A stretch of 64,000 nt of DNA from an uncultured Arthrobacter sp. (lineage in GTDB: Bacteria > Actinomycetota > Actinomycetes > Actinomycetales > Micrococcaceae), in contig NZ_CADCTE010000066.1 of the NCBI RefSeq assembly GCF_902805515.1, forward strand, positions 18,114-82,113. Reading direction: 5' to 3'. Positions 1-64,000 of the stretch are shown here, piece by piece (the first letter of the stretch is position 1; each line of letters opens with the position of its first letter). The position numbers were made by a program, and so were the translations under genes. The notes beneath the pieces were generated by a model. The model did not search any database. It was not told where the DNA came from and saw nothing but the letters and a program-made list of their open reading frames with translations.

Positions 1-43
1 GGCGCCGCCCGGTCCTTCCCGGATCGCACTGAGCGTGGAAACA

Positions 44-78
44 AAGAATGCGGAGGCCGCAGCGGCCTCCGCATTCTT
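44..78. terminator. Intrinsic terminator-like hairpin downstream of wzt
   Basis: Perfect 17-bp inverted repeat AAGAATGCGGAGGCCGC-A-GCGGCCTCCGCATTCTT, flanked by A-rich/T-rich bases, 30 bp past the wzt stop. Confidence 0.8.
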
Positions 79-107
79 CGTTTCCGGGTGAAACCGCGGC
101 GTGGATT

Positions 108-836
108 TCAGCTGGCGCGGATGTGGGCGATCGCGTCTCCCACTTCACCGTCCATGACGACCCTGCCGCGCTCAAGCACGATCCCGCGGTCGCAGACCTT
201 GCTGACCATGTCGAGATCGTGGCTGACCACGACGAGGGTCTTCCCGGCCTCGTTCAGCTCCTTGATCTTCGCCAGGCACTTCTTCTGGAACGGCTCGTCG
301 CCCACCGCGAGGATCTCGTCGATGAGGAAGATGTCCGGGTTGGTGTGCACGGCCACGGCGAACGCCAGGCGCAGGTACATGCCCGAGGAGTAGAAGCGGA
401 CCTCGGTGTCGATGAACTCGCCGATCTCCGAGAACTCGACGATCGAGTCGAACTGCTCCCGGATTTCCTTTTCGCTCATCCCGAGGATCGAGCCGTTGAG
501 GAAGACGTTGTCCCTCCCGCTCAGGTCCGGGTGGAACCCGGCACCGACCTCGATGAGGCCTGCCACCCGGCCCCGGGTACGGACGGTGCCGGCGTCGGGC
601 AGCATGACACCCGAGATGTGCTTGAGCAGGGTTGATTTGCCCGAGCCGTTGAAGCCGAGCAGAGCGACCGTCTCCCCCTGCTCCACGGTAAAGGAAACGC
701 CTTCGAGGGCGGAGAACTTCTTGTAGAGATCGCCCCGCCTGCCCTTGAGCAGCCACAGGAAGGTCTCCTTCATGGAGCGCGTATGGCGCAGCACGAACCG
801 TTTCTCGATGCTCTTGATGTCGATCGATATGGGCAT
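108..836 (-). CDS. wzt: Polysaccharide/teichoic-acid export ABC transporter ATP-binding subunit (Wzt/TagH-like)
   Basis: Walker A GFNGSGKST, signature YSSGM, Walker B FLIDE; adjacent to an ABC-2 permease. Confidence 0.9.
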   Translation of the reverse strand: MPISIDIKSIEKRFVLRHTRSMKETFLWLLKGRRGDLYKKFSALEGVSFTVEQGETVALLGFNGSGKSTLLKHISGVMLPDAGTVRTRGRVAGLIEVGAGFHPDLSGRDNVFLNGSILGMSEKEIREQFDSIVEFSEIGEFIDTEVRFYSSGMYLRLAFAVAVHTNPDIFLIDEILAVGDEPFQKKCLAKIKELNEAGKTLVVVSHDLDMVSKVCDRGIVLERGRVVMDGEVGDAIAHIRAS

Positions 837-839
837 TGT

Positions 840-1735
840 CTACAACTCCTGGGCGAAGCGGCCCTCGAGCCGGCGGAAAAGAAGCTGCCCGAGGACCAGC
901 GTGACGATGGAGAGGGCCAGGGCGATCGGAACCCAGAGCGACAGGAAGGAGGGCGGCAGCGCCTGGGTCTGGTCGGCGGTGGGCATCCAGAACGCGTAGT
1001 GGAAGGTCTCCACTCCAACGGTCAGCGGGTTGAGCAGATAGATGTTCAGGGCGGTCTGACCCAACTGGTCCCGCACCGTGGTCCAGGCGTAGAGCACCGG
1101 CGACGCCCAGGTCGCGACCATGAGCAACAGGTCCACGAGGTTCTCGGCGTCCCGGAAATAGACGTTGACGGCACCGAAGATCAGGCCGAGACCCGTGGCC
1201 ATCAACGCCACAATGACAAACCCGACCACGGCGGCGCCAAGCTGCAGGACGGACGGCGTCCAGCCGGCGAACAGGCACGCGACGATCAGGATGATGATCT
1301 GCGGGAGGAAATGGATGGCGGACACCCAGATGGCGGACACCGGGAACAGTTCGCGCGGGAGGTAGATCTTCTTGATCAATCCGCCGTTCATCACGATCGA
1401 CCTCGACGCATTGCCGAGTGCTTCCGAGAAGAAGTTGACGAGCACGATCCCGGAGAAGAGATAGATGGCGTAGTTCGGCAGCCCTCCGGGGTTGCGTGCG
1501 CTCTGCTCGAGGCCGAGGAAGATGCCCAGCGCGATGTAGAAGACGATGAACTGCACGCCGGGTTTGACGTAGGACCACAGCAGGCCGATGACGGAGCCGC
1601 GGTAGCGGACCTTGATCTCCTTATCGACGAGCAGCTTCAGGAGGAACCTGCTGCTGAGAACGTCCCGGAGTCCGGCACCGCGCCCGGGCGAGACCAGGCC
1701 TACAGTGCCGTCATCCGGCGTAGAGACATCCATCT

Positions 1736-1739
<4 letters not shown>
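840..1739 (-). CDS. wzm: Polysaccharide export ABC-2 permease (Wzm/TagG-like)
   Basis: RYRGSVIGLLWSYVKP and LIKKIYLPRELFP motifs, about 6 TM segments. Start taken at GTG 1739 (overlapping the upstream TGA) or ATG 1733, not the ORF-track start at 1997. Confidence 0.88.
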
Positions 1740-6284
<4,545 letters not shown>

Positions 6285-6293
6285 GATTTTCCC

Positions 6294-7346
6294 ATGCGTA
6301 TTCTCAGCGTCGTTGGCGCGCGCCCCCAGTTTGTGAAGCTTGCGCCGATTGCCGCAGCGATGAAGGGCCGCGCCGACCACCTCATTGTCCATACCGGCCA
6401 GCACTACGACGCGTTGATGTCGGACGTGTTTTTCAGTGATCTGGGAATTCCCGAGCCGGACTTCAACCTGGGGGTCGGGTCGGGGAAACACGGTCAGCAG
6501 ACGGGCGCCATGCTGACCGGGCTTGAGGAAATCTTCGAGCAGGTCCGCCCCGACTGGGTGCTCGTATACGGCGACACGAACTCAACGCTCGCTGCTGCGG
6601 TCGCGGCGGTGAAGATGCACATTCCGCTGGCCCACCTCGAAGCAGGGCTGCGCTCGTTCAACCGCCGCATGCCGGAGGAGCACAACCGGGTGCTGACCGA
6701 CCATGCCTCGGACCTGCTGCTCGCGCCGACCAAGGTCGCCGTCGACCATCTCAGCCGTGAGGGTCTCGCCGAACGCACGGTGCTCGTGGGAGACGTCATG
6801 ACCGATGTCCTGTTCCGAACCCGTGCCGCTGTTGAAGCACGCGGCGAAGCGGTGCCCTTTGGGATGAGCCCCGGGAACTACTACGTCAGCACCATTCACC
6901 GTCCTGACAACACCGACGACCCGGACCGGCTGAAGCTGATTATTGAATCGCTGGCCGCCCTGGATAAGCCGGTCCTCCTCCTGGCCCACCCCCGGCTTGT
7001 CGGTCTCGCCGAGCGCCATGGCCTTGAACTGGAGACCGGGTCCATCCGGGTCGCGTCGCCGCTGGCCTACCCGCAGCTGGTGAACGCCGTCTCCCACAGC
7101 GCCGGCGTCGTCACCGACTCCGGTGGGCTGCAGAAGGAGGCCTTCCTGCTGCGGGTGCCGTGCACCACCATCCGCCCGGAGACCGAGTGGGTGGAGACGG
7201 TGGACCTGGGCTGGAACGTCCTCGTGTCGGAGGACCTGGCTTCGCTCACCTCGGTGGTGCAGCGCCCCGCGCCCCAGCCGACCGACGCCGCCCCCTACGG
7301 TGAAGGGGCAGCGGCCCAGCAGGTGGTCAGCGCCCTTCTTCGATAG
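6294..7346 (+). CDS. wecB: Non-hydrolysing UDP-N-acetylglucosamine(uronate) 2-epimerase (WecB/WbpI-like)
   Basis: VGARPQFVK, HTGQHYD, GDTNSTLA, HLEAGLRSFN, TDSGGLQKEA. Confidence 0.92.
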   Translation: MRILSVVGARPQFVKLAPIAAAMKGRADHLIVHTGQHYDALMSDVFFSDLGIPEPDFNLGVGSGKHGQQTGAMLTGLEEIFEQVRPDWVLVYGDTNSTLAAAVAAVKMHIPLAHLEAGLRSFNRRMPEEHNRVLTDHASDLLLAPTKVAVDHLSREGLAERTVLVGDVMTDVLFRTRAAVEARGEAVPFGMSPGNYYVSTIHRPDNTDDPDRLKLIIESLAALDKPVLLLAHPRLVGLAERHGLELETGSIRVASPLAYPQLVNAVSHSAGVVTDSGGLQKEAFLLRVPCTTIRPETEWVETVDLGWNVLVSEDLASLTSVVQRPAPQPTDAAPYGEGAAAQQVVSALLR

Positions 7347-8478
7347 CGCGCAGCACCTCGGCGGCGGCGTGCCGTCCCGAGGTCCGGAGCGAGGCGTTGT
7401 CCTCGACCCACGCGGCCCGCGCCGCACGGCCATGGTCCGGCTCCTCGAGGAGCCGGATCATGGCCTTGGCGACCTCGGTCGACGAGAAGCCGCTGGCGTA
7501 CCCAAGGCCGCCTTCGGCCACCATTCCAGCCGACGCCCCCTTGCCGGCGTAGATCACCGGTGTCCCGCAGGCCGCCGCCGCATAGATCTTCGTCGGTTTG
7601 GCGAAGTCGTAGCCCTGGTCGGGAACGATGCTGACGAGTGAGCCGGCCGCCCCCCGAATCCAGGTGGCCGCTTCGGCCGGCGGCACGACCCCGCCGAAGC
7701 GGATCCGGTCGTCGGCCATGCGGGCGGCCTTTTCCTTGAGTGCCGCCTCGGCCGATCCCTGGCCGAAGAAGTGAAGCCGCACATCCGGGAAGCGCAGCAG
7801 CACTTCCTCCATCGCGTCGATGAAAATCTCCGCGCCCTGCCACTCGGACATCGTCCCCGTATAGACGAAGTATCGATAGCCCGGCTCGGCTGCCGGCCCG
7901 TCCGGAGAGAAGGTTTCGGTGTCCACGCCGTTGCCGACGACGACGACCCGGCTCGGGTCGACCGAAAACTGCCGTGTCTGGTCCGCAACGCCCTGTGAGA
8001 TGGCAATGACCTTCAGCGCCTTCCGCAGCGCCACGCCCTCGATGGAGCGCATGATGCTCACCACCGGCGCCGGAGCACTGGTTGCGGCCAGCGCATCGGT
8101 CCAGATATCCGCGGCGTAGTAGACGTAGCGGCGGCGGCGGAGCCATGACGACAGTGCGACCATCAGACCGGTGGTCGGGGGCGGTTCGGAGACGACGATG
8201 TCCGCCCGCGCGGCAAGGAGCCGGAAGAAGAGCGGAAGGTCGAAGCTCATGTACTGGACGTAGCCACGGACGTTTCCGCCGCTGTCGCGGAGCACCGGCC
8301 AGCGCTTGACTCCCTTGGCGGGGCGGGGGTCATCGGTGCCGCGCGGCGGACGCGTGGTGAGCACCGAGACGTCGGCGCCGGCGTCGGTGAGGCCCCTGGT
8401 GAGCGCCTGAAGCCGGAACGCTGCCGCTCCCACCTCGGGCGGATACAGCCGGGTGGCCAGCAGTACCTTCGAACTCAC
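7327..8478 (-). CDS. GT4 family glycosyltransferase
   Basis: YPPEVGAAAFR N-terminus, VVGNGVD, PTKIYAAAACGTPVI. Start GTG 8478 overlaps the upstream TGA; the ORF-track extension to 8946 overlaps the next gene and is not used. Confidence 0.85.
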   Translation of the reverse strand: MSSKVLLATRLYPPEVGAAAFRLQALTRGLTDAGADVSVLTTRPPRGTDDPRPAKGVKRWPVLRDSGGNVRGYVQYMSFDLPLFFRLLAARADIVVSEPPPTTGLMVALSSWLRRRRYVYYAADIWTDALAATSAPAPVVSIMRSIEGVALRKALKVIAISQGVADQTRQFSVDPSRVVVVGNGVDTETFSPDGPAAEPGYRYFVYTGTMSEWQGAEIFIDAMEEVLLRFPDVRLHFFGQGSAEAALKEKAARMADDRIRFGGVVPPAEAATWIRGAAGSLVSIVPDQGYDFAKPTKIYAAAACGTPVIYAGKGASAGMVAEGGLGYASGFSSTEVAKAMIRLLEEPDHGRAARAAWVEDNASLRTSGRHAAAEVLRAIEEGR

Positions 8479-9467
8479 AGGCCGAGGCCGATCGTCGAAT
8501 TGGTGTTGGCCGCCTGAATCATCGCCTCCGCCACGCGGAGCGTATTGAGACCCTCGCGCATGGTGACGGTGTTGTTCGAGATCCCCAGCACGGCGTCCCG
8601 GAACGCCTCGTGCTCCACGCGCAGCGGTTCGCGCTTCGTCAGCGCGAGGCGGGTGATGTTGCCTTCGGACACGCCGCGGAAGTTCGAAACGGCCTCCCAC
8701 TCGGTGGTGAAGGTGCCGTTCTCGTAGAACGTGAGATCCGCGGTGAGCGTATCGGCGACGAAGGCGCCCTTCTCCCCCGTGACCACGGTGAGCCGTTCCT
8801 TCATCGGGGAGAGCCAGTTCACGAGGTGGCTGGTGATCACACCGTTGGCGAGCTGGCCCGAGGCGGTGACCATGTCCTCGTGCGGCCGCCCGGAGCGGGT
8901 GCTCGTGCGGGCCGACACGGAGGTGAAGGGCGACCGGGCGAGCCACGAAGTGAGGTCGATGTCGTGGGTGCCCAGGTCCTTCACGACGCCGACGTCGGCG
9001 ATGCGGGCGGGGAAGGGACCCTGCCTCCGGGTGGCGATCTGGTAGACCTCCCCCAGGTCGCCCGCTTCAATGCGCGCGCGCAGCGACTGCAGCGCGGGAT
9101 TGAACCGCTCGATGTGCCCGACGGCCCCGATCAGGCCGGCGTTCTCGAACGCTTCGACGAGACGCTGGCCGGCTTCGACCGTGTCGGCGATCGGCTTCTC
9201 CACGAGGGTGTGGACGCCGGCGCCGGCCAGGGCCAGCCCGACCTTCTCGTGCAGACCGGTCGGCACTGCACACACCGCCATGTCGATGCCTTCGGCGATC
9301 AGCTCATCGACCGACGCGCAGACCGGAAGCTTCCCTGCGACCCCGTGCGGATCGCCGTACGCGTCGGCGACGGCGACCAGCTCGAGGCCCTCGACCTCCC
9401 GGATGACGCGGGCGTGGTGGCGCCCCATCATTCCCAGTCCGATCAGTCCGACCCGGAGATCCGCCAT
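8475..9467 (-). CDS. Gfo/Idh/MocA oxidoreductase (WbpB-like UDP-GlcNAcA 3-dehydrogenase)
   Basis: GLIGLGMMG, VEKP, VGHIERFNPA, DLGTHDID; operonic with an aminotransferase and an acetyltransferase. Confidence 0.85.
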   Translation of the reverse strand: MADLRVGLIGLGMMGRHHARVIREVEGLELVAVADAYGDPHGVAGKLPVCASVDELIAEGIDMAVCAVPTGLHEKVGLALAGAGVHTLVEKPIADTVEAGQRLVEAFENAGLIGAVGHIERFNPALQSLRARIEAGDLGEVYQIATRRQGPFPARIADVGVVKDLGTHDIDLTSWLARSPFTSVSARTSTRSGRPHEDMVTASGQLANGVITSHLVNWLSPMKERLTVVTGEKGAFVADTLTADLTFYENGTFTTEWEAVSNFRGVSEGNITRLALTKREPLRVEHEAFRDAVLGISNNTVTMREGLNTLRVAEAMIQAANTNSTIGLGL

Positions 9468-9468
9468 G

Positions 9469-10560
9469 CTAGGCACCCGCCTTCGCCAGGGCGTTGACGG
9501 CGGTCACGATCCGGTCGAGATCCTCGGAGTCCAGCGACGGATGAACCGGCAGCGACAGGACCTCGCGGGAGGCGGTTTCCGTGTTGGGAAGGTCCTCGGT
9601 GCGCTGGAAGGAGGGCAGGCGGTGGTTCGGAATCGGATAGTAGACACCCGAGCCGATGTTGTACTCGTTCTTGAGGGCGGCGGCGAAGCCGTCCCGGTCG
9701 CCGTCGACCCGCACTGTGTACTGGTGGTACACGTGCACTGCGCCCTCGGCCACCGTTGGCGTTGCCACGCCTTCGATATTCGCGGAAAGGAAGGCGGCAT
9801 TCGCCTGGCGCTGTGCGGTCCATCCCCCGACCTTCGTCAGCTGGACGCGCCCGATCGCGGCGTGAAGGTTCGTCATCCGGGCGTTGAAGCCGACCAGCTC
9901 GTTCTCATACTGGCGCTCCATGCCCTGGTTGCGCAGCAGGCGCAGCCGGCGTTCGATCTCGGGGTTGCCCGTGGAGACCATCCCGCCCTCGCCGGAGGTC
10001 ATGTTTTTCGTCGGGTAGAGCGAGAACATCGCGAAGTCGCCGAAGGTGCCGACCTGACGCCCGCCCAGTGAGGCGCCGTGCGCCTGGGCTGCGTCCTCGA
10101 AGAGGGCGATCCCGTGGCGGTCAGCCAGCGTCCGGTAGGCCTCAATGTCGGCCGGGTGTCCGTAGAGGTGGACCGGCATGATCCCTCTGGTCTTCTCCGT
10201 GATCAGGGAAGCCACATGGGCGATGTCGAGGCAGTAGTGATCGAGTTCGATGTCGGCGAAGACGGGCGTTGCGCCGGTGAGCGCGACGGAGTTCGCCGTG
10301 GCCGCGAAGGTGAAGGACGGGACGATCACCTCATCGCCGGGGCCGATACCCGCGGCCAGCAGTCCAAGGTGGAGTCCTGCCGTTCCGGAGTTCACGGCGA
10401 CGGCCGCGCGGCCGTCGAGGAGGACCTCGGAGAATTCCTTCTCGAACGCGGCAACCTCGGCACCCTGTGCCAGCATTCCCGAAACGAGGACGGCGTCGAC
10501 GGCCGCGCGCTCTTCGTCTCCGACGATCGGTTTTGCTGCTGGAATGAAGTCCTTGCTCAT
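9469..10560 (-). CDS. DegT/DnrJ/EryC1/StrS sugar aminotransferase (WbpE-like)
   Basis: VPSFTFAATAN, EDAAQAHGA, FSLYPTKNMTSGEGG (PLP lysine). Confidence 0.9.
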   Translation of the reverse strand: MSKDFIPAAKPIVGDEERAAVDAVLVSGMLAQGAEVAAFEKEFSEVLLDGRAAVAVNSGTAGLHLGLLAAGIGPGDEVIVPSFTFAATANSVALTGATPVFADIELDHYCLDIAHVASLITEKTRGIMPVHLYGHPADIEAYRTLADRHGIALFEDAAQAHGASLGGRQVGTFGDFAMFSLYPTKNMTSGEGGMVSTGNPEIERRLRLLRNQGMERQYENELVGFNARMTNLHAAIGRVQLTKVGGWTAQRQANAAFLSANIEGVATPTVAEGAVHVYHQYTVRVDGDRDGFAAALKNEYNIGSGVYYPIPNHRLPSFQRTEDLPNTETASREVLSLPVHPSLDSEDLDRIVTAVNALAKAGA

Positions 10561-11153
10561 GCCTCTACCCCTACTGGTTTCAGTGTGTCGTTCGTTTCCT
10601 CGTACCGCTCCCCGGTCTCCGGGCAGACCCAGAAGGAACCTTCAGCCTTCAGCGGGTGTCCGGCCCTGCCCACCCAGCCGAGGCGCTTGGCCGGAACGCC
10701 GGCAACCAGGGCGTAGGGCGGGACGTCCTTCGTGACCACGGCGCCCGCGGCGACCGTCGCCCACGCGCCGATGGTCACCGGCGCCACGCAGACTGCACGC
10801 GCGCCGATGGCCGCACCCTTCTCGATGGTGACCCCGACCGGCACCCAGTCGTGGGCGCTCTTGAGGCTTCCATCGGGAGAGATGGACCGGGGGTAGGTGT
10901 CATTCGTCAGGACAACGGCCGGGCCGATGAACACGCCCTCGCCGAGCACTGCGGGCTCGTACACCAGCGCGTAGTTCTGGATCTTGGTGTTGGCGCCGAT
11001 TTCGACACCGGTTCCGACGTACGCTCCCCGTCCCACGATGCAGTTCTCGCCCAGCCGGGCGTTTTCGCGCACCTGCGCCAGATGCCAGATCTTTGACCCC
11101 TGCCCGATGACGGCATCGGGCGAGACGTCCGCGGTTTCAGCGATATAGCTCAT
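10557..11153 (-). CDS. Hexapeptide-repeat N-acetyltransferase (WbpD-like)
   Basis: IGQGSKIWHLAQVRE, VFIGPAVVLTND, VAGVPAK left-handed beta-helix motifs; start ATG 11153. Confidence 0.88.
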   Translation of the reverse strand: MSYIAETADVSPDAVIGQGSKIWHLAQVRENARLGENCIVGRGAYVGTGVEIGANTKIQNYALVYEPAVLGEGVFIGPAVVLTNDTYPRSISPDGSLKSAHDWVPVGVTIEKGAAIGARAVCVAPVTIGAWATVAAGAVVTKDVPPYALVAGVPAKRLGWVGRAGHPLKAEGSFWVCPETGERYEETNDTLKPVGVEA

Positions 11154-12526
11154 GACACACTTTCTTTTTGAGGTTCGGCGGGCGCCACTGCTTCGTGCCT
11201 TCCCGTTCCAGCATCTCGGCGCCGCTCCACCATGGCGATGGCACACGCAAACAGGCAGATCCCAAGGGCGACAGGCACTGCCCGGTAGGTGAAGAACGCG
11301 TGGATCTGCGAATGATTGCTCAGGGCCTCGTACCAAACCGGGACCACCAGGACCGGCAGGGCCAGGACCATCGCGACACCAATCCGCCGGACTCCCCCGC
11401 GGCGCACCGCGATCAGCAGCGTGACGACCCCCAGCAGGAGCACCGCCAGAAGGACCAACCGGGAAGTCGGCACGTGATTCAACCAGAACAGCGCGTTCGC
11501 CCTGGTCGGGGCACCGAAAGCGGTGTCGAGCCAGGTCTCCTTACCCGCCGTCCGGTACTCAACGTTGCCCCGGACAAAGGTCGTCACCTCGTTCCAACCA
11601 AGGAACAGGGCGGCAATGGCCCATCGGGACGCCCAGGTCAGGAAGAAGCTGAGCGGCCAGAGCACGGCCACTCCTACTCCGGCAGCCACGGTCCCGGCAA
11701 GCTTCCCGAACCGACGGTAGGTCACCGCGGCCGCCACAGCGGAGGCCAGCGCCCAGGGGATCGCGGGAGTCGTAAGCAGGTCGACAAAGCAGAACAGGGC
11801 TGCCCCGAGGATCGTCGATCCGGCGAGGCGCGCACGGCCGCCTCCCGCACCCCACGCCACCAGGGCAGTGCTGAGGAAGATGAAGGACAGGGAGATCGCC
11901 TGGCTGAAGGATGTCGAGGGTGTCGACATGATGTTGGTGGCCAGCAGCACCGGGCCCATCAACGCGAGGGCCGCGTATTTGCTCGTCCTGCGCGCGACCT
12001 GCGAGAACGCCAGTACCAGCGATCCCAGCAGCATCGCGCCCGCCACGATCCGCACTCCGTCCATGCCGGCCAGGGCGAGGACGGGACGCGTGATGATGGT
12101 GTATCCGGCCCAGTACTTGTAGTAGTCGCCATTCACCGGATCACCTCCCGCGGCCAGCAGGCGGATGTCTTCCACGCCCCGCGCACAGTTGGAGATCCGC
12201 GGCATGTACACGGCGCGGTCGAAGGCGCTCTCCCCGGGATTCGACCCGAGGCCGGTGCCGACCACGACGCACTCGGTGAACGCGTCTGAGGTTCCACCCA
12301 TCCGGTCGGGAGTCGACGAGGGTCCGTAGGTTCCGGCATTGATCGAATGGATCAGGTGCGTGAGGATCGGCCGGTCGGGAACCGCCTGCCCAACCACCAG
12401 GAACAGGAAAAACACAATCTGAAGGGCGACGAACCCACCGACGAAGTAACCGGACACCCGCAGGAGCGAGGGACGGCGGCGCAGCCTCAACGACAACTCC
12501 TCCCGGGAGGTACTGCCGTCACCCAT
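11150..12526 (-). CDS. Multi-pass membrane protein, putative GT-C (polyprenol-phosphate-sugar-dependent) transferase
   Basis: About 10 TM segments after an N-terminal extracytoplasmic loop with YYKYWAGY; translationally coupled to a GT2 gene upstream and the WbpD-like gene downstream. Function is inferred from architecture and context. Confidence 0.55.
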   Translation of the reverse strand: MGDGSTSREELSLRLRRRPSLLRVSGYFVGGFVALQIVFFLFLVVGQAVPDRPILTHLIHSINAGTYGPSSTPDRMGGTSDAFTECVVVGTGLGSNPGESAFDRAVYMPRISNCARGVEDIRLLAAGGDPVNGDYYKYWAGYTIITRPVLALAGMDGVRIVAGAMLLGSLVLAFSQVARRTSKYAALALMGPVLLATNIMSTPSTSFSQAISLSFIFLSTALVAWGAGGGRARLAGSTILGAALFCFVDLLTTPAIPWALASAVAAAVTYRRFGKLAGTVAAGVGVAVLWPLSFFLTWASRWAIAALFLGWNEVTTFVRGNVEYRTAGKETWLDTAFGAPTRANALFWLNHVPTSRLVLLAVLLLGVVTLLIAVRRGGVRRIGVAMVLALPVLVVPVWYEALSNHSQIHAFFTYRAVPVALGICLFACAIAMVERRRDAGTGRHEAVAPAEPQKESVS

Positions 12527-13448
12527 GCCCGACCACCTCCCAGGAGAGGTACGCGAGGCGGGAGCTCTCGTCGCGCATCTTCTTCAGCACATCCATCAAC
12601 GTGCCGCTGATCATGGCAAGTACGGCGAGGATCACGAGCGAGGAGGCGAGCAGGGCCGTCGGAAGGCGCGGCACCAGTCCGGTGTCGACGAATTCGACGA
12701 TGATCGGGAGGCCCAGGATCAGCGCCACTCCGGCAAGCACACCGGAAATCAGGCCGTAGGTGGGAACCGGCCGCTCGTGCAGGGCAAGTTTCAGCACCGT
12801 CCGAAGGATGCGCTGACCGTCATGGTAGGTCCGGAGTTTGCTTTCGGTGCCCTCCGCCCTGTCCCGGAAGGCGATGGGCAGTTCCGCCTGCGGAATGCGC
12901 GCGCTGATGCTGTGGACCGTCAGTTCGGTCTCGATCTCGAAGCCCCGGGACAGTGCGGGAAATGATCGGACAAAGCGCTTTGAGAAGACCCGGTAGCCGC
13001 TGAGCATATCCTCGACCTTGTACCCGAAGATCAATCCGACGATGCCGTTGAAGAAACGGTTCCCGAGCTCATGTCCGGACCGGTAGGCGGAGTCGCTCTC
13101 CTGCCGGCGCACGCCGGTCACCTGGTCGTAGGGACCATCGAGGAGTTTGTTGATCAGCTCCGGGGCGGCCGCGGCGTCGTAGGTGTCGTCGCCATCGATG
13201 AGCACATACACGTCGGCGTCAATGTCGGCGAAGGCCCGCCGGATGACATTGCCCTTGCCCTTCCGGTCCTCGAACCGCACCACGGCTCCTGCCGCCCGCG
13301 CCACCTCTGCGGTGTTGTCGTCGCTGCAGTTGTCGTAGACGTAGATTGTCGCCGTCGGAAGCGATGCCTGGAGGTCGGTGACCACCTTGCCGATCGCTCC
13401 CGCCTCGTTGTGGCAGGGAACGATGGCCGCAATTTTCACGTTCGACAC
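12519..13448 (-). CDS. GT2 polyprenol-phosphate glycosyltransferase (DPM1/GtrB-like)
   Basis: VPCHNEAGAI, VYDNCSDD, LIDGDDTY, DMLSGYRVFS, FEIETE; two C-terminal TM helices; start GTG 13448. Confidence 0.88.
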   Translation of the reverse strand: MSNVKIAAIVPCHNEAGAIGKVVTDLQASLPTATIYVYDNCSDDNTAEVARAAGAVVRFEDRKGKGNVIRRAFADIDADVYVLIDGDDTYDAAAAPELINKLLDGPYDQVTGVRRQESDSAYRSGHELGNRFFNGIVGLIFGYKVEDMLSGYRVFSKRFVRSFPALSRGFEIETELTVHSISARIPQAELPIAFRDRAEGTESKLRTYHDGQRILRTVLKLALHERPVPTYGLISGVLAGVALILGLPIIVEFVDTGLVPRLPTALLASSLVILAVLAMISGTLMDVLKKMRDESSRLAYLSWEVVGHG

Positions 13449-13453
13449 GGCGA

Positions 13454-14743
13454 TCAGGCCTTGCCGATGACGCGGTAAACCACACCGTCCCACTTTTCGG
13501 CGCTGCTGACCCGGCGGCCGTCAATGAACGCCTTCACGCCGGGAAGGTCGGAGGGGCTCAGCGAGGCGTACTCGGCATGGTTGGCCTGGACGACGGCGGC
13601 GTCGATGGGCTCTCCGAAGTGGTAGGGCGTGAATCCCAGCTTCTCGAGTTCTTCGTCCGTGTACATCGGGTCGTTGACGAAGGCCGTGGCCCCGCGGGAC
13701 TGCAGGGCGTCAACGGCGGCGAAGACCCCGGAGAAGGCCGTTTCCTTGACTCCGCCGCGGTAGGCGGCACCGAGGACTACCACCCGTGCTCCCTCGAGGG
13801 AGCCGTAGGCGCCCTCGAGCAGGCCGATGGTGTAGTCGGGCATTCCGGCGTTGGCTTCCCGCGCCGCGCGCACGACGGTGGCGGCGGGGTCGTTCCACAG
13901 GTACAGCCGGGGGTAAACGGGAATGCAGTGGCCGCCCACGGCGATGCCGGGCTGATGGATGTGGCTGTAGGGCTGGGAGTTTGAGGCTTCGATGACCTGA
14001 TAGATGTCGATGCCCACCGTTGAGGCGTAGCGCGCGAACTGGTTGGCCAGCCCGATGTTGACGTCGCGGTAGGTCGTCTCGGCGAGCTTGGCCAGCTCGG
14101 ATGCCTCGGCGGAGCCGAGGTCCCAGACGCCGTTGCCGCGCTGCAGGTCGGGGCGCTCATCGAAGTCAAGGACGGCCTCGTAGAACTCCACGGCGGCCTT
14201 CGCGCCTTCGGGAGAAAGCCCGCCAACAAGCTTGGGGTACTTCCGCAGGTCCTCGAAGACCCGGCCTGTCAGCACGCGCTCCGGGGAGAAGACGAGGTGG
14301 AAGTCCTTCCCTTCAACCAGGCCGGATCCCGACTCAAGCGCAGGCTTCCAGCGGCTGCGGGTGGTTCCCACCGGCAGCGTCGTCTCGTAGGAGACGAGGG
14401 TTCCCGGTGTGAGGTGCCGGGCGAGCTCGGCGGTCGCCCCGTCCATCCAGCCGAAATCGGGGTTGGCATCAGCGTCAACGAAGAGCGGCACGACCAGGAC
14501 GACGGCGTCCGCCCCCGGAACGGCATCGGCGTAGTCGGTGGTCGCCCTCAGGCGGCCTGCGGGTACGAGCTCGGCCAGTTGTTCCTGAAGGTGGGCTTCT
14601 CCGGGGAACGGCTCCCGGCCGCTGTTGATCAGATCGACAACTGCGGCATTGACGTCGACGCCAACGACCTCGTGGCCTTTGGACGCGAACTGGACGGCCA
14701 GGGGCAGTCCGATCTTTCCGAGCGCGATAACAGCAATCTTCAC
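13454..14743 (-). CDS. UDP-N-acetylglucosamine 6-dehydrogenase (WbpA/WecC family)
   Basis: ALGKIGLP, FSPERV, AKLAETTYRDVNIG, VGGHCIP catalytic Cys. Confidence 0.9.
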   Translation of the reverse strand: MKIAVIALGKIGLPLAVQFASKGHEVVGVDVNAAVVDLINSGREPFPGEAHLQEQLAELVPAGRLRATTDYADAVPGADAVVLVVPLFVDADANPDFGWMDGATAELARHLTPGTLVSYETTLPVGTTRSRWKPALESGSGLVEGKDFHLVFSPERVLTGRVFEDLRKYPKLVGGLSPEGAKAAVEFYEAVLDFDERPDLQRGNGVWDLGSAEASELAKLAETTYRDVNIGLANQFARYASTVGIDIYQVIEASNSQPYSHIHQPGIAVGGHCIPVYPRLYLWNDPAATVVRAAREANAGMPDYTIGLLEGAYGSLEGARVVVLGAAYRGGVKETAFSGVFAAVDALQSRGATAFVNDPMYTDEELEKLGFTPYHFGEPIDAAVVQANHAEYASLSPSDLPGVKAFIDGRRVSSAEKWDGVVYRVIGKA

Positions 14744-14900
14744 AGCAGCATGACCTTTTTCTAGGATTTTGAGGGCTCACCCTTCGAGGGCATCGAGGCA
14801 AGCCTATAGGTTGTGCCCGCAATTAACCGCCTTGGCGGTATCGGGCGCGCCACTGCACCAGCTGGGTCCGGCGTCCCCTTAACCCCGGTTGATGTCCGCC

Positions 14901-15488
14901 CTATAGGGGGTATGGGTGGAGGACCCTGGCAGTGAAGTCTGCCAACTGTGTCCGCATCTGTTCGGGTGATACCCGCTCGTTGCCCGCTAGGTGATCTACA
15001 AGATCGGCTCGGGTGACGGCAAGTAGTGCGTGAGCCGTGAAGTCGCTGTGGGTCATACCGGGAATCTGCTCCAGCATGAGCTGGAGCAGATCATGCCATC
15101 GGTCGTAATTCTCTGCCCGGTAGGGGCCCAAATCCGCTGCTTCCTCCAGGGCCAGTGCGAGGTGGCGGTTGTCGAGCTTGAAGCACAGCAAGGCGTCGAG
15201 CACTGCGGGAATGCGCTGTTGCGGGCGGGCACCAGGCCCTAAGGGAGGTGGACCGGCTGTAATGGCGTCCATGGTTACTTCGAGCCGCACCTCGCACAGC
15301 GCCCGAATCAGGCCCGCACGATCGCCAAATGCCCGGAAAATCGTTGCTTTGCCGACGCCGGCCGCTGCGGCAACGTCGGCCATGGTGACGCCCTTCGAAC
15401 TGTCGTAGTCATGGAAAAGGGTGTCGGCGGCAGCGAGAACGGCCGAACGGTTACGGACGGCGTCCTTACGAGGCTTGCGTTCGGTCAT
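14901..15488 (-). CDS. TetR/AcrR family transcriptional regulator
   Basis: RKDAVRNRSAVLAAA...TMADVAAAAGVGKATIFRAFGDR HTH; ATG 15488 with AAGGAG RBS. Confidence 0.92.
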   Translation of the reverse strand: MTERKPRKDAVRNRSAVLAAADTLFHDYDSSKGVTMADVAAAAGVGKATIFRAFGDRAGLIRALCEVRLEVTMDAITAGPPPLGPGARPQQRIPAVLDALLCFKLDNRHLALALEEAADLGPYRAENYDRWHDLLQLMLEQIPGMTHSDFTAHALLAVTRADLVDHLAGNERVSPEQMRTQLADFTARVLHPYPL

Positions 15489-15502
15489 ACGGCTCTCCTT
15501 GT

Positions 15503-15554
15503 AATACGGACCACCGGTCCGTATTGTTCTTAATCCGGACCAAGGGTTCGATTT
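15503..15554. promoter_or_regulatory. Tandem TetR-type operator palindromes
   Basis: Perfect AATACGGACC-ACC-GGTCCGTATT (15503-15525) and degenerate copy AATCCGGACC-AAG-GGTTCGATTT (15532-15554) in the divergent tetR/snoaL intergenic region. Confidence 0.8.
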
Positions 15555-15573
15555 CGATATAAGGAGAGTACTC

Positions 15574-15993
15574 ATGTCTATGCCCATCTCGCCGGCGGAC
15601 ACGTTCCGCAACGGTGTGCAACTGCTCCTGGACAAGAACGTCCCCGCTTGGGTCGAGCTGTGGGCCGAAGACGGACGAATGGAGTTTCCCTTCGCCCCCA
15701 CCGGCTGGCCCACGCATCTGGCTGGGAAGGAGGCCATCGCCGCGTACATGCGGAACTACTCCGACCACATCGACCTGCAGGACATTCCCGACCTCGTGGT
15801 TCATGAGACCTCCGACCCGGCGACCATCGTGGTGGAGATGCGTGCTACCGGACGCATAGTGACATCGGACAGCCCGTACGACATGACCTATATCGCCGTC
15901 GTCACTGTTCACAACGGCTGCTTCTCCTCCTACCGCGACTACTGGAACCCCCTCGCCGTCTCCACGGCCGGCACCGACTTTAGGACCAACTGA
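15574..15993 (+). CDS. NTF2/SnoaL-like (PhzA/B-type) protein
   Basis: WVELWAEDGRMEFPFAP and RDYWNP motifs; AAGGAG RBS. Confidence 0.85.
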   Translation: MSMPISPADTFRNGVQLLLDKNVPAWVELWAEDGRMEFPFAPTGWPTHLAGKEAIAAYMRNYSDHIDLQDIPDLVVHETSDPATIVVEMRATGRIVTSDSPYDMTYIAVVTVHNGCFSSYRDYWNPLAVSTAGTDFRTN

Positions 15994-16838
15994 TGACCAC
16001 CGGCAGTGCATTGATCATCGGTGCCAGCGGCACCACCGGCACCCGCATCGTTGCCCAACTGGCTGCCGTGGGCTACCGGGCTAAGGCCGCCAGCCGGCGC
16101 GCCTCTGCCGTCGCAGGAGCGACACCTGTCACTTTTGATTGGTATGACCCGTCCACCCACTTCGACGCCCTCGACGGGGTTGACCGCGTCTACCTCATAC
16201 CGCCCTTAGGTGAATCCGACCCGGCGTCGGTCATGCTGCCGTTCCTCAAACAGGCCCGCGCTGTGGGTGTGCTCCGCGCCGTGCTGCTGAGCTCCTCAGC
16301 CATTGCCCGGGGCGGCCCAGCGGTGGGGATGGTGCACGATGCCCTGCCTGATCTATTCGATCAGTGGGCGGTGCTGCGGCCCTCATGGTTCATGCAGAAC
16401 TTCACCGGAACGCACCCGCATGCCATGAGCATTCGGGACCATGGCACCATTTGGACAGCTGCAGGCGACGGCCGAGTCGGATTCATCGACGCCGGGGACA
16501 TTGCATCGGTGGCAGTTCACGCGCTGACCGACGAAGAGGCACCCAATGATGAACTCATCCTTACCGGACCCGAAGCACTGAGCTTCGATGATGTCGCTAC
16601 CAGGATCACCGAAATATGGAATCGACCAGTGGCGCACCGTCGTTTATCTTACGATCACATGGTCGGTCGCCTGAGTGCGCTCATGCCGAAATCCTTTGCG
16701 ACGATGCTGACCGACATGGACGTAGCCATCGCAGCAGGATCCGAAGACCGCGTCACCGATACCGTTCAGCGACTCACCGGCCAGTCCCCGCGCAGCTTCC
16801 GCGACCTCTTGGCAAAGGAGACGCCATGGAACCATTGA
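15993..16838 (+). CDS. NmrA-like NAD(P)H-binding oxidoreductase (atypical SDR)
   Basis: IIGASGTTG, LRPSWFMQNF, FIDAGDIASVA, LTGPEALS; TGATG coupling to the SnoaL gene. Confidence 0.85.
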   Translation: MTTGSALIIGASGTTGTRIVAQLAAVGYRAKAASRRASAVAGATPVTFDWYDPSTHFDALDGVDRVYLIPPLGESDPASVMLPFLKQARAVGVLRAVLLSSSAIARGGPAVGMVHDALPDLFDQWAVLRPSWFMQNFTGTHPHAMSIRDHGTIWTAAGDGRVGFIDAGDIASVAVHALTDEEAPNDELILTGPEALSFDDVATRITEIWNRPVAHRRLSYDHMVGRLSALMPKSFATMLTDMDVAIAAGSEDRVTDTVQRLTGQSPRSFRDLLAKETPWNH

Positions 16839-16998
16839 GGCGTGGGTGGAGGGTGCATATGCACTGATTCGCCTGAGTGGTGGTCTTGCAACAGCACAGT
16901 CTTGCTCTGCCTGTCCAGGTACGTACTGCGGCCGCACCATCACCTGTGTTCCACCGTCGATCGGGTTGACCCCGGGCGCCCAGGACCGTCCGGCCGCG

Positions 16999-17007
16999 TT
17001 GTCCACA
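16999..17007 (+). promoter_or_regulatory. DnaA-box-type 9-mer upstream of the FHA-FtsK gene
   Basis: TTGTCCACA matches the actinobacterial TT(A/G)TCCACA consensus; candidate -10 TATCCT at 17046-17051. Function is inferred. Confidence 0.5.
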
Positions 17008-17082
17008 ACGCCTGCCGGCCGCATTCCTGCCACCCGGACACTGCCTATCCTCGCCGGAGGAGCATTCAGCATTGGAGCGGGT

Positions 17083-20000
17083 ATGCAGCTTCACCTTTCC
17101 GTGGTGGCGGGCCCCGGAGCCCCTGCCGCCACCGCGTCACACCTCCCCTGCGAGCTCGTTGTCAATCTCCAGCGGCCGATGTCCGGAGCGGACCTGGCCG
17201 GGCACCTCACCCTCCGCTTCGGGGACCTCTGCCTCTCGGTCGCGGGCATCCCCCTTGCCGCACTCGAACCGGGCGTCCCTCCCCTGGTCAACGGGGCCGT
17301 CCTCGTTGCCGGGAGCGGCCGTGCCGGTCCTGGGCCCTCGCCGGCACGTTCCGCCCTCATGCTTGTCGTGCACTCCGGACCGGATGCCGGGCTCATCTTC
17401 CCCTTAATGCGGGGTTCGTACTCGATCGGCCGGTCGGGCTGCGACATTTCGCTGCGCGATCCGGCGCTGTCCCGGCGCCACGCGGTGCTGGCTGTCGGAG
17501 AGGACCGCGTCCTGCTGCGCGATGCGGGCTCGGCGAACGGCACGTGGGTGGACGGGAACCGGATTACCGAGGCACCGATTTCTTCCTCCTCCTCGCTCGT
17601 TATGGGCGGCTCGCGGTGCGCCCTCGCCCTCACCGGAGCCTGCCGCCCGGAATTCCGCCCAGGGGACCTCGGGGAACCCCTGGACATCACCGCCGAGCCC
17701 GTGTCGGAGCGCGAGCGCTTCCTCACGCCGACGGTCCTGCTGCCGGTGGTGGGCGGGGCGGTCCTGGCGCTGGCCCTGAAGATGTGGCTCCTGCTCGCCT
17801 TCGCCGCGGTCGCCTCGCTGACCGGGTTGCTGTCGATCTGGGCCGTGCGTCGACGCCGGCGGCGGTTCGAGGCCGCCGTCCGGAGCGCCGCCGGGGCCGA
17901 TGCGAAGCGACGCTGCGCGGCGGTGTTGGATGCCGGGTCGGTCGCCCTCCGGGCCTACGGGCGCGGCCCGGAAGACCGGTGGACCGACCCGGGCACGGCC
18001 TCCCCGTCCGCGGCAGATCAGACTTCCCGGACCGCGAATATCCGTTTGGGCGAGGCCGACCAGCAGGCGAACCTTCGACTTACCCGCCCGGGACCGGAAT
18101 GGACGCCGCCCATCCTCAAGCGGATGCCCGTGGTGCTCCCGTTCCGACCGGCGTCCGAACGCCCCTTCCGCGCCCGGATCCAGCTGCACGGCCCCCGGGA
18201 GGACGTGCTTGGCATGGGCCGGCTCATCCTGCTCCAGTTCTCAGCAGTACTCGGATCCGACGCGGGAGTGATCTGCCGCGGCCTGCCGTCCGAACTGCCC
18301 ACCGCGGCGCGGTTCCTGCCGGGGGTCCGCCTCGTGTCCACGCCCGCCGCGCTGGAGGCGGTGATCCGTGAAGGGCCCGGCCCGGTGCTGATTGAGTTTT
18401 CGGCGGCTCCCGGGCCCGTTCCGGCAGGCGAGTGGGCCGAGGCAATTACCATCTCGGTGCGGCCGGGCCGGGCCACCGTGGTCCGTGGCTCCGGCCGCCT
18501 CGGGTTCATTCCGGACCGTGTGGGTGCCCCGGCCTTCGAAGCCTCTGCCCGTGCCCTGGGTACAGCCTCGACCCGGACCCCACCGGGCGGGCGCCGGGTG
18601 CGGCCTCCCCCCTCATTCGAGGACGGGCTGCACCTTCCGGCTCCGCCTTCCGCTCGGGAACTGGGCGAGCAGTGGTGCGACGGCGCGGAAAAGGACAGCC
18701 TGGAAGCGCCGATTGGTGCTGCCCCGGGAGGTCCCCAGGTCTTCGATCTGGTCAGGCAGGGGCCCCACCTCCTGGTCGCCGGCACAACGGGGTCCGGAAA
18801 ATCACAGCTGCTGCGTTCCCTGGTCCTCGGCATCGCGGCCCGCTATCCACCCCCGCGGGTCAACTTCCTCCTCTTTGACTTCAAGGGAGGCTCGGGCCTC
18901 GGCCTGCTGAGCGGGCTGCCCCACTGCGTCGGGTTCCTGACGGACCTGTCGGCGGAGTCGGTGGAGCGCGCGCTCCGGTCGCTCCGGGCCGAGCTGCGCC
19001 GACGGGAGGAACTGTTCGCCGACCACTCCGTCCAGGACATCGCCGGGCTGTCGGCGTCGACGGCGGTGTCCCTCCCGCGGCTCGTGGTGGTGGTCGATGA
19101 ATTCCGCAGGCTGAGCGATGAAGTCCCAGGAGCCGCCGGGGACCTGATGAAGTGTGCGGCGCTGGGCCGGTCTCTCGGGGTCCATCTGGTCCTGGCGACC
19201 CAGCGGCCCACCGGCGCCGTCACTGCCGATCTCCGGACAAACATCACCGCGTCGATTGCACTTCGGGTCCAGAACGACATCGAATCCCTGGACCTCATCG
19301 GCTCGATCCAGGCCGCGGCCATCGCGGTGGGCCTGCCCGGTCGGGGCTTCCTGAAGGTCGGCTCCGGGGAGCCCAGGGAGTTCCAGGTGGCGTCGACGGC
19401 CGGGCCGCCCCCGGGACCGGGCCCCGTCCTGGAGCTGGCCGAGTGGCTTCAAGGAACGCGCACGGACGCGCCCGGTCCGGCGCCGGAGGAGGGTCCGGAC
19501 GCGGTTCGGGGGCTCGTTCAAAGGATCGCGGAAGCGGCCCTGGTGAGCCGCACCCCCGATCAGTACCGCCCGGTCCTCCCTCCGCTGCCGTCGGAGCTCC
19601 TTCCCGCGGGCCCCGGGGCGTCGGTGCCGGAGGCGCTCACCCTGGGACTGCTCGACCTTCCCGACCGGCAGGCCCAGCCTTTCCTGCGCTGGGCACCCGG
19701 CCGCTCCCACCTCGCCTTCATCGGTTCGGCCTCCTCCGGAGCAGCCGGAGCGCTCCGGCACACCCTCACGGAGTGCCTGCTGGTCCAGCCGGACACGCAC
19801 CTCTATATCCTCGATGGCGACTTCACGCTCGCCTCCGCCTCCGACGCACCCCAGACCGGAGCGTACGCCGCCGCCCACGAACCGGTCCGGGCGGAACGGA
19901 TCCTCTTCCGCCTCGCGGCAGTGGTCCTCGAACGGCTCTCGGCGCCCGCCGCACCCGGGACTCCCCCGATTCTCCTCGCGGTCTCGGGCTGGGGCCGGTG

Positions 20001-20985
20001 GGCGGGCACCTTCCGGTCCCGCCGGTTTTCCGCCGCCGAGGACCTGCTTCACGACATCGTCCGCGACGGTCCCGCCGCCGGGGTGTCGCTGGTGATCACC
20101 GGTGAAAGGGAGCTGACCGCTGCGCGCTTCGTCGGGCAGGTGCCGAACCGGGTCTACCTGCCCCTGGGAACGCCCCCGGAGGTGACCGCCGGCTGGCCCC
20201 GGCTGCCGGCGGTCGACCCGGTGCCGGGACGGGGAGTTGCCTTCGGTAGATTCGGCACGGCGCGGTTTGGCCCGGTCCTGCTCGACGACGGCGCCCCCGC
20301 CCAGCTGATCATTCGGCCGCGGGAGGGTGCAGCGGCGCCGCGGCCGCCGCGGCGGCGCCCCTTCCGGGTTGACCCGCTCCCGGTCCGCGTCCGGTCGACG
20401 GACCTCCAGGCGGCCACCGGAACCGGCGCGGCCTGCCGGATTCCCATCGGGGTCGGCGGCGACGAACTGGAGACTGTCTTCCTTGGGCTTGAAGCCGGGG
20501 GCCTCTGGGCCGCGGTGGGACCTCCGGCCTCGGGCAGATCGACCCTCCTGGCCCTGCTCGAGAACCAGGCCCCGGCCTGGCTGCACCGCCTGCGGCCCCG
20601 GGACGATCCGGCGGCTTACTGGCGGGCTTCAGGGAGCCGCCCTCCCCTGGTGACGGACCCGGCGCGGTGCCTGCTGCTGATCGACGACGCGGAGACCCTG
20701 CCCGACGCCCTCCACCCGATCCTTGAGGCATGCCTCGCGTCCGGCGCTCGGGCGGTGTTCACGGCGGGCCACCGGTTCCTGCTGACCCAGCGGCCACTCG
20801 CCCGGCTGGCCCGGGCTGCGGGCCGCGGAGTCGTCCTGGCACCGAGGTCCGAAACCGACGGCGAGGTCTTCGGGGTGCGGCTGGAGCCTTGGGACCGTGT
20901 CGGCCCACCCGGACGCGCGGTGGTGCTGGACTCGGGCCGGCAGCTGCCGGTGCAGCTTGCGCAGGGTCCCGAAGGCGGCCCATGA
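17083..20985 (+). CDS. FHA-domain FtsK/SpoIIIE ATPase, EssC/EccC-like architecture
   Basis: FHA (IGRSG..D.ALSRRHA..GSANGT), TM pair, ATPase 1 AGTTGSGKS/VVVVDEF, degenerate ATPase 2 (GSASSGAAG), ATPase 3 GPPASGRST/LLIDDAE. ATG 17083 with GGAG RBS preferred over 16846. Confidence 0.85.
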   Translation: MQLHLSVVAGPGAPAATASHLPCELVVNLQRPMSGADLAGHLTLRFGDLCLSVAGIPLAALEPGVPPLVNGAVLVAGSGRAGPGPSPARSALMLVVHSGPDAGLIFPLMRGSYSIGRSGCDISLRDPALSRRHAVLAVGEDRVLLRDAGSANGTWVDGNRITEAPISSSSSLVMGGSRCALALTGACRPEFRPGDLGEPLDITAEPVSERERFLTPTVLLPVVGGAVLALALKMWLLLAFAAVASLTGLLSIWAVRRRRRRFEAAVRSAAGADAKRRCAAVLDAGSVALRAYGRGPEDRWTDPGTASPSAADQTSRTANIRLGEADQQANLRLTRPGPEWTPPILKRMPVVLPFRPASERPFRARIQLHGPREDVLGMGRLILLQFSAVLGSDAGVICRGLPSELPTAARFLPGVRLVSTPAALEAVIREGPGPVLIEFSAAPGPVPAGEWAEAITISVRPGRATVVRGSGRLGFIPDRVGAPAFEASARALGTASTRTPPGGRRVRPPPSFEDGLHLPAPPSARELGEQWCDGAEKDSLEAPIGAAPGGPQVFDLVRQGPHLLVAGTTGSGKSQLLRSLVLGIAARYPPPRVNFLLFDFKGGSGLGLLSGLPHCVGFLTDLSAESVERALRSLRAELRRREELFADHSVQDIAGLSASTAVSLPRLVVVVDEFRRLSDEVPGAAGDLMKCAALGRSLGVHLVLATQRPTGAVTADLRTNITASIALRVQNDIESLDLIGSIQAAAIAVGLPGRGFLKVGSGEPREFQVASTAGPPPGPGPVLELAEWLQGTRTDAPGPAPEEGPDAVRGLVQRIAEAALVSRTPDQYRPVLPPLPSELLPAGPGASVPEALTLGLLDLPDRQAQPFLRWAPGRSHLAFIGSASSGAAGALRHTLTECLLVQPDTHLYILDGDFTLASASDAPQTGAYAAAHEPVRAERILFRLAAVVLERLSAPAAPGTPPILLAVSGWGRWAGTFRSRRFSAAEDLLHDIVRDGPAAGVSLVITGERELTAARFVGQVPNRVYLPLGTPPEVTAGWPRLPAVDPVPGRGVAFGRFGTARFGPVLLDDGAPAQLIIRPREGAAAPRPPRRRPFRVDPLPVRVRSTDLQAATGTGAACRIPIGVGGDELETVFLGLEAGGLWAAVGPPASGRSTLLALLENQAPAWLHRLRPRDDPAAYWRASGSRPPLVTDPARCLLLIDDAETLPDALHPILEACLASGARAVFTAGHRFLLTQRPLARLARAAGRGVVLAPRSETDGEVFGVRLEPWDRVGPPGRAVVLDSGRQLPVQLAQGPEGGP

Positions 20986-20989
20986 CGCC

Positions 20990-21412
20990 CTACAGGGTCC
21001 GGGTTTCCCCGGTGGTCCGTGAAGTGTAGTTCAGGACCGGGCGGGTGAAGAGGGCGATCAGGACAACCGCACCCGGCACCAGCATCGCGAGGCCGATCAC
21101 CACCGACCCGCTGGAGAAGAACGACACCGAAAGGATGACGAGGAAAAGCTGGATCACCAGGGCGGCCGAACGCGGCCAGCGGAAACCCCGCCACAGCGCA
21201 CGCGCCAGCACCACGAGCCAGATGGCAAGGAGGATCAGGAACACCGCCAGGAAGACCGTTCCCCCGACGGAGACCAGGTCGCCCATGGCCAGGGTGCTCA
21301 TAAAGAGGGCTCCGACTCCGAGGAAGCCCAGGGCCTCAAGCAGGAGGATTCCCGCGATCACGGCGACGCCTGCCGGGCGGAGGTGGGGAGCTGGCTCGGT
21401 GGGTCTTGACAC
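20990..21412 (-). CDS. Small conserved membrane protein (about 4 TM)
   Basis: Hydrophobic 140-aa ORF with LWRGFRWPRSAALVIQL; divergent from whiB. Confidence 0.7.
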   Translation of the reverse strand: MSRPTEPAPHLRPAGVAVIAGILLLEALGFLGVGALFMSTLAMGDLVSVGGTVFLAVFLILLAIWLVVLARALWRGFRWPRSAALVIQLFLVILSVSFFSSGSVVIGLAMLVPGAVVLIALFTRPVLNYTSRTTGETRTL

Positions 21413-21602
21413 ACTGGCACCCTACCGGAGATAGTTCCAGTACGGCCAAGACCGGACCCCTCCCGCACCCTCTTGTGACCTAACCCTCATCCGTCTGCGC
21501 AACTCTCGGTGTATTAGCTCTTGTTTACCGTGACGTAACGTGACAGCCTTGATCTGAGATGAAAGCGGGGGCCGCATACGGCCCCTTTACTATGAGGGCC
21601 CT

Positions 21603-21618
21603 CGTGAATGTTTTCACA
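21603..21618. promoter_or_regulatory. CRP/GlxR-type binding site upstream of whiB1
   Basis: CGTGA-ATGTTT-TCACA, one mismatch to TGTGA-N6-TCACA; CRP control of whiB1 is established in mycobacteria. Confidence 0.65.
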
Positions 21619-21649
21619 AGGATGAGGGCTAAAGGAGAAAGTGGTCAGC

Positions 21650-21898
21650 ATGGATTGGCGTAGCCGCGCTGCGTGTCTGGACAAGGACCCGGAGTTGTTT
21701 TTCCCGGTCGGAAATACCGGGCCGGCGCTTCTTCAGATCGAAGAGGCGAAGAGCGTCTGCCGTCGCTGCCCCGTCATCGACACCTGCCTTCAGTGGGCGA
21801 TCGAATCCGGACAGGACGCAGGCGTCTGGGGCGGAATGAGTGAAGACGAGCGCCGTGCGCTCAAGCGCCGGGCCGCGCGAGCCCGCCGCGCCTCATAA
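21650..21898 (+). CDS. whiB1: WhiB family Fe-S transcription regulator, WhiB1-like
   Basis: MDWRSRAACLDKDPELFFPVGNTGPA, four Cys, GVWGGMSEDERR; alternative GTG start at 21641. Confidence 0.93.
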   Translation: MDWRSRAACLDKDPELFFPVGNTGPALLQIEEAKSVCRRCPVIDTCLQWAIESGQDAGVWGGMSEDERRALKRRAARARRAS

Positions 21899-21934
21899 CC
21901 AGCTGCTGGGCGGCCGACCGGCCGCAGCCAGCAC

Positions 21935-21970
21935 ATGCAGGAGGGCCGCCCGCGGGCGGCCCTCCTGCAT
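21935..21970. terminator. Bidirectional terminator-like palindrome between convergent whiB1 and pdtaS
   Basis: Perfect 36-bp palindrome ATGCAGGAGGGCCGCCCG|CGGGCGGCCCTCCTGCAT followed by TTAA. Confidence 0.75.
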
Positions 21971-22055
21971 TTAAGCCGGACCCCTGCAGCTGGGCTCCGG
22001 GGAGATCACCGACCGACGTAGCCAGCCGACGTATCCGACCGGCATATCCAACCGC

Positions 22056-23531
22056 TCAGGCGCGCCGGTCATTGTGCAGGCCCATCTCGAGGTGCACCGC
22101 AGTGCCACCGCCCTCCCGGGCACTCCACTCGATGGTCCCTCCGAGTTCGCTGTTCACGAGCGTCCGGACGATCTGCAGGCCGAGGCCCTGGGGAAAGTCC
22201 CCGGCAGGCAGGCCCACGCCGTCGTCGGCGATCGTGACGTCAAGGAGCTCCTCGCCGTCGCGGTCGGTGCGCCGGTTCGCCGTGAGCCACACGGTGCCGC
22301 TGCGGTCGGCCAGTCCGTGCTCGACGGCGTTGGTCACCAGCTCATTGATGACGAGGGCCAGCGGCGTCGCGAAGTCGCTGGGCAGCTCGCCGAAACAGCC
22401 GCTGCGTTCGGTGCGCACCGCGTGGGACGGCGAGGCGACCTCAGCCGAGAGCCGGAACTGCCGCTCGATGAGCTCATCGAAGTCGACGCTCTGCGCAAGC
22501 CCCTGGGACAGGGTTTCGTGCACCAGGGCGATGGTCGCAACCCGCCGCATGGCCTGCTCGAGGCCCTGCTTGCCCTCGTCGCTGACCATCCGCCGCGACT
22601 GCATCCGCAGCAGGGCGGCGACGGTCTGCAGGTTGTTCTTCACCCGGTGGTGGATCTCCCGGATGGTGGCGTCCTTGGAGACGAGTTCCATCTCCCGGCG
22701 GCGCAGTTCCGAGACGTCCCGCACGAGCACCAGCGCCCCGAAGCGGTCCGCCTCGTCCCGCAGCGGGATCGCCCGCAGGGACAGGCTGACGCCGCGGGAG
22801 CTGATTTCGGACCGCCAGGGCATGCGCCCGGTCACCACGAGCGGCAGGGTCTCATCGACCATCCGCCGGTCCTTCAGCAGCGGGGTGGTGATCTCGGCCA
22901 GCGACCGTCCCTCGAGGGTTTCCACGTCCCCGAGCCGCCGGAACGCCGAGACCCCGTTGGGGCTGGCATATTCGACGATCCCGTCGACGTCCATGCGGAT
23001 GAGTCCGTCACCGACGCGGGGGGCGCCCCGCCGCGAGCCCGTCGGTGTCGCGAAGTCCGGCCAGAGGCCCAGGGTGCCCATCCGGAGCAGGTCCTGCGCG
23101 CACTGCCGGTAGGTGAGTTCCAGCCGGGAGGGCATCCTCGGGGTGGACATGTCCATATGCGTCGTCACAATGGCCAGGGTCCGGCCGTTGCGCACCATGG
23201 GGACCGCCTCGACCCGCATGGCGGTTTCCACGCACTGTTCGTCCGGCGTGCATTCGATGCGCTGGCTCTCCCAGGCCCGGTTCACCAGCGGAAGCAGGTC
23301 CGCCCGGATCCGCTCCCCCACGAAGTCGCTGTGGAAGACGGTGTGCGAGGTCGAAGGCCGGGCATGCGCCAGCGCGACGTACCCCCCGTCGTCGAGTGGA
23401 AACCACAGGGCGAGGTCGGCGAACGCGAGGTCCGCCACCATCTGCCAGTCCCCCACCAGAAGGTGCAGCCACTCCGCGTCCCCCGGCGCGAAGCCCTGAT
23501 AGTCCCGGATCGGGTCGGTGAAGATAGCCAT
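22056..23531 (-). CDS. pdtaS: Soluble sensor histidine kinase PdtaS (H_kinase_N, PAS, HisKA_2, HATPase)
   Basis: WQMVADLAFADLALW, EIHHRVKNNLQTVAALL, NELVTNAVEH, DDGVG. Confidence 0.9.
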   Translation of the reverse strand: MAIFTDPIRDYQGFAPGDAEWLHLLVGDWQMVADLAFADLALWFPLDDGGYVALAHARPSTSHTVFHSDFVGERIRADLLPLVNRAWESQRIECTPDEQCVETAMRVEAVPMVRNGRTLAIVTTHMDMSTPRMPSRLELTYRQCAQDLLRMGTLGLWPDFATPTGSRRGAPRVGDGLIRMDVDGIVEYASPNGVSAFRRLGDVETLEGRSLAEITTPLLKDRRMVDETLPLVVTGRMPWRSEISSRGVSLSLRAIPLRDEADRFGALVLVRDVSELRRREMELVSKDATIREIHHRVKNNLQTVAALLRMQSRRMVSDEGKQGLEQAMRRVATIALVHETLSQGLAQSVDFDELIERQFRLSAEVASPSHAVRTERSGCFGELPSDFATPLALVINELVTNAVEHGLADRSGTVWLTANRRTDRDGEELLDVTIADDGVGLPAGDFPQGLGLQIVRTLVNSELGGTIEWSAREGGGTAVHLEMGLHNDRRA

Positions 23532-23544
23532 AAATTCCTGTCAA

Positions 23545-26500
23545 TCAGCGGACGATGGAGCGCAGGAGGCGCAGCGCCACCGAGAGCGAAGAGATATCGT
23601 CCTGTTCGAGGCGGTTGACCTCGTCGAACATGTTCCGGGCCCGCGCCAGCTGGTCGGCGTGCTGCGCCTCCCACTCGTGCAGGCGGGCCATCGGCTCGCC
23701 TCCGCGGAGCCTCTCCGAGGCCTTGAGCACCGCGACGGTGATGTCGGCGACGGTCGAGTAGAGATCGTCGCGCAGCGCCGCCCGGGCCAGCGCCTGCCAC
23801 CTGTCCTTGCGGGGAAGGTGGGTGATGCGCTCGAGGAGGTTGTCCACGTCGAAGTAATCGTAGACGGCGTAGTACACCCGGGCGATGTCCTCAACCGGCT
23901 CGTCGACCCGCCGGGTGCTGAAGGCGATGTCAAGCAGGGCGAAGGATTCGAACTGTTCGGCCCAGGTGGTCACGATGGACTCGGGCAGCCCCCGCTCCTG
24001 CGCCACGGCAGTCCACTTCCGAACCCGGTCGAGGTCTCCGCCGCGCACGAAGGAGGAGAGCCGGGACCGCAGCGGGTCGATGAGGGGCTTGAACGCCGCG
24101 ATGCTTTCTTCGACCGGGGTGCTGGCCTCGACGTGGTTCACGAACCAGCGGACGGCCCGGTCGAGCAGGCGCCGCAGGTCCAGATGGACCTCGCACCAGT
24201 GCTCGGTCGGGAAGTCCGCGGGCAGTGCCTCGAGCGCGGTGACGATCGAGTCGAGCTCGTAGATCTCACGCAGCGCAACGAAGGCCCGGGCGACAGCGGA
24301 TTCGGAAACGGAGGTCTCCTCCATGACGCGGAAGGCGAAGGTGATCCCGCCCATGTTGACCATGTCGTTGGCGACGGTGGTCGCGATGATCTCCCGGCGC
24401 AGCGGGTGGGTGTCGAGCAGGTCCCCGAAGCGCTCCACCAGCTGGTGCGGGAAGTACCGGCGCAGGGTGCCGGAGAACCAGGGGTCATCGGGCAGGTCGC
24501 TGTTGGTCAGCGCCTTGGCCAGCTCGATCTTCGCGTAGGCCGCCAGGACCGACAGCTCCGGGGAGGTCAGGCCCTTCCCGGTCTCAATCCGGGCCCGCAG
24601 CGCCTTGGTGGTGGGCAGGGCCTCGATGCCACGGTCCAGGTCCGCGTGTGCCTCAAGCCAGTCCATCAGCCGCTCGAAGCTGGGGCTCCACTCGATGATC
24701 CGCTGGCGGTCATTGAGCAGCAGCACGTTCTGGTCGATGTTGTCGCGCAGGACGAGCTCACTGACTTCATCGGTCATGGAGTGGAGGAACCCGGGGCGTT
24801 CCTCAGGGGTCATCCGGCCCAGTTTCACCATCCGGTCGACGAAGATCTTGATATTGACCTCGTGGTCGGAGCAGTCGACACCGGCGGAGTTGTCGATCGC
24901 GTCGGTGTTGAGCACCACGCCGTTCAGCGCCGCCTCGATCCGTCCGCGCTGAGTCATGCCGAGGTTGCCGCCCTCGCCGACGACCTTGACCCGCAGGTCG
25001 CTGCCGTTGATCCGGATCGCGTCGTTGGCGCGGTCCCCGACCTCGGCGTTGGTTTCGGCCGAGGACTTCACGTAGGTGCCGATGCCGCCGTTGTAGAGCA
25101 GGTCGACCGGCGCGCTCAGGATGGCCTTCAGGAGTTCGGGCGGGCTGAGCGTGGTCACGGAGTCCTCCAGTCCGAGGACGGCCCGGACCTGGTCCGAGAC
25201 CGGAACCGACTTGGACTGCCGGGGGTAGATTCCTCCGCCTTCGCTGACCAGGGAGGCGTCGTAGTCCTCCCAGCTGGAGCGCGGCAGCTCGAACAGCCGC
25301 CGGCGCTCGGCGTGGGAGGCCGCGGGGTCCGGGTTGGGATCGAGGAAGATGTGCCGGTGATCGAAGGCGGCCACGAGCTTGATGTGCTCGGACAGGAGCA
25401 TCCCGTTGCCGAACACGTCCCCGCTCATGTCGCCGACACCGACCACCGTGAAGTCCTGGGTCTGCGTGTCGAGGTCGAATTCGCTGAAGTGCCGCTTGAC
25501 GGATTCCCAGGCACCGCGGGCGGTGATGCCCATCGCCTTATGGTCGTAGCCCACCGAGCCACCCGAGGCGAAGGCGTCGCCGAGCCAGAAGCCGTATTCC
25601 GCCGACAGTCCGTTGGCGATGTCGGAGAAGGACGCGGTGCCCTTATCCGCAGCGACGACCAGGTAGGAGTCGTCGCCGTCGTGGCGCACCACCCGGTCGG
25701 GCGTGACTACCGTTTCCCTCCCGTCGACGGTGACCAGATTGTCGGTGATGTCCAGCAGGGCGCGGATGAAGGTGCGGTAGCTCTCCGTTCCCTCGTTCAG
25801 CCAGGCTGCCCTGTCGACCGTAGGGTCGGGAAGCTGCTTGGGGAAGAATCCGCCCTTGGCCCCGGTGGGCACGATGACGGCGTTCTTGACGGTCTGGGCC
25901 TTCACCAGGCCCAGCACCTCGGTGCGGAAGTCCTCGCGGCGGTCCGACCAGCGCAGCCCGCCGCGGGCGATCTCCCCGAAGCGCAGGTGGACACCCTCGA
26001 CCTGGGGCGAGTACACCCAGATCTCGAACTTGGGCCGCGGGAACGGCGCTCCCTCGATCGAGGGGGTGTCGAGCTTGAAACTGACGTGCCGCTTGTTCTG
26101 GAAGTAGTTCGTGCGCAGGGTCGCGTCGATGAGGTTGGCGTAGGAGCGCAGGACGCGGTCGGCGTCGAGGGTCACGACCCGTTCGAGTCCCGCGGCGAGG
26201 TCCGACCGGGCAGCCGCGGCCGCGGCCTCCCGGTCGGAGGTCAGGTCGGGGTCGAACCGTGCCTCGAACAGCGCGACGAGCGCCCGGGCCACGCCGGCGT
26301 TGCGCAGCAGCGTGTCGGCGACGAAGCCGTAGGAGTTCGCGTTGCCGATCTGGCGCATGTACTTGGCGTAGCTGCGCAGGATCAGCACCTGGCGCCAGCT
26401 GAAGTGCTCGCGCACCACCAGGCGGTCGAAGGTGTCCGACTCGCTGGCACCGACGACGGCGGCGGCGAACGCCTCCTTGAGCAGATCGGCCGTTTCGAGC

Positions 26501-28362
26501 GGGCTGATGCCGGCCGGATACCTCAGGCCGAGGTCGTACAGGAAGTACTGCTGCCCGTCGGCGCGTTCGATTTCGAACGGCCTCTCGTCGAGGACCTCAA
26601 GTCCAAGGTTGTGGAGGAACGGCAGGATCTGGGTGAGGCTCTTCGGCTCCATGAGGTAGAGCTTGAGCCTCGCGTCCTCCTCGGCGCCGGGGCGCTGCGG
26701 GACGTAGACGTGCATGCCCGGGGCACCGGTGGAGCCGTCGAGGGCCTCGAAGCGGCTGACGTCCTCGAGGGCTTCCTCAACCTCGTAGTCCACCCGGTAG
26801 CCTGCCGGGAAGGCCTCCCCCCAGAGTCCGGACAGGCGCTCGGCCTCCTCGTGGTCGAAGCGGTCGCGGGCGACCTCGGCGATGCCCTCGGCCCAGGACC
26901 GGGCGGCCCGGACGAGCCGCTCCTCAAGTTCGGCGCTGTCGACCTGCGGGACCTCCCCGCCGCGGGCGAGCCGGATCCGGAAGAACAGCCTCGCGAGGGC
27001 CGATTCGCTGACGCGGGCCTCGAAGTCGATCGAGTCGGCGTGGAAGGTGGTGCGCAGCTCCTCCTCGATCCGGAGCCGGACGCTGGTGGTGTACCGGTCG
27101 CGGGGGAGGTACACCAGCGCCGACATGAACCGCCCGTAGATGTCGGGGCGGAGGAACAGCCGGGTGCGGCGGCGTTCCTGGAGGCGCAGGATGCCCATGG
27201 CCGTGCTGACCAGGTCCTCGGCCTCGATCTGGAACAGTTCGTCCCGCGGATAGGTCTCGGCGATGGAGAGCAGGTCCTTGCCGGAGTGCGAGTCGGAGGG
27301 GAACCCGCAGAGCCGGAGCATCTCGGTGACCTTGTCCCGGACGATCGGTACGTTCCGCACCGACCCCGTGTAGGCGCTGGTCGCGAAGAGCCCGATGAAG
27401 CGCCGCTCCCCGTTGACGTTGCCCTGCGCGTCGAAGCTCTTGACCCCGATGTAGTCGAGGTAGGCGGCGCGGTGGACGGTGGAGCGAGAGTTCGCCTTGG
27501 TGATCACCAGGGCGCGCTTCTCACGGGCCTTGGCGCGGCCCGCCGACGTGAGGTGCTGGATCCGCCGGTCTGCGTCGGTGTCGCGGAGCAGGCCGAGGCC
27601 GCTGCCGTGGCGGACGCAGAGGGCGTCGAGGCCGTCCTCGACGACGAGGTCGTATTCCTTGTAGCCCAGGAAGGTGAAGTTTCCGTCGTCGAGCCACCTC
27701 AGGAGTTCCTGGGCCTGGCGGAGGTCCGGGATGGAGGAGCCGCCGGCGACCCCGTCCAGTGAATCCGCGATGTTCTGGACCTGGGCGCGCATGGCGGGCC
27801 AGTCGTGCACGGCGGCCCGCACGTCGGCCAGGACCTTGTGAAGGCCGTCGATGAGCTTGCCGCGTGCTTCCTCGTCGGGAATCCGGTTGATCTCGATGGA
27901 CATCCACGATTCGATCGAGGAGGCCCCGGGGATCAGGTGGGAGATGTCGGGAAGCGCAGCCGTGTCTCCGCTTGAGGAGCCGGCGCTGGAGGGGACGCGC
28001 TGAAGACCGTTCAGGGCATGGGACGCTTCGTCGCGAGCCGCCACGAAGGTGGGATGGACCACCAGGTGGATGGCGCAGCCCTGCCGGACCAGTTCCGCGG
28101 TGACCGAATCGACAAGGAAGGGCATGTCATCGGTGACAATGGCGACGACGCTCGCCTCGCCCTGGTCAAAGACATCGACGACCGGCTCTCCGGCGGCGCG
28201 TACCTCGGCAAGCCGGCGGTGGGTCAGCGCGCGGTCACGCAGCGCTGATCCGCTGTAGGCTTCGGCGTCCTCCCCTGCGAGGTGTTCATAGTAGTGCTCA
28301 ATGAAGTCCTCAAGCGACGTGTCTGAACTGGACTGATCCGTGACGCTGGATCCAGACGACAT
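23545..28362 (-). CDS. gdhB: Large NAD-specific glutamate dehydrogenase (~1600 aa)
   Basis: VEGVHLRFGEIARGGLRWSDRREDFRTEVLGLVKAQ, VAADKGTASFSD, GVGDMSGDVFGNGML, NTDAIDNSAGV. Confidence 0.95.
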   Translation of the reverse strand: MSSGSSVTDQSSSDTSLEDFIEHYYEHLAGEDAEAYSGSALRDRALTHRRLAEVRAAGEPVVDVFDQGEASVVAIVTDDMPFLVDSVTAELVRQGCAIHLVVHPTFVAARDEASHALNGLQRVPSSAGSSSGDTAALPDISHLIPGASSIESWMSIEINRIPDEEARGKLIDGLHKVLADVRAAVHDWPAMRAQVQNIADSLDGVAGGSSIPDLRQAQELLRWLDDGNFTFLGYKEYDLVVEDGLDALCVRHGSGLGLLRDTDADRRIQHLTSAGRAKAREKRALVITKANSRSTVHRAAYLDYIGVKSFDAQGNVNGERRFIGLFATSAYTGSVRNVPIVRDKVTEMLRLCGFPSDSHSGKDLLSIAETYPRDELFQIEAEDLVSTAMGILRLQERRRTRLFLRPDIYGRFMSALVYLPRDRYTTSVRLRIEEELRTTFHADSIDFEARVSESALARLFFRIRLARGGEVPQVDSAELEERLVRAARSWAEGIAEVARDRFDHEEAERLSGLWGEAFPAGYRVDYEVEEALEDVSRFEALDGSTGAPGMHVYVPQRPGAEEDARLKLYLMEPKSLTQILPFLHNLGLEVLDERPFEIERADGQQYFLYDLGLRYPAGISPLETADLLKEAFAAAVVGASESDTFDRLVVREHFSWRQVLILRSYAKYMRQIGNANSYGFVADTLLRNAGVARALVALFEARFDPDLTSDREAAAAAARSDLAAGLERVVTLDADRVLRSYANLIDATLRTNYFQNKRHVSFKLDTPSIEGAPFPRPKFEIWVYSPQVEGVHLRFGEIARGGLRWSDRREDFRTEVLGLVKAQTVKNAVIVPTGAKGGFFPKQLPDPTVDRAAWLNEGTESYRTFIRALLDITDNLVTVDGRETVVTPDRVVRHDGDDSYLVVAADKGTASFSDIANGLSAEYGFWLGDAFASGGSVGYDHKAMGITARGAWESVKRHFSEFDLDTQTQDFTVVGVGDMSGDVFGNGMLLSEHIKLVAAFDHRHIFLDPNPDPAASHAERRRLFELPRSSWEDYDASLVSEGGGIYPRQSKSVPVSDQVRAVLGLEDSVTTLSPPELLKAILSAPVDLLYNGGIGTYVKSSAETNAEVGDRANDAIRINGSDLRVKVVGEGGNLGMTQRGRIEAALNGVVLNTDAIDNSAGVDCSDHEVNIKIFVDRMVKLGRMTPEERPGFLHSMTDEVSELVLRDNIDQNVLLLNDRQRIIEWSPSFERLMDWLEAHADLDRGIEALPTTKALRARIETGKGLTSPELSVLAAYAKIELAKALTNSDLPDDPWFSGTLRRYFPHQLVERFGDLLDTHPLRREIIATTVANDMVNMGGITFAFRVMEETSVSESAVARAFVALREIYELDSIVTALEALPADFPTEHWCEVHLDLRRLLDRAVRWFVNHVEASTPVEESIAAFKPLIDPLRSRLSSFVRGGDLDRVRKWTAVAQERGLPESIVTTWAEQFESFALLDIAFSTRRVDEPVEDIARVYYAVYDYFDVDNLLERITHLPRKDRWQALARAALRDDLYSTVADITVAVLKASERLRGGEPMARLHEWEAQHADQLARARNMFDEVNRLEQDDISSLSVALRLLRSIVR

Positions 28363-28409
28363 GAAAAACGCCTCCGTAACGAGATGAAAGACCGCTCCCT
28401 TGCGGCCCC

Positions 28410-29753
28410 TTACCTTGGAAGCCTAACGGGCATCCACGAAAACTTCACTTCGTTGGAGCTCCATCCAATGCGGCGGCGTTGGCGTTGTTCAACCGTCACA
28501 TCGGCGAGTCCCGCAATCGCCCTCCGCAGGGCCGAGGACGGGGCAGTTTCGACGAGCGCCGAGCCCGCCAGCAGCGCCTCGTCCGCCGCCGGAAAATCGG
28601 CAGGGAGGAAGGCCGAAATGGCCGCGCCGGGCCCGAACCGCTCCCAGGCCTCCCTCAGCTGGTCCTCCGGCGAGCGCCCGACGGAACCGGCGCGGACCTT
28701 GTTGAGCACCACCCTCGGCTCGGCCGAGGGCACCGCCTCGGCCAGGACGGCCAGCGAACGCACGAGGCGCGGTACGCCGACGGCGTCGGCGGCACCGACC
28801 GCGATAACGGAGTCGGCCAGTTCAAGGCAGCGCAGTGCCGCGCCGTTGCGGCGGGGAGCGGCGGTGTCGAAGCTGAGCTCCTCGTCCGCTTCGAGGCAGA
28901 ACCCGCAGTCGACGATGGTCACGGCGGCGCATGCACGGGCGTACTCGAGGACCCGGGCCAGGGCCGCGGGACGCACCTCGGGCCACCGGTCGGGCCGCGT
29001 CAGGCCGGTGAGGACTCCCAGCCTGCCGCCGCCCACGGCGACGGTTGAGGCCACCCGGCGGAGCCCGTCCGGGTCGAGCGTCCCCTGGTCTGCGAGCCGG
29101 CAGGCCTGGGCAAGTCCGGCGGCCTCATCGAGCAGACCCAGGAACGCCGCCACACTGGCCCCGTAGGTGTCGGCATCGACAAGCAGGACGGTGGAGCCGG
29201 CCGCCGCCAGCTCCGCCGCCATATTCACGGCCACCGTGGTCCGCCCCGGGGCCCCGATCGGCCCCCACACCGCGGTGACGGTGCCGCCGCCGGGTTCGCC
29301 GGGTTCGCCGGCGGGCGGCTCGGCGGTTTGCCCGGGGGGCGGCAGGGAAGCGGCCGGGTCGGCGTAGGCGCTGGTGCCCAGACTTCCTGCGGCGCCGGAC
29401 AGGCTTTCGACGGCCGCCGTGACGAGTTCGGCCAGCGCGTCCGGCGCGATGCCGGGAGGCGCACGGCGTACCCCGGGCGCCACGACCCCCGCGGCCGGTT
29501 CGTCCTCTCCCGCGAGCACCACGACGGCGATCCCGGTGTCGCGCAGCCGCTCCAGGAGCGACACCGTCAGCGCTCCGGTTCCGGGTGAGAGGATGGCCGC
29601 GCGGGCCAGTCCCGCCTGGCCGGCTGCCAGCAGTTCGGGCACCCCCTCGCAGCGGCGCACCACGGTCACCGGGCCGTGGAGTTCCTCCAGCCCGGTAACG
29701 TACTCCCCCGCGGCCGGTCCCACGGTGACGACGGGGATGACCGGGCCGCTCAC
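28410..29753 (-). CDS. CpaE/TadZ-like MinD/ParA-family ATPase with pseudo-receiver N-terminus
   Basis: Deviant P-loop WGPIGAPGRTT, VLLVDADTYG, IVDCGF; receiver-like N-terminal region without an obvious phospho-Asp; coupled to the SAF gene. Confidence 0.75.
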   Translation of the reverse strand: MSGPVIPVVTVGPAAGEYVTGLEELHGPVTVVRRCEGVPELLAAGQAGLARAAILSPGTGALTVSLLERLRDTGIAVVVLAGEDEPAAGVVAPGVRRAPPGIAPDALAELVTAAVESLSGAAGSLGTSAYADPAASLPPPGQTAEPPAGEPGEPGGGTVTAVWGPIGAPGRTTVAVNMAAELAAAGSTVLLVDADTYGASVAAFLGLLDEAAGLAQACRLADQGTLDPDGLRRVASTVAVGGGRLGVLTGLTRPDRWPEVRPAALARVLEYARACAAVTIVDCGFCLEADEELSFDTAAPRRNGAALRCLELADSVIAVGAADAVGVPRLVRSLAVLAEAVPSAEPRVVLNKVRAGSVGRSPEDQLREAWERFGPGAAISAFLPADFPAADEALLAGSALVETAPSSALRRAIAGLADVTVEQRQRRRIGWSSNEVKFSWMPVRLPR

Positions 29754-30418
29754 GGACTCCCCCGCGGGTTCAGCACCACGGCGATCTTCGCACCGTTCGA
29801 CAGGGCGTTCAGCAGGGCAGGCATTGCCTCGTCGGCCACCAGCACGTAGACCCGGGACGGGGATTCCGTTCCCAGGGCCGATTCGTTGACCGCGATCTCG
29901 GAGACCTCGGCGCCCTCAAGCAGGAGCCGGGGCTGCTCGAACCGGGTGCCCTGCCCGGTGGCCGCCTCCGGCAGGGCGACCCAGACATCGACCCGCACCC
30001 CGGGCTCCGTGCCCGCGGGGAGGGGGTCCTCGATGGGAAGCCCGACCGGTTTCCTGTCCAGTTCGTCGGGGCGGCCGACGGCGGCGGCCGGAACCAGTTC
30101 GCCCGGGCGGACGAGCCGGGTTACCACCGCGTTCTTTGGAAGGCCGGAGGAGGCCCGAAGGTACTTCTCCTCCGAGCCTCCCAGCCGGACGGCGACCGTG
30201 GTGAGGTCACCTGACTCCAGGCGGGTGCCGACGGGAAGTTCGGTACGGGCAGCGAGGACATCGGTGGTGCGGTCGAGGCTGCCGACCAGCGCCGTAACCC
30301 CTGCGGTGGAGGCCAGCACGAGCAGGAGACCGATGATGAGCCGTGGATCCCGCCAGGACGGCCTGCCGATCCGCGGCGCGGTGGCGTGACCGTCCGTCCG
30401 GCTGGCGTTACCGCTCAT
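29750..30418 (-). CDS. Membrane-anchored SAF-domain protein (CpaB/RcpC-like)
   Basis: RDPRLIIGLLLV TM, VLAARTELPVGTRLESGDL SAF motif, GVRVDVWV RcpC-like C-terminus; ATG 30418 with GGAGG RBS. Confidence 0.75.
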   Translation of the reverse strand: MSGNASRTDGHATAPRIGRPSWRDPRLIIGLLLVLASTAGVTALVGSLDRTTDVLAARTELPVGTRLESGDLTTVAVRLGGSEEKYLRASSGLPKNAVVTRLVRPGELVPAAAVGRPDELDRKPVGLPIEDPLPAGTEPGVRVDVWVALPEAATGQGTRFEQPRLLLEGAEVSEIAVNESALGTESPSRVYVLVADEAMPALLNALSNGAKIAVVLNPRGSP

Positions 30419-30538
30419 GGAGCTTCCTCCGCACGCTTCGGAGCACTCTTCGGCACCGGCGGATGGGCACCGGCGCTCCTGCCATTGTTGTGCAGGCGGC
30501 ACACAAAATAAACAGAAGGTTTCCGGCTCGCCCGAATC

Positions 30539-30547
30539 TGTGGACAA
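30539..30547 (-). promoter_or_regulatory. DnaA-box-type 9-mer in the divergent SAF / HTH promoter region
   Basis: + strand TGTGGACAA = TTGTCCACA on the SAF coding strand. Function is inferred. Confidence 0.5.
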
Positions 30548-30661
30548 CCGGCACCTCCGGGGCCGTGGAGTGACAGAATTGAGGCAGGTCCAGCCGGGTG
30601 CCCACGGTTGGAACGGAGGCGCTCGTGGAGGCAAGGCCACGGCTGAGGAAGAGGTGTTCGT

Positions 30662-30889
30662 GTGGCTGAGAAGCGGTTCCTGACCCTCGCCGACGTTGCG
30701 GAGGTGCTCAATATCAGCTCCTCCCAGACCTACGCCCTGGTTCGCTCGGGGGAGCTTCCGGCGATCCAGGTGGGCGGGCGCGGTCAGTGGCGCGTCGAGG
30801 CACGGGTCCTCGAGGACTACATCGCCGATGCCTACCGGAGATCCGCAGCCGCCCTGCGCGGAAGCGCCGACCCGGTCAACAACGCCTGA
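30662..30889 (+). CDS. Stand-alone HTH_17 / excisionase-like (BldC-like) DNA-binding protein
   Basis: FLTLADVAEVLNISSSQTYALVRSGELPAIQVGGRGQWRV, 75 aa; no integrase nearby. Confidence 0.85.
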   Translation: MAEKRFLTLADVAEVLNISSSQTYALVRSGELPAIQVGGRGQWRVEARVLEDYIADAYRRSAAALRGSADPVNNA

Positions 30890-30901
30890 GCGTCTATGGT
30901 G

Positions 30902-31453
30902 TCAGGGGCGGGAGGCCACCGCGGCGACCGCGGCGAAGGGCAGCGCCACCACCGCCCGGACATTGGCCGGCCTGCGGTGCTCGCCCGGCGGAACGAGTGC
31001 CACCTCGAGGAAGTCGGCTCCGACCCGATCCAGCGTGCCCTCGGAGACCGTGACCGGTGACCCTGCATAGACGCTGATGTGCGCCCGGTCGCGGGCCAGC
31101 GCGCGGTAGGCCGAGGCGAGGCCCAGGCGGGCGTGGATCCCCGCCGGGCGCGGGGCGACGGCACGTCCCAGACCTTCGATACTCAGGATCGCGGCGAAGG
31201 GCACCAGGACGGAGCGCTGCCCCTCTGCGAGTACGAGCCATTCGGCGCCGACGTAGGCCAGGCTGCCGGAGAAGCCCTGCCCGTTCCCGGTCCGGACCTT
31301 CAGCCCCTGGGCGATGGAACCGGCCAGCCGGTCCGCGAGGGCCACCCGCGCCTGCTCCATCCTGAGCAGGTCTGCCGCCGCCGCTTCCTCCGAGGCCGCC
31401 CGCGCGGCCGCCAGCTGGGCCTCGAGATCACCGAACAGGGCTTCCCACCGCAT
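30902..31453 (-). CDS. Conserved hypothetical protein with two internal Sm/Hfq-like repeats
   Basis: MRWEALFGDLEAQ start (ATG 31453); internal duplication GSLAYVGAEWLVL..VPFAAI / GTLDRVGADFLEV..LPFAAV. The ORF is well supported; the fold is inferred by eye. Confidence 0.7.
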   Translation of the reverse strand: MRWEALFGDLEAQLAAARAASEEAAAADLLRMEQARVALADRLAGSIAQGLKVRTGNGQGFSGSLAYVGAEWLVLAEGQRSVLVPFAAILSIEGLGRAVAPRPAGIHARLGLASAYRALARDRAHISVYAGSPVTVSEGTLDRVGADFLEVALVPPGEHRRPANVRAVVALPFAAVAAVASRP

Positions 31454-31504
31454 GGTCCAACGGTAGGCAGGCGGGTAGAGGGGGTCAACGAATTCGAGTA
31501 GCCG

Positions 31505-31550
31505 TAAACGTATACAAGCGGTATCAAACGCGCTCAAATGGATGCAAATG
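31505..31550 (+). repeat. Five hexamer direct repeats at exact 10-bp periodicity
   Basis: TAAACG (31505), CAAGCG (31515), CAAACG (31525), CAAATG (31535), CAAATG (31545) in a divergent promoter region. Confidence 0.8.
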
Positions 31551-31564
31551 CAAGGGAGGAGACC

Positions 31565-32311
31565 ATGGAAAGGCGCTTGGGGGTTCTCTACCCTGCGGCC
31601 CTCCTCGGCCTCGGGGCGGTCCTCGTCCTCTCGGGACTGGGGCTTGCCTCCGGTGCCTCGCGGGCGCCGGAGACCGGTATCGGCGCCGTCGTCTCCGTTG
31701 CCGGCCTGGGCCTGCTGCTCTGGTGGACCGGGGCCCTGGCGCTCGCGCTCGGCGCCGAGGTCCTCAAGCGGAGGGGCCGCGCCGCCGCCGCCGCCAGGAT
31801 GGCGGCCCTCACTCCAGGCTTCATGCGCCGGCTGGCCGCCGTGCTGCTCGGGGCGAATCTCCTGGCCGCACCGTGCGCAGCCTCGGCGCCGCCGTCGGCA
31901 TCGATCCCACCCGCGGTCCCGGCACCCACGGTCGTGGTGCCGGCTGTCGCGGCCCTGACCGTTCCTGCAGACCGCGGCGAGGACCCTCAGCCCGGGCAGT
32001 CCCACCCGTCCGTTCGGGAACCGCGGGTCAGCCCGGACTGGAAACCGCTGCCGCTCCCCTGCGATCCCGGCCTGCTGGCCCGGCCGCCAAGCCAGCAGGG
32101 CGCGGCACCGGATGCGGACAGCGCCCGGGTGGTTGTCCGGAGGGGTGACTCGCTGTGGTCGATCGCCGCGGCGCGGCTCGGTCCCCTCGCCTCGGACGCC
32201 GACATCGCGGCAAGCTGGCCGCGCTGGTACGCGAGGAACGCCTCACTGATCGGCCCGGATCCGGACCTCCTGACACCGGGCCAGACACTGGCTGCCCCGG
32301 ACCCGCCCTGA
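31565..32311 (+). CDS. Membrane-anchored LysM peptidoglycan-binding protein
   Basis: N-terminal TM helices, Pro-rich linker, VVVRRGDSLWSIAAARL...IGPDPDLLTPGQTL LysM; ATG 31565 with GGGAGG RBS. Confidence 0.85.
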   Translation: MERRLGVLYPAALLGLGAVLVLSGLGLASGASRAPETGIGAVVSVAGLGLLLWWTGALALALGAEVLKRRGRAAAAARMAALTPGFMRRLAAVLLGANLLAAPCAASAPPSASIPPAVPAPTVVVPAVAALTVPADRGEDPQPGQSHPSVREPRVSPDWKPLPLPCDPGLLARPPSQQGAAPDADSARVVVRRGDSLWSIAAARLGPLASDADIAASWPRWYARNASLIGPDPDLLTPGQTLAAPDPP

Positions 32312-32361
32312 GCGTCCCAGCCGGCAGCAGGACCGCCCATCCCAGCAGTGAAAGGACCACC

Positions 32362-32865
32362 ATGGCCACCCTCACCCAGCAACGAAACCAGCAACGAATC
32401 CAGGAACACCCGGCCCGTGCCGCCGCACCGTGGGCCCTCCCGTCCTGCGCGGACCCACCGGAGCAGCCGCCGCCGGAGGCGCTGCTGCCGGAAGCGGAGG
32501 AGCGCGTCGGCGGCATCGCGCGCGCCGTGGCGCAGGGAGCCGTCGAGGTCCTCGGGGGCAGCCGCCCCGCCTCCCAGATGTCCCGGTGGCTCGATCCGGC
32601 CAGCTACGAGAAGCTGCACCTGCGCGCCTGCCTCATGCAGAAGGTCGCAGCCTCCGAAGCCACCGGCTCCTGCCCGGGCGGCGCCCTGGTGGACCGGCGG
32701 GCCTACCGCTGCGTGACGGTCCGCAGCGCGCGGCTGTGCCGCGTCTCCGAAACCGCCTTCGAGGCCGCCCTGGTCGTTCTGGACCGCAGGCGGGCACGCG
32801 CCGTCGCCCTGCGGGTCGAACACCGCCGCGGCGACTGGAAGGTCACCGCCCTGGAGATCGGCTGA
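32362..32865 (+). CDS. Rv3235 family protein
   Basis: AVEVLGGSRPASQMSRWL, RARAVALRVE..GDWKVTALEIG; next to secA as in other actinobacteria. Confidence 0.85.
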   Translation: MATLTQQRNQQRIQEHPARAAAPWALPSCADPPEQPPPEALLPEAEERVGGIARAVAQGAVEVLGGSRPASQMSRWLDPASYEKLHLRACLMQKVAASEATGSCPGGALVDRRAYRCVTVRSARLCRVSETAFEAALVVLDRRRARAVALRVEHRRGDWKVTALEIG

Positions 32866-32876
32866 GCTGCTTTTGG

Positions 32877-35609
<2,733 letters not shown>

Positions 35610-35699
35610 TGGTATCTGCTCCCAATCTAAGGCTGCCGAAAGATGGCGTGATCAGTCTACGGGAAGACGCTTTGTCTCCCGCTTTAGTTCCCGAACGGC

Positions 35700-36911
35700 T
35701 CAACGCCGCCCCAGCGCCGCGGAAAGCGGCGCCGCGAGGTCTCCCACGGGTTCGACGACGACCTGCTGCAGGCCGAGCCATCCGGCCATGGTACCCAGTT
35801 CAGCTGAGAGTTCGTCGGCGGTGTCCGCGGGCGCGCCCGGTTCGGCGTAGCTTCCGCGCACCAGCAGACGCCCGGTGGCCCGGTCGGCCTTGAGGTCCAC
35901 CCGGGCCGCCATCGTCTCTCCGAGCAGGAAGGGCAGGACGTAATACCCGTAGCGGCGTGCCGCCGCAGGAGTATAGATTTCGAGCCGGTAGTGGAAGCCG
36001 AAGAGCTCCTCGAGCCGCGGGCGGTCGAAGACGAGGGAGTCGAAAGGGCTCAGCAGCGCCCGCCCGGCGGCGCGGCGCGGGATTGCGGCGTCGCGGTGGA
36101 GGTAGGCCGGCCGGTTCCAGGAGCCCACCTGGGCGGGGGTGAGGACCCCCCTCCCCTCGAGGATCCGCACCGCCTCCGCGGTGTCGCGGACGGGGGTGCG
36201 GAAGTAGTCGGCGAAACTGCGCACTGTGCCGATGCCCAGCGCGGCGGCGGCGCGTTCGGTCAGGACAAGGATCGCCTCGCGCGGGTCGGCCTCCTCGGCT
36301 GCGAGGTCGGAGGTGGGCAGCACCCGGGCCGAGGGTGCGTACCGGCGTTCGAAGGATGAGGTCCGGCCGGCCGAGCTGATTTCCCCGCGGGCGAAGAGGT
36401 CCTCGAGGACGCGTTTGACCGCGCTCCAGTTCCATCCCCAGTTATCGGTGCTGCGCTGCTCCGAGTGGCCGAGGCGTTCCTGCACCTGTCCGGCGGTCAG
36501 CGCCCGGCTCGAGGCAAGGAGCGTGAGGATCCGTTCCTCCAGGGATGAGCGGAGCACCGGGTCCATCCCCGACGCTCCGCTCCAGGTGCGCCGCTGCCAG
36601 GGGCGCAGGTGCGGGAACAGGGCAGGGTCGATGAAGCTGGCCTCGTGCGCCCAGTACTCCGTCAGCCGGCGCGGATGCCTGCCGGCGAACCGATCGAGGA
36701 CCGCCGGGTCGTACGCGCCCAGCCGCGAGAAGACCGGAAGGTAGTGGGAGCGCACCAGCACGTTGACCGAATCGATCTGGAGCAGCTGCAGCCTATCGAG
36801 GATCCGGCCCACGGACCGCGCGGAGGGCGGAGCCGTGGGCCGGGTCTTGGCGAGTCCCTGGGCCAGCAGGGCTGCCCTGCGGGCCTGGGACAGGGTGAGG
36901 TGAACGGTCAT
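35700..36911 (-). CDS. YcaQ/AlkZ-like winged-helix (HTH_42) protein, putative crosslink-repair DNA glycosylase
   Basis: LQIDSVNVLVRSHYLPVFSRLG, EYWAHEAS, LSPFDSL, YRLEIYTP..RRYGYYVLPFL. Confidence 0.85.
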   Translation of the reverse strand: MTVHLTLSQARRAALLAQGLAKTRPTAPPSARSVGRILDRLQLLQIDSVNVLVRSHYLPVFSRLGAYDPAVLDRFAGRHPRRLTEYWAHEASFIDPALFPHLRPWQRRTWSGASGMDPVLRSSLEERILTLLASSRALTAGQVQERLGHSEQRSTDNWGWNWSAVKRVLEDLFARGEISSAGRTSSFERRYAPSARVLPTSDLAAEEADPREAILVLTERAAAALGIGTVRSFADYFRTPVRDTAEAVRILEGRGVLTPAQVGSWNRPAYLHRDAAIPRRAAGRALLSPFDSLVFDRPRLEELFGFHYRLEIYTPAAARRYGYYVLPFLLGETMAARVDLKADRATGRLLVRGSYAEPGAPADTADELSAELGTMAGWLGLQQVVVEPVGDLAAPLSAALGRR

Positions 36912-36946
36912 GGCCCTGCCGGGGGTAACGGACGGGCCGACGACGA

Positions 36947-36984
36947 GGCCCCGGACGCGCCGTTAGCGGCGCAGGTCCGGGGCC
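36947..36984. terminator. Hairpin downstream of hpf
   Basis: GGCCCCGGAC-GCGCCG-TTAG-CGGCGC-AG-GTCCGGGGCC stem with a 2-nt bulge, 19 bp past the hpf stop. Confidence 0.5.
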
Positions 36985-37002
36985 CGGAAGTGGGACGGGG
37001 TG

Positions 37003-37746
37003 TCACTGGGTTGCAGCGGCTTCCTTCGCCCGGTACGCCAGGAGCTCCTCCTGGGGGTCCTGCGTCCCTTCGGCGCACTTCGAATCGAGGGTGATGACTC
37101 CGTAGGTCCAGCCCTGGCGCCGGTAGACGACCGAGGGGGCACCGGTGGCAGAGTCGACGAAGAGGTAGAAGTCGTGGCCGACCAGTTCCATGTTGTCGAC
37201 GGCGTCATCGAGGGTGATCGGCTCTCCGGAGAAGACCTTCCGCCGGATGAGGACCGGTGAGTCCCCTGCCGGGACATCGTCCGGCGACTCGTAGGGATCA
37301 GTCGAGGCGGCGGGCGCCGTCGTTCCAGCCGTCGTTCCATTGGCGGAATCGTCCGCCAGCGCGGCGTAGATCGGCTGGGAGGTGCTGACGGGTTCGAGCC
37401 CGGCGGTGGCAGCGCCGACCGCGACGGGTGTGTGCCGTCCGTGGTGGACCTTGCGGCGGTCCCGCGCCCGGCGGAGGCGTTCGAGGAGTTTGTTGTAGGC
37501 GAGGTCGAAGGCGGCGAACTTGTCGCCGGCCGTGGCCTCGGCCCGGATGACCGGGCCCTTGCACAGTACCGTCAGTTCGACGGTGAGGGCCGTGTCGGCG
37601 TCCCTGGCACTTGTTTCCTTGGTGATCTTGGCATCCACCCGCTGGACCTTATCGCCGAGCTGTTCGATCTTGTCGACCTTCTCTGCGGCGTACTCGCGGA
37701 ACCGGTCCGATACTGCAAGGTTCCGGCCGTTAATCACAAATTCCAT
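37003..37746 (-). CDS. hpf: Ribosome hibernation promoting factor (long HPF/RaiA)
   Basis: MEFVINGRNLAVSDRFREYA, DKFAAFDLA, LIRRK...MELVGHDFYLF, VVYRRQGWTYGVI; ATG 37746. Confidence 0.93.
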   Translation of the reverse strand: MEFVINGRNLAVSDRFREYAAEKVDKIEQLGDKVQRVDAKITKETSARDADTALTVELTVLCKGPVIRAEATAGDKFAAFDLAYNKLLERLRRARDRRKVHHGRHTPVAVGAATAGLEPVSTSQPIYAALADDSANGTTAGTTAPAASTDPYESPDDVPAGDSPVLIRRKVFSGEPITLDDAVDNMELVGHDFYLFVDSATGAPSVVYRRQGWTYGVITLDSKCAEGTQDPQEELLAYRAKEAAATQ

Positions 37747-37870
37747 GGTGCCCTCCAAATCGCTAAGGTGACACAACAGCGGCCGGTCAGGCTGCCCCGG
37801 TCCGCTGCCGATGGGTGCTTGTCTGCTTTCTAACACCCATACCTCACGGTAGATCACGGCACCCCGTAAT

Positions 37871-38827
37871 TCATCCCTCCCCGCGCCGATTTCTCCGGAA
37901 TTCGCTGTAAGCCAACTCGGCTCCGGACGGCGGTGGCGTGGCCGCCAGGACGACGGCACCGGCCACCGCCGCGCCCTCGGCCCGCAGCGCCCTGACGACC
38001 TCCGCGAGGGTCGCTCCGGTGGTCAGGACGTCGTCCACGACGAGGCACTGCACCCCCTCCAGGCGGCCGCGGTACCGCCGCCGAACCCGCATCGACCCGG
38101 CGACGTTTTCCTGCCGGCCGCGCCGCCCCAGCCCCTTCTGCCCGCCCCGCCGCGCCGAGGGAAACCACGGGATGCCGGCGGGCCGTCCGCCCGCACGCAC
38201 CCCCGGATGCCGGTGCCCCACGGGCCGTGCAAGCCGGGACCCGGCAGGGAGCTCACCGCGGCGGCGGAGTCCGTCCAGCAGCAGGCCCAACGGGTCGTAG
38301 CCGCGCCGGCGCAGGGACCGGCCGCGGGTGGGGACGGGCACCAGCAGGCAGGGACCCGCCGGCAGGTCCGAGCATGCGGCGAGCAGGGCACCGCCGAGGG
38401 CCGCCGCGAGGGGGCGGGCCAGGTCGGTGTGGCCGGCATTCTTGAACGCCAGCAGGGCCCGGGCGACCACTCCCCGGTAGATTCCCGCGGCGACCACCGG
38501 CAGCGGCTCAAAGCCGCCTCCGGCATCGTCATCGCCCGGAGCGCCGGTGCCGCTTCCCGGTCCGTCGGGATCGCGCAGCGGGAGGGAACCGGCTCCGGCT
38601 TCGGCCCGGAAGGGACGCACCGTGGCCCGCCGGAGGGTCCGGCGGCACGGCCGACACAGGGAGGTGTCATGGCGGCCGCATCCCACGCAGGAGGTCGGCA
38701 GGATCAGTGCCCAGAAACCCCGAAGGGCGCGGCCGGCCGCGGCCGGGACGCCACCGCCCCTGCTGCAGTCGATGCCGCCGCCGGGCACCGCGCCGGCTTC
38801 CGGGAGTACGCGGACCGGGTGAGCCAT
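37871..38827 (-). CDS. comF: ComF family phosphoribosyltransferase-like protein
   Basis: CVGC..LCRPC Zn motif, LVPVP..RRRGYD, CLVVDDVLTTGATL; conserved lpqB-comF-hpf order. Confidence 0.88.
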   Translation of the reverse strand: MAHPVRVLPEAGAVPGGGIDCSRGGGVPAAAGRALRGFWALILPTSCVGCGRHDTSLCRPCRRTLRRATVRPFRAEAGAGSLPLRDPDGPGSGTGAPGDDDAGGGFEPLPVVAAGIYRGVVARALLAFKNAGHTDLARPLAAALGGALLAACSDLPAGPCLLVPVPTRGRSLRRRGYDPLGLLLDGLRRRGELPAGSRLARPVGHRHPGVRAGGRPAGIPWFPSARRGGQKGLGRRGRQENVAGSMRVRRRYRGRLEGVQCLVVDDVLTTGATLAEVVRALRAEGAAVAGAVVLAATPPPSGAELAYSEFRRNRRGEG

Positions 38828-38876
38828 GCCTTAAGGGTGCCGCGGAGGCTGGGGATGCCGGGGCACCGGCGTGCGG

Positions 38877-38965
38877 TGTGGATAAGGGGCGGTGTGGATA
38901 AGGGGCTGTGTGGATAAGGGGCTGTGGGGATAAGGGCTGTGTGGATAAGGGTGCAGTGTGGAACC
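38877..38965 (-). repeat. Tandem array of DnaA-box 9-mers (about 16-bp period)
   Basis: + strand TGTGGATAA at 38877, 38893, 38909, 38940; TGGGGATAA at 38925; TGTGGAACC at 38957. Reads TTATCCACA on the comF strand. Confidence 0.85.
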
Positions 38966-39078
38966 CGGGGAGCGCGGACCACCCGGCAGGGCGCGCGGAG
39001 CGCGTAGCCGGGCGGTGCCGCCAGCTCCCGTCAGGCGGCGCGCGGCGCGGCGCGGCGGCGGGAGCGGCCCTCTCGGCA

Positions 39079-40809
39079 TCAGCCGGGGAAGGCCGGGTCC
39101 CGTACCCCTTCGACGCTGCGGATCCAGCTCAGTCCCACCCTGGCAAAGAGCGCCTCCGCGGTCTGAATGTAGAAGTCTTCCTGCGGATCGCTTCCGGCGC
39201 TGATGTTCAGCACACCCTTGTGCGGCTTAAGGGCCTCGGTCTCCCCGCTGAGCTGGACGATCAGGGGCGTCACCTCGGCCGTCTCCGAGACCGGGGAGGC
39301 GACGATGGTGCTCTCCCCCGCCCACTTGGCGGTGCCGATGTCCGCGCCCGCGTTGAGGGCAATCGGGGTCCCCAGGCTCTGCGGAATGCCCTGGGCGCTG
39401 CGCGTGATGCCGGCGAGCAGCACCTCGGAGGCCCCGGCCTCATCGACGACGAGGAGGGCGCGGGCGCCGTCCCGGGAGATCTGGAGCTCCCTGACCGTGC
39501 GGTCTGCGAGCCACGACGCGGAGACGACGACCGCATTGCGCGTCACCCCGCCCGGAGGCACCGCGACCACCTCGGTGCCGCGGCCGCTCGGGCCGCCCTC
39601 CACGCTGCGTGCGGTCCACACCCAGTTGCTGGTGTCGAAGCTGGGGGCGGTGAGACCGGTGCCTTCGACGGCGGTGCGGACCTCGCTGCCCGGGGCGGTG
39701 GCCAGCAGCGCCGTGGACCGGCCGTTCAGGAACGCGAAGTTGCTCCCCTCGAGGGACCGCGCCGGGTCCTTCGGGCTGTAGTCGGCCACCGAGGGCAGCC
39801 CCTCGACCGGGAGCACATCGAGGTTCCGTACGGTGCGCACCTCATTGTCCGCGATGACCACCTGCTCATTGCCCACCGGGGGGTTGAAGTCTGGAATCAC
39901 GAGGGCCGGGTCGGGGCTGCCGAGGTCGATCGGCTGGCCGGCGCTCATCTCCACGGAGGTGACGTCGTTGAGCGTGGTGAGGTTCACCCGCAGCTGCTGC
40001 TCCATCTGCTGGAGACGGAGGTCCGTAGCGTCCTGAAGGACGTCGGCGGACAGTTCGACGGAGGCCACCCCTGAGGCGATCGGCACCGATTCCTGTGCGA
40101 GGGTGACCCCCTCGGGGAAGGCGCTGGTGACAGCACCCTGGAGGTAGGGGGCGGGGCCGGCGAGCAGGGCCTGCACCACCCGGGCGGCGATGCCGGGGCG
40201 GCGGACGAACCAGCGGACGTCGGGCACCCAGTACCGGTAGCCGCTGCTGTAGAAGTAGAGGTGGTGCGCGGTGGCCAGCAGGGAGGCGTTGCTTTCGGTG
40301 ACCATGATCCCGTTGGGGATTTCACTGATGCGCCACTGCCCGTTGACCTTCACCATTTCGGCGCGGACGCTTTCGGTGGTCGGAGTCGGCGGGTCGGTGC
40401 GGATGCCCCGGGCGTCAATGATTCCGGTGATCTCGAGCTGCACCTGCAGCGCGCCCTCGGCCTCGCGCTGGATGATCCTCGGGTCGGCCCGGAAGATTAC
40501 GATCCGTTCCTCGGGCTGCCACGTCCGGGCCAGCTCCGGGGTCAGGAATTCCCGGGCCACCTTGTACCCGTCGGCGGCGCCGGTGCCCGCCGTGATGAAC
40601 TCCTGGAGGAGCACCTCGGGCGGCGCGCCCGGCTGCGGGCCTTCGGGTGAGAAGACCTGGGACACGGTGTCCTCCTCGACCGCGGGCGCGGGAATGGTGG
40701 CCACCGGTCCGCTCCGGGGAATGGAGGAGCAGCCGGAGAGGATCAGGAGCAAGGCAACGACCGCGGCGATGAAGGAGCCCCGCGTTCCGGCGGGCCTACT
40801 GGATTTCAC
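39079..40809 (-). CDS. lpqB: Lipoprotein LpqB (GerMN and beta-propeller domains)
   Basis: Lipobox LSGC, SSIPRSGPV, WVPDVRWF, ISRDGARAL; downstream of mtrB. Confidence 0.92.
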   Translation of the reverse strand: MKSSRPAGTRGSFIAAVVALLLILSGCSSIPRSGPVATIPAPAVEEDTVSQVFSPEGPQPGAPPEVLLQEFITAGTGAADGYKVAREFLTPELARTWQPEERIVIFRADPRIIQREAEGALQVQLEITGIIDARGIRTDPPTPTTESVRAEMVKVNGQWRISEIPNGIMVTESNASLLATAHHLYFYSSGYRYWVPDVRWFVRRPGIAARVVQALLAGPAPYLQGAVTSAFPEGVTLAQESVPIASGVASVELSADVLQDATDLRLQQMEQQLRVNLTTLNDVTSVEMSAGQPIDLGSPDPALVIPDFNPPVGNEQVVIADNEVRTVRNLDVLPVEGLPSVADYSPKDPARSLEGSNFAFLNGRSTALLATAPGSEVRTAVEGTGLTAPSFDTSNWVWTARSVEGGPSGRGTEVVAVPPGGVTRNAVVVSASWLADRTVRELQISRDGARALLVVDEAGASEVLLAGITRSAQGIPQSLGTPIALNAGADIGTAKWAGESTIVASPVSETAEVTPLIVQLSGETEALKPHKGVLNISAGSDPQEDFYIQTAEALFARVGLSWIRSVEGVRDPAFPG

Positions 40810-42652
40810 TTTTCTCCTTCAGCTGCGGGTCGGGGGTGCCGGCCCCGGCCGCGGGCCGGACGTCGGTAGGCACAGCGCCCGAAGGTCCGGCGGGCGGGAC
40901 GTCGGTGGGCGGGGCGTCGGTAGGCACAGTGCCCGAAGGACCGGCGGACGGCACATCGGCGGGCGGGGCGTCGGCGGGTGCGGCGCCCGATGGCCCTGCG
41001 GCGAGCGGCAGCGGCAGCCGGTCGCGCGGCGGCAGGGGCAGCGGGGAGACTTTCAACTCGCCGCCGCGCTGCTTGGGCAGGGTAAGCCGGAAGCAGGATC
41101 CGTTACCCGGCTCGCCCCATGCCTGGAGCCAGGCCGAGTGCAGGCGTGCGTCTTCGACGGCGATGGACAGCCCCAGCCCGCTTCCGCCCGTGGTGCGGGC
41201 GCGGGCGGGGTCCGCCCGCCAGAAGCGGTCAAAGACCCTCGAGGCCTCATCCTCGCTCATACCGATGCCGTAGTCGCGCACCGCGACGGCGACCGCGTCG
41301 GGGTTCGAGGCGATATAGATGTGGACGGGTTTCCCCTTGCCGTGCTCGAGCGCATTGACGACCAGATTGCGCAGGATCCGCCCGATCCGGCGGGGGTCGG
41401 CGTCGACGATGCAGCTGCTCTCGGACGAGACGATGCGCAGGTCCGAGCCGAAGTTGTCGGCCAGCGGCTGGGCCCCGTCGACGACGTGCTTCACCACCTG
41501 GAAGAGGTCGGTGGGCTCGGACTCAAGCACCGCCGCGCCGGCGTCGAAGCGGGAAATTTCGAGGAGGTCAGCCAGCAGTGACTGGAACCGTTCCACCTGG
41601 TCGTAGAGAATTTCCGCGGACCGCTTGTTCACGGGGTCGAAGTCGGTCCGCGCCTCGTGGAGCACCTCGGCGGCCATCCGGACCGTCGTCAACGGGGTCC
41701 GCAGTTCGTGGGAGACGTCCGAGACGAACCGCTGCTGCATCTGGGACAGCTGCGCCAGCTGGGTGATCTGGTCCTGGAGGCTGGTGGCCATGTGGTTGAA
41801 GGACGCACCGAGCCGGGCGACCTCATCCTCGCCGCGGACCTCCATCCGCTCCTGCAGCTCGCCGGCGGCCAGCTTCTCCGAGACGAGGGCGGCATGGCTG
41901 ACGGGCCGGACGACGCTGCGTGTCACGAACCAGGCGATCGCCCCGATGATCCCCAGCAGCACCGTCCCGGCGATCCACAGCACGCGGTGGATGTAGTCGA
42001 GGGTCAGCTGCATGGAGGAGAGGTCGTAGATGATGTAGACGGCGTAGGTGGTGCTGTCCGGGGGCAGGGTGACCTTGGTGGCGAAGGCGACCCCCGGCGC
42101 CTGCAGGCCGCCGGTCGCTTCTGAGCGGGGAATCGTGATCGGGGCCCAGTACTGGTCCTCGCCCTCCGCGACGGCGGCGCTGAGCTCGGGCGGGATGAGT
42201 GCGGACTCCGTCATCGCCTTATGGCTGGCCAGGGCCGGAACCCAGTAGCCCTGCTGGCCGGGCAGCGGGCTGAGCAGCCACTGCCGAGGGGCGTCGGCGC
42301 CGGGGGCCCCGAGCCGGTCGAGGGTGTCACGGGCCAGCCGGTCCGTCGAGTCCCGGTCGGCGGCCGTGGTGTCCCTAAAGATTTCCTTGATCTCGCCCAG
42401 GCCGTAGCTCGCCTCGCCCTGGAACTGCCCGAACCGCTCCTTGTACAGGCCGTTGGCGATCTGGTTGGACAGGAAGCCCCCCACCGCCACGAGGGCGAGG
42501 GAGGTCAGCAGCAGCGTCGCGACGACCGTGCGGAACTGCAGGGAACGGCGCCAGCGGCCGGCGATGAAGGACGCCGCCCGGCGGGCCTGCCGCAGCCCCC
42601 GTCCGGCGCCCTGGATCGCCGCTTCGACGGCGCGGGCTGCCCGGGTGTTCAC
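40796..42652 (-). CDS. mtrB: Sensor histidine kinase MtrB
   Basis: WRRSLQFR, two TM helices, HAMP, FVSDVSHELRTPLTT, FDRFWRADPARARTTGGSGLGL; Pro-rich repeat tail. Confidence 0.95.
   Translation of the reverse strand: MNTRAARAVEAAIQGAGRGLRQARRAASFIAGRWRRSLQFRTVVATLLLTSLALVAVGGFLSNQIANGLYKERFGQFQGEASYGLGEIKEIFRDTTAADRDSTDRLARDTLDRLGAPGADAPRQWLLSPLPGQQGYWVPALASHKAMTESALIPPELSAAVAEGEDQYWAPITIPRSEATGGLQAPGVAFATKVTLPPDSTTYAVYIIYDLSSMQLTLDYIHRVLWIAGTVLLGIIGAIAWFVTRSVVRPVSHAALVSEKLAAGELQERMEVRGEDEVARLGASFNHMATSLQDQITQLAQLSQMQQRFVSDVSHELRTPLTTVRMAAEVLHEARTDFDPVNKRSAEILYDQVERFQSLLADLLEISRFDAGAAVLESEPTDLFQVVKHVVDGAQPLADNFGSDLRIVSSESSCIVDADPRRIGRILRNLVVNALEHGKGKPVHIYIASNPDAVAVAVRDYGIGMSEDEASRVFDRFWRADPARARTTGGSGLGLSIAVEDARLHSAWLQAWGEPGNGSCFRLTLPKQRGGELKVSPLPLPPRDRLPLPLAAGPSGAAPADAPPADVPSAGPSGTVPTDAPPTDVPPAGPSGAVPTDVRPAAGAGTPDPQLKEKSEIQ
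40861..41000 (-). repeat. About three imperfect 54-bp (18-aa) tandem repeats in the MtrB C-terminal tail
   Basis: CGTCGG(T/C)(A/G)GG anchors at 40861, 40915, 40969; peptide AGPSG(A/T)(A/V)P(A/T)D(A/V).. Confidence 0.8.
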
Positions 42653-42653
42653 C

Positions 42654-43331
42654 TCAGCCTTGACCTGCCTTATATCCGACGCCGCGGACCGTCAGGATAA
42701 TCTCGGGTGCCTCGGGGTCGCGTTCGATCTTCGAGCGCAGCCGCTGCACATGGACGTTGACCAGCCGGGTGTCCGCGGCGTGGCGGTAGCCCCAGACCTG
42801 CTCAAGGAGCAGTTCCCGGGTGAAGACCTGCCACGGCTTGCGGGCCAGGGCCACGAGCAGGTCGAATTCGAGCGGAGTCAGCGAGACCTTGTCGTTGCCG
42901 CGGGTCACCGAGTGTCCGGCGACGTCGATGGAGACCTCGCCGATCCTCAGCGTCTCCGGCGCCCGCGTGTCACCGGGGCGCAGCCGGGCGCGCACGCGCG
43001 CTACGAGTTCGGCCGGCTTGAACGGCTTGGGCACGTAGTCGTCGGCACCGGATTCGAGGCCGCGCACGACGTCGGAGGTGTCGGACTTGGCGGTCAGCAT
43101 CACGATGGGGACATCCGATTCGGCCCGGATCTGCCGGCACACCTCGATACCGTCGAGGCCCGGAAGCATGAGGTCGAGCAGCACGAGGTCCGGCTGGGCC
43201 GACCGGAACACCCCGAGCGCCGCGGCGCCGTCCGCGCAGAACACCGGGTCGAACCCGTCGTTGCGCAGCACAATGCCGATCATCTCGGAAAGGGCTTCGT
43301 CGTCGTCAATCACCAGGATGCGTGCCTTCAT
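42654..43331 (-). CDS. mtrA: Response regulator MtrA (OmpR family)
   Basis: VLLDLMLPG, MLTAKSDTSDVVRGLESGADDY, WGYRHAADTRLVNVHVQRLRSKIERDPE. Confidence 0.96.
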   Translation of the reverse strand: MKARILVIDDDEALSEMIGIVLRNDGFDPVFCADGAAALGVFRSAQPDLVLLDLMLPGLDGIEVCRQIRAESDVPIVMLTAKSDTSDVVRGLESGADDYVPKPFKPAELVARVRARLRPGDTRAPETLRIGEVSIDVAGHSVTRGNDKVSLTPLEFDLLVALARKPWQVFTRELLLEQVWGYRHAADTRLVNVHVQRLRSKIERDPEAPEIILTVRGVGYKAGQG

Positions 43332-43539
43332 GCCTCAATAGTCTCCCATCCGGTCTCCAATGTCCCATTGGGCACTTCCTCCGCGTGCCGCAGCGGATCG
43401 GGCGGCATCGGCGGGACGTTTCACGCTCCGCCGGGCCCGAGGGAAACACCAGCGTGTCCGCCTACTGCCCTCGGGAGGCACCGGTGATTATAGTTCAACG
43501 TGAACAGACCGCACCGGCGCCCGCTTCGAGAAGGACAGC

Positions 43540-44823
43540 ATGAGCAACGATCCATCCGACGGGTCCCGCCGGGACCCAGCCTGGCACCCTCCCGCGGGGC
43601 CGGTGCCAGAGCAGTACCCCGGCTTCCCTCCTCCCTCCGGCGCGGCGCCGGACCAGCCGTTCCGCCCGCCGGGCCCGCAGGACCCGGGGTTTGCCGGGCC
43701 CGGCCCCGACGGCTCCGGCCAGAACAGCTGGGGCCAGAGCTGGGGCGGCGGGTACGGGCCGGGTGCGGCCGCCCCCGGCCCGGGGGCTCCCCAGGGCTGG
43801 GGTTCGCTGCCGCCGCAGGCCTACGCCGCTCCCCCCAAGCCGGGGGTGATTCCGCTGCGCCCGCTGGGCCTTGGCGAAATCCTTGACGGCGCCTTCCAGG
43901 CCTGCCGCCGGAACCCGCTGGCCACCTTCGGCACGGCCATCCTCTTCCAGACCATCGTGGCCCTGGTGACCGCCCTGATGTCGGCCGGGCTGCTCAGCAG
44001 CCTCGACCAGATGGCGATGGGCACCGTCTCCCCCGACCAGCTGGGCGGCACCGTGGCCTCGGCGGTCTCCTTCGCCTCGGTGGTGACGATCGTTTCCCTC
44101 GGGGCGCTGCTCATCCTCCAGGGTGTGCTTGTGATTCCGGTGGCCCGTGCTGTGCTGAACCAGAGGACCGGCTTCGCCCAGCTGTGGAAGCTTTCGGCCC
44201 GCCGCATCCTCCCCCTGCTGGGGCTGGGGCTGATGCTCACCCTGGCGGTGGCCGTGGGTCTTGGCCTGTTCGTGGTGATCGCCATCGGGCTGGCCGCGGC
44301 CCTTGAGGACGCCTCGCTGTTCATCATCATCCCGCTGATCTTCGCCGTCTTCGTGGTCCTCACCTGGATCAGCATCAAACTGGCCCTCGCACCGGCGGCC
44401 CTCATGCTCGAAGGGACCGGACCGATGGCATCGGCGCGCCGGTCCTGGGTGCTGACCGGGCGCAACTGGTGGCGGACCTTCGGCATCATCCTGCTGACCA
44501 GCGTTATGGTCGCAATCATCACCTCGGTGGTGTCGACCCCCATCAGCTTTATCGTGATGGCGCTGTTCAGCTTCTCCGACGCCCCGGCGGCCGGCACGGC
44601 GGATGCGCTCGATTCCCTCCCGGTGCTGGTCCTGACCCAGGTCATCTCGGCCTTCTTCGCCGCCATCGGCTATGCCTTCCAGTCCGGCGTCACCTCCCTG
44701 CTGTACATCGACCTGCGCATCCGCAGGGAAGGCTTCGACGTGGTCCTCCTCGCCGAGACCGAACGGGCCGCGGGCCAGGGCGGCCCGGGGTACGGGCCGG
44801 GACCGCTGGAGGGCCTGCGGTGA
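43540..44823 (+). CDS. Membrane protein with Pro/Gly-rich N-terminus (GDPD-membrane-domain-like)
   Basis: KPGVIPLRPLGLGEILDGAF, LLYIDLRIRREGFD; first gene of the actinobacterial MoxR cluster. Confidence 0.75.
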   Translation: MSNDPSDGSRRDPAWHPPAGPVPEQYPGFPPPSGAAPDQPFRPPGPQDPGFAGPGPDGSGQNSWGQSWGGGYGPGAAAPGPGAPQGWGSLPPQAYAAPPKPGVIPLRPLGLGEILDGAFQACRRNPLATFGTAILFQTIVALVTALMSAGLLSSLDQMAMGTVSPDQLGGTVASAVSFASVVTIVSLGALLILQGVLVIPVARAVLNQRTGFAQLWKLSARRILPLLGLGLMLTLAVAVGLGLFVVIAIGLAAALEDASLFIIIPLIFAVFVVLTWISIKLALAPAALMLEGTGPMASARRSWVLTGRNWWRTFGIILLTSVMVAIITSVVSTPISFIVMALFSFSDAPAAGTADALDSLPVLVLTQVISAFFAAIGYAFQSGVTSLLYIDLRIRREGFDVVLLAETERAAGQGGPGYGPGPLEGLR

Positions 44824-44866
44824 TGTCCCCAGGCCCGGCGCCCTGCCCCCGGGCGTTCCCCCGGTG

Positions 44867-45511
44867 ATGCCCGAGACGCCGGTCGACCGCGACGAGGCCC
44901 GGGAGCTGCTTCGGGAGGAACTGGCCAAACCGGCCTACCAGGAGGCCCAGCCCTCCCTGCTCGAACGGGCGGTCCAGGCCGCCTTCGACTGGTTCATGGA
45001 GGCGCTGTCGGGCATCCGGACGGTGGGGGCCGGACCGGGCACGCTCCTGCTGGCCGCCGGAGCCGTGCTCATCATCGTCGTGGCCGTCGTGCTGATCCGG
45101 CCCCGCCTCAACGCCCGGGCGGACCGCGCCCAGCGGACGGTGTTCTCCAACGGAGCCACCCTTCCGGCCGCCGAGCACCGCCGCCTTGCGGCGGCCGCCG
45201 CCGGAGCGGGCCGGTGGAACGAGGCCCTGGCCGAACGCCTGCGCGCGGTCGTCCGGGACGCCGAGGAACGCGGAATCCTCGAGGAGCGGCTCAGCCGTAC
45301 CGCCACCGAGGCGGCGGCCGGCCTCGCACCGGCCTTCCCGGGCTCGGCCGCGGAGATCCGCTGGCTGGCCGAGAGGTTCAACGAGGTCCAGTACGGCCGG
45401 GGCGCCGCCTCGGAGGCCGATGAGGCCGACGCGGCGCGGGCCCAGGCGCTCGATGCGGCCCTGGCCGGGGGCGTCCCGGCGGACGAGGGCGTTCCCGGGG
45501 CCGCCCGGTGA
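44867..45511 (+). CDS. DUF4129 domain protein
   Basis: DRDEARELLREELAKPAY, one TM, RTATEAA, FNEVQYG; start uncertain (GTG 44864 / ATG 44867). Confidence 0.72.
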   Translation: MPETPVDRDEARELLREELAKPAYQEAQPSLLERAVQAAFDWFMEALSGIRTVGAGPGTLLLAAGAVLIIVVAVVLIRPRLNARADRAQRTVFSNGATLPAAEHRRLAAAAAGAGRWNEALAERLRAVVRDAEERGILEERLSRTATEAAAGLAPAFPGSAAEIRWLAERFNEVQYGRGAASEADEADAARAQALDAALAGGVPADEGVPGAAR

Positions 45512-46806
45512 GCCGGCATGCAGCGCCCCGGCGGGCCTCGGTGCAACCGCCGTCCGCCCTGCCCGCCGACCTGCCCGCCGCCCCGACGGCGGCCGGCCCA
45601 ACACCAGCGGACACGTCCGCCGCTCCCGCTGCGGCGGCCCGCGGAATCACCGGAGATGGCGGGAGCGTTGCCGCGACCGGCCGCCGGCGGCTGCGGCGGG
45701 CGCTGCCGGGGCTGCTGCTGGCCTTCGTCATCGCCGCCGTCGTGGTGCTCGGGCTGCTCACCCGCACCGACGCCGACACCACTCCGCTCTCGCCGGGCAA
45801 TGCGACGCCGACGGGTTCCCGCGCCGTGGCCGAGGTCCTCGGCGACCAGGGGGTCGAAGTGGTCCATGCGCGCACCCTGGCCGAGGCGGAAGCCGCCCGG
45901 GCCCGCCTCCCCGGGGCCACCCTGTTCTTCTCCGACCCCAACGGGTGGCTCAATGAGGAACAGCTGTCCTCGCTGAACCGCTCGTTTCCGAGCAGAGTCC
46001 TCGCCGCACCCTCCGAGCCCCAGCTGCTGGTGCTGGCCCCGGAGATCCTGCCCGCAGGACCCGCCGAGGACGGCCGCGGAGCGGTGCGCGCCGGCTGCAA
46101 CGAGGAGGAGGCCCGGACCGCCGGGGAGATCACCGGCGGCGGCCAGCTCTACTCGGCGCCCGTCGAATGCTTCAGCTCCCCCGCCGCCGACGGCGGGACG
46201 GGCGCCTCGTATGCCGCCGTCGAGGGGACGGTCGTCCTGGGCAACCCGGAAATCCTCATGAACGGCACCATCGAGGAGGCCGGCAACGCCTCACTCGCGC
46301 TGTCCACCCTCGGCGCGGGAGAATCCCTCATCTGGTACCAGCCGAGCACCGCGGACCTCGCCGGTGCCACCGGCCCGCCCGCCAACCCGCTGGAGCTGCT
46401 TCCGGACTGGGTCAACTCCCTGATGCTCTGGCTGCTCGGATGCGCCCTCCTGGCCATGCTGTGGCGGGGCCGGCGGCTGGGCCCGCTCGCCGTGGAACCA
46501 CTCCCGGTCGTCGTCAGCGCCGCCGAAACCGCGGAGGGCCGGGCCCGCCTCTACCAGGGTTCCCGGGCCGTCCGGCACGCCGCGGAGAACCTGCGGGCGG
46601 CTACCCTCAGCCGGGCCGCGGTCCGGCTGCGCCTGCCCCCGTCCAGTGCCCGGGCCGCCGTCGTGCAGGCCGTGGCGCACAAGACCGGCCGCCGCCGCGA
46701 GGACGTCCACTCGCTCCTTGACGGCCCACCTCCGTCCACGGAGAAGGACCTCGCGCGCTGGGCGCAACAGCTTCTGGACCTCGAAAAGGAGATCAACAAC
46801 TCATGA
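45508..46806 (+). CDS. DUF4350 domain protein
   Basis: TM then LSPGNATPTGSRAVAEVLGDQGV; RGRRLGPLAVEPLPVVVSAAETAEGRARLY. Confidence 0.78.
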   Translation: MSRHAAPRRASVQPPSALPADLPAAPTAAGPTPADTSAAPAAAARGITGDGGSVAATGRRRLRRALPGLLLAFVIAAVVVLGLLTRTDADTTPLSPGNATPTGSRAVAEVLGDQGVEVVHARTLAEAEAARARLPGATLFFSDPNGWLNEEQLSSLNRSFPSRVLAAPSEPQLLVLAPEILPAGPAEDGRGAVRAGCNEEEARTAGEITGGGQLYSAPVECFSSPAADGGTGASYAAVEGTVVLGNPEILMNGTIEEAGNASLALSTLGAGESLIWYQPSTADLAGATGPPANPLELLPDWVNSLMLWLLGCALLAMLWRGRRLGPLAVEPLPVVVSAAETAEGRARLYQGSRAVRHAAENLRAATLSRAAVRLRLPPSSARAAVVQAVAHKTGRRREDVHSLLDGPPPSTEKDLARWAQQLLDLEKEINNS

Positions 46807-47855
46807 ACCGACAGAGTGGATGGCAGCAGGACGGCACCGGGGCTCACGCGGCGCACCAGGGGGTGGACACCGTGACGGAGCAGGCTCCGGCGGGGCGGAC
46901 GGTCGATGACTCCCCCCGCCGCGCACTCCTGGACGTGCGGGCCGAGGTCGGCAAGGCGGTCGTGGGGCAGGACGCGGCGGTGACCGGACTGCTCATCGCC
47001 CTGCTCGCCAACGGGCACGTGCTCCTCGAGGGTGTGCCCGGGGTCGCCAAGACGCTGCTGATCCGCACCCTGTCGGCGGCGCTCAGCCTCGACACCAAGC
47101 GGGTCCAGTTCACCCCGGACCTGATGCCCGGTGACATCACCGGTTCGCTCATCTACGAATCGCGCACCTCCGAGTTCACCTTCCGGGAGGGCCCGGTCTT
47201 CACCAATATCCTGCTCGCCGACGAGATCAACCGGACGCCGCCGAAGACCCAGGCCTCGCTGCTCGAGGCGATGGAGGAGCGCCAGGTCTCGGTGGACGGG
47301 GTCTCCCGCGCCCTTCCGGACCCGTTCATCGTGGCGGCCACCCAGAACCCGGTCGAGTACGAGGGCACCTACCCGCTGCCGGAGGCCCAGCTCGACCGCT
47401 TCCTGCTCAAGCTCGTCCTGCCGCTGCCCGGACGGGACGACGAGATCGAAGTGATCCGCCGGCACAGTGAGGGCTTCGACCCGCGGAACCTTGGCGGCGC
47501 CGGGGTCCGCGCCGTTGCCGGGGCCTCCGACCTCGCCGCGGCGCGCCGCGCGGTCGGCAGGGTGTCGATCGCCCCGGAGGTGATTGCCTACATCGTCGAC
47601 CTGGTGCGCGCCACCCGGGCGGCGCCGTCGTTCCAGCTGGGCGTCTCCCCGCGCGGGGCGACCGCGCTGCTGACGACGGCGCGTGCCTGGGCGTGGCTGT
47701 CCGGACGCAACTTCGTCACCCCGGACGATGTGAAGACCCTCGCCATGCCCGCCCTGCGGCACCGCGTCGCCATGCGGCCGGAGGCCCAGATGGACGGCGT
47801 CGGCGTCGATGAGGTCCTCGGCGGGATCCTCGCCGTCGTTCCGGTTCCCCGGTGA
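46803..47855 (+). CDS. moxR: MoxR family AAA+ ATPase
   Basis: LEGVPGVAKT, RVQFTPDLMPGD, LADEINRTPPKTQASLLEAM, PEAQLDRF, VSPRG. Confidence 0.93.
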   Translation: MNRQSGWQQDGTGAHAAHQGVDTVTEQAPAGRTVDDSPRRALLDVRAEVGKAVVGQDAAVTGLLIALLANGHVLLEGVPGVAKTLLIRTLSAALSLDTKRVQFTPDLMPGDITGSLIYESRTSEFTFREGPVFTNILLADEINRTPPKTQASLLEAMEERQVSVDGVSRALPDPFIVAATQNPVEYEGTYPLPEAQLDRFLLKLVLPLPGRDDEIEVIRRHSEGFDPRNLGGAGVRAVAGASDLAAARRAVGRVSIAPEVIAYIVDLVRATRAAPSFQLGVSPRGATALLTTARAWAWLSGRNFVTPDDVKTLAMPALRHRVAMRPEAQMDGVGVDEVLGGILAVVPVPR

Positions 47856-47909
47856 ACCGCGCCGCACCGCACCGCGCCGCCGGCGGAGGCCCCGGAGGGG
47901 AGGCCCGCG

Positions 47910-49202
47910 GTGGCGGTTAGCGGACGCCTGGTGCTGCTGGCCCTGCTCGGCGCGCTGCCCATCGTGCTGTTCCCCGGCGCGCTGCCCGCGCTGATCTGGG
48001 CCGGGCTGCTGGCCGCAGGTGTCGCCGTCGACCTGCTGCTTGCCGCCTCTCCCCGCCGGGTCGGAGTGCGCAGGGCCCTGCCCGCCACCGTGCGCCTGGG
48101 CGAGGGCTGCGTCGGCGCGCTCCTGCTGTCCAACGACACCGGCCGCACCCTCCGGGCGGCCGTCCGTGACCCGTGGCAGCCCTCGGCCGGGGCCGCCAAC
48201 CCCGAACAGCGCCTGCGCGTGGCCGCCGGCCGGGTGCACCGCATGGAGGTGTCGCTGCTGCCGGCCCGCCGGGGGATCCTCACCACCGGCTCGGTCACCC
48301 TCCGCAGCTACGGACCGCTCGGCCTCGCGGCGCGCCAGCTGACCCTCCCGGTGCCAGCGGAGCTGCGCGTGCTCCCGCCGTTCCTTTCCAAGCGCCACCT
48401 TCCCTCGAAGCTGCGCCGGCTTCGAGAGCTCGACGGGCGGGCCGCGGTGCAGATCCGGGGCGCGGGAACGGAGTTCGATTCGCTGCGCGACTATGTGCGC
48501 GGTGACGACGTGCGCTCCATCGACTGGCGGGCCAGCGCGCGGCGGCGGGACACCGTGGTGCGCACCTGGCGGCCCGAAAGGGACCGCCGCGTGGTGATCG
48601 TCCTTGACACCTCGCGGACCTCCGCCGCGCGGATCGCCGACGAGCCGCGCCTCGACACCGGCATCGAGGCGGCCCTGCTGCTGGCCGTGCTCGCCCAGCA
48701 CGGCGGCGACAAGGTCGACTTCCTCGCCTTCGACCGCCGCCTCCGGGCCCGGGTCGACTCCGGGGCCAAGGCGAACCTCCTCAACGCCCTGGTGCGGGCG
48801 ATGGCCCCCCTGGAACCGGAACTGATCGAGGCGGACTTCTCCCGGATCCCGGCGCAGATCCGCTCGGTCTCCCCCCACCGGTCGCTGGTGGTGCTGCTGA
48901 CCTCCCTCGACTCCGGCGCCGTCGAGGAAGGCCTGCTGCCGGTGCTTCCCGGGCTCACCGCGCAGCATCTGGTGGTGATCGCCTCCGTGCGCGATCCGCG
49001 GCTCGGGGAGCTGCGGGCCGTGCGGGGCACGGCCGCCGACGCGTACCGGGCCGCAGCGGCGGAGCGGGCGCTGCTGGACCGGGAGGCGGTCACGGCGCGG
49101 CTGAAACAGCTGGGCGCCGAGGTGGTCGATGAACATCCGCTGGAGCTTCCGCCCCGGCTCGCCGACACCTACATCCGGCTCAAGGCGGCGGGCCGGCTGT
49201 GA
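47910..49202 (+). CDS. DUF58 / VWA-like protein
   Basis: GTEFDSLRDYVRGDDVRSIDWRASAR, VIVLDTSRTS; MoxR partner. Confidence 0.88.
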   Translation: MAVSGRLVLLALLGALPIVLFPGALPALIWAGLLAAGVAVDLLLAASPRRVGVRRALPATVRLGEGCVGALLLSNDTGRTLRAAVRDPWQPSAGAANPEQRLRVAAGRVHRMEVSLLPARRGILTTGSVTLRSYGPLGLAARQLTLPVPAELRVLPPFLSKRHLPSKLRRLRELDGRAAVQIRGAGTEFDSLRDYVRGDDVRSIDWRASARRRDTVVRTWRPERDRRVVIVLDTSRTSAARIADEPRLDTGIEAALLLAVLAQHGGDKVDFLAFDRRLRARVDSGAKANLLNALVRAMAPLEPELIEADFSRIPAQIRSVSPHRSLVVLLTSLDSGAVEEGLLPVLPGLTAQHLVVIASVRDPRLGELRAVRGTAADAYRAAAAERALLDREAVTARLKQLGAEVVDEHPLELPPRLADTYIRLKAAGRL

Positions 49203-49281
49203 ACGCCGCGGCCGCCGCCGGCAGTCCCCGCGGGCGGGGCACCGCCCGCGGATCTGAGAGCAAGCAGGGAGGAACATTGCG

Positions 49282-49944
49282 GTGAAATCGATCTACCAGG
49301 AGGTTCTGGGCCGGGACTTTGACCGGCTCCAGCCGGAACTGCGTGAGTACTTCGGGCTCTCCGCCGGCAGCGGAAAGGCCGGGGTGGGAACCGGCCGGTT
49401 CGACGTCGCCGGCTCCCCGGCCCGGTTCGCCCGGCCGGCGTTCCGGCTCACGGCCCTCGACAACGCCTTCTTCCCCGAATACGAGACCTCGGTGCCGTTC
49501 ACGATCGCCAACTACCCGCATACCGACCCGTTCGGCCGGCCGGCGCTGACCGCGCGGCGCGAGATCCGGTTCAGCACTGCGGTCCGGGTGTTTGAGGACA
49601 CCACGTCGCTGCAGGACGGGCGGCTGACCGACTACCTGGGCTCGCGGCGGCGCATGGCGACGGCGCTGACCTGCTCGGTCACGGACGGCGGGCACATGCG
49701 CATGGTGTCCACCGCAACACGCGTCTTCGCGGGGATCCGGATTGCCCTGCCCGACGCCGTCGGCGCCAGTGCCACCATGGAGCAGTGGTGGGACGGGCAG
49801 CGCTTCCGCATCACGACCCGGGTGGTGCACCGCCAGCTGGGCACCCTGCTCGTGTACGCCGGGAGTTTCGACTACGAGCTCCAGGCGTTCGACGGCGTGC
49901 TCCCCGGCCCGGCCCAGCCGCGGCGGTGGGAGGAGCGGACCTAG
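49282..49944 (+). CDS. DUF4166 domain protein
   Basis: SIYQEVLGRDFDRLQPELREYF, VRVFEDT, LLVYAGSF. Confidence 0.7.
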   Translation: MKSIYQEVLGRDFDRLQPELREYFGLSAGSGKAGVGTGRFDVAGSPARFARPAFRLTALDNAFFPEYETSVPFTIANYPHTDPFGRPALTARREIRFSTAVRVFEDTTSLQDGRLTDYLGSRRRMATALTCSVTDGGHMRMVSTATRVFAGIRIALPDAVGASATMEQWWDGQRFRITTRVVHRQLGTLLVYAGSFDYELQAFDGVLPGPAQPRRWEERT

Positions 49945-51017
49945 GCCTCCGCGGCGAGCTGGGTCAGGGCCTCCGCGGCGCCGACCAGCCGCGTCAGGCT
50001 CTGCCGGGCGGCGGCGGGGGTGAGCCCGGCCAGCCCCTCCAGGGAGGTCACGGTCAGGGCACCCAGCGCCGCGTCCGGGAGGCCGACCCGGCGCCAGGGG
50101 TCGACGACGGCGGCCACGAGCGCCGAGACCTGCGGCACCGTGGCACCCGGGCCCAGGATCCCGGCCCACAGCCGGCGCCCCGACTCGACGGCCTCGGCCA
50201 GCCGCTCCCACTGGGCGTCAGTCACTGCACCGAAGGGCAGCCCGAGCGTGTCGGCGGGGCTTGAGAGGGCGGCGTCGAGCACGTCGTCGCCGCCGGGCAC
50301 GCGGAGCACCAGCCGGTCCGCGCCGGCGGCCCGGACGGCCCGGTGGAGGCCCGCCCAAGCGTCGGTGGCCTCCTGTCGCGGCACCGCGCGCAGCGTCCGG
50401 TAGCCGCTGGCGGTCGGGATCCGGCCGGCGAGCACGGCGTCGGCCTCGGGCTCATCGAGCTGCACCTCGACGACGGCGCCGCGGGCCACCGCCGCGGTCC
50501 GCCGGACCAGGTCGGCGGCCCCCGCCGCCAGTGAGGCGTAGATCTCCCGCCGCGCGCCGGCGTCGAGCAGGGCCCGCTCCCCGGAGTGGAGGTGGACGTT
50601 GGCCGCCACCGAGAGAGGGCCGCGCAGGTGCACCTTCACGCGTGCGGCGGGTGCCTCCTCCGCTCCGGCGATATCGCCAAGCGCGTTGAGGTCTGACGAC
50701 AGCGCCGACTCAGCCCTGCGCTGGTCCTTCCCCGGGCGGGCCACGAGGCGCCAGCCGTGGGGCTGAAGGTCGAAGGGAAGCTCAACGAGCATCCCGAGGG
50801 TGCGGCCGACGGCGTCGCTGCCGGGCCCGCGCTGCGGCAGGGCGGCAAGGAACGGCAGATGCGGGCCGCCGAGTTCGCCGCGCACCGCCCGGTGCGCCTC
50901 CAGCGGGTCGGTCCCGGGCCAGTCGCCGGATGCCGTCGCGGCGGCCTGCACCGCCCCGGTGCCGGCCGGGCCGGCAGGTGTTCCGGTCCCGGGAGCGGCG
51001 GAGGACTCAGGCCCCAC
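49941..51017 (-). CDS. Cobalamin-independent methionine synthase C-terminal-like protein (probably degenerate)
   Basis: WPGTDP, LPFLAALPQRGPGSDAVGRT, GPLSVAA, VQLDEP; near mnmA as in other actinobacteria. Confidence 0.65.
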   Translation of the reverse strand: MGPESSAAPGTGTPAGPAGTGAVQAAATASGDWPGTDPLEAHRAVRGELGGPHLPFLAALPQRGPGSDAVGRTLGMLVELPFDLQPHGWRLVARPGKDQRRAESALSSDLNALGDIAGAEEAPAARVKVHLRGPLSVAANVHLHSGERALLDAGARREIYASLAAGAADLVRRTAAVARGAVVEVQLDEPEADAVLAGRIPTASGYRTLRAVPRQEATDAWAGLHRAVRAAGADRLVLRVPGGDDVLDAALSSPADTLGLPFGAVTDAQWERLAEAVESGRRLWAGILGPGATVPQVSALVAAVVDPWRRVGLPDAALGALTVTSLEGLAGLTPAAARQSLTRLVGAAEALTQLAAEA

Positions 51018-51399
51018 CGGTGCCCTCCGGTGCGCGTCCTGACGCTTCCCCGTTGCGGGTCTCCGAAATCGCCTGATGGTGGCGGATCACCTCGGAGATG
51101 ATGAAGTTGAGGAACTTTTCGGCGAAGGCCGGGTCGAGGTGCGCCTCCGCCGCCAGGGCGCGCAGGCGCGCGATCTGCGCCGCCTCGCGGGCCGGGTCGC
51201 CCGCGGGGAGCCGGTGCTCGGCCTTGAGGTGGCCCACCCGCTGGGTGGCCTTGAAGCGTTCGGCCAGCAGGTACACGAGCGTCGCGTCGATATTGTCGAT
51301 GCTGCTGCGCACCGACAGGAGTTCGGCCATCACCTCGGGCTTCACGGATCCCGCGAGGGAACTCGCCTCAGGGTCGAAATCACGTGTCTCTTCGCTCAT
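51007..51399 (-). CDS. Stand-alone chorismate mutase (AroQ / CM_2)
   Basis: LLSVRSSIDNIDATLVYLLAERFKATQRVGHLK, DPAREAAQ. Confidence 0.88.
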   Translation of the reverse strand: MSEETRDFDPEASSLAGSVKPEVMAELLSVRSSIDNIDATLVYLLAERFKATQRVGHLKAEHRLPAGDPAREAAQIARLRALAAEAHLDPAFAEKFLNFIISEVIRHHQAISETRNGEASGRAPEGTGGA

Positions 51400-51460
51400 G
51401 GAACCAGTCAATCAGACTTCCGGGGGCACCCTTAACTGTGTCCGCGGTGCGGCGGAAGGC

Positions 51461-52603
51461 TCAGCCGGCGACGCCGGCCGGTTCGGGGCGGAGTGCGGAC
51501 CGGGCCGAATCGATGGTCGCCTGGCCCAGCACGCGGCTGCCCTGATACAGCACGACGGTCTGCCCGGGGGCCACCCCGCGCATCGGTTCGACCAGGCGCA
51601 CGACGAGCTCGGGGCGTCCGTCGGCACCGGCTTCGACGCGGGCTCGGGCGTCGACGGGGTCGCCGTGCGCGCGCACCTGGGCCATGCAGTCGAACTCCTC
51701 ACCGGTGTCTACCTCGGCGATGGGCCTGCCGGCCCAGGAGACCTTGATGCCGCGCATCGAATCGATGGCGAGCAGCTGCTCCGGGCCGACCACCACGGTG
51801 TTTTCCTTGGGCCGGATCTCCAGGACAAAGCGCGGCTTGCCGTCGGGCGCGGGCCGGCCAAGCTTCAGGCCCTTGCGCTGGCCCACGGTGAACGCGTTGG
51901 CGCCGGGGTGGGTGCCGAGCTTCGTTCCGTCGACGTCGAGGATGTCGCCCTCGGTGAGGTCGATGCGCTCCTCGAGCCAGCCGCGGGTGTCGCCGTCGGG
52001 GATGAAGCAGATGTCGTGGCTGTCCGGCTTGTTGGCCACCGACAGCCCGCGGCGCTCGGCTTCGGCGCGCACCTCGGCCTTCGACGGGGTCTCCGCGAGG
52101 GGGAACATCGAGTGCTTGAGCTGCTCGTGGGTCAGCACGCCCAGCACGTAGGACTGGTCCTTCGCCCAGTCCGCGGCGCGGTGGAGCTCCCGGTTGCCGT
52201 CGGCGTCCTCGATGACCTTGGCGTAGTGCCCGGTGCAGACGGCGTCGAAGCCCAGCGCCAGCGCCTTTTCGAGCAGGGCGGCAAACTTGATCCGCTCGTT
52301 GCAGCGCATGCAGGGGTTGGGGGTGCGCCCGGCCGCGTACTCGGCGATGAAGTCGTCGACCACGTCCTCCTTGAAGCGCTCCGAGAAGTCCCACACGTAG
52401 TAGGGGATGCCGAGGATGTCACAGGCGCGCCAGGCGTCCCGGGAGTCCTCGATGGTGCAGCAGCCCCGGCTGCCGGTGCGCAGGGTCCCGGGCATCCGGG
52501 ACAGCGCAAGGTGCACCCCGACGACGTCGTGCCCGGCCTCCACGGCGCGGGCCGCAGCGACGGCCGAATCGACCCCGCCGCTCATAGCTGCAAGTACCTT
52601 CAT
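51461..52603 (-). CDS. mnmA: tRNA-specific 2-thiouridylase MnmA
   Basis: [47 protein letters not shown]; ATG 52603 overlaps the upstream TGA. Confidence 0.96.
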
Positions 52604-53826
52604 AGGGAAAAACCTGTTCCTGCCGTTTGGATTGATGATGCATGGCCGGCCATGCCCGCCTTGCGCGCACGGGCGCAGGCATCGGGGAGGGCCGCAAGAA
52701 GGGCGTCGACATCCTCCGCGGAGGAGGTGTGGCCCAGGGTGAAGCGTTGGGCGCCGCGGGCTTCGTCCTCGCTCAGCCCCATCGCCAGGAGCACGTGGGA
52801 GGGCCGGGGCACCCCCGCGGTGCACGCGGCGCCGGTTGAGGATTCGATCCCGGCCAGGTCGAGCAGGAACAGCAGCGAGTCCCCCTCGCAGCCGGGGAAG
52901 GTGAAGTGGGCGTTTCCGGGCAGCCGCGCTCCGGCGGGCGCCGGATGCGCGACGCCGCGCAGGACGGCCTCGGGCACCGCCCGCTGGACGCCTTCGATAA
53001 GGCGGTCCCTCAGGGCGGAGAGCCGCGCCGACTCCCCGGCCAGGTGGCCCACCGCCGCGTCGGCGGCGGCGGCGAACGCCGCGATCCCCGGCGCGTCGAG
53101 GGTGCCCGAGCGGATATCGCGCTCCTGGCCGCCCCCGTGCTGGACCGGGGTGAGTTTCACCGACCGGCCCACGAAGAGCGCGCCCACCCCCACGGGCCCG
53201 CCGATCTTGTGGGCGCTGACGGCCATGGTGGCCAGCCCGGAGCCGGCGAAGGAGACCGGAAGGGAGCCGAATGCCTGGACGGCGTCGGAATGCACCGGCA
53301 CCGCGTGCGCCGCGGCCAGGGCGGTGATCTCGGCGATGGGCTGGACGGTTCCCACCTCGTTGTTGGCCCACATGACCGCGACCAGGGCCGTGGCGTCGGC
53401 GTGCGCCTCGAGTTCGGTGCGCAGCGCCTCGACCGAGACGACGCCGGCGCCGTCGACGGGCAGCCACGTCACCTGCGCCCCCTCGTGCCGCTCAAGCCAT
53501 TCGATGGTGTCCTGCACCGCGTGGTGCTCGACGGGCGAGGCGATGATGCGGGTGCGGCGGGGGTCCTCGGCCGTGCGGGCCCAGTAGAGGCCCTTGACGG
53601 CCAGGTTGTCCGCTTCGGTTCCGCCCGAGGTGAAGATCACTTCGGAGGGGTGGGCGCCGGCGGCCCGGGCGAGGCTTTCGCGGGCGTCCTCGACGCCCCG
53701 GCGGGCACGCCGGCCGGAGCCGTGCAGCGAGGAGGGGTTGCCGCTGCGGCTGAGTTCGAAGGTCAATGCGGCGAGCGCTGGCGCCGATAGAGGCGTAGTC
53801 GCCGCGTGATCGAGGTACACGGGCAT
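52600..53826 (-). CDS. iscS: Cysteine desulfurase (IscS/NifS-like)
   Basis: [42 protein letters not shown]. Confidence 0.92.
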
Positions 53827-53987
53827 ACACCGATTCTAGCGGCGGAGCCGGTATCCGCCGATTCGGCGGCGGGGCGCCGGGCACCGGTCAGCCTTCCTCC
53901 GGCTGCCCGCCGGGCAGTCCGGGGCGCCCGGCAGCCGCCGCAACGGACCGGGGCGGGCCGTTCCGGTGGCCGGTCCCGGCCGGCGGC

Positions 53988-55172
53988 TTAGTATCGAATG
54001 GCGTCGATCACCTTGACCCGCACCGCGACGAGGGCCGGGATCAGCCCGGCGAGCGCGCCCACGGCGATGGCGGATCCGACCCCCACGAGTGCGGCGCCGA
54101 TCGGGAAGGGCGGCAGGTCCGTGGCACCGGCCGCCAGCAGCGGCTGGATCCGCGGATGGCTGACGACGGCGACGGAGAGCATGACCCCCGCCACGCCGGC
54201 CACGGAGGTGGCGACGACCGATTCCATCATCACTCCGAAGAAGATCCGGCCCGAGGTCGCCCCGAAGCTCCGCCGGATGCCGATCTCCCGCACCCTGTAC
54301 TTCACGGTCACCATCGAAATATTGAGCAGCCCCACGGCTCCGAGCAGCAGCACGAGCCCAGCGACTCCGCCGATCACGAGGGTGAGGCCGCCGTACGGGT
54401 CGCCCTGAGCGGCGTAGTCCTGGCGGTATACCGAGACGTCGGGACCGAACTGGGCCTGCAGATCGGCGGTGATCCGGGCCGTGAGCTCATCGGCCAGCCC
54501 GGCGGGCACCCACGCCTCCAGCGTCGGTGGGGCGCCCTGGACACCCGCGACCTCCCACCGGTCGGTCTGGTTCTTCAGGAGGTAGGCCTGCGGCTGCGCC
54601 CCGGAGTAGTCGTTGGCGAGGATGCCGACAATGACGGCCTTGACGTTCCGCTCCCCCAGCAGCTCAACGCCCGGGTCGGCGGTGATGTCCGGTGAGCCCA
54701 TCAGGGTGTGGAAGGCTTCATTGACGATCAGTACGGGGGCCAGGCGCTCCGTGTCGGCGTCGGTGAACCAGCGCCCGTCCACCACGTTCATGCGCCGCAT
54801 CGTCCCGTAGTCCGGTTCCACCAGCAGGCTCATGGTGTCGATGCGGCCGGCCGGAGTGCGGATGCCGAGGAAGGTGTCGACCCGCAGGGAGCTGTACTCG
54901 ATGCTGTACCGGTCGACGACCTCCGCGTAGGCCGCCACGACCGCCGACTGGTCGGGCCCGGCCGAGGCGGCGGAGACACCCAGGGTCGCGGCCCGTCCGC
55001 CCATGCGTTCGGAGCTCTGCACCATGCCGGCGGAGGCCATATTGCCCAGGGCCACGACCGAGGTGAGCGCCGCGACCGAGAGCATCACTCCCAGCAGCGC
55101 CAGCAGGACGCGCGTCTTGTGGATGCGCAGCTCCGAGAACGCCTCGAGAACCGCGCCGAGGAGGGCGGTCAT
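53988..55172 (-). CDS. MacB/FtsX-like ABC permease
   Basis: One TM, large extracytoplasmic loop, then 3 TM; IGGVAGLVLLLGAVGLLNISMVTVKYRVREIGIRRSFGA. Confidence 0.88.
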   Translation of the reverse strand: MTALLGAVLEAFSELRIHKTRVLLALLGVMLSVAALTSVVALGNMASAGMVQSSERMGGRAATLGVSAASAGPDQSAVVAAYAEVVDRYSIEYSSLRVDTFLGIRTPAGRIDTMSLLVEPDYGTMRRMNVVDGRWFTDADTERLAPVLIVNEAFHTLMGSPDITADPGVELLGERNVKAVIVGILANDYSGAQPQAYLLKNQTDRWEVAGVQGAPPTLEAWVPAGLADELTARITADLQAQFGPDVSVYRQDYAAQGDPYGGLTLVIGGVAGLVLLLGAVGLLNISMVTVKYRVREIGIRRSFGATSGRIFFGVMMESVVATSVAGVAGVMLSVAVVSHPRIQPLLAAGATDLPPFPIGAALVGVGSAIAVGALAGLIPALVAVRVKVIDAIRY

Positions 55173-55903
55173 GCCGCCGCCGCCTCGGGCCGCAGCACGC
55201 CGGCGTCGAGCCGGTAGTGGCTGCGCGCCCGCACCGCCACGTTGGCGTCGTGGGTGATCGTAACCAGCGCGGCCCCCGACTCCGCCGCGACCTCGTCGAG
55301 CAGTTCCATCACGATGGCTCCGGTCTCGATATCGAGGGCGCCGGTCGGTTCGTCGGCCAGGATCAGTTCGGGGGTGCGCACCAGCGCCCGGGCGATCGCC
55401 ACGCGCTGCTGTTCACCTCCGGAGAGGTTCGAGGGCAGCTCGCGCATCCGGTCGCCCAGGCCCACCCGGTCGAGCATGGCGGCGGCGAGCTTCTCGCGCT
55501 TCCAGAACTGCCGGCCCTCGGCGTAGAGCAGGGGGGTCATCACGTTTTCGAGGGCGGTCCGTCCCGGCAGCAGGTTGAACTGCTGGAAGATGAACCCGAT
55601 GGCGCCCCCGCGCAGCCGTGCCCGGGCGTCTCCCCTGAGGGCGCGGACGTCCATTCCCCGGAAGGACAGGGTGCCTTCGGTGGGGAGGTCGAGGAGCCCG
55701 AGGAGGTTCAGGAGGGTCGACTTTCCCGACCCGGACCGGCCGACGATTGAGAGGGAGTCCGAGGGGTGGATGTCGAGGTCGATGCCGCGCAGGATGTGGA
55801 GTTCCTTTGAGTCGGCGATGCGCACGGTGCGGGTCACCTGCCGGAGGGAGACCAGCGGCGGCCAGGCGGTGCCGGCCGCCGGGACTGCTTCTGGTGCCGT
55901 CAT
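55169..55903 (-). CDS. ABC ATP-binding protein (LolD/MacB type)
   Basis: GRSGSGKST, LSGGEQQRVAIARAL, LADEPTGALD, ITHD. Confidence 0.93.
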   Translation of the reverse strand: MTAPEAVPAAGTAWPPLVSLRQVTRTVRIADSKELHILRGIDLDIHPSDSLSIVGRSGSGKSTLLNLLGLLDLPTEGTLSFRGMDVRALRGDARARLRGGAIGFIFQQFNLLPGRTALENVMTPLLYAEGRQFWKREKLAAAMLDRVGLGDRMRELPSNLSGGEQQRVAIARALVRTPELILADEPTGALDIETGAIVMELLDEVAAESGAALVTITHDANVAVRARSHYRLDAGVLRPEAAAA

Positions 55904-56982
55904 CCCCGGCCCCCCATCTCGGCAGGCTGCATCCCGGGCTGGAGCGGAACGTCGATGCCCGGCACGAACTCAAGGACGTTCTCCCCCTCGGTGAGCCCGG
56001 AGAGGATTTCGACGGTTGAGCCGTCGTTCAGCCCGAGCTCGACCTCGCGCTCCTCCTGCGCCCCTTCGGCGCCGAGCACCCAGACGATGCCCTCGGCGAT
56101 GGAGCCCTGGACGGCCGTCGTGGGTACGGTCATGACGTTCTCGGCCACGCCCGCGCTGAGCTTGATGGATGCCGAGAGCCCCGCGAAGGAGGGAACCTCC
56201 GAGGGGATGCCGCAGGTCAGCTCCCCCGCCGGCGCCGACCCGTCGTCACCGGCCGCGGGTAGGCCTTCCCCTCCCATCGGCCCGGCCATGGCCGTGCGCT
56301 CCGAGGCGGGCGGCGTGCCGCCGGCCTCCGGTTCCGGATCCCCGATCTGCGGGTCCTTGCAGGTGAAGGGGGCGGACCCGCCGGCGATGGTGATGACGGC
56401 CGAGGAGGGCCGGTCGAGCAGCCGGAACTGCTGGGCGGCGGTGAGGGTGCCGGCGACGTGATAGGTGCCCGGGCTGACCGAGCCGAGGGACTGCCCGATG
56501 GAGACACCCTCCCCGATCAGCGGCGGGAAGGAGGTCAGGGTGCCCGAGGCCGGGGCGGTGATGTCGAAGTACTCATAGACGGGCTCCGGTGCCGGGACCG
56601 GGACGCCGGAGTCCTCCCCCTCCCCTTCGGTGTCCGCGGGAGTCTGGGGCTGGACCTCGGCAGGGGTGCGGACCTGGAACAGCGGATCGCCCGCCGCCAC
56701 CTCCCGCCCCTCCTCGGCGAACAGGTACACGACCTCGCCGGCCGCGGTCGACCGGATGGACACCCCTTCATCGGCAGCCACCGTGCCGGTGAGTTCCACG
56801 GTGTTGGCCACGGTTCCCCGGGTGACGGGCACCGTGGGGGTCAGCACCTCCGCGGCGGGAAACCCGCTGGAGGGCGGCGGTTCGGCCGCGGAGAAGAAGG
56901 CCATCTTGACGAGCGCCGCGGCGATGATCAGGAAGACGAGAAGCCAGGCGGCCGGAAAAACCGCGCGACGAAGTACAGCCAT
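55900..56982 (-). CDS. Membrane fusion / periplasmic adaptor-like protein
   Basis: N-terminal TM, VTRGTVANTVELTGTV, biotinyl-like GREVAAGDPLF, VPTTAV, VELGLNDG..VEILSGLTEGE. Confidence 0.8.
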   Translation of the reverse strand: MAVLRRAVFPAAWLLVFLIIAAALVKMAFFSAAEPPPSSGFPAAEVLTPTVPVTRGTVANTVELTGTVAADEGVSIRSTAAGEVVYLFAEEGREVAAGDPLFQVRTPAEVQPQTPADTEGEGEDSGVPVPAPEPVYEYFDITAPASGTLTSFPPLIGEGVSIGQSLGSVSPGTYHVAGTLTAAQQFRLLDRPSSAVITIAGGSAPFTCKDPQIGDPEPEAGGTPPASERTAMAGPMGGEGLPAAGDDGSAPAGELTCGIPSEVPSFAGLSASIKLSAGVAENVMTVPTTAVQGSIAEGIVWVLGAEGAQEEREVELGLNDGSTVEILSGLTEGENVLEFVPGIDVPLQPGMQPAEMGGRG

Positions 56983-57167
56983 GTATTTCCCCCATTACAG
57001 ATGTGTTTGCCCCGGGGCCGCGCACGCGGCCCCGGATCCCGCCAAGCGTAGACGGGAGCGGAAGGACTCTCCGCGGGGACACATCGGAAGCCGGGCGCCA
57101 ATTCGGTGACGATTCGGCAACGGACCTGCGCCACCCGGGCAGCAGACGGGTCTGGTAGAAATAGCTC

Positions 57168-58112
57168 GTGGACGAAACAGCTGTGGCCCCGGAGCCACCG
57201 GGCATCTTCGTGCCGGCCTTCCGGCACCCCGTCCACGCCTTCGGGTCCCGGATCCTGGATTTCGACCGGCAGGTGGCCCTGATGGCCATCATCAACCGGA
57301 CCCCGGATTCGTTCTACGACTCGGGCCGCACCTTCGCCCTTGAGGCCGCCACGAAGGCCTCCCTGGCCGCCGTGGCCGAGGGAGCCGACTGGATCGACAT
57401 CGGCGGCGCGCCCTTTGCGCCCGGAGAGCCGATCCCGGAGGCCGAGGAGGCCGACCGGATCGTTCCCGTGATCGCCGCCGTGCGCGCGGCGGGCGACGTC
57501 ATCATCTCCGCCGACACCTTCCACCCCTCGGTGGCGGCCGCGGCCCTGGCGGCGGGCGCCAACGTCGTCAACGACACGACGGGGCTGCGCAACCCGGACC
57601 TCGCCGCGGTGGTGGCGGACGCGGGCGCCCACCTGGTCATCACGCACAGCCTCGCCGAGCCCCGCACGGCGTACCCCCGGCCCCGCTACGACGACGTGGC
57701 CCGGGAGGTTGCGGACTTCCTGCTGCGCCGGGTCGACCTCGCGGTCTCCCTGGGCGTCCCCGAGGAGCGCATCCTGCTCGACCCCGGGCACGACCTCAAC
57801 AAGAACACCCTGCAGTCGCTGGAAATCACCCGGCGCTTCGCCGAGATCGCCGGGCTCGGATTCCCGACCCTGGCCGCCGTCTCGAACAAGGACTTCATCG
57901 GCGAGACCCTCGGCCTCCCCAAGGAGTCGCGGACGGAGGGATCCCTGGCGGCGGCGGTGATCTGCATCCTCGGCGGGGCGCGGATCGTGAGGATGCACAA
58001 TGTCGCCGCGGCCCGTTCGGCCCTGCGCCTGACCGAGGCCGTCCTGGGCTTCCGGCCTCCGGCCTACCTCCGGCACAACATGGGCGAACGGAACGGCTCC
58101 GACGGGCGATGA
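57168..58112 (+). CDS. folP: Dihydropteroate synthase family (FolP2-like)
   Basis: MAIINRTPDSFYDSG, IDIGG, ISADT, VNDTTG, LLDPGHDLNKNT, VSNKDFIGE, RMHNV. Confidence 0.88.
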   Translation: MDETAVAPEPPGIFVPAFRHPVHAFGSRILDFDRQVALMAIINRTPDSFYDSGRTFALEAATKASLAAVAEGADWIDIGGAPFAPGEPIPEAEEADRIVPVIAAVRAAGDVIISADTFHPSVAAAALAAGANVVNDTTGLRNPDLAAVVADAGAHLVITHSLAEPRTAYPRPRYDDVAREVADFLLRRVDLAVSLGVPEERILLDPGHDLNKNTLQSLEITRRFAEIAGLGFPTLAAVSNKDFIGETLGLPKESRTEGSLAAAVICILGGARIVRMHNVAAARSALRLTEAVLGFRPPAYLRHNMGERNGSDGR

Positions 58113-58849
58113 TCACCTCCCTGCTCCCCGCCGCGCCCGGTCCGCTCACCGAGGCGGACCTGCTGGCCGAATACGCGTATCCGCCCTCCCCGGGCCCCTT
58201 CGTCCGGTTCAACTTCATCGCGTCGGCCGACGGTGCCGCGTCCGTCGCCGGCCGCTCCGGAGGGCTGGGCAACGACGGGGACCGGCTGATCTTCGCCCTC
58301 CTGCGGCGGCTCGCCGACGTGATTCTCGTAGGCGCAGGCACTGTCCGCGCCGAGGGCTACGAAGGCGAGCTGATCGATCCGGACGCCCGGGCCGCGCGCC
58401 GCGCGTCGGGCCGGGCGGGCCATCCCGCCGTCGCCGTCATCTCCGGTTCGCTCGATCTCGACCCCGCCTCGGGCTTCTTCGCCGCGCCGCCGGTGCGTCC
58501 CCTGATCTTCACCACCACCGCTGCCGACCCCGGCCGGCGCCGCGCCCTGGAGCGGGTTGCCGACGTCGTTGACTGCGGTGACTCGGCGGTGGACCCTGCC
58601 CGGGCGGTGCGGCACCTGGCCGGGCGCGGGCTGGGGCGCGTGCTGTGCGAGGGCGGACCCGCCGTCCTGGCCTCCTTCACCGCGGCCGGCTTGGTCGACG
58701 AGCTGTGCCTGTCGCTGAGCCCGCTCCTCGCCGGCGGGGAGGGGCCGCGCATCTCCAGCGGCACGGGCCCGCAGCAGCCGGCGCCGCTGCGGCTCGTGTC
58801 GCTGCTGCATGAGGAATCGGCGCTCTATGCGCGGTACGTTCGACGCTGA
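58109..58849 (+). CDS. RibD C-terminal / pyrimidine-reductase (DHFR-like fold) protein
   Basis: VRFNFIASADG, LRRLADVILVGAGTVRAEGY, LCEGGP, VDELCLSLSP; ATGA coupling to folP. Confidence 0.85.
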   Translation: MITSLLPAAPGPLTEADLLAEYAYPPSPGPFVRFNFIASADGAASVAGRSGGLGNDGDRLIFALLRRLADVILVGAGTVRAEGYEGELIDPDARAARRASGRAGHPAVAVISGSLDLDPASGFFAAPPVRPLIFTTTAADPGRRRALERVADVVDCGDSAVDPARAVRHLAGRGLGRVLCEGGPAVLASFTAAGLVDELCLSLSPLLAGGEGPRISSGTGPQQPAPLRLVSLLHEESALYARYVRR

Positions 58850-58950
58850 GGTTCCCTCCGGCGCCCGCGCGGCGCCGGGGGAAGCACCGGGCGGGGCCCC
58901 GCCCGGCCCGGTGTACGAAGTTCCGGAGTTTCCCCAATGAAAGGCGTGCG

Positions 58951-59898
58951 ATGCCCGAGCGGTCGGACCCGTCCTACTACGACATCCTGGGCATAGCTCC
59001 GGGTGCCACACCCAAGCAGGTCAAGGACGCCTACCGCCGTGCCGCGCGGAAGGCCCACCCCGACCTTGGGGGCAGCGAGGAACTGTTCCATTCGGTGGCC
59101 GTCGCCTACGAGACCCTCTCCGATCCGGCGCGGCGCGAACAGTACGACAAACGCGGGCGCTTCGGCGGACGGCGCGACGAGGCCTCCGGGTCCCGCACCT
59201 TTGGCGCCGGCATGCGTCCGGCCGCCGGCTCCGGAGCCAGGGACGACGGCGTCTCCTCCCGCCCGCCCGTCTACCTCCCGCCGTTCTCCCCGGACCAGCC
59301 CCCCGTGCTGCCCCTGGTACTCGCCGGCCGGCAGTCGCACGGCGCCGCGCGCCAGCCCGGGCTGATTGCGCGGCTCGGCGCGGAGGCGCGGTCCCGGCTT
59401 GACGGGGAGCTGCGCACCGCGGCCCTGGTGGAGGCAACCGTGCTCGAGGGGTACCCGGCGGCACGGCTCGTCAACGGCCTCGTGTTCCCCAACCGGGCCC
59501 GGACGGCGGCCGGCCACGTCGTGCTCGCCGGGTACCGGATCGCCGTGATCGATTCGTTCACCGCATCGCCCGGGAACTTCAGCTGGGACGGGCGTTCCCT
59601 GCGCCACCAGGGGCGCCCGGTGCCGCTGCGCATGCCCGCGACGGTCCGGGAGGTCCAGGAACTCTTCCCCGAATGCAACGTCACCGGCTGGGTGCTGATC
59701 CACGGGGCCCGCAACAACCCGTTCGACCCCGTCATCGACACCCCGCCGGGGTTTGACCGCTCGGCGCCCGCGCTGGTGCAGGTGGTCAACGCCGGGACCG
59801 CGGCCCGCACGCTCAAGGCGTTCCTGGCCGGCGGACCCCAGGCCAATACGGTTCAGCTTCCGGTGCTGGGGCGGCTGCTTTCGGCGGCCGGGAGCTAG
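58951..59898 (+). CDS. J-domain protein with C-terminal NERD-like domain
   Basis: YYDILGI...AYRRAARKAHPDLGG J domain with intact HPD; C-terminal GELRTA..L / GHVVL..IAVIDS pattern. Confidence 0.75.
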   Translation: MPERSDPSYYDILGIAPGATPKQVKDAYRRAARKAHPDLGGSEELFHSVAVAYETLSDPARREQYDKRGRFGGRRDEASGSRTFGAGMRPAAGSGARDDGVSSRPPVYLPPFSPDQPPVLPLVLAGRQSHGAARQPGLIARLGAEARSRLDGELRTAALVEATVLEGYPAARLVNGLVFPNRARTAAGHVVLAGYRIAVIDSFTASPGNFSWDGRSLRHQGRPVPLRMPATVREVQELFPECNVTGWVLIHGARNNPFDPVIDTPPGFDRSAPALVQVVNAGTAARTLKAFLAGGPQANTVQLPVLGRLLSAAGS

Positions 59899-59907
59899 GA
59901 TGGAGCG

Positions 59908-60375
59908 GTGTTCCGTATCCTCTTCCACTCCCCCGAAATTCCGGGCAACACCGGCAACGCGATCCGCCTTGCGGCGGTAGCCGGAGCCGAACTCCACCTG
60001 GTGGAGCCCCTCGGGTTCAGCCTCGAGGATTCGAAGCTGCGCCGGGCGGGCCTGGACTACCACGACCTGGCGGTCCTGCGCGTCCATGCCGACCTCGAAT
60101 CCGCCTGGCGGGCGCTCGCCCCCGAAAGGGTGTACGCGTTCACCGCCGAGGGGGACGTTTCGTACACCGACATCAGCTACCGGCCCTCGGACGTGCTCCT
60201 GTTCGGCCCGGAATCGGTGGGCCTGCCCGAGGCGGTCAAGCAGGACCCGCACGTCACCGCGAGGGTCCGCCTGCCGATGCTCCCCTCGCGGCGCTCGCTC
60301 AACCTGGCCAATACCGCCTCGATCGCCCTCTACGAGGCCTGGCGCCAGCATGGCTTCGCCGGCGCCGACCGCTGA
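59908..60375 (+). CDS. trmL: tRNA (cytidine/uridine-34 2'-O)-methyltransferase TrmL
   Basis: PEIPGNTGN, LRRAGLDY, FGPESVG, RSLNLAN SPOUT motifs. Confidence 0.93.
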   Translation: MFRILFHSPEIPGNTGNAIRLAAVAGAELHLVEPLGFSLEDSKLRRAGLDYHDLAVLRVHADLESAWRALAPERVYAFTAEGDVSYTDISYRPSDVLLFGPESVGLPEAVKQDPHVTARVRLPMLPSRRSLNLANTASIALYEAWRQHGFAGADR

Positions 60376-60395
60376 CCCACCCTAGGAGCCCGCAG

Positions 60396-61217
60396 ATGAC
60401 CCCACGCCACGCCTCAGCCCTCCCGGACCAGGGGGCCGAGGACTTCGAACTGCTGGCTCCCGCCCTGTGGAACCCGATCGCCAACGCGGTGGTCGCCGCC
60501 GCCGACGTGCATCTCGGTGAGCGGGTGCTCGATGCCTGGGCCGGCACCGGCGCCGGCACCATCCCCGCGGCCCAGCTCTGCGGGCCGGACGGGACCGTGG
60601 ACGCCGTCGACCCGTCGGCGGCAATGCTCGACCTGGCACGGGCCAAGGCCGAGGCGCTGAATCTCGAGAACATCCGTTTCAGCGTCGGCGACCCCGCACA
60701 CTGGACCGCGGGTCCCTACGACGCCGTCCTCTGCTGCTACGGGCTCTTCCTCGTCCCGGATATGGCCGCGACGACCACCCGGATGGCCTCCCTCCTGCAC
60801 CCCGGCGGGCGCCTCGCCCTGAGCACCTGGAACGAGGGCGCCCTCGAGGGGTTCGAGGCGATCCTTCTCGAGGCCTGTGCCGCAGAGCGGGCCCCCGCGC
60901 TTCCCCAGACCCGCCCGGACTTCACCGCCAACTGGGAGAAGCTGGCATCCGAGGAGAAGCTGGTGGACTGGCTGGCCGCCCACGGATTCGGGGAGGCGGA
61001 GGTCCAGGCGGTGTCGCTGTCGGTTCCCCTCGAACCCGGAATGGCCTGGTCGCTGGTGCTCGGCAGCGGCTACCGCACGGTGCTCCCCGAAGCACCGGAC
61101 CTGCGCGGGCGGATCCGCGACCGGTTCGCCACCCTGCTTGGCGAGGACTTCGTGCTGAACGCCGATTCCCTCGTCGCCACGGCCCGCGTCGGGGAGCCGG
61201 AGCGGCCTTCGGCCTGA
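60396..61217 (+). CDS. Class I SAM-dependent methyltransferase
   Basis: VLDAWAGTG, AVDPSAAML, YDAVLCCYGLF, LHPGGRL. Confidence 0.85.
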   Translation: MTPRHASALPDQGAEDFELLAPALWNPIANAVVAAADVHLGERVLDAWAGTGAGTIPAAQLCGPDGTVDAVDPSAAMLDLARAKAEALNLENIRFSVGDPAHWTAGPYDAVLCCYGLFLVPDMAATTTRMASLLHPGGRLALSTWNEGALEGFEAILLEACAAERAPALPQTRPDFTANWEKLASEEKLVDWLAAHGFGEAEVQAVSLSVPLEPGMAWSLVLGSGYRTVLPEAPDLRGRIRDRFATLLGEDFVLNADSLVATARVGEPERPSA

Positions 61218-61266
61218 CGAGCCCACCCGACCCGCCGTTCCCGCCGCGCCGCATCCCCGGATCGGC

Positions 61267-61293
61267 CCATCCGGAACCGGCGCGGCTCCGAAT
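61267..61293 (+). promoter_or_regulatory. Candidate SigK-type autoregulatory promoter
   Basis: CCATCC-N15-CCGAAT, matching my recollection of the mycobacterial SigK consensus; upstream of sigK. Confidence 0.6.
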
Positions 61294-61499
61294 CCCTTCT
61301 AGAAACGCTCCGGGCCGCAGTGGACGGCGGCCCGGAGCGCGACCCGCGCCAACGGCGCGGGCGCAGCTGACAGGGTTTCCGGAGCACATTAAGGGCGGTG
61401 AAGTGGGTGAATCGGGTCTCGGAACGGCTGCATGCGGCACTCCTCCCCTCTTCAAGGGATGTTCGGCACCGGCCGGTTGGCGCTCTATGCTTGGACCCT

Positions 61500-62129
61500 A
61501 TGGACACGCCACGAGTAAGCCGGGCCACAGCCGGGAGAACCCCAGCGGGTGGACTGGCCGATGATGCTGCCGCCGGCACCGCCGGCGAGCCCACGCTGAC
61601 CGACCTCCTGCTGCGGATTGCCCGGCAGGACCAGGAGGCGTTTGCCGCGTTCTACGCCCAGACCTCCCGGCGTGTCTACGGGCTGGCCCGGCGGGTCCTG
61701 ATCGACCCGGAACTGAGCGAGGACGCAACCCAGGAGGTCTACCTCCAGGTCTGGAACAGCGCCGGCCGGTTCGATCCGGCTGCCGGCAGTCCGATGGCCT
61801 GGCTGATGACCCTGGCCCACCGGCGGGCCGTGGACAAGGTCCGGTCCGAGCAGAGCTCGACCGACCGGGAAGCTCGGTATGGCGCTGCCACCCAGACCAT
61901 CGATCACGACGACGTCGTTGACACCGTGACCCAGCGGCTCGAGGCCGAGACCGTGGTGAAGTGCCTCGACACCCTCACAGACACCCAACAGGAATCTGTC
62001 AGGCTCGCCTACTACGGTGGACTGACCTACCGCGAAGTCGCAGAGAAGCTCGGGGTTGCGGTACCCACCATCAAGTCGAGGATCCGGGACGGCTTGCTGC
62101 GCCTCAAGGCATGCCTGGGGGTGAGCTGA
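61500..62129 (+). CDS. sigK: ECF sigma factor SigK
   Basis: AFAAFYAQTSRRVYGLA, EDATQEVYLQVW, WLMTLAHRRAVDKVRS, LAYYGGLTYREVA, TIKSRIRDGL. Confidence 0.92.
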   Translation: MDTPRVSRATAGRTPAGGLADDAAAGTAGEPTLTDLLLRIARQDQEAFAAFYAQTSRRVYGLARRVLIDPELSEDATQEVYLQVWNSAGRFDPAAGSPMAWLMTLAHRRAVDKVRSEQSSTDREARYGAATQTIDHDDVVDTVTQRLEAETVVKCLDTLTDTQQESVRLAYYGGLTYREVAEKLGVAVPTIKSRIRDGLLRLKACLGVS

Positions 62130-62144
62130 TTGCAGGACAAGGAC

Positions 62145-63014
62145 ATGAACAGACAATTCGCAGAAGATCTCCAGCAGGACCTCCAACGCGGGCACGTGCT
62201 CGAGTGGGCCGAAATGTATGCCCTGGACGCCGTGACCGACGACGAGCGCGCCGCGATCGAGGAGTTCCTCGCCCGCAATGACGGCCTCCGGCAGGCCTTC
62301 AACGATCGGGTCCGCTCGAACCGCGAGACGATCACCACGGCGTATGCCATCCAGGAGGAGGAGCCCCCGGCCGGACTGCTCGAGAAAATCCTGAGCCAGA
62401 TTCCCGCCTCCGCACCGGCCGGCATCGACGGCACAGGCGGCGGCACTGAAGCACCGGCAGGGGACCCCGCCGGCGCCGCTGCGGCGGGAACCGCCGCCAC
62501 CGCTCCGGGCGGCGCGTCAGCGGCCGGCGACGAACTCGCCCGTCGGCGCCGCACGAAGGGGATGTGGGCCTCCCCCGCCACCCGCTGGCTGACCGCGGCG
62601 GCGGCGGCGGTGCTGGTCGCGGCAGGGGGTGTCACCGTGGCGCAGAACCTCGGGCAGACCTCCATTGAGCAGGAGGTCCTCCAGGCCTCCGACGTCGTCA
62701 CCGGCTCCTACGTGATTCCCGCCGGCGGCACCGCAGGTCTGGCCCTGTCCGAGGAGGAAGACGCCGCGGTGGTGACGCTGAAGGGCGTCCCCGCCCCGCC
62801 CGAAGGCTCCGTGTACCAGATGTGGCGGCTTCCCGCGGACGGGTCGGCACCCGTCTCGGTCAGCACGATGGACGCCGAGGACGTCGCCGGCACGAAGGTG
62901 ACCGAGGTCGAGGGGATCAGTTCCTTCAGGGGCATCGCCATCACCGTCGAGCCCGACGGCGGGTCGCCGGTTCCCACCACGCCCGTCATCGCGGAGATCC
63001 CCTTCCGCACCTGA
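62145..63014 (+). CDS. rskA: Anti-sigma-K factor RskA
   Basis: YALDAVTDDERAAIE N-terminus, single TM, YQMW..., AITVEPDGGSPVPT; follows sigK. Confidence 0.88.
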   Translation: MNRQFAEDLQQDLQRGHVLEWAEMYALDAVTDDERAAIEEFLARNDGLRQAFNDRVRSNRETITTAYAIQEEEPPAGLLEKILSQIPASAPAGIDGTGGGTEAPAGDPAGAAAAGTAATAPGGASAAGDELARRRRTKGMWASPATRWLTAAAAAVLVAAGGVTVAQNLGQTSIEQEVLQASDVVTGSYVIPAGGTAGLALSEEEDAAVVTLKGVPAPPEGSVYQMWRLPADGSAPVSVSTMDAEDVAGTKVTEVEGISSFRGIAITVEPDGGSPVPTTPVIAEIPFRT

Positions 63015-63065
63015 GCGCCGGGCCGGGGCGTCCGGACCTGACAGAGCACACCTGACAGAAGGGGA

Positions 63066-63097
63066 CAAAGGGGCCCGGTAAACACCGGGCCCCTTTG
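63066..63097. terminator. Bidirectional terminator between rskA and the PIG-L gene
   Basis: CAAAGGGGCCCGGT-AAAC-ACCGGGCCCCTTTG perfect 14-bp stem. Confidence 0.85.
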
Positions 63098-63123
63098 CTT
63101 GTGTAGTTCTTGTGGGTGCCGGG

Positions 63124-63870
63124 CTAGAAGCCGGCGATGGTCTGCTCGGTGTTCACGCCCACGACGTGGAACCCCTCGGCGCTGCGCCCGCCGGGCAGTC
63201 CCCCGCGGACGGCGTTGCCCTGGAGCATGCCGCGCACCGCGGCGTCCATCTTCTCGACATCGGGATGCTGGCTGATGTGCGTGCGGATGGCCTCGAGTTT
63301 CACATCCTCGAAGCCGGTGATGTCAACGAAGTGGTTTTCCCTCTCCTCGGGCCCGCCGTAGAACCACAGCCAGGGCACCCGGTAGGCCTCGAGGCCGGCT
63401 GCCGCCAGCTCGGGGAAGGCGAACGGGTTCTCCACCGCCGGGTACACCGCCCGGGTGACGGCGTCTCCGCAGGCGAGGTGGTCGGGGTGGCTCTTCTGCA
63501 GCCGGTCCCAGTTCCGTTCCGGGTGGGAGGAGACAACGATATCGGGGCGCACCTCACGGATGCGGGCCACGATGCCGCGGATGACGGCCTCGGTGGGGCT
63601 CAGGTAGCCGTCCCGTTCACCGAGGAAGCTCACGTCCTCGACGCCGACGATGCGCGCCGCCCGGCGCTGTTCCTCATGGCGGGTTTCGACGATGGTGTTC
63701 CGGTGCTCCTCGGAGAAGCCTCCGGCGTCGCCGTCGGTCAGGATGCAGTAGCTCACCTGGATCCCGGCCGCGGTCCAGGCGGCCACGGTTCCGGCAGCAC
63801 CGAAGTCGAGGTCGTCGGGGTGGGCGGCGAAGCACAGGACGCGGCGGATGGTGTTGCGCGCGGGTTCCAC
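63124..63870 (-). CDS. PIG-L/LmbE family deacetylase
   Basis: AAHPDDLDFG, LTDGDAG, RHEEQRRAA, HPDH. Confidence 0.88.
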   Translation of the reverse strand: MEPARNTIRRVLCFAAHPDDLDFGAAGTVAAWTAAGIQVSYCILTDGDAGGFSEEHRNTIVETRHEEQRRAARIVGVEDVSFLGERDGYLSPTEAVIRGIVARIREVRPDIVVSSHPERNWDRLQKSHPDHLACGDAVTRAVYPAVENPFAFPELAAAGLEAYRVPWLWFYGGPEERENHFVDITGFEDVKLEAIRTHISQHPDVEKMDAAVRGMLQGNAVRGGLPGGRSAEGFHVVGVNTEQTIAGF

Positions 63871-63871
63871 C

Positions 63872-64000
63872 TCAGGCCCTGCGCTTCCGGATCTCCTCGG
63901 CCGCCTGCGGCAGGACGGTGAACAGGTCGCCCACCACGCCGAAGTCGGCGATCTCGAAGACGGGCGAATCCGGATCCTTATTGATCGCCACGATCACCTG
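63872..64000 (-). CDS. etfA: Electron transfer flavoprotein alpha subunit, 3' end only (truncated by window edge)
   Basis: My translation of the minus strand: [42 protein letters not shown]. Not in the ORF track. Confidence 0.9.

What the first reader, a model, noticed from the sequence alone, without database searches (positions are those of the whole stretch)
28410..32865. Candidate undescribed system: six-gene module (CpaE-like, CpaB-like, BldC-like HTH, Sm-like, LysM, Rv3235) next to secA
Seen: three short transcription units in alternating orientation, all uncharacterised, with two distinct cis-elements in their divergent promoters (a DnaA-type box and a 10-bp phased array). Established: CpaB/RcpC and CpaE/TadZ are Tad/Flp pilus accessory and localisation proteins, and Flp pili are required for natural transformation in Micrococcus luteus. 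No pilin, TadA or TadB/C is present here. Inference: a regulatory and cell-wall-anchoring arm of a split Tad/competence apparatus, co-regulated with comF and the FHA-FtsK gene through the shared TTRTCCACA motif.
Basis: partly seen in the sequence, partly recalled or inferred. Interest (0 to 1): 0.8.

Follow-up and report, generated by a model that had tools for sequence, protein, structure and literature searches.

The report
Detached head of Tad-pilus competence locus
This gene block in a soil Arthrobacter is a copy of a widely conserved actinobacterial cluster whose core three genes are the split-off front end and regulator of a Tad pilus operon already tied to DNA uptake in Micrococcus luteus, and it shares a DnaA-box-like promoter motif with every other competence gene in the genome.

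Summary
The same order and orientation recurs next to secA in most sampled families of class Actinomycetia.

The central inference holds. In another class of the phylum, SAF and the CpaE-like gene run straight into tadA-tadB-tadC-tadE. In this genome the orthologous tad-1 operon lies 41 kb downstream, on the same strand.

The system is not undescribed. The HTH_17 / SAF / CpaE-like trio matches M. luteus "cluster 13" (Torasso Kasem 2021), where mutations change comEA/EC promoter activity and cut transformation 10^4- to 10^5-fold.

Perfect TTRTCCACA boxes sit upstream of comEA-comEC, comF, yraN-comM-dprA, tad-1, ssd-tad-2, FHA-FtsK and the SAF/HTH_17 promoters. They also sit at oriC, so the binding protein (HTH_17 or DnaA) is unresolved.

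The six genes are not one unit:
- DUF6459 travels with secA.
- The tandem Sm/Hfq-fold protein and the LysM-like protein form their own pair, with a conserved 10-nt-phased CAAAC array that occurs only once in the genome.

Verdict: a new member of a known kind, with new regulatory leads.

The parts
28410..29753 (-). CpaE/TadZ-like protein with a receiver-like N-domain, a disordered linker and a MinD/ParA-fold C-domain. Its Walker A is GPIGAPGRTT (Arg in place of the catalytic Lys, and no signature Lys).
   Evidence: Pfam ParA/CbiA hits are weak. TIGR03815 scores 23 bits against a 154-bit cut-off. The AF2 model has pLDDT 85, and Foldseek matches ParA 3ea0 at TMt 0.85 and MinD 1ion at 0.80. The GP(T/A)GAPGR(T/S)T motif is conserved in about 45 orthologues. 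The orthologue lies directly upstream of tadA in loci L030-L034.
29750..30418 (-). SAF-domain membrane protein in the CpaB/RcpC position. It has an N-terminal TM helix and is translationally coupled to the CpaE-like gene by a 4-bp overlap.
   Evidence: SAF scores 19.2 bits (cut-off 21) and TIGR03177 CpaB 18.8 bits (cut-off 71). It is single-copy in the genome. Its position is conserved in 48 of 58 named loci. The M. luteus counterpart Mlut_14650 is needed for transformation (PMC8467076).
30539..30547 (-). DnaA-type box TTGTCCACA in the divergent SAF / HTH_17 promoter region.
   Evidence: A TGTGGA/TCCACA hexamer occurs in 61 of 70 orthologous HTH_17 upstream regions. TCCACAG is present in 56% of these regions against 5% of background. 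Where the conserved -10 motif is detected (about 30 of the 70 loci), the box starts 30-33 nt upstream of it. The box is also present in 3 of 4 loci from another class.
30570..30578 (+). Extended -10-like element TGACAGAAT of the HTH_17 promoter (family consensus TG(G/C)CA(G/C)ACT).
   Evidence: Its spacing to the box is conserved across loci. The generic sigma-70 scan did not detect it.
30662..30889 (+). HTH_17 (excisionase/MerR-like) small DNA-binding protein, counterpart of M. luteus Mlut_14660.
   Evidence: Pfam HTH_17 scores 48 bits and TIGR01764 38 bits. In alignment A2 the GGRGQWRVE stretch is invariant (alignment A2). The M. luteus genetics are.
30902..31453 (-). Conserved 183-aa protein made of a long N-terminal helix and two tandem Sm/Hfq-like barrels.
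   Evidence: No Pfam or NCBIfam hit. There are 93 homologues. The AF2 model has pLDDT 93.2. Foldseek returns Hfq chains at TMt 0.64-0.77 and rmsd about 2.5-3 Å.
31505..31550 (+). Five YAARYG hexamers (TAAACG, CAAGCG, CAAACG, CAAATG, CAAATG) phased at 10 nt. They lie between the Sm-like gene and the RBS of the LysM-like gene.
   Evidence: 2-6 phased (G/T)CAAAC copies lie upstream of the LysM-like gene in most orthologous loci, usually downstream of a TTGAC-N17-TAnnnN promoter. The array is unique in the genome.
31565..32311 (+). Membrane protein with a C-terminal LysM-like domain. The likely start is the ATG at 31565, behind the GGGAGGAG Shine-Dalgarno sequence; the longest ORF starts at 31538.
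   Evidence: Pfam LysM scores 19.9 bits against a 20.9-bit cut-off. The C-terminal region is conserved and found in place in 38 of 58 named loci.
32362..32865 (+). DUF6459 (Rv3235 family) protein. It is linked to secA rather than to the Tad genes.
   Evidence: PF20060 scores 90 bits. The family is present in 190 of 201 class-level genomes. It remains beside secA in G249 (L017), which lacks the rest of the block.
32877..35609 (-). secA, the conserved anchor gene of the block (context).
   Evidence: Translation and synteny.
16999..17007 (+). TTGTCCACA box upstream of the FHA-FtsK gene (context, same motif).
17083..20985 (+). FHA-FtsK/SpoIIIE-family ATPase, likely counterpart of M. luteus Mlut_07490, which lies next to tad-1.
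   Evidence: Pfam FHA and FtsK_SpoIIIE. The orthologue is adjacent and divergent to tadA in G224, and lies between gdh and tadA in G234. The M. luteus G327E mutation in Mlut_07490 was isolated as an R (repressed com promoter) mutant.
38877..38948 (-). Tandem array of four perfect TTATCCACA boxes (plus degenerate copies, about 16-bp period) upstream of the comF-like gene at 37871-38827.
   Evidence: Co-oriented boxes lie upstream of comF in 11 of 36 named loci, mostly Micrococcaceae.

Best explanation
The block is the Arthrobacter copy of an ancient actinobacterial locus. It has three parts.

**(1) Tad/competence core: SAF protein, CpaE/TadZ-like protein and HTH_17.**
- The SAF protein and the CpaE-like protein are the original first two genes (cpaB/cpaE positions) of the tad-1 Flp-pilus operon (tadA-tadB-tadC-tadE-x-tadG).
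- In this genome about 41 kb of other genes have been inserted between them and tadA: gdh, pdtaS, FHA-FtsK and polysaccharide genes.
- Inferred roles: the SAF protein is held by one TM helix outside the membrane and serves as the envelope-side collar of the machine. The CpaE-like protein, with an Arg-for-Lys Walker A, acts as a nucleotide-binding scaffold or localisation hub for the TadA/TadB/TadC platform rather than as a working ATPase.
- The divergently transcribed HTH_17 protein is the counterpart of M. luteus Mlut_14660, a negative regulator of com gene expression.
- Its promoter carries a TGTCCACA box centred near -44. The same box lies upstream of every competence and tad unit in this genome. 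Most likely this defines one competence regulon. Whether HTH_17 or DnaA reads the box is not settled.

**(2) Tandem Sm/Hfq-fold protein and LysM-like membrane protein.**
- They form a separate conserved divergent pair.
- Their private control element is a 10-nt-phased CAAAC array lying over the start of the LysM-like transcript.
- They are probably envelope accessories of the same machinery. This is not shown.

**(3) DUF6459.** It belongs with secA.

**What is shown:** anatomy, conservation, ancestral contiguity, motif distribution, predicted folds.
**What is taken from the literature:** the competence phenotype in M. luteus.
**What is inferred:** protein roles, the identity of the box binder, co-regulation.
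For: **Synteny**
- The same order and orientation occurs in 15-17 of 20 families of the class.
- In the 58 named loci with enough flank, ParA-like is in place in 53, SAF in 48, Unk186 in 40 and LysM in 38.

**Ancestral contiguity with tad-1**
- SAF -> CpaE-like -> tadA -> tadB -> tadC -> tadE are contiguous in four to five genomes of other classes. Their TadA is 57-62% identical to the own tad-1 TadA.
- The orthologous tad-1 lies 5.8-90 kb downstream and co-oriented in 11-12 of 17 genomes.
- The own tad-1 has no cpaB or cpaE of its own. The own tad-2 has a bona fide Ssd at 236 bits.

**CpaE-like architecture**
- Receiver-like N-domain plus MinD fold.
- Conserved GPxGAPGR[ST]T Walker A.

**M. 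luteus genetics (PMC8467076)**
- SAF knockout causes a 10^4-fold loss of transformation.
- HTH_17 SNPs de-repress the comEA/EC promoter.
- An FtsK-family gene next to tad-1 also affects com expression.

**The box**
- 61 of 70 HTH_17 promoters carry it; in the loci where the -10 motif is detected its spacing to the -10 is fixed.
- In the own genome 21 of 29 perfect boxes are non-coding, against 6.5 expected.
- Boxes lie upstream of comEA/EC, comF, yraN-comM-dprA, tad-1, ssd-tad-2, FHA-FtsK and SAF/HTH_17.
- The comEA boxes are conserved in 14-15 of 21 genomes. The tadA box near -104 is conserved in 3 of 6 tadA upstream regions examined, the own genome included.

**Other**
- Sm/Hfq fold of the 183-aa protein.
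- The CAAAC array is conserved and unique in the genome.
- Low-level in-situ transcripts cover SAF and the CpaE-like gene.
Against: - The SAF and CpaE-like proteins fail the curated CpaB, Ssd/CpaE and SAF HMM cut-offs. The Walker A lacks both lysines expected of TadZ/MinD proteins.
- Orthology to the M. luteus genes rests on identical domain content and arrangement, and on synteny in Kocuria and Rothia. It does not rest on a direct sequence comparison.
- The box is indistinguishable in its 9-mer core from the DnaA boxes at this genome's own oriC, dnaA and dnaB promoters.
- G249 has comEA boxes but no HTH_17 orthologue.
- There are no expression data showing co-regulation.
- Nothing ties the Sm-like and LysM-like genes to pili except neighbourhood. 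In G281 and Nocardioides they are separated from the core.
- The block is absent from the Streptomyces-, Mycobacterium- and Corynebacterium-like genomes sampled.
Confidence: 0.75

Rival explanations
1. The TGTCCACA boxes are ordinary DnaA boxes. On this reading DnaA itself, not HTH_17, ties competence and tad gene transcription to the replication-initiation state. HTH_17 would then act elsewhere, for example on the phased CAAAC direct repeats, as BldC does on direct repeats.
For: - The 9-mer equals the DnaA-box consensus and occurs at the own oriC, dnaA promoter and dnaB promoter.
- G249 keeps paired boxes upstream of comEA but has no HTH_17 orthologue.
- BldC-type HTH_17 proteins bind short phased direct repeats head-to-tail (PMC5859096). 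The CAAAC array is such a repeat, about 600 bp from the HTH_17 gene.
Against: - In this genome the base after the box is G in 10 of 12 oriC-type boxes but in only 1 of 10 competence boxes. Competence boxes in Micrococcaceae share an extended flank, TCCACATAG(C/G)G, which DnaA would not be expected to read.
- M. luteus HTH_17 point mutations directly change comEA/EC promoter activity.
- The CAAAC period is 10 nt; BldC repeats are 9 bp.
Confidence: 0.3
2. Only HTH_17, SAF and the CpaE-like protein belong to the Tad/competence system. The Sm-like protein, the LysM-like protein and DUF6459 would be an unrelated secA-linked envelope or secretion set that merely sits beside it.
For: - DUF6459 is near-universal in the class (190 of 201 genomes) and stays next to secA where the rest is missing.
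- In G281 Unk186-LysM-DUF6459-secA stay together while HTH_17 lies about 100 kb away.
- Nocardioides keeps HTH_17-SAF-CpaE-gdh without the secA side.
- The CAAAC array is a private element, not shared with com or tad promoters.
Against: - Unk186 and LysM remain adjacent to HTH_17-SAF-CpaE-tadABC even in another class of the phylum and in most named loci.
- An occasional TGTCCACA box occurs in the Unk186-LysM spacer.
- For DUF6459 this rival is the preferred reading and is already part of the best explanation.
Confidence: 0.4
3. The SAF/CpaE-like pair is a MinD/Ssd-type cell-division or positioning system with no role in pili, or a decaying relic of a lost pilus operon.
For: - The ATPase domain is MinD/ParA-like.
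- Ssd-type relatives have been described as septum-site proteins in mycobacteria (PMC10482377).
- The catalytic lysine is replaced.
Against: - The pair is contiguous with tadABC in other classes and linked to tad-1 in most genomes.
- The Arg substitution is conserved, not random decay.
- The ORFs are intact, have coding-type GC3 and are transcribed in situ.
- The M. luteus SAF knockout loses transformation.
Confidence: 0.05

Closest known systems
Micrococcus luteus 'cluster 13': Mlut_14660 (HTH_17) divergent from Mlut_14650 (SAF, RcpC/CpaB-like) - Mlut_14640 (TadZ/CpaE-like) - Mlut_14630 (PAS histidine kinase); Torasso Kasem et al. 2021, Genes 12:1307
   Same: - Same domain set and the same divergent arrangement, within the same family (Micrococcaceae).
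- Kocuria and Microbacteriaceae loci show the exact M. luteus layout, with pdtaS directly after the CpaE-like gene.
- An FtsK-family gene associated with tad-1 is also present.
   Different: - Here NAD-GDH lies between the CpaE-like gene and pdtaS.
- The M. luteus study did not treat the Sm-like, LysM-like or DUF6459 neighbours.
- A term search of that paper found no report of a shared promoter box or of the ancestral contiguity with tadABC.
- No experiments exist for this organism, which is a biocrust MAG.
Tad/Flp pilus assembly proteins CpaB/RcpC and CpaE/TadZ (Caulobacter, Aggregatibacter)
   Same: - Gene position at the head of a tadA-tadB-tadC operon (in other-class relatives).
- A TM helix plus SAF domain for the first protein.
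- A receiver-like N-domain plus MinD-like domain for the second.
   Different: - Both score far below the family HMM cut-offs.
- The Walker A is GPxGAPGR[ST]T and lacks both lysines.
- The host is monoderm and has no secretin.
- In this genome the pair is 41 kb from tadA.
Actinobacterial Ssd (TIGR03815, Rv3660c type) CpaE homologue of the helicase-neighbourhood tad locus
   Same: It is also a CpaE-like protein with a degenerate P-loop, encoded just upstream of a TadA.
   Different: It is a distinct family. The module protein scores 23 bits against TIGR03815, whereas the genome's own tad-2 Ssd scores 236 bits.
BldC family of small MerR-like HTH_17 regulators (Streptomyces)
   Same: It is a small single-domain HTH_17 protein. 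Direct-repeat DNA elements lie nearby (the comF box array and the CAAAC array).
   Different: The profile search against PDB chains returned only a weak Xis Gp37 hit and no BldC entry. Repeat periods here are 10 and about 16 bp, not 9. Its DNA targets are unknown.
DnaA boxes and non-origin DnaA-box clusters (e.g. E. coli datA, B. subtilis DBCs)
   Same: The 9-mer TT(A/G)TCCACA is identical, including a tandem co-oriented array away from oriC.
   Different: Here the boxes mark a functionally coherent set of competence and pilus promoters at fixed promoter positions, and carry distinct 3' flanks.
Hfq / Sm proteins
   Same: Predicted fold: an alpha helix plus a five-stranded bent barrel, present twice in tandem (TM 0.64-0.77 to Hfq chains).
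   Different: No Hfq or LSM HMM match. The two barrels are fused in one chain behind a long helix. Oligomeric state and RNA binding are unknown.

Membership tests
CpaE/TadZ (Tad pilus localisation ATPase-like protein) | Two-domain architecture: an atypical receiver-like N-domain plus a MinD/ParA-type C-domain. | tested here: met
   AF2 model with pLDDT 85. Residues 1-124 alternate beta and alpha elements (5 strands), with no acceptor Asp after beta3. Residues 156-420 match ParA/MinD structures at TMt 0.80-0.85. The N-domain fold is read from the secondary-structure pattern, not from a structural hit.
CpaE/TadZ (Tad pilus localisation ATPase-like protein) | Score above the curated HMM cut-off for a CpaE-type model. 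| tested here: not met
   TIGR03815 scores 23.2 bits against a 154.45-bit cut-off. Only generic ParA/CbiA Pfam hits were found.
CpaE/TadZ (Tad pilus localisation ATPase-like protein) | Deviant Walker A with lysines (KGGxxK[ST]). | tested here: not met
   The motif is GPIGAPGRTT. The GP(T/A)GAPGR(T/S)T form is conserved in about 45 orthologues, and R171 is invariant in A3.
CpaE/TadZ (Tad pilus localisation ATPase-like protein) | Encoded in a tad operon immediately upstream of tadA. | tested here: met
   It is contiguous with tadA in L030-L034, from other classes. In this genome it lies 41 kb upstream and co-oriented.
CpaB/RcpC | Score above the TIGR03177 / SAF+RcpC HMM cut-offs. | tested here: not met
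   TIGR03177 scores 18.8 bits against 71. SAF scores 19.2 against 21. There is no RcpC-domain hit and no sequence match in the PDB.
CpaB/RcpC | First gene of the tad operon, membrane-anchored and extracytoplasmic. | tested here: met
   It sits upstream of cpaE-tadA in the contiguous loci. An N-terminal hydrophobic helix (RLIIGLLLVLASTAGVTALV) is visible in the translation. Topology is not tested.
M. luteus cluster 13 (competence-influencing locus) | An HTH_17 gene divergent from a SAF - CpaE-like operon. | tested here: met
   for this window. One search shows the same layout in Kocuria, Rothia and many orders. The layout is described in PMC8467076.
M. luteus cluster 13 (competence-influencing locus) | Direct sequence orthology to Mlut_14640/50/60. 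| not tested
Orthology is inferred from family-level synteny.
M. luteus cluster 13 (competence-influencing locus) | Effect on com expression or transformation. | not testable with these tools
   Genetics in a cultured strain would be needed.
HTH_17 / excisionase-type (BldC-like) DNA-binding proteins | Pfam HTH_17 above cut-off, in a small single-domain protein. | tested here: met
   PF12728 scores 48.1 bits (cut-off 27) and TIGR01764 scores 38 bits (cut-off 28.8). The protein is 75 aa.
HTH_17 / excisionase-type (BldC-like) DNA-binding proteins | Head-to-tail binding to direct repeats. | not testable with these tools
   Candidate repeats exist (the comF array and the CAAAC array). There are no binding data.
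Hfq/Sm | Sm fold (N-terminal helix plus a five-stranded bent barrel). | tested here: met
   AF2 model with pLDDT 93.2 shows two helix-plus-five-strand units. Foldseek returns Hfq chains at TMt 0.64-0.77, rmsd about 2.5-3 Å and E 0.008-0.05.
Hfq/Sm | Sequence-family membership (Hfq/LSM HMM, Sm2 motif), ring assembly, RNA binding. | tested here: not met
   No Pfam or NCBIfam hit at E <= 0.01. Ring assembly and RNA binding cannot be tested here.
LysM domain proteins | Pfam LysM above cut-off. | tested here: inconclusive
   19.9 bits against 20.9, with only a 14-residue stretch aligned. The C-terminal motif is conserved in orthologues.
DUF6459 (Rv3235 family) | PF20060 above cut-off. | tested here: met
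   90.1 bits against a 27-bit cut-off.
DnaA box | 9-mer TT(A/G)TCCACA, as used at the organism's own oriC. | tested here: met
DnaA box | Bound by DnaA. | not testable with these tools
   The flank differs between oriC-type and competence-type boxes (G at position 10 in 10/12 versus 1/10). This leaves the binder open.

The most novel reading that the evidence does not exclude
The TGTCCACA box would be the long-sought 'com box' of Actinomycetota. The HTH_17 protein would read this DnaA-box look-alike at every competence and Tad promoter, and possibly at oriC, which could explain why it could not be deleted in M. luteus. DNA uptake would thereby be coupled to replication-initiation state. In parallel, the neighbouring tandem Sm/Hfq-fold protein would be an RNA-binding regulator that recognises the CAAAC-repeat leader of the LysM-like mRNA. 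That would be an Hfq-like post-transcriptional regulator in a phylum thought to lack Hfq.
Probability: 0.2. Interest if true: 0.85.

Novelty: new member of a known kind. Interest (0 to 1): 0.55.

Why it matters
How competence is regulated in high-GC Gram-positive bacteria is still open. M. luteus genetics pointed to this locus but gave no operator, no regulon and no evolutionary rationale. Three points from this analysis bear on that.

1. The SAF/CpaE-like pair is the ancestral head of the tad-1 operon. This accounts for the earlier statement that M. luteus lacks a TadZ, and for why actinobacterial tad loci seemed to lack cpaB.
2. One short motif marks comEA/EC, comF, dprA, both tad operons, FtsK and the regulator's own promoter. 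This turns the regulon question into a direct binding experiment: HTH_17 versus DnaA.
3. A conserved tandem Sm-fold protein sits beside a genome-unique phased repeat. That gives a concrete candidate for a new RNA- or DNA-level control element.

None of this is established function in this uncultured Arthrobacter.

Tried and rejected
- **The search for related loci with the Unk186 alignment** failed for lack of a conserved stretch. The HTH_17 alignment was used instead.
- **Phylogenetic profiling against TadA (PF00437) and ComEC (PF03772)** was uninformative. All 20 test genomes have both. Gene linkage proved informative instead.
- **Rv3213c/MSMEG_1927 as the mycobacterial orthologue of the CpaE-like gene** was dropped. 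The Mycobacterium-, Streptomyces- and Corynebacterium-like genomes sampled lack HTH_17 and Unk186 orthologues.
- **Sequence searches of PDB**:
  - The SAF protein gave nothing.
  - The CpaE-like protein matched only the P-loop region of FleN/MinD-type proteins.
  - The HTH_17 profile hit only a phage Xis at E = 0.28, not BldC.
- **The generic sigma-70/terminator scan** of 30380-31620 found nothing.
- **Metatranscriptome contigs** (two biocrust runs) give only depth 2-6 fragments over the SAF, CpaE-like and DUF6459 genes. That is too thin for operon structure or co-expression.
- **A literature search for DnaA box + comEA + Actinobacteria** returned no paper.
- **A genome-wide search for further phased CAAAC arrays** found none, so the array is not a regulon motif.

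Full report
**What is there**

The window is high-GC actinobacterial DNA. The closest named relatives are Arthrobacter crusticola and A. zhaoguopingii. The genome is a MAG from a biocrust metagenome.

Between NAD-glutamate dehydrogenase (23545-28362, -) and secA (32877-35609, -) lie six genes:
- A 447-aa P-loop protein, 28410-29753(-). It overlaps the stop of the next gene by 4 bp.
- A SAF-domain membrane protein, 29750-30418(-).
- A 75-aa HTH_17 protein, 30662-30889(+).
- A 183-aa protein with no family hit, 30902-31453(-).
- A LysM-like membrane protein, 31538/31565-32311(+).
- DUF6459, 32362-32865(+).

Beyond secA come an AlkZ-like gene, hpf, a comF-like gene, lpqB, mtrB and mtrA. Upstream lie pdtaS and an FHA-FtsK gene.

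Several fall below curated cut-offs: SAF 19.2 against 21, CpaB 18.8 against 71, Ssd/CpaE 23 against 154, and LysM 19.9 against 20.9. There are four alternating transcription units, not three.

**Predicted folds**

The 183-aa protein gives a confident AF2 model (pLDDT 93.2). It has a long N-terminal helix followed by two units of helix plus five strands. Foldseek against PDB returns dozens of Hfq chains at TM 0.64-0.77 normalised to the target and rmsd about 2.5-3 Å. 'Sm-like' is therefore supported as a fold, not as a family.

The 447-aa protein (pLDDT 85) has three regions:
- A receiver-like alternating beta/alpha N-domain (residues 1-124).
- A disordered linker.
- A MinD/ParA-fold C-domain (TMt 0.80-0.85 to 3ea0 and 1ion).

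Its Walker A is GPIGAPGRTT. The Arg-for-Lys form GP(T/A)GAPGR(T/S)T is conserved in about 45 orthologues from many orders. This looks like a selected nucleotide-binding scaffold rather than decay.

**Conservation of the block**

DUF6459 occurs in 190 of 201 class-level genomes. I fetched 20-kb regions around it from 20 genomes of different families. In 15-17 of them the order and orientation were identical: CpaE-like <- SAF <- | -> HTH_17 | <- Sm-like | -> LysM -> DUF6459 | <- secA.

A scan with an HTH_17 alignment then gave 80 named loci. They came from:
- Arthrobacter, Kocuria and Rothia.
- Nocardioides.
- Jiangellales, Frankiales, Streptosporangiales and Pseudonocardiales.
- Acidothermus, Quadrisphaera and Jatrophihabitans.
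- Nanopelagicales and Microbacteriaceae.

Of the 58 loci with enough flank:

| Gene in the expected place | Loci |
|---|---|
| CpaE-like | 53 |
| SAF | 48 |
| Sm-like | 40 |
| LysM-like | 38 |
| DUF6459 | 36 |

The block is absent from the Streptomyces-, Mycobacterium- and Corynebacterium-like genomes sampled.

**The link to Tad**

The genome has two tad loci.
- tad-1 is at C66:1220-5823, 41 kb from the module, on the same contig and the same strand. It encodes TadA(T2SSE)-TadB-TadC(T2SSF)-TadE-x-TadG-like. No cpaB or cpaE lies upstream of it.
- tad-2 (C115) is preceded by a genuine Ssd-type CpaE homologue (TIGR03815, 236 bits).

All 20 test genomes carry TadA, so presence/absence says nothing. 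Linkage does. A TadA of the tad-1 type lies 5.8-90 kb downstream of, and co-oriented with, the CpaE-like gene in 11-12 of 17 genomes.

In genomes of other classes of the phylum the locus is uninterrupted: LysM | Sm-like | HTH_17 | SAF -> CpaE-like -> tadA -> tadB -> tadC -> tadE. Their TadA is 57-62% identical to the own tad-1 TadA.

The SAF/CpaE-like pair is therefore the ancestral head of the tad-1 operon. In Arthrobacter it has been separated by insertion of gdh, pdtaS, FHA-FtsK and polysaccharide genes.

In G281 HTH_17 lies about 100 kb from the Unk186-LysM-DUF6459-secA side and about 59 kb from a co-oriented tad-1-type TadA. The SAF and CpaE-like genes were not looked for there.

**What is already known**

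Torasso Kasem et al. 2021 (PMC8467076) mapped most of their com-deregulated M. luteus mutants to 'cluster 13'. This is Mlut_14660 (HTH_17) lying divergent from Mlut_14650 (SAF, RcpC/CpaB-like), Mlut_14640 (TadZ/CpaE-like) and Mlut_14630 (PAS kinase).

Their main results:
- A SAF knockout lost 10^4-fold in transformation. The G27D mutant lost more than 10^5-fold.
- HTH_17 point mutations de-repressed the comEA/EC promoter.
- HTH_17 could not be deleted.
- An FtsK/SpoIIIE gene next to tad-1 (Mlut_07490) also affected com expression.

[quoted passage not shown] It stated that M. luteus lacks a TadZ.

Kocuria and Microbacteriaceae loci in my set have exactly the M. luteus layout, with pdtaS directly after the CpaE-like gene. 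The FHA-FtsK orthologue is adjacent and divergent to tadA in G224.

The system is not undescribed.

**The DnaA-type box**

TTRTCCACA occurs 6 times in the window against 0.23 expected.

Across 70 orthologous HTH_17 upstream regions:
- The top enriched 7-mers are TCCACAG (56% against 5% background) and ATCCACA (41% against 1.8%).
- 61 of 70 regions carry the TGTGGA/TCCACA hexamer.
- Where the conserved TG(G/C)CA(G/C)ACT -10 motif is detected (about 30 of the 70 loci), the box starts 30-33 nt upstream of it, placing the box near -44.
- Many loci have a second, inverted box facing SAF.
- The box is also present in 3 of 4 loci from another class.

In the own genome 21 of 29 perfect boxes are non-coding, against 6.5 expected. 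They lie upstream of the following:

| Unit | Position |
|---|---|
| comEA-comEC | C123:4437 |
| comF | four copies |
| yraN-comM-dprA | C136:23079 |
| tad-1 tadA | -104 |
| ssd-tad-2 | about -110 |
| FHA-FtsK | window 16999 |
| SAF/HTH_17 | window 30539 |
| oriC, dnaA, dnaB, lipB | also present |

Conservation elsewhere:
- Co-oriented YGTCCACAG boxes, often paired, precede comEA in 14-15 of 21 genomes.
- The tadA box near -104 recurs in 3 of 6 tadA upstream regions examined, the own genome included.
- comF boxes recur in 11 of 36 named loci, mostly Micrococcaceae.

This supports a competence/Tad regulon defined by the box. A term search of the M. luteus paper and one literature search found no report of such a shared box.

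**Who binds the box is open**

For DnaA:
- The core is identical to the own oriC boxes.
- G249 has comEA boxes but no HTH_17 orthologue.

For a dedicated factor such as HTH_17:
- The M. luteus genetics.
- The box lies in HTH_17's own promoter.
- In this genome the base after the box is G in 10 of 12 oriC-type boxes but in only 1 of 10 competence boxes.
- Micrococcaceae competence boxes share the flank TCCACATAG(C/G)G.

**The phased array**

The five hexamers at 31505-31550 are real. The array is conserved as 2-6 copies of (G/T)CAAAC at a 10-nt period upstream of the LysM-like gene in most orders of the class. It usually lies just downstream of a TTGAC-N17-TAnnnN promoter and before the Shine-Dalgarno sequence. 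It therefore overlaps the transcript start and leader.

It is the only such array in the genome. It was not seen in the other-class loci.

Two readings remain:
- It is a DNA operator for a BldC-like protein. BldC binds 9-bp direct repeats head-to-tail (PMC5859096).
- It is an RNA motif for the divergently encoded tandem Sm-fold protein.

Neither reading is tested.

**How the six genes divide**

- HTH_17, SAF and the CpaE-like gene form a Tad/competence core, with strong evidence.
- The Sm-like and LysM-like genes form a conserved pair with a private cis-element. They are probably associated with the core, by neighbourhood only.
- DUF6459 belongs with secA. It is near-universal and stays beside secA in G249, which lacks the rest.

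**Expression**

Two biocrust metatranscriptomes give near-identical contigs at depth 2-6 over the CpaE-like gene, the SAF gene and DUF6459. One extends past the SAF start to 30469. This shows in-situ transcription and nothing more.

An earlier agent working on another genome (e1-926803) reached a similar reading. I treat that as a lead, not as support. Its main claims were re-derived here independently.

**Verdict**

- New leads:
  - the ancestral contiguity with tadABC;
  - the box-defined regulon and its overlap with DnaA boxes;
  - the conserved Arg-Walker-A;
  - the Sm-fold protein with its CAAAC array.

Noticed in passing
window 38877-38948: Tandem array of four perfect TTATCCACA boxes plus two degenerate copies, at a period of about 16 bp, lying between lpqB and the comF-like gene. 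It is the densest box cluster in the genome outside the oriC region.
   Followed up: partly
own genome C144:68822-69043 (outside the window): A second non-origin cluster of five DnaA-type boxes in mixed orientation. It lies about 14 kb from dnaA/dnaN, just upstream of a gene at 69125-69994(-) that I did not identify.
   Followed up: no
own genome C66:5880-9400 (about 9-12 kb before the window start): A stretch of about 3.5 kb directly upstream of tad-1 tadA has atypical codon-position GC and no convincing ORF. It may be a decayed or foreign insertion at the place where cpaB/cpaE would be expected.
   Followed up: partly
own genome, all TTRTCCACA / T[GA]TCCACA boxes: The base following the box differs by class. 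It is G in 10 of 12 boxes at oriC, dnaA and the C144 cluster. It is T or C in 8 of 10 boxes at competence and tad promoters (A and G in the other two). comEA and yraN share the identical flank CCACATAGCG.
   Followed up: partly
own genome C128:24282-24446: A second HTH_17 paralogue, 44% identical over 57 aa. This parallels the second excisionase-family gene of M. luteus (Mlut_02150), which was also hit in the com screen.
   Followed up: no
window 23545-28362: A 1605-aa NAD-specific glutamate dehydrogenase lies between the CpaE-like gene and pdtaS. In Kocuria and Microbacteriaceae pdtaS follows the CpaE-like gene directly, so gdh marks a lineage-specific insertion point.
   Followed up: partly
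window 37003-37959 and 37871-38827: The longest hpf ORF overlaps the end of the comF-like gene by about 90 bp. Its S30AE domain starts only at residue 75, so the true hpf start is probably further downstream.
   Followed up: no
window 35700-36911: An AlkZ-like DNA glycosylase gene sits between secA and hpf. It is present at this position in many but not all orthologous loci.
   Followed up: no
own genome C97:4036 and C97:4764; C101:5504; C75:39469; C79:31343: Further non-coding boxes with the competence-type flank (CCACAT...) lie upstream of unidentified genes, of a gene I took by eye to be thioredoxin-like, and of a gene I read as lipB. These are possible additional regulon members.
   Followed up: no

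What the first reader, a model, noticed from the sequence alone, without database searches (positions are those of the whole stretch)
30662..31550. 10-bp-phased direct-repeat array beside a BldC/Xis-like HTH gene
Seen: five (C/T)AA(A/G)(C/T)G hexamers starting at 31505, 31515, 31525, 31535 and 31545 (a weaker in-phase TCAACG at 31485), filling the promoter between the Sm-like and LysM genes, about 600 bp from a 75-aa HTH_17 gene. Established: BldC/Xis-type MerR-like proteins bind phased direct repeats as cooperative head-to-tail oligomers. Inference: this is the cognate operator, giving a BldC-like switch in a presumably non-sporulating actinobacterium.
Basis: partly seen in the sequence, partly recalled or inferred. 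Interest (0 to 1): 0.75.

Follow-up and report, generated by a model that had tools for sequence, protein, structure and literature searches.

The report
Phased CAAAC operator before LysM gene
The five 10-bp-spaced CAAAC-type repeats are real and belong to a promoter-embedded control element conserved in front of the same LysM cell-wall gene across many actinobacterial families, but which protein reads it (the nearby BldC-like HTH, already linked to DNA-uptake competence in Micrococcus luteus, is the leading candidate) is still unproven.

Summary
Observation confirmed. Five YAARYG units start at 31505, 31515, 31525, 31535 and 31545 in exact 10-bp phase; shuffles give none. The claimed sixth unit (TCAACG, 31485) is instead the -35 box (TTGACC, minus strand) of the divergent leaderless gene.

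The array is conserved. In 104 Micrococcaceae loci, CAAAC-type units lie 10, 20, 30 or 40 bp apart (2-5 in an unbroken run, up to 7 in phase). About 25 of 40 loci from other Actinomycetes families carry two to three GCAAAC units at the -10/start region of the same LysM-DUF6459 operon. It occurs once per genome and matches no Rfam family or structured RNA.

I read it as a DNA operator built into the LysM promoter and bound on one helix face by an oligomerising protein.

The 75-aa HTH is BldC/Xis-like by fold (TM 0.82-0.88), not by sequence, and lacks BldC's base-contacting residues. Its M. luteus orthologue, Mlut_14660, is a genetically identified, apparently essential competence regulator.

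The HTH-array link is unproven:
- the HTH stays with the SAF/CpaE operon when the cluster splits;
- one genome keeps the array without the HTH;
- the comEA promoter has no CAAAC repeats.

The divergent tandem-Sm protein is a serious rival. Interest is moderate to high.

The parts
31505..31550 (+). Array of five 10-bp-phased units (TAAACG, CAAGCG, CAAACG, CAAATG, CAAATG). The family consensus unit is cATCAAAC in Micrococcaceae and AnGCAAACg in other families.
31511..31516 (+). TATACA, the counterpart of the conserved T(A/G)GACA hexamer. Inferred -35 of the LysM promoter; it overlaps unit 2.
   Evidence: 57 of 104 loci have T(A/G/T)(G/T)ACA with a CAAAC-type unit exactly 24 nt downstream. The spacer sequence is free in 31 of them but its length is fixed. 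Inference only; no start-site data.
31535..31540 (+). CAAATG, which is CAAATT or CAAACT in relatives. Inferred -10 of the LysM promoter; it is unit 4 of the array.
   Evidence: C-first -10 hexamers (TGnCAGACT, CAAAAT) are also conserved at the HTH promoter. The strict sigma-70 scan finds nothing.
31552..32311 (+). Shine-Dalgarno AAGGGAGG (31552-31559) and the LysM membrane-protein gene (ATG 31565 to stop 32311), the gene the array controls.
   Evidence: LysM 20.0 bits, just under the 20.9 cut-off; tblastn synteny
32362..32865 (+). DUF6459 (Rv3235-like) gene, 50 nt after the LysM stop, probably in the same operon. In one family that lacks LysM the array sits directly in front of it.
   Evidence: DUF6459, E 9.7e-29; locus L156
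30902..31453 (-). Divergent 183-aa gene ('P2'): an N-terminal long helix plus two Sm/Tudor-like barrels. It is always adjacent to the array and is a rival candidate reader.
   Evidence: no family; M1-R2-W3 invariant; pLDDT 93.4; Hfq/Sm, TM 0.6-0.75 per barrel
31460..31488 (-). Leaderless promoter of P2: TTGACC (31488 to 31483), 17-nt spacer, TACCGT (31465 to 31460), 6 nt, ATG (31453).
   Evidence: GTCAA at a fixed offset in 69 of 86 loci
30662..30889 (+). 75-aa HTH_17 protein, BldC/Xis-like by fold and the orthologue of M. luteus Mlut_14660. It is the leading but unproven candidate reader of the array.
   Evidence: PMC8467076
30539..30547 (-). TTGTCCACA box in the SAF/HTH divergent promoter. 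In most other Micrococcaceae a CAAAC-N5-CAAAC pair abuts this box; this clade lacks the pair.

Best explanation
The array is a DNA operator built into the promoter of the LysM-DUF6459 operon. It is a run of 10-bp units with a CAAAC core, so every site faces the same side of the helix. An oligomerising DNA-binding protein encoded in the same gene cluster occupies it and blocks RNA polymerase.

In most Actinomycetes families two or three units cover the -10/start region. In Micrococcaceae the array has grown to 3-7 units. In this Arthrobacter it covers the inferred -35 (TATACA), the spacer, the inferred -10 (CAAATG) and the start region.

The most likely reader is the neighbouring 75-aa BldC/Xis-fold HTH_17 protein. 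Its M. luteus orthologue Mlut_14660 behaves genetically as an essential negative regulator in the competence pathway. On this reading the operator ties a cell-wall-binding protein to the Tad-like competence module.

Shown: the array, its exact phase, its class-wide conservation, its single-locus occurrence, its position relative to conserved promoter hexamers, and the fold of the HTH.

Inferred: the transcription start, repression, and above all the identity of the binder.

The confidence given is for the whole statement, including the binder.
For: - Exact phase and uniqueness in this genome.
- In 104 non-identical Micrococcaceae loci, distances between YAAAY units are 10 (157 pairs), 20 (113), 30 (55) and 40 (37), with almost none between. 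In 40 loci of other families, 24 pairs are exactly 10 apart and none lies at any other distance from 3 to 15.
- Units are locked to T(A/G)GACA at +4, +14, +24, +44, +54 and +64, while the distance to the divergent promoter varies from 26 to 42.
- Other families show TTGACN-17-TA(C/G)NNA-2-GCAAAC-4-GCAAAC followed by the ribosome site.
- The flanks of the A3 core are conserved (C at position 0 in 76-92%, C at position 4 in 77-83%, plus positions -1 to -3). That argues for base-specific reading rather than mere curvature.
- No Rfam match in the window or in 20 related loci, and the RNA fold z-score is 0.06.
- In other Micrococcaceae a CAAAC pair lies upstream of both inferred start sites of the SAF/HTH divergent promoters, that is, in untranscribed DNA.
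- Exact CAAAC pairs in eight other Micrococcaceae genomes fall, apart from multi-copy repeats, only in this cluster. That favours a dedicated local regulator.
- HTH: HTH_17 at E 1.4e-12. The model (pLDDT 88) best matches BldC-DNA complexes 6AMA and 6AMK (TM 0.82-0.88, rmsd 1.2-1.4 A) and Pukovnik Xis.
- BldC binds 2-4 direct repeats head to tail, reading an AT-rich minor groove plus one C-G pair (PMC5859096).
- The HTH is 60-80% identical across the class, with a near-invariant recognition helix and wing. The CAAAC core is equally invariant.
- Mlut_14660 missense alleles, including S27L at the end of the recognition helix, derepress comEA/EC (PMC8467076). The residue numbering fits Micrococcus locus L101.
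Against: - There are no binding data and no transcription start data. RNA runs were sought three times without success.
- In one genus the HTH lies 78-108 kb from the array and stays with the SAF/CpaE operon.
- Genome G061 (98% complete) has no HTH orthologue, yet keeps a somewhat degenerate two-to-three-unit array.
- The comEA promoter, whose activity depends on Mlut_14660 in M. luteus, has a TTGTCCACA box but no CAAAC repeats in this genome. No CAAAC pair was found upstream of comEC in five relatives either. So the HTH may read that box instead, or may act on comEA indirectly.
- BldC's period is 9 bp, not 10, and its base-contacting residues are not conserved.
- The inferred -10 (CAAATG here) is non-canonical, and the simple sigma-70 scan finds no promoter.
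- Unit flanks differ between Micrococcaceae and other families without clean co-variation in the HTH.
Confidence: 0.4

Rival explanations
1. The reader is the divergently encoded 183-aa protein P2. It has a long N-terminal helix and two Sm/Tudor-like barrels. It would bind the phased A-rich units as double-stranded DNA, or as the 5' leader of the LysM mRNA, and so control its neighbour and perhaps itself.
For: - P2 is the one gene always adjacent to the array. This holds where the HTH has moved away or is absent and in the LysM-less locus L156.
- The model is confident (pLDDT 93.4), with Hfq/Sm matches for each barrel and a tandem-Tudor match overall.
- Invariant arginines (R42, R117, R121, R123) and an invariant N-terminus MRW..LF.DLE.Q.
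- Hfq is reported to bind DNA with phased A-tracts (PMC7144919, abstract seen).
Against: - No DNA- or RNA-binding family matches P2, and Foldseek E-values are weak (1e-2).
- A 10-nt spacing does not fit the 3-nt ARN register of Hfq distal-face binding.
- In this clade most units lie upstream of the inferred start, so an RNA mechanism cannot be general.
- The CAAAC pair at the SAF/HTH promoters of other Micrococcaceae is not next to P2.
Confidence: 0.2
2. A regulator encoded outside the cluster reads the array. Candidates are an OmpR/PhoB-type response regulator such as MtrA (mtrAB-lpqB lies a few kb beyond secA and controls cell-wall genes) or the second HTH_17 paralogue (the Mlut_02150 type).
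For: - OmpR-type regulators bind direct repeats at 10-11 bp. MtrA represses when its site lies near the -10 and regulates cell-wall proteins (PMC3353115, PMC5650626).
- Some units in other families read GTAAAC.
- A mutation in the paralogue Mlut_02150 also derepressed comEA/EC (PMC8467076). This genome has that paralogue on contig C128.
Against: - Published MtrA units are (A/G)TAACAAT or GT(G/T)AC(C/N) with an 11-bp period and two units per site. Here the core is CAAAC, the period is strictly 10, and there are up to 7 units.
- A global regulator should have many sites, but this motif occurs at one locus per genome.
Confidence: 0.15
3. The repeats act in the mRNA. They form an unstructured CA-rich leader next to the ribosome site that binds a translational regulator or enhances ribosome loading.
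For: - The last unit lies within 4-25 nt of the Shine-Dalgarno sequence in nearly all loci.
- The orientation is always CAAAC on the LysM coding strand.
- In one Micrococcaceae class three units lie downstream of the inferred -10.
Against: - No Rfam family and no structure.
- In this window's clade, and in class A generally, the units lie at or upstream of the inferred -35 and -10.
- In other families the first unit overlaps the -10/start region.
- The CAAAC pair at the SAF/HTH promoters lies in DNA that neither inferred transcript covers.
Confidence: 0.1
4. No dedicated protein is involved. The phased A3 tracts give intrinsic curvature, or are simply the shape of an unusual promoter with repeated -10-like CAAACT hexamers.
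For: - The 10-bp phasing of short A-tracts.
- Two of the units coincide with the inferred -35 and -10.
- The region is the local G+C minimum, 0.48 against about 0.70-0.75 nearby.
Against: - A3 tracts bend DNA weakly.
- The C bases flanking each tract and three upstream positions are conserved across families.
- Unit number varies from 2 to 7 while the phase stays exact.
- The same unit pair recurs at a second promoter of the cluster in other species.
Confidence: 0.1

Closest known systems
BldC of Streptomyces and its operators at whiI and smeA-ssfA (PMC5859096; PDB 6AMK, 6AMA)
   Same: The protein is a small single-domain MerR-like winged HTH (Pfam HTH_17) and BldC is its best structural match (TM 0.82-0.88). 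BldC operators are 2-4 direct repeats read head to tail, each with a short AT-rich stretch plus a fixed C-G pair. The number of repeats varies between sites and they overlap promoters.
   Different: There is no detectable sequence relationship. BldC's base-contacting K26, R30, K36 and H46 are S, A, E and R here. The BldC unit is 9 bp, AATTNNNN(C); this unit is 10 bp, cATCAAAC. BldC has a large regulon, whereas this motif occurs at one locus per genome. Binding of this HTH to the array is untested.
Mlut_14660 of Micrococcus luteus, an HTH_17 'excisionase family' protein divergent from the SAF/CpaE operon (PMC8467076)
   Same: It is the orthologue, with the same gene order and matching residue numbering of S27 and R64 in a Micrococcus locus. 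Genetic evidence makes it a negative regulator in the competence pathway, and it is apparently essential.
   Different: That paper identified no DNA target and did not describe the LysM promoter or the CAAAC repeats. Its model is transcriptional interference plus possible repression of comEA/EC. The comEA promoter has no CAAAC repeats.
Excisionase (Xis/RDF) filaments on phased sites in attP or attR, for example mycobacteriophage Pukovnik Xis (PDB 4J2N)
   Same: Same fold and the same logic of several in-phase direct repeats bound cooperatively on one face, bending the DNA.
   Different: There is no integrase, att site or prophage. The locus is core chromosome, syntenic across a bacterial class. 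The array sits in a promoter next to a ribosome site.
MtrA and other OmpR-family direct-repeat boxes in Actinobacteria (PMC3353115, PMC5650626)
   Same: Direct repeats near the -10 that repress, cell-wall-related targets, and conservation across the class.
   Different: These have an 11-bp period, a GTNAC-type core, two units per site and many sites per genome. Here the period is 10 bp, the core is CAAAC, there are up to seven units, and there is one site per genome.
Plasmid centromere/operator arrays such as parC of R1, bound by ParR
   Same: Runs of 10-11-bp direct repeats embedded in a promoter and bound by a small protein as a helical filament. A ParA-like ATPase is encoded nearby.
   Different: The array is not at the promoter of the ParA-like (CpaE/Ssd-type) gene. 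There is no evidence of a segregation role. The adaptor there is a ribbon-helix-helix protein, not a winged HTH.

Membership tests
BldC family (MerR-like wHTH that oligomerises head to tail on direct repeats) | Small single-domain winged HTH without the MerR coiled-coil or effector domain | tested here: met
   75 aa; HTH_17 at E 1.4e-12. The AlphaFold model (pLDDT 88) shows strand-helix-helix-wing-helix. Top PDB matches are BldC 6AMA and 6AMK, TM 0.82-0.88.
BldC family (MerR-like wHTH that oligomerises head to tail on direct repeats) | Sequence orthology to BldC, including the DNA-reading residues K26, R30, K36 and H46 | tested here: not met
There is no PDB sequence hit at E<=1. The aligned residues are S21, A25, E31 and R40.
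BldC family (MerR-like wHTH that oligomerises head to tail on direct repeats) | Operator made of 9-bp units, AATTNNNN(C) | tested here: not met
   The unit is strictly 10 bp with core CAAAC. The likeness is limited to a short A-rich stretch flanked by fixed C.
BldC family (MerR-like wHTH that oligomerises head to tail on direct repeats) | Cooperative head-to-tail multimer on the repeats, with stoichiometry equal to the unit number | not testable with these tools
   Needs EMSA, fluorescence polarisation or footprinting.
Excisionase / recombination directionality factor | Encoded in a mobile element next to an integrase and att sites | tested here: not met
   Neighbours are SAF, a ParA-like gene, P2, LysM, DUF6459 and secA. 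The same order holds in 30 or more families, and the orthologue is present in 136 of 201 class genomes.
MtrA / OmpR-type response-regulator box | Two GTNAC-type units at an 11-bp period, with many sites per genome | tested here: not met
   10-bp period and CAAAC core; a single locus per genome. Published consensus sequences were read.
Described structured RNA motif (Rfam, including lysM-associated motifs) | A match to a covariance model, or a stable conserved fold | tested here: not met
   cmscan at E<=10 on the window region and at E<=1 on 20 related loci found nothing relevant. Fold z-score is 0.06.
Intrinsic-bend element (phased A-tracts) | A-tracts of 4 or more bases in helical phase, with no sequence constraint outside the tracts | tested here: not met
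   The tracts are A3, and the flanking positions 0, 4 and -1 to -3 are conserved.
Sigma-70-type promoter | -35 and -10 hexamers at 16-18 bp, and a mapped start site | tested here: inconclusive
   A conserved T(A/G)GACA-18-CAAACT arrangement (57 of 104 loci) and TTGACN-17-TA(C/G)NNA in other families. Both -10 hexamers are non-canonical, the strict scan finds none, and no RNA data could be obtained.

The most novel reading that the evidence does not exclude
The array is read by the divergently encoded tandem-Sm/Tudor protein P2 rather than by the HTH. That would give Actinobacteria, a phylum thought to lack Hfq, a conserved Sm-fold nucleic-acid-binding protein with a defined, phased CAAAC target. 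It would gate a cell-wall (LysM) component of the Tad-like DNA-uptake apparatus, with the HTH_17 protein acting instead on the TTGTCCACA competence boxes.
Probability: 0.15. Interest if true: 0.85.

Novelty: new variant of a known kind. Interest (0 to 1): 0.6.

Why it matters
How natural competence is controlled in high-G+C Gram-positive bacteria is an open question. PMC8467076 says so explicitly, and so does the abstract of PMC12849477. The one strong genetic lead in M. luteus is the HTH_17 gene orthologous to the one in this window. It is apparently essential and has no known DNA target.

This work supplies a sharply defined, class-wide conserved, single-locus cis-element in the same gene cluster. 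It comes with a clear unit (CAAAC, 10-bp phase), a clear regulated operon (LysM-DUF6459) and two concrete candidate readers. The question therefore becomes directly testable by gel shift, footprint and reporter assays in laboratory strains.

If the HTH binds, it would extend the BldC head-to-tail mode of DNA reading to a different protein lineage, with a different unit length, in non-sporulating actinobacteria. If the tandem-Sm protein binds, that would be more surprising still.

Tried and rejected
- **Tandem Repeats Finder** found nothing. The units are too degenerate outside the core, so this is not evidence against the array.
- **Rfam**, including lysM-associated motifs: no match in the window or in 20 related loci. 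A structured RNA was rejected as well (z 0.06).
- **Transcription start from public RNA data:** the genome is a biocrust metagenome bin. The one metatranscriptome with shared words covers only part of the DUF6459 gene. No RNA runs were listed for Paenarthrobacter aurescens TC1 or a Micrococcus locus.
- **Regulon search:** no other array in this genome. In eight other Micrococcaceae genomes the other exact CAAAC pairs were mostly multi-copy repeats, and only the pairs in this cluster fit the array. The tool's reversed-pattern control is uninformative because the pattern reads the same backwards.
- **BldC orthology** was rejected.
- **MtrA box** was rejected on period, core sequence and copy number.
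- **Phyletic test to separate HTH from P2 as reader:** both occur in nearly the same genomes (142 and 136 of 201). Only one HTH loss (G061) and one genus with separated genes were found. G061 is the only genome of its family and order in the collection.
- **Co-variation of unit flanks with HTH residues:** Q36/S21 against K36/A21 amounts to a single lineage event, and individual loci break the pattern. Not used as evidence.
- **Reading T(A/G)GACA as the -10**, homologous to TACNAA of other families, was rejected. Half of the Micrococcaceae have G at position 2, and no -35 lies 17 nt upstream.
Full report
**1. The observation**

The sequence shows TAAACG, CAAGCG, CAAACG, CAAATG and CAAATG starting at 31505, 31515, 31525, 31535 and 31545. 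They lie between two genes:
- the start of a divergent 183-aa gene (ATG at 31453, minus strand; called P2 here);
- the ribosome site AAGGGAGG (31552-31559) and ATG (31565) of a membrane protein with a C-terminal LysM domain.

The five-unit pattern has a single exact match in the window, and none is expected in 100 shuffles. In the whole 3.74-Mb genome a three-unit CAAAY chain occurs only here. Outside this locus, 10-bp-spaced YAAAY pairs (5) are no commoner than pairs at other spacings (3-8). The region is the local G+C minimum, 0.48 against about 0.7.

Two details need correcting:
- The 'weak sixth' hexamer TCAACG (31485) is part of GGTCAA 31483-31488. On the minus strand this is TTGACC. With a 17-nt spacer, TACCGT (31465 to 31460) and 6 nt before the ATG, it forms a textbook leaderless promoter for P2. 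That promoter is conserved in more than 100 loci.
- The conserved core of each unit is YAAAC preceded by 'cAT'. The sixth base is not conserved.

**2. Genes and organism**

The window comes from an Arthrobacter genome assembled from a biocrust metagenome. P2 is 98% identical to that of A. frigidicola MDT2-14. The gene order is:
- a ParA/CpaE-like gene and a SAF/CpaB-like gene (minus strand);
- the HTH_17 gene (plus);
- P2 (minus);
- the array;
- LysM and DUF6459/Rv3235-like (plus);
- secA (minus).

**3. Conservation**

I collected three sets of orthologous loci:
- 30 loci from relatives' genomes;
- 80 named loci, nearly all Arthrobacter, Pseudarthrobacter, Paenarthrobacter or Micrococcus;
- 40 loci from other families of the class Actinomycetes.

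In 104 non-identical Micrococcaceae-type loci, distances between YAAAY units pile up at 10 (157 pairs), 20 (113), 30 (55) and 40 (37), with almost nothing between. The longest unbroken 10-bp chain is 2-5 units in 93 of the 104 loci. Composition-matched shuffles almost never reach 2. With five units, the window's array is among the longest.

In the 40 loci of other families there are 24 pairs at exactly 10 bp and none at any other distance from 3 to 15. The periodicity is therefore present in relatives and is far older than the genus.

**4. Anatomy relative to the promoter**

In Micrococcaceae the units are locked to a conserved hexamer T(A/G)GACA, with CAAAY at +4, +14, +24, (+34), +44, +54 and +64. 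The distance from that hexamer to the divergent P2 promoter varies from 26 to 42 nt.

Fifty-seven of the 104 loci fit T(A/G)GACA-18 nt-CAAACT. They fall into two classes:
- In 26 loci, including the window, the spacer itself holds a unit.
- In 31 loci the spacer sequence is free but its length is fixed, and three more units follow downstream.

Fixed spacing without sequence conservation is the signature of a -35/-10 pair. I therefore read TATACA (31511-31516) and CAAATG (31535-31540; CAAATT or CAAACT in close relatives) as the LysM promoter, with a leader of about 20 nt.

C-first -10 hexamers such as TGnCAGACT and CAAAAT are also conserved at the HTH gene's promoter across the class. That makes CAAACT less odd in this context.

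In other families the layout is TTGACN-17-TA(C/G)NNA-2-GCAAAC-4-GCAAAC, often with a weaker third unit, then the ribosome site about 22 nt on. TTGAC sits at a fixed -31 in 14 of 25 loci that have a pair. The common denominator is an in-phase CAAAC array lying on the core promoter and start region of the LysM-DUF6459 operon. In one family that lacks LysM, the array sits directly in front of DUF6459.

All of this is inference. The strict sigma-70 scan finds nothing, and I could obtain no RNA data.

**5. DNA or RNA?**

- No Rfam family matches the window or 20 related loci.
- The region has no more structure than shuffled sequence (z 0.06).
- In the window's class, the units lie at or upstream of the inferred -35 and -10.
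- In most other Micrococcaceae a CAAAC-N5-CAAAC pair also sits in the SAF/HTH intergenic region, directly abutting a TGTGGATAAC box. CAAAY occurs at -15 in 43 of 72 loci and at -5 in 33 of 72. This position is upstream of both inferred start sites.
- The C bases flanking the A3 core, and three further positions, are conserved.

These points favour base-specific recognition of double-stranded DNA over an RNA element or mere curvature. I put this at about 0.65-0.7.

**6. Who reads it?**

The motif exists only in this gene cluster. That points to a locally encoded reader rather than a global regulator.

*Candidate A: the 75-aa HTH_17 protein.* Evidence for:
- Its model (pLDDT 88) best matches the BldC-DNA complexes 6AMA and 6AMK (TM 0.82-0.88, rmsd 1.2-1.4 A) and then mycobacteriophage Pukovnik Xis.
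- BldC binds 2-4 direct repeats head to tail. Each unit is an AT-rich minor groove plus one C-G pair (PMC5859096).
- The HTH is 60-80% identical across the class, with a near-invariant recognition helix and wing.
- The literature adds a key fact. The M. luteus orthologue Mlut_14660 has the same divergent SAF/CpaE neighbours. Nearly all EMS mutants derepressed for a comEA/EC reporter map to this gene, its 5'UTR or the neighbouring SAF gene Mlut_14650. The alleles include S27L, S46F and R64W.
- The gene could not be deleted, and its DNA target is unknown (PMC8467076). S27 and R64 fall at the same positions in a Micrococcus locus.

Evidence against:
- It is not a BldC orthologue. BldC's K26, R30, K36 and H46 align with S, A, E and R.
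- BldC's unit is 9 bp, not 10.
- In one genus the HTH lies 78-108 kb away and stays with the SAF/CpaE operon, while the array stays with P2-LysM.
- One 98%-complete genome (G061) lacks the orthologue but keeps a somewhat degenerate array.
- The comEA promoter carries a TTGTCCACA box about 55 bp upstream of a leaderless start, but no CAAAC repeats. This holds in this genome, and no CAAAC pair turned up upstream of comEC in five relatives either.
- The HTH might therefore read that box instead, or might act on comEA indirectly.

*Candidate B: P2.* It is the only gene that is always adjacent to the array. Its model is confident (pLDDT 93.4): a 35-residue helix followed by two Sm/Tudor-like barrels. 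Hfq/Sm chains match single barrels at TM 0.6-0.75, and tandem Tudor domains match the pair. It has invariant arginines and an invariant N-terminus. It matches no nucleic-acid-binding family, and a 10-nt register does not suit Hfq-type RNA binding.

*Candidate C: MtrA or another response regulator.* The published boxes have an 11-bp period, a GTNAC-type core, two units per site and many sites per genome. None of this fits.

Phyletic profiles cannot separate A from B. P2 occurs in 142 and the HTH in 136 of the same 201 genomes.

**7. Verdict**

- The array is a real, selected, previously undescribed cis-element (about 0.9).
- It most likely acts as a promoter-embedded operator on DNA (about 0.65-0.7).
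- The HTH_17 protein is the best single candidate reader (about 0.35-0.4), ahead of P2 (about 0.2).

The family-level logic is sound and the protein's fold fits, but the pairing is unproven and some comparative evidence cuts against it.

The element matters because it gives the poorly understood actinobacterial competence cluster a precise, testable operator. It also gives the essential regulator Mlut_14660 a first concrete candidate target.

Noticed in passing
window 31460-31488 (minus strand): The divergent 183-aa gene has a textbook leaderless promoter: TTGACC, 17 nt, TACCGT, 6 nt, ATG. It is conserved in more than 100 loci. The HTH gene is likewise leaderless in many Micrococcaceae (TGGCA(A/C)AAT, 6 nt, ATG) but has a leader of about 77 nt in this clade.
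   Followed up: partly
window 30902-31453 (minus strand): The 183-aa protein with no family folds confidently (pLDDT 93.4) into a long N-terminal helix plus two Sm/Tudor-like barrels. It occurs in 142 of 201 sampled Actinomycetes genomes, always next to the LysM promoter. Some UniRef entries call it 'Fis family transcriptional regulator', and I found no support for that name.
   Followed up: partly
loci L044-L110, SAF/HTH intergenic region; window 30500-30580: Most Micrococcaceae carry CAAAC-N5-CAAAC directly abutting a TGTGGATAAC box (a perfect DnaA-type 9-mer on the SAF strand) about 41 bp upstream of the leaderless HTH start. The box's own ATAAC is in phase with the two units. The window's clade keeps the box (TGTGGACAA, 30539-30547) but has lost the pair.
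   Followed up: partly
own genome contig C123, about 4430-4500: The comEA-comEC operon has a TTGTCCACA box 38 nt upstream of a TACCGT -10 hexamer and a leaderless ATG. The same layout is seen in one relative (L162). In other families the LysM promoter also carries a (G/T)ATCCACA box just upstream of its -35.
   Followed up: partly
window 38876-38960: The comF upstream array is TGTGGATAAGGGGC repeated five times, followed by a degenerate sixth copy (GTGTGGAAC), with a 15-17-bp period. It is clearly a different element from the 10-bp CAAAC array.
   Followed up: no
SAF/HTH intergenic region of Micrococcaceae loci; window about 30480-30490: The conserved CATTGTTAC near the SAF start reads GTAACAATG on the SAF strand. 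That is identical to one half-site of the published C. glutamicum MtrA box, (A/G)TAACAAT. It may simply be the SAF -10.
   Followed up: no
L037 (WNZI01000011.1): A contig labelled Vibrio cholerae strain 35D carries an Arthrobacter-type HTH-P2-array-LysM locus (P2 46% identical to the window's). That assembly is probably contaminated.
   Followed up: no
L154 (genome G061) and L151/L153 (genome G179): Two natural rearrangements of the cluster. In G061 the HTH gene is absent and P2 is followed directly by the SAF and ParA-like genes. In G179's genus the HTH-SAF-ParA unit lies 78-108 kb from P2-array-LysM-DUF6459-secA in two genomes and on a different contig in three others.
   Followed up: yes

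Follow-up and report, generated by a model that had tools for sequence, protein, structure and literature searches.

An uncharacterised actinomycete protein with two predicted Sm/Hfq-like domains is encoded in a Tad/competence gene neighbourhood

The window, a stretch of 64,000 nucleotides from an uncultured Arthrobacter sp., contains a gene for a protein that is predicted to fold into two Sm/Hfq-like domains within a single chain. The gene, termed X below, is present in most actinomycete families. It belongs to an ancient module that further comprises a convergent HTH_17 gene and a divergent SAF/RcpC-TadZ/CpaE(-TadABC) operon. We hypothesize that X, as a tandem Sm-fold protein, serves this Tad/competence module as an adaptor or scaffold, a reading that builds on predicted structures and gene context and to which we give about an even chance.

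Gene X and its predicted fold

The open reading frame of X lies on the minus strand, with an ATG at position 31453, a TGA at 30902-30904, and 183 codons in between. Since nearly all homologues begin with M-R-W, the ATG at 31453 was taken as the start. A longer ORF of 367 aa (GTG at 32005) is unsupported, as the homologues start with M-R-W. The features of the gene are as follows.

30902..31453, minus strand: coding sequence of X, a putative tandem Sm-like protein of 183 aa (stop codon 30902-30904), from the ORF and its homologues
31346..31453, minus strand: N-terminal helix, residues 1-36; acidic, with M-R-W-x-x-L-F-x-D-[LM]-E-x-Q near-invariant, and R31
31166..31345, minus strand: predicted Sm-like domain 1, residues 37-96; one helix and five strands, G63 corresponding to Hfq G34
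31139..31165, minus strand: inter-domain linker, residues 97-105; variable, Ala/Pro-rich, with the lowest pLDDT of any block (77)
30905..31138, minus strand: predicted Sm-like domain 2, residues 106-183; basic, with an L4 loop of 15 residues

A gene for a LysM protein is divergent from X, with a gap of about 84-112 bp, and the HTH_17 gene (75 aa) is convergent with it, with 12 bp between the stop codons; X is therefore monocistronic. A scan for promoters and terminators at X found none. The sequence TTGACC-17-TACCGT, which ends 5 nt upstream of the ATG, might be read as a leaderless promoter. Two soil metatranscriptomes yielded only low-depth contigs of relatives, covering the HTH gene and the 3' part of X, which is weak evidence for transcription of the region. 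No signal peptide or hydrophobic segment was found in the protein, which is cytoplasmic and belongs to a large, uncharacterised family that actinomycetes carry in single copy.

The structure of X was predicted with AlphaFold2 from an alignment of 63 sequences (pLDDT 94.1, pTM 0.82). The model begins with a helix at residues 2-35 (pLDDT 92-97), which is followed by two units of the same build, each with the N-terminal helix and the five bent antiparallel strands of the Sm fold. In unit 1 the helix spans residues 39-44 and the strands residues 50-55, 60-68, 72-77, 80-85, and 89-93; in unit 2 the helix spans residues 112-122 and the strands residues 125-130, 135-144, 148-153, 167-172, and 176-181. 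Both units contain a 3-10 turn between beta4 and beta5, in the style of Sm proteins.

A Foldseek search of the PDB with the full-length model gave 2x4j, ORF137 of Pyrobaculum spherical virus (PSV), as the top match (E 6e-4, 139 columns, TM(target) 0.69), together with dozens of Hfq and SmAP chains and a haloarchaeal Lsm, at a probability of 1.00. The Hfq/Sm chains matched with TM(target) values of 0.64-0.78 and rmsd values of 2.3-2.9 A over about 60 residues. Domain 2 was also modelled alone, from 61 locus-derived sequences (pLDDT 87). Its best 50 PDB matches were almost all Hfq (TM 0.70-0.80, rmsd 1.4-2.6 A), from E. coli, Salmonella, Pseudomonas, and Synechocystis (3hfo), and the list also contained AF-Sm1 and the LSm domain of EDC3. 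A search of the viral structures in BFVD was uninformative apart from PSV relatives. Pyrobaculum spherical virus encodes a variant Hfq-like protein (PMC3543421), which is probably 2X4J. This protein of an archaeal virus is a single barrel with 9% identity to X, and the likeness is one of fold alone.

Relationship to Sm and Hfq proteins

Searches of Pfam, NCBIfam, and PDB sequences with the whole protein gave no match even at E<=10. The same was true for either half against Pfam and NCBIfam, and searches of Pfam, NCBIfam, and PDB sequences with the halves and with profiles gave nothing significant. The Hfq family HMM PF17209 matched neither the whole protein nor either half at E<=10, none of the homologues carries a precomputed Pfam annotation, and an HMM search of PDB sequences gave Lsm 6tfl without significance (E 0.28).

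Profile-profile comparisons with hhalign used sub-profiles drawn from an alignment of 200 family members. Residues 37-96 aligned with residues 106-183 over 45 columns with a probability of 96.6% (E 5e-10), which indicates that the two halves are homologous and, as judged from these profiles, arose by internal duplication. Because E. coli Hfq as a database query retrieved nothing beyond near-identical sequences from enterobacteria, a profile of 10 Hfq sequences was used, 9 of which pass PF17209. Domain 1 aligned with it from beta1 to beta5 (86%, P 5e-6), domain 2 from alpha1 to beta3 (23%, P 9e-4), and the merged unit over 44 columns (74.5%, P 2.7e-5); these P-values are pairwise, and if a library of about 20,000 families were corrected for, the evidence from sequence would by itself be marginal. 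With 60 column-shuffled Hfq profiles the maximum scores were 13.0 for domain 1 and 15.5 for domain 2, compared with real scores of 29.4 and 21.4. When single sequences served as partners, Synechocystis Hfq was best for domain 1 (53%) and E. coli Hfq for domain 2. Taken together with the fold match, the sequence evidence makes common descent of X with Sm/Hfq likely.

These results bear on a sequence-only reading of the same DNA, which had proposed the ORF at 30902-31453 and had aligned its product by eye with two tandem Hfq/Sm folds. The ORF is real, and both peptide strings quoted in that reading are present in its translation. The tandem repeat turned out to be statistically real, the profile-profile alignment of domain 1 fell in exactly the register that had been drawn by eye, and the pattern of a helix followed by five strands was seen in both modelled units. 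The AlphaFold monomer, compared by Foldseek, was Sm-like (pLDDT 94, probability 1.0). AlphaFold2, Foldseek, and hhalign agree with the proposal of a covalently duplicated Sm/Hfq-like protein, and the noted replacement of the YKH of Hfq was found as P-F-A in both repeats.

The most conserved stretch of X is the N-terminal motif, in which R2, W3, L6, F7, and D9 are each kept in at least 94% of the sequences, E11 in 87%, and Q13 in 84%. The spacing from F7 to R42 is exactly 34 residues in 197 of 200 sequences. Conservation of the linker is low, and from G94 to R117 the distance is 20-24 residues in 192 of 200. The Sm1 glycine of beta2 is kept in both domains (G63 94%, G139 96%) and is aligned with Hfq G34, whereas the Sm1 aspartate of the beta2-beta3 turn is kept only in domain 2 (D147, 99%, equivalent to Hfq D40), domain 1 having a glycine there. 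The A-[IV] of Sm2 is retained, but the motif [YF]-K-H-A-I, which in Hfq builds the proximal uridine pocket together with Q8/Q41/F42, was not found; both domains carry [VI]-P-[FL]-x-A-[VIL] instead, with V-P-F-A-A-I in domain 1 and L-P-F-A-A-V in domain 2 compared with V-Y-K-H-A-I in Hfq. Hfq Q41/F42, which X does not keep, align with A70/E71 in domain 1 and with F148/L149 in domain 2. With P-[FL]-x in place of Y55-K56-H57 and with Q41/F42 lost, X has no canonical proximal uridine pocket.

Helix alpha1 of domain 2 contains R117 (100%) and R121-D122-R123 (93/83/98%), the latter aligned with R17-E18-R19 of Hfq. Domain 2 further carries D142-R143-V144-G145 and, in its L4 loop, an R160-R161 pair (G-E-x-R-R). 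Charges are partitioned throughout the family, with an acidic helix (median net charge -4, median pI 4.4), a neutral domain 1 (about 0, pI 6.3), and a basic domain 2 (+4, pI 11.2).

In comparison with Hfq (PF17209; E. coli 1HK9, P. aeruginosa 1U1S), X shares the predicted alpha1 and five bent strands with the 3-10 turn before beta5, the Sm1 Gly/Asp in register, the A-[IV] of Sm2, and, in domain 1, the NG turn. An R-[DE]-R that closes alpha1 of domain 2 aligns with the rim arginine patch of Hfq (R16/R17/R19). In contrast to Hfq, two domains are fused in 183 aa behind an acidic helix of 35 residues, PF17209 finds no match, the uridine pocket Y-K-H with Q41/F42 is replaced, and the L4 loop of domain 2 comprises 15 residues. 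Archaeal SmAP/LSm and augmented Sm proteins (6TFL, 1I4K; Pae SmAP3; EDC3 LSm) are also among the structural matches, but their canonical Sm2 (R-G-x-N) is absent from X. Fusion of Sm modules to other parts is an established theme (PMC3710371). No description of an Sm-Sm tandem within one prokaryotic chain was found in the literature searched, including that paper, and a literature search yielded nothing relevant on Sm/Hfq proteins in tandem or on an actinobacterial Hfq identified from structure.

The Hfq of cyanobacteria (Synechocystis Ssr3341, 3HFO; Hfq_1, PF21979) is similar to X in its degenerate Sm2, with V-R-L-A-A-I compared with V-P-F-A-A-I. Synechocystis Hfq is without the canonical RNA pocket, in agreement with this stretch, and its structure 3HFO was the second-best Foldseek match of X domain 2. 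It binds PilB1, the pilus ATPase, and neither pili nor transformation is obtained without it (PMC4390875). The Tad/competence context of X parallels this link to the type IV pilus machinery, on the side of X by gene context only. In contrast to X, cyanobacterial Hfq is a single-domain homohexamer without an acidic N-terminal helix, and it interacts with a C-terminus of PilB1 that is specific to cyanobacteria, whereas X is linked to its module by gene neighbourhood.

Distribution and gene neighbourhood

A word-seeded search found 93 relatives of X, all named 'hypothetical protein' or unnamed except for two that carry a UniRef 'Fis family' label. The label 'Fis family transcriptional regulator' on these two members was rejected because no domain match backs it. 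An exhaustive phmmer search of 1.84 billion representatives returned 1385 clusters at E<=0.001, 783 of them at E<=1e-10; nearly all are 175-200 aa long and matched end to end, with the same architecture. The organism of the window is close to Arthrobacter frigidicola (98% aa). X is single-copy and was found in 101 of 121 genomes and 45 of 54 genera of the same order, and in 176 of 251 genomes and 111 of 138 genera of the class, but in only 24 of 301 genomes sampled across the phylum. It also occurs in another class (family f23). It was not detected in two large-genome families of the sample (f15 and f16), which we take to be Streptomyces- and Mycobacterium-like, nor in two whole families of its own order as far as these were sampled.

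The following neighbours of X lie in the window.

30662..30889, plus strand: HTH_17 (excisionase-family) DNA-binding protein, 75 aa (Pfam PF12728, E 1.4e-12)
29750..30370 (start codon uncertain), minus strand: SAF-domain (RcpC/CpaB-like) protein (Pfam SAF, E 0.0016, below the curated cut-off)
28410..29753, minus strand: TadZ/CpaE-like ParA-family ATPase (Pfam ParA/CbiA)

The order secA, DUF6459, LysM, X, HTH_17, SAF, TadZ-like was found in 80 loci from Micrococcaceae, Cellulomonas, Kineosporia, Nakamurella, Nocardioidaceae, Pseudonocardiales, and Mycobacteriales MAGs, and the same order occurs at the orthologous loci of Rothia. The SAF gene is the first of the divergent operon, in a conserved position. 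HTH_17 adjoins X in about 86 of 88 loci, which represent many orders and another class. In this different class the order is the same, and behind SAF-TadZ come genes for a T2SSE ATPase and a pair of T2SSF proteins (TadA/TadB/TadC), which makes it a full Tad locus. In the Micrococcaceae TadA/B/C are not adjacent, with a distance of about 44 kb to the nearest T2SSE gene.

Presence and absence of the genes were compared in counts that ignore kinship. In 20 genomes of the same order without X, an HTH_17 orthologue was found in 0 of 20 and the TadZ-like gene in 0 of 20, whereas in 20 genomes with X, from 20 genera, HTH_17 was found in 19 and the TadZ-like gene in all 20, adjoining X. The genomes without X yielded one paralogue-type HTH_17 match of 40% identity. 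The losses fall in seven families, two of which lack X throughout the sample while the rest are scattered. The number of independent losses is modest, because it is made up of two whole families and of scattered losses in three to five more, two of these being single-genome cases in incomplete assemblies.

The function of the neighbouring genes has been studied in Micrococcus luteus, where the same locus is 'cluster 13' (Mlut_14630-14670) (Torasso Kasem et al. 2021, PMC8467076). Point mutations in Mlut_14660, the HTH-17 gene, altered how active the comEA/EC promoter was, and some of the mutations that hit this gene, its 5' leader, and Mlut_14650, the SAF/RcpC gene, lowered transformation. Knockout of Mlut_14650 reduced transformability 10^4-fold, whereas Mlut_14660 could not be deleted. 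Mutant phenotypes were given for these two genes only; Mlut_14670 is coloured in the synteny figure as a conserved flanking gene, its nature being unstated (all PMC8467076). The HTH_17 gene of the window matches the competence regulator Mlut_14660 in family and gene position. Judged by position, Mlut_14670 should be the orthologue of X.

Part of the synteny of X could stem from a core-genome neighbourhood near secA that has stayed frozen. X would then be an Sm-fold protein with a function of its own, independent of that of its neighbours, such as a factor of the secA/cell-envelope region with a structural or protein-binding task, and the gene order would merely have been inherited. X has its own divergent promoter region and shares an operon with none of its neighbours, secA, DUF6459, and the LysM gene are conserved on its other side as well, and Sm domains that do not act on RNA occur in MscS and in augmented SmAPs (PMC3710371). 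However, X, HTH_17, and the TadZ-like gene are absent together in 20 genomes from seven families and present in 20 genera, a pattern that is hard to account for by frozen order alone and that secA, being universal, cannot explain. We regard the idea as rather unlikely, though it is the alternative to the adaptor that survives best.

Possible functions of the tandem protein

X is gained and lost together with neighbouring genes that in Micrococcus control DNA uptake, and it therefore looks like a specialised Sm-fold adaptor rather than the "missing Hfq" of the phylum. Its strict co-occurrence with the HTH_17/SAF/TadZ-like competence module points to a module-specific role. As an adaptor, X may use its basic domain 2 to bind a polyanion (nucleic acid) or an acidic partner, while the acidic N-terminal helix of fixed length may dock on domain 2, as autoinhibition or buttress, or recruit a partner. 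The role of X would then parallel that of cyanobacterial Hfq at the ATPase of the type IV pilus, rather than that of a global sRNA chaperone.

To our knowledge, the Actinobacteria are the textbook case of a major phylum without Hfq. PF17209 found no protein in any of 31 genomes (that of the window and 30 relatives), compared with 5 positives among 14 control genomes, which include E. coli, B. subtilis, and Caulobacter. The sequence-only reading, which had stated that the phylum has no recognised Hfq, is borne out for this genome and clade, and its picture of a duplicated Sm/Hfq-like protein in an Hfq-less clade holds on the predicted structures. The general RNA-chaperone role that it had offered as one option is weakened, as the pocket is gone, X was not detected in several large families of the sample, and X co-occurs strictly with the competence module; its other option, a non-canonical scaffold, fits better. 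An actinobacterial Hfq had been proposed before: DUF3107, found by DELTA-BLAST in 2015, with a predicted secondary structure that lacks alpha-beta5 (bioRxiv 10.1101/026195). DUF3107 is short, has a single domain, and represents a family unrelated to X; the missing-Hfq question is the same.

X might nevertheless be a functional Hfq analogue, in which three chains form a ring via beta4-beta5 and sRNA and mRNA are annealed by the arginine rim of domain 2. This would be in line with the predicted Sm fold of both domains, with the clade having no canonical Hfq, with the median pI of 11.2 of domain 2, and with the alignment of R121-D122-R123 (83-98% conserved) with the annealing-active rim patch R17-E18-R19. 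The C-terminal tip of E. coli Hfq is acidic and autoinhibitory, and the acidic helix of X could mimic it. On the other hand, the pocket residues Y55-K56-H57 and Q41/F42 are missing from both domains, and domain 1 is neutral. X was also undetected in two sampled families of its own order and in those presumed to be Streptomyces- and Mycobacterium-like, and wherever it is lost, a specific neighbouring module goes with it, a pattern that does not suit a global chaperone. A functional analogue of Hfq is therefore unlikely.

As X is a two-domain chain, it could at best form a putative 3x2 pseudo-hexamer. The idea, raised by the sequence-only reading, is attractive in view of the two modelled Sm units per chain and a linker of 20-24 residues. 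That three chains form such an Sm ring within the Tad/competence module, binding either RNA or the Tad ATPase/TadZ, is nonetheless decidedly doubtful as a full account. Candidate RNAs for such a ring would be, for example, com transcripts or the HTH_17 mRNA with its structured 5' leader, and binding of the Tad ATPase or TadZ is modelled on the cyanobacterial Hfq-PilB1 pair.

It is very improbable that the barrels of X are generic small beta-barrels of the SH3/Tudor/PRC type that resemble Sm by convergence only: although Pfam, NCBIfam, and HMM-versus-PDB searches gave no significant Sm match, tandem Tudor and de novo SH3-like barrels were among the weak matches, and Foldseek E-values were only about 1e-2, Hfq/Sm proteins filled nearly all top ranks for both queries (TM 0.7-0.8), the tandem-Tudor matches to full-length X were poor (TM about 0.2, rmsd 12 A), the model has the helix before beta1 and the 3-10 turn between beta4 and beta5, Sm1 Gly/Asp are kept in register, and in the profile-profile comparison the real score far exceeds those of the shuffles.

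In summary, most actinomycete families hold an unannotated protein that is predicted to combine two Hfq/Sm folds in one chain. X bears on the question of what assists the many small RNAs of the Actinobacteria, although X is unlikely to be a simple substitute for Hfq. It is a concrete gene for work on competence, Tad pili, and RNA binding in tractable laboratory strains. It also has a parallel in cyanobacterial Hfq, a protein that acts at a type IV pilus ATPase and from which the canonical RNA pocket has likewise been lost. If the Sm ring of X should prove true, pilus assembly and DNA uptake would be tied to post-transcriptional control in a phylum that is supposed to be without Hfq.

Start regions of X and of the neighbouring reading frames

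The sequence upstream of X, the 183-aa predicted tandem Hfq/Sm-fold protein, contains a candidate promoter, and the start codons of two neighbouring reading frames were reconsidered.

31454-31500, minus strand: candidate promoter of X, upstream of the ATG at 31453
31538-32311, plus strand: LysM-protein ORF, listed start 31538

On the minus strand, the candidate promoter reads TTGACC, 17 nt, TACCGT, 5 nt and the ATG, and a Shine-Dalgarno sequence is absent from this stretch. Judged by its sequence, TTGACC/TACCGT could be a sigma-A-type promoter yielding a leaderless mRNA; it was not called by the promoter scanner, the consensus of which is that of E. coli. The LysM protein more probably starts at 31566, where an ATG has GGGAGGAG in front of it, than at 31538. 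At its 3' end, the same ORF runs past 32155, the start listed for the DUF6459 ORF; this start is probably over-extended, and the Pfam match of the DUF6459 protein begins only at residue 120.

Divergent orthologues and variable surroundings

The Rothia orthologues of X (loci L094 and L095) have 30% identity. They carry M(A)HLDLLFRDYEIQ or MEKIFRDYEAQ in place of the N-terminal MRW..LF.D.E.Q, and these replacements point to the F-x-D-x-E-x-Q core as more constant than R2/W3. The R-D-R triplet of domain 2 is weakened in both loci.

28410-30370, minus strand: SAF and TadZ-like genes
Contig C66, 4846-5619: T2SSE ATPase gene, on one contig with the SAF and TadZ-like genes at a distance of about 44 kb

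Next after the SAF and TadZ-like genes in the window Arthrobacter comes a large NAD-glutamate dehydrogenase gene, not tadA/B/C, and a second T2SSE ATPase is encoded on contig C115 of this genome. In a distant class, a complete SAF-TadZ-TadA-TadB-TadC row adjoins X.

L079, 9029-9496: DUF6912 protein, Cellulomonas timonensis

In Cellulomonas, the TadZ-like gene is followed by the DUF6912 gene, directly past which an RsgA GTPase gene lies on the opposite strand; both are further uncharacterised neighbours of the module.

The convergent HTH_17 gene

30662-30889, plus strand: HTH_17 protein, 75 aa, convergent neighbour of X

Contigs from two soil/biocrust metatranscriptomes (90–98% identical, depth 2–9) match 30619-31132; they take in the HTH_17 gene, the convergent junction and the last 230 nt of X at its 3' end. 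The two transcripts possibly overlap at their 3' ends. The HTH_17 protein is much more highly conserved than X, with 99% versus 92–98% identity in close Arthrobacter species and 55–62% versus 30–37% in another class. Many genomes have weaker, paralogue-type copies at other sites (39–51% identity), and in many of these a TGA is read through. By family and position, the 75-aa protein corresponds to Mlut_14660 of M. luteus, a competence regulator (PMC8467076) that is apparently essential.

What the first reader, a model, noticed from the sequence alone, without database searches (positions are those of the whole stretch)
38828..38965. Non-origin tandem array of DnaA boxes immediately upstream of comF and downstream of mtrAB-lpqB
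Seen: four perfect TTATCCACA boxes, one 1-mismatch and one 2-mismatch box, all co-oriented at 15-17 bp spacing, starting 50 bp upstream of the comF ATG. A candidate leaderless promoter (CACCCT-N6-ATG) puts the first box at about -54. There is no dnaA/dnaN or AT-rich unwinding element here. Established: TTATCCACA is the DnaA consensus; non-origin clusters (datA, DARS, Bacillus and Streptomyces box clusters) titrate or recycle DnaA; MtrA interacts with oriC/dnaA in mycobacteria. Inference: either a DnaA-titration locus or DnaA-dependent control that couples a DNA-uptake gene to the replication cycle. The tandem form suggests recent expansion of a single box and possibly tunable copy number.
Basis: partly seen in the sequence, partly recalled or inferred. 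Interest (0 to 1): 0.82.

Follow-up and report, generated by a model that had tools for sequence, protein, structure and literature searches.

The report
Amplified competence-promoter box upstream of comF
The tandem "DnaA boxes" in front of comF are real. They are a recent expansion of one conserved promoter box that also sits at the same distance in front of the other DNA-uptake and DNA-processing genes, which exposes a competence-type regulon in Actinobacteria that I did not find described in the paper library.

Summary
Window 38876-38962 is a 16-bp tandem repeat (5.4 units). On the gene strand it carries four perfect TTATCCACA boxes, one box with one mismatch and one decayed copy, between lpqB and a ComF-family gene.

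It is not a conserved box cluster. Twenty-five of 28 congeners compared have one box at this place, two close relatives have three, and this genome has six. The array is therefore a recent slippage expansion.

The single ancestral box is strongly conserved (T4, C6, C8 and A9 invariant). It ends 49-52 nt before the comF start codon, upstream of a -10-like hexamer placed as in a leaderless promoter.

In this genome the same arrangement (box, 37-39 nt, YAnnnT, 5-6 nt, start codon) precedes comEA-comEC, yraN-comM-dprA, the Tad-pilus ssd-tadA operon and an AbiEi/DUF559-like gene. Related boxes precede an FHA-FtsK gene and the SAF/CpaE-HTH_17 locus that controls competence genes in Micrococcus luteus.

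The arrangement occurs in 179 of 301 genomes of the order and 159 of 301 of the class, against almost no hits for the control pattern.

The protein that reads the box is unresolved: DnaA about 45%, the conserved HTH_17 protein about 25%, another factor about 20%. A DnaA-titration role is unlikely. Coupling of competence genes to DnaA remains possible.

The parts
38876..38962 (-). 16-bp tandem repeat array. The unit is CCCCTTATCCACACAG on the gene strand, 5.4 copies, and it holds the boxes.
   Evidence: TRF score 137; sequence.
38877..38885 (-). Box 1, TTATCCACA, promoter-proximal. It spans -58 to -50 (centre -54) if the A of the ATG is +1. This is the ancestral copy, conserved in position.
   Evidence: the same position in all 28 congeners, with box end to start codon 49-52 nt.
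38893..38901 (-). Box 2, TTATCCACA (centre about -70). Extra copy.
38909..38917 (-). Box 3, TTATCCACA (centre about -86). Extra copy.
   Evidence: Also present in an independent contig of run X1.
38925..38933 (-). Box 4, TTATCCCCA, one mismatch (centre about -102).
38940..38948 (-). Box 5, TTATCCACA (centre about -117).
38957..38965 (-). Box 6, GGTTCCACA, the decayed distal copy (centre about -134).
   Evidence: It is homologous to the decayed distal copies in G045.
38850..38858 (-). Weak second box-like site, GCATCCCCA (centre about -27). It lies 27 bp downstream of box 1, at the offset of the proximal site in the two-box modules of other families. It is conserved only in the close clade.
   Evidence: Two-box modules elsewhere are seen.
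38834..38839 (-). -10-like hexamer CACCCT, followed by 6 nt and the ATG. This is the inferred leaderless core promoter of comF.
   Evidence: conserved TGnYAnnnT-N6-ATG/GTG in most congeners. The ssd promoter in the same genome has an identical CACCCT-N6-ATG. No transcript data exist.
37871..38827 (-). ComF-family gene (double zinc ribbon plus phosphoribosyltransferase domain).
   Evidence: Pfam and NCBIfam. Orthologues were found in 52 of 52 congeners.
39079..40809 (-). lpqB, the last gene of mtrA-mtrB-lpqB. It ends 113 bp upstream of the array.
16999..17007 (+). Single TTGTCCACA, 38 nt upstream of TATCCT, in front of the FHA-FtsK/SpoIIIE gene (17083-20985). The box-to-hexamer distance matches comF, but the transcript has a leader.
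   Evidence: The Walker A motif GTTGSGKS matches that reported for M. luteus Mlut_07490 (PMC8467076).
30539..30547 (-). Single TTGTCCACA in the intergenic region between the SAF/CpaB-CpaE-like operon (28410-30418, -) and the HTH_17 gene (30662-30889, +).
   Evidence: A box in this intergenic region is conserved across families.

Best explanation
The array is a recent tandem amplification, by replication slippage of a 16-17-bp unit, of one conserved promoter box. In the ancestral state a single asymmetric 9-mer, TT(A/G)TCCACA, points toward the gene and is centred about 54-56 bp upstream of a -35-less, probably leaderless comF promoter. The same arrangement of box, spacing and hexamer marks the other DNA-uptake and DNA-processing operons of this genome: comEA-comEC, yraN-comM-dprA and the Tad-pilus ssd-tadA operon. 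It also marks related genes in other Actinomycetes, including recA. The box is therefore the operator of a competence-type regulon.

I infer that a sequence-specific DNA-binding protein sits on the box and contacts RNA polymerase from a fixed face and distance, most likely as an activator. Only the promoter-proximal copy of the array keeps that register. The five extra copies are additional binding sites on alternating helical faces. At most they raise local occupancy or sensitivity, and they are probably close to neutral.

Shown here: the anatomy, the copy-number history, the shared architecture and its conservation.
For: Copy-number history. G008 and G012 have 1 box, G019 has 3 (17-bp unit), G045 has 3 (1 perfect and 2 decayed), the window has 6, and 23 more distant congeners have 1.

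Conservation of the single box. Across 28 congeners T4, C6, C8 and A9 are invariant and the distance from box end to start codon is 49-52 nt.

Shared architecture within the genome. The distance from box end to start codon is 49-50 nt, with YAnnnT-N5/6-ATG/GTG, at comF, ssd (TIGR03815) followed by a TadA-like ATPase, yraN followed by comM and dprA, comEA followed by comEC, and an AbiEi_4/REase gene. The strict pattern gives 5 hits in this genome, 0 for the reversed control, and about 0.08 expected by my own estimate.

Other genera. G228 carries the architecture at comEA, comF, recA and the same AbiEi/DUF559-like family. G105 carries it at comEA and at four AbiEi/DUF559-like genes.

Breadth. 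The pattern hits 179 of 301 genomes of the order and 159 of 301 of the class, with about 9 and about 17 control hits in total. Families with no strict hit still carry two degenerate GTCCACAG boxes upstream of yraN.

Link to experiment. The box-bearing SAF/CpaE-HTH_17 and FtsK-like loci are the ones where mutations change comEA-EC promoter activity and transformation in M. luteus (PMC8467076).

Decay of distal copies. In G045 only the proximal copy is intact.
Against: There are no transcript data for this organism or a close relative, so the start site, the leaderless status and the direction of regulation are all inferred. In one subclade of the genus the hexamer lacks the usual A at its second position. 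comF could also be read through from lpqB, because no terminator was found. The exact copy number rests on one metagenome assembly. That the extra copies are neutral is an argument from non-conservation, not a measurement. That recurrence could equally mean amplification is sometimes selected.
Confidence: 0.8

Rival explanations
1. The reader is DnaA. The replication initiator binds the -55 box and couples competence, recombination and Tad-pilus genes to replication status. The array simply multiplies high-affinity DnaA sites in front of comF. This is the first reader's second option, and it is compatible with the best explanation.
For: The box is the exact DnaA consensus. Across 28 congeners the tolerated variation is at positions 1-3 and 5, while T4, C6, C8 and A9 are invariant. 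By my recollection of the E. coli consensus TT(A/T)TNCACA, that is where DnaA boxes also vary. In the same genome, perfect boxes otherwise cluster next to dnaA and dnaN, upstream of dnaA, upstream of a dnaB-like helicase gene, and in a conserved cluster 14 kb from dnaA. The architecture is class-wide, as DnaA is. It persists at yraN and at DUF559-like genes in family f6/g32, where no homologue of the HTH_17 candidate is detectable. tblastn finds no second protein with a DnaA domain IV. From my own knowledge, DnaA-mediated transcriptional responses to replication stress are established in B. subtilis.
Against: In the Arthrobacter group the regulon boxes carry T at position 10 (24 of 25, mostly TAG), whereas origin-type boxes of the same genomes carry G there and T in only 2 of 14 (Fisher p = 3e-7). 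DnaA reading a 9-mer does not predict that contrast. Strict spacing and orientation are more typical of a dedicated activator. The M. luteus mutant screen recovered HTH_17, SAF and FtsK-like loci, and the paper does not mention dnaA (0 occurrences). I found no paper linking DnaA boxes to competence genes in Actinobacteria.
Confidence: 0.45
2. The reader is the small conserved HTH_17 protein (window 30662-30889, counterpart of M. luteus Mlut_14660). It would be an autoregulated competence regulator whose 9-bp asymmetric site happens to coincide with the DnaA box.
For: In M. luteus, missense and 5'-UTR mutations in Mlut_14660 raise comEA-EC promoter activity, and the adjacent SAF gene is needed for transformation (PMC8467076). 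The protein is 60-84% identical across most families of the order. Its own promoter carries the box in most families, either direct at about -55 or inverted at about -45. G150 shows the full architecture ending at the gene's ATG. HTH_17 (BldC-type) monomers read asymmetric 9-bp sites, with an AT-rich part followed by a major-groove part (PMC5859096). A dedicated factor would explain the lineage-specific TAG flank.
Against: Family f6/g32 has no detectable homologue, yet it keeps the box architecture at yraN and at DUF559-like genes. The protein is not close to BldC (no PDB match at E <= 0.01), so its DNA specificity is unknown. A box in its promoter is equally expected if it is merely a member of the regulon.
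Confidence: 0.25
3. The array is a DnaA-titration or DnaA-inactivation locus, analogous to datA, DARS or the Bacillus and Streptomyces box clusters, and it has been selected for its effect on replication initiation.
For: Four perfect high-affinity boxes make up 4 of the 13 TTATCCACA, and 4 of the 29 TTRTCCACA, in the genome. If DnaA binds them as expected, some sequestration is physically unavoidable.
Against: The multi-box state is confined to a shallow clade (6, 3 and 3 copies). It is absent from the other 25 congeners compared, and distal copies decay in G045. The conserved feature is one box at a fixed promoter position. The family already has a conserved, larger cluster of boxes in both orientations near dnaA: C144:68729-69124 in this genome, and at least 12 boxes at 17.3-18.1 kb in G228. 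No accessory features of datA or DARS could be tested.
Confidence: 0.05
4. The extra copies are a selectively neutral minisatellite (VNTR). Only box 1 matters, and the expansion has no regulatory or replication consequence.
For: Copy number varies among close relatives (1, 1, 3, 3, 6). The 16-bp period puts successive boxes on opposite helical faces and out of the conserved register. Distal copies decay.
Against: Four of six copies are still perfect. Extra high-affinity sites next to a regulated promoter often change its response.
Confidence: 0.4
5. The boxes are MtrA sites, so that the upstream mtrAB-lpqB system controls comF.
For: The only support is gene adjacency and a superficial likeness between GTCCACA and GTCACA-type half-sites.
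Against: The published MtrA motif is a direct repeat of GTnAC-type half-sites with a period of about 11 bp (PMC6265350). The conserved state here is a single 9-mer with one extra base in the core, and the array period is 16 bp. The same box occurs at many loci unlinked to mtrA.
Confidence: 0.02

Closest known systems
DnaA boxes acting as operators of DnaA-regulated promoters (dnaA autoregulation; the B. subtilis DnaA regulon that responds to replication stress)
   Same: The 9-mer is the identical consensus. It lies in promoter regions of DNA-metabolism genes, and boxes are also present at dnaA and dnaB-like promoters of the same genome.
   Different: Here one box sits at a strictly fixed distance and orientation upstream of -35-less, probably leaderless promoters. 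The target set is DNA uptake and processing. In the Arthrobacter group the 3' flank differs from origin-type boxes. DnaA binding is untested.
Non-origin DnaA-box clusters (E. coli datA and DARS, B. subtilis DnaA-box clusters, Streptomyces box clusters)
   Same: Several co-located consensus boxes away from the origin.
   Different: The cluster state here is not conserved and arose by recent tandem duplication of a promoter element. There is no evidence for accessory sites or an origin-related position.
Competence-regulon promoter elements (streptococcal cin-box read by sigma X, CRP-S sites with Sxy/TfoX, ComK boxes of Bacillus)
   Same: One short motif at a fixed promoter position marks comEA/EC, comF, dprA, comM, recA and pilus genes across species.
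   Different: I found no paper describing such an element for Actinobacteria.
Micrococcus luteus Mlut_14660 (HTH_17) / Mlut_14650 (SAF, RcpC/CpaB-like) / Mlut_14640 (CpaE) locus and FtsK-like Mlut_07490 (PMC8467076)
   Same: The window holds the same module (28410-30889) and an FHA-FtsK gene with the same Walker A motif. Both carry the box. In M. luteus these loci control comEA-EC promoter activity and transformation.
   Different: The paper defines no cis element and does not mention DnaA. Orthology here rests on domain content, gene order and one motif, not on a tree.
BldC-type HTH_17 regulators that bind direct repeats (PMC5859096)
   Same: Small monomeric winged-HTH proteins that read asymmetric 9-bp units arranged head to tail. 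Tandem direct boxes would suit them.
   Different: BldC units are AATTxxxxC at 9-bp period, whereas the array period is 16 bp and the core is GC-rich. The window's protein is not a close BldC relative.
PafBC-dependent (RecA-NDp) promoters of Actinobacteria, with a -26 element TGTCRGTG-N8-TAnnnT (from my own knowledge of the mycobacterial literature)
   Same: In some lineages the -55 box sits upstream of promoters with exactly this -26 element: recA in G228, G068 and G084, and multi-copy DUF222/13E12-like genes in G177.
   Different: The comF, comEA, yraN and ssd promoters of this genome lack the -26 element. The box is a separate upstream module.

Membership tests
DnaA-titration / inactivation locus (datA, DARS, DnaA-box clusters) | Cluster of several consensus DnaA boxes outside oriC | tested here: met
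   Four perfect boxes and one 1-mismatch box within 72 bp.
DnaA-titration / inactivation locus (datA, DARS, DnaA-box clusters) | The clustered state is conserved among related genomes | tested here: not met
   One box in 25 of 28 congeners and three in two close relatives. Distal copies are decayed in G045.
DnaA-titration / inactivation locus (datA, DARS, DnaA-box clusters) | DnaA binding, and an effect on initiation frequency or DnaA nucleotide state | not testable with these tools
   Needs ChIP or EMSA, and ori:ter measurements.
oriC | Boxes in both orientations next to dnaA/dnaN, with an AT-rich unwinding element | tested here: not met
   All boxes are co-oriented. The intergenic region is 74% G+C. 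dnaA lies on another contig, C144.
DnaA-regulated promoter (DnaA as transcription factor) | Consensus DnaA box conserved in the promoter region | tested here: met
   Alignment of 28 congeners.
DnaA-regulated promoter (DnaA as transcription factor) | The boxes are indistinguishable from the organism's origin-type boxes | tested here: not met
   In the Arthrobacter group, position 10 is T in 24 of 25 regulon boxes but in only 2 of 14 origin-type boxes (p = 3e-7). In most other lineages both classes read CACAG.
DnaA-regulated promoter (DnaA as transcription factor) | DnaA occupancy and DnaA-dependent expression | not testable with these tools
   No ChIP or expression data exist. No RNA runs were found for this organism.
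Competence regulon cis-element (cin-box / CRP-S / ComK-box type) | The same motif lies upstream of several DNA-uptake and DNA-processing operons in one genome | tested here: met
   comF, comEA-comEC, yraN-comM-dprA and ssd-tadA, plus the FHA-FtsK gene and the SAF/CpaE locus.
Competence regulon cis-element (cin-box / CRP-S / ComK-box type) | Fixed position relative to the core promoter | tested here: met
   Box end to start codon is 49-50 nt in five operons of G000 and 49-52 nt in 28 congeners at comF.
Competence regulon cis-element (cin-box / CRP-S / ComK-box type) | Conserved across genera in front of orthologous genes | tested here: met
   G228 and G105. yraN in families f13, f15, f20, f23 and f6. 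Order-wide and class-wide scans.
Competence regulon cis-element (cin-box / CRP-S / ComK-box type) | An identified regulator, and induction under competence conditions | not testable with these tools
   The candidates are DnaA and HTH_17. The only experimental link is the M. luteus genetics (PMC8467076).
Tandem repeat of slippage type (VNTR) | Head-to-tail near-identical units whose copy number differs among close relatives | tested here: met
   TRF finds 5.4 copies at 90% matches. Relatives carry 1, 1, 3 and 3 copies against 6 here.
Tandem repeat of slippage type (VNTR) | Copy-number variation within the population or sample | tested here: inconclusive
   Contigs from the independent assembly break inside the array at low depth. 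No raw reads were available.
MtrA operator | Direct repeat of GTnAC-type half-sites at a period of about 11 bp | tested here: not met
   The conserved state is a single 9-mer and the array period is 16 bp. The motif is taken from PMC6265350.

The most novel reading that the evidence does not exclude
Two proteins read the same 9-mer. On this reading DnaA and a small, highly conserved HTH_17 protein, which could not be deleted in M. luteus, compete for TTRTCCACA sites at the competence, recA and Tad promoters and at the origin-type clusters. Replication initiation and DNA uptake and recombination would then be reciprocally wired in Actinomycetes, and tandem amplification of the box, as seen here at comF, would be a fast evolutionary way to shift that balance at single promoters.
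Probability: 0.12. Interest if true: 0.9.

Novelty: new variant of a known kind. Interest (0 to 1): 0.72.

Why it matters
How natural competence is switched on in Actinobacteria is an open question. The M. luteus papers say so explicitly, and they define no cis element. This finding gives a concrete and testable handle: a 9-bp box at a fixed position in front of comEA-EC, comF, yraN-comM-dprA, Tad-pilus genes and, in relatives, recA, conserved across the class. If it is the HTH_17 protein, a new regulator family for competence is defined. The array itself is a natural allelic series of 1, 3 and 6 operators that could be used to measure how operator number tunes such a promoter.

Tried and rejected
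- **Origin or second origin at this site.** Rejected. All boxes are co-oriented, the spacer is 74% G+C, and dnaA and dnaN lie on another contig.
- **MtrA operator.** Rejected on motif and period.
- **PafBC -26 element in the comF promoter.** Absent. It is present only at other box-bearing promoters, such as recA and the 13E12-like genes.
tblastn finds none.
- **Canonical sigma-70 promoter or intrinsic terminator between lpqB and comF.** None found. Folding of the lpqB-proximal spacer is not unusual (z = -0.98).
- **Phyletic test of the HTH_17 candidate using the strict pattern.** Misleading at first. Families with no strict hit still have degenerate two-box modules, so the strict pattern under-counts. 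The informative case was family f6/g32, which lacks the protein but keeps the boxes.
- **Structural relatives of the HTH_17 protein.** No PDB sequence match.
- **Raw-read check of copy number.** Only assembled contigs of metagenome runs were available, and they break in the array. No RNA runs exist, so the transcription start could not be mapped.
- **Literature.** Searches for the motif together with competence, leaderless promoters or Actinobacteria found nothing relevant.
- **The search for related loci in genome contigs.** It returned only one true relative (Arthrobacter zhaoguopingii), which served mainly to name the genus.
- **Two strict-pattern hits in G157 (L093, L094).** No open frame follows them, so they are chance matches.
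Full report
**1. The observation**

The array is real. Between lpqB (39079-40809, minus strand) and a ComF-family gene (37871-38827, minus strand) lies a 16-bp tandem repeat at 38876-38962, with 5.4 units, 90% matches and TRF score 137.

Read on the gene strand it holds six boxes:
- perfect TTATCCACA at 38877, 38893, 38909 and 38940;
- TTATCCCCA (one mismatch) at 38925;
- a decayed GGTTCCACA at 38957.

Pfam and NCBIfam confirm the gene order mtrA-mtrB-lpqB-[array]-comF-hpf-alkZ-like-secA.

The whole 3.74-Mb, 68% G+C genome is a 207-contig metagenome-assembled genome of the genus Arthrobacter. It has only 13 perfect TTATCCACA, four of them here.

An independent assembly of the best-matching biocrust run breaks within the array but reproduces copies 3-6 exactly. 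The repeat is therefore not an artefact, although the exact copy number rests on one assembly.

**2. History of the array**

The intergenic region aligns with four close relatives:

| Genome | Copies at this site |
|---|---|
| G008 | 1 |
| G012 (A. zhaoguopingii) | 1 |
| G019 | 3, with a 17-bp unit |
| G045 (closest; ComF 95% identical) | 3, but only the promoter-proximal copy intact |
| Window genome | 6 |

A further 23 congeners, with ComF about 55-60% identical, have exactly one box. The decay of distal copies in G045 suggests that selection holds only the proximal copy.

**3. What the single box is**

In an alignment of 28 congeners the box is the only strongly conserved upstream element.
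- T4, C6, C8 and A9 are invariant.
- Position 3 is A or G in 26 of 28 (one T, one C), and position 5 is C in 26 and G in 2.
- The box ends 49-52 nt before a conserved ATG/GTG.
- The start codon is preceded by TGnYAnnnT and then 5-6 nt, which is the layout of an extended -10 promoter that starts transcription at the start codon.
- Nothing resembling a -35 element is conserved.
- The box spans about -58 to -50.

**4. The box is shared by the competence genes**

I listed all 29 perfect TTRTCCACA sites in the genome. They fall into three groups:
- clusters at dnaA and dnaN, upstream of dnaA, upstream of a dnaB-like gene, and in one further cluster;
- five sites deep inside genes;
- about a dozen single boxes in promoter regions, co-oriented with the downstream gene.

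Five of the promoter boxes share the comF layout to the nucleotide, with 49-50 nt from box end to start codon and YAnnnT-N5/6-ATG/GTG. The genes behind them were identified:

| Promoter | Genes behind it |
|---|---|
| window, 38827 | comF |
| C123:4496 | ComEA, then ComEC |
| C136:23131 | YraN, then ComM, then DprA |
| C115:6779 | TIGR03815 Ssd/CpaE-like, then a TadA-type ATPase |
| C112 | an AbiEi_4/REase_MTES_1575 protein |

Two further boxes lie in the window itself. One precedes an FHA-FtsK/SpoIIIE gene, with the same box-to-hexamer distance but a leader. The other lies between a SAF/CpaB-CpaE-like operon and a divergent 75-aa HTH_17 gene.

The strict pattern TTRTCCACA-N36-40-YANNNT-N5-6-RTG gives 5 hits in this genome and none for the reversed control. 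My own estimate of the chance expectation is about 0.08.

**5. Link to experiment**

In Micrococcus luteus, EMS mutations that deregulate a comEA-EC promoter reporter cluster in Mlut_14660 (HTH_17; could not be deleted) and Mlut_14650 (SAF, RcpC/CpaB-like), which is followed by a CpaE gene. An FtsK/SpoIIIE-like gene, Mlut_07490, is also hit. Loss of the SAF gene lowers transformation about 10^4-fold (PMC8467076).

The window carries the same module, and its FHA-FtsK protein has the Walker A motif GTTGSGKS reported for Mlut_07490. None of the M. luteus papers consulted mentions DnaA, and I found no cis element for these promoters in them. My literature searches for the motif together with competence found nothing.

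**6. Breadth**

- In G228, a different genus of the same family, the architecture precedes comEA, comF, recA and the same AbiEi/DUF559-like family. The recA promoter has a short upstream ORF and a PafBC-type -26 element.
- In G105, a third genus, it precedes comEA and four AbiEi/DUF559-like genes.
- The strict pattern occurs in 179 of 301 genomes (73 of 100 genera) of the order and in 159 of 301 (77 of 151 genera) of the class. The control pattern gives about 9 and about 17 hits in total.
- Families with no strict hit still carry two direct degenerate boxes upstream of yraN (nnGTCCACAGG, then GTCCAC(C/A)G 17-26 bp downstream), so the strict pattern under-counts.
- In some lineages the box is combined with PafBC-type promoters of multi-copy DUF222/13E12-like genes.

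After I had reached the regulon, earlier notes of this scan turned out to describe the same regulon from other genomes, including a tandem expansion at yraN. They are unchecked AI notes and I do not count them as support.

**7. Who reads the box**

*For DnaA.*
- The match to the consensus is exact. Variation is tolerated at positions 1-3 and 5, while T4, C6, C8 and A9 are invariant.
- The distribution is class-wide.
- tblastn finds no second protein with a DnaA domain IV.
- The architecture persists at yraN and at DUF559-like genes in family f6/g32, where no homologue of the HTH_17 protein is detectable.

*Against DnaA.*
- In the Arthrobacter group, regulon boxes read CACAT(A)(G), with T at position 10 in 24 of 25. 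Origin-type boxes of the same genomes read CACAG, with T in only 2 of 14 (Fisher p = 3e-7).
- The strict spacing and orientation look like a dedicated activator.

*For the HTH_17 protein.*
- The M. luteus genetics point to it.
- It is 60-84% identical across the order.
- Its own promoter carries a box in most families, either direct at about -55 or inverted at about -45.
- BldC-type HTH_17 monomers read asymmetric 9-bp units (PMC5859096).

*Against the HTH_17 protein.*
- The f6/g32 case above.
- Its DNA specificity is unknown, and it has no PDB relative.

MtrA does not fit.

My estimate is DnaA 0.45, HTH_17 0.25 and another factor about 0.2. Whichever protein regulates, four perfect consensus boxes should be occupied by DnaA, so some competition or sequestration at this site is likely.

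**8. What the array does**

Only box 1 keeps the conserved register. The 16-bp period (about 1.5 helical turns) puts the other copies on alternating faces, centred at about -70, -86, -102, -117 and -134.

The most likely reading is an amplified operator.

A selected titration function is unlikely, for two reasons. The multi-box state is not conserved. The family also already has a conserved, larger cluster of boxes in both orientations about 14-17 kb from dnaA: C144:68729-69124 in this genome, and at least 12 boxes in G228.

**9. Verdict**

The interesting object is not a titration array. It is a conserved -55 box that defines a competence-type regulon in Actinomycetes that I did not find described in the paper library, and this array is a recent copy-number variant of it.

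Noticed in passing
G000 contig C144:68729-69124 (outside the window); G228:C1:17300-18100 (L075:2800-3600): A conserved cluster of DnaA boxes in both orientations lies between two convergent genes, about 14-17 kb from dnaA and past gyrA. It has 4 perfect boxes in this genome and at least 12 boxes with AT-rich stretches in G228. It is a candidate for the true origin or for a datA-like locus in this family.
   Followed up: partly
G000 contig C1:31673-31760 (outside the window): A run of co-oriented box-like sites (TTGTCCACA, TTTTCCACA, AGTCCACAGG, TAATCCACAGG) lies about 230 bp upstream of a dnaB-like replicative helicase gene.
   Followed up: no
G000 C112:24190-25054; L069 (G228); L048, L063, L067, L071 (G105); L090, L092 (G157); L091 (G080): Genes encoding an AbiEi_4 N-terminal HTH joined to a DUF559/REase_MTES_1575-like domain repeatedly carry the box architecture, often in several paralogues per genome. 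This holds even in a family without the HTH_17 protein. Their role in the regulon is unknown.
   Followed up: partly
L044 (G177:C1:93655-93717) and ten near-identical copies in G177; similar in G083, G104, G032, G227: Multi-copy DUF222/13E12-like genes carry the box about 55 bp upstream of a PafBC-type promoter (TGTCGGTG-N8-TAGGTT-N6-ATG). The -55 box is thus combined with a DNA-damage promoter type.
   Followed up: partly
L045 (G228:C1:1642652-1642713); also G068:C11:802118 and G084:C2:750759: In a neighbouring genus recA is preceded by the box, a TGTCAGGG-N8-TAGCGT element, and an 18-codon ORF starting at the predicted transcript start.
   Followed up: no
G080:C17:178178-178239: Three TTATCCACA boxes lie in tandem at a 12-bp period. 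This is another independent tandem amplification of the same box.
   Followed up: no
window 40851-41001: A 54-bp tandem repeat (2.8 copies, 81-87% matches) lies inside the 3' part of mtrB, close to the lpqB start. It is presumably a repeated low-complexity tail in the kinase.
   Followed up: no
window 37871-37959: The longest hpf ORF (37003-37959) overlaps the end of comF by 89 bp, but the Pfam match starts at residue 75. The true hpf start is probably downstream, which leaves open whether hpf is co-transcribed with comF.
   Followed up: no
window 30662-30889 and loci L100-L119: The 75-aa HTH_17 gene has a conserved (C/G)A(G/T)A(C/A)T hexamer six nucleotides before its ATG in many families, so it is probably leaderless. 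In the Arthrobacter group it instead has a leader of about 80 nt.
   Followed up: partly
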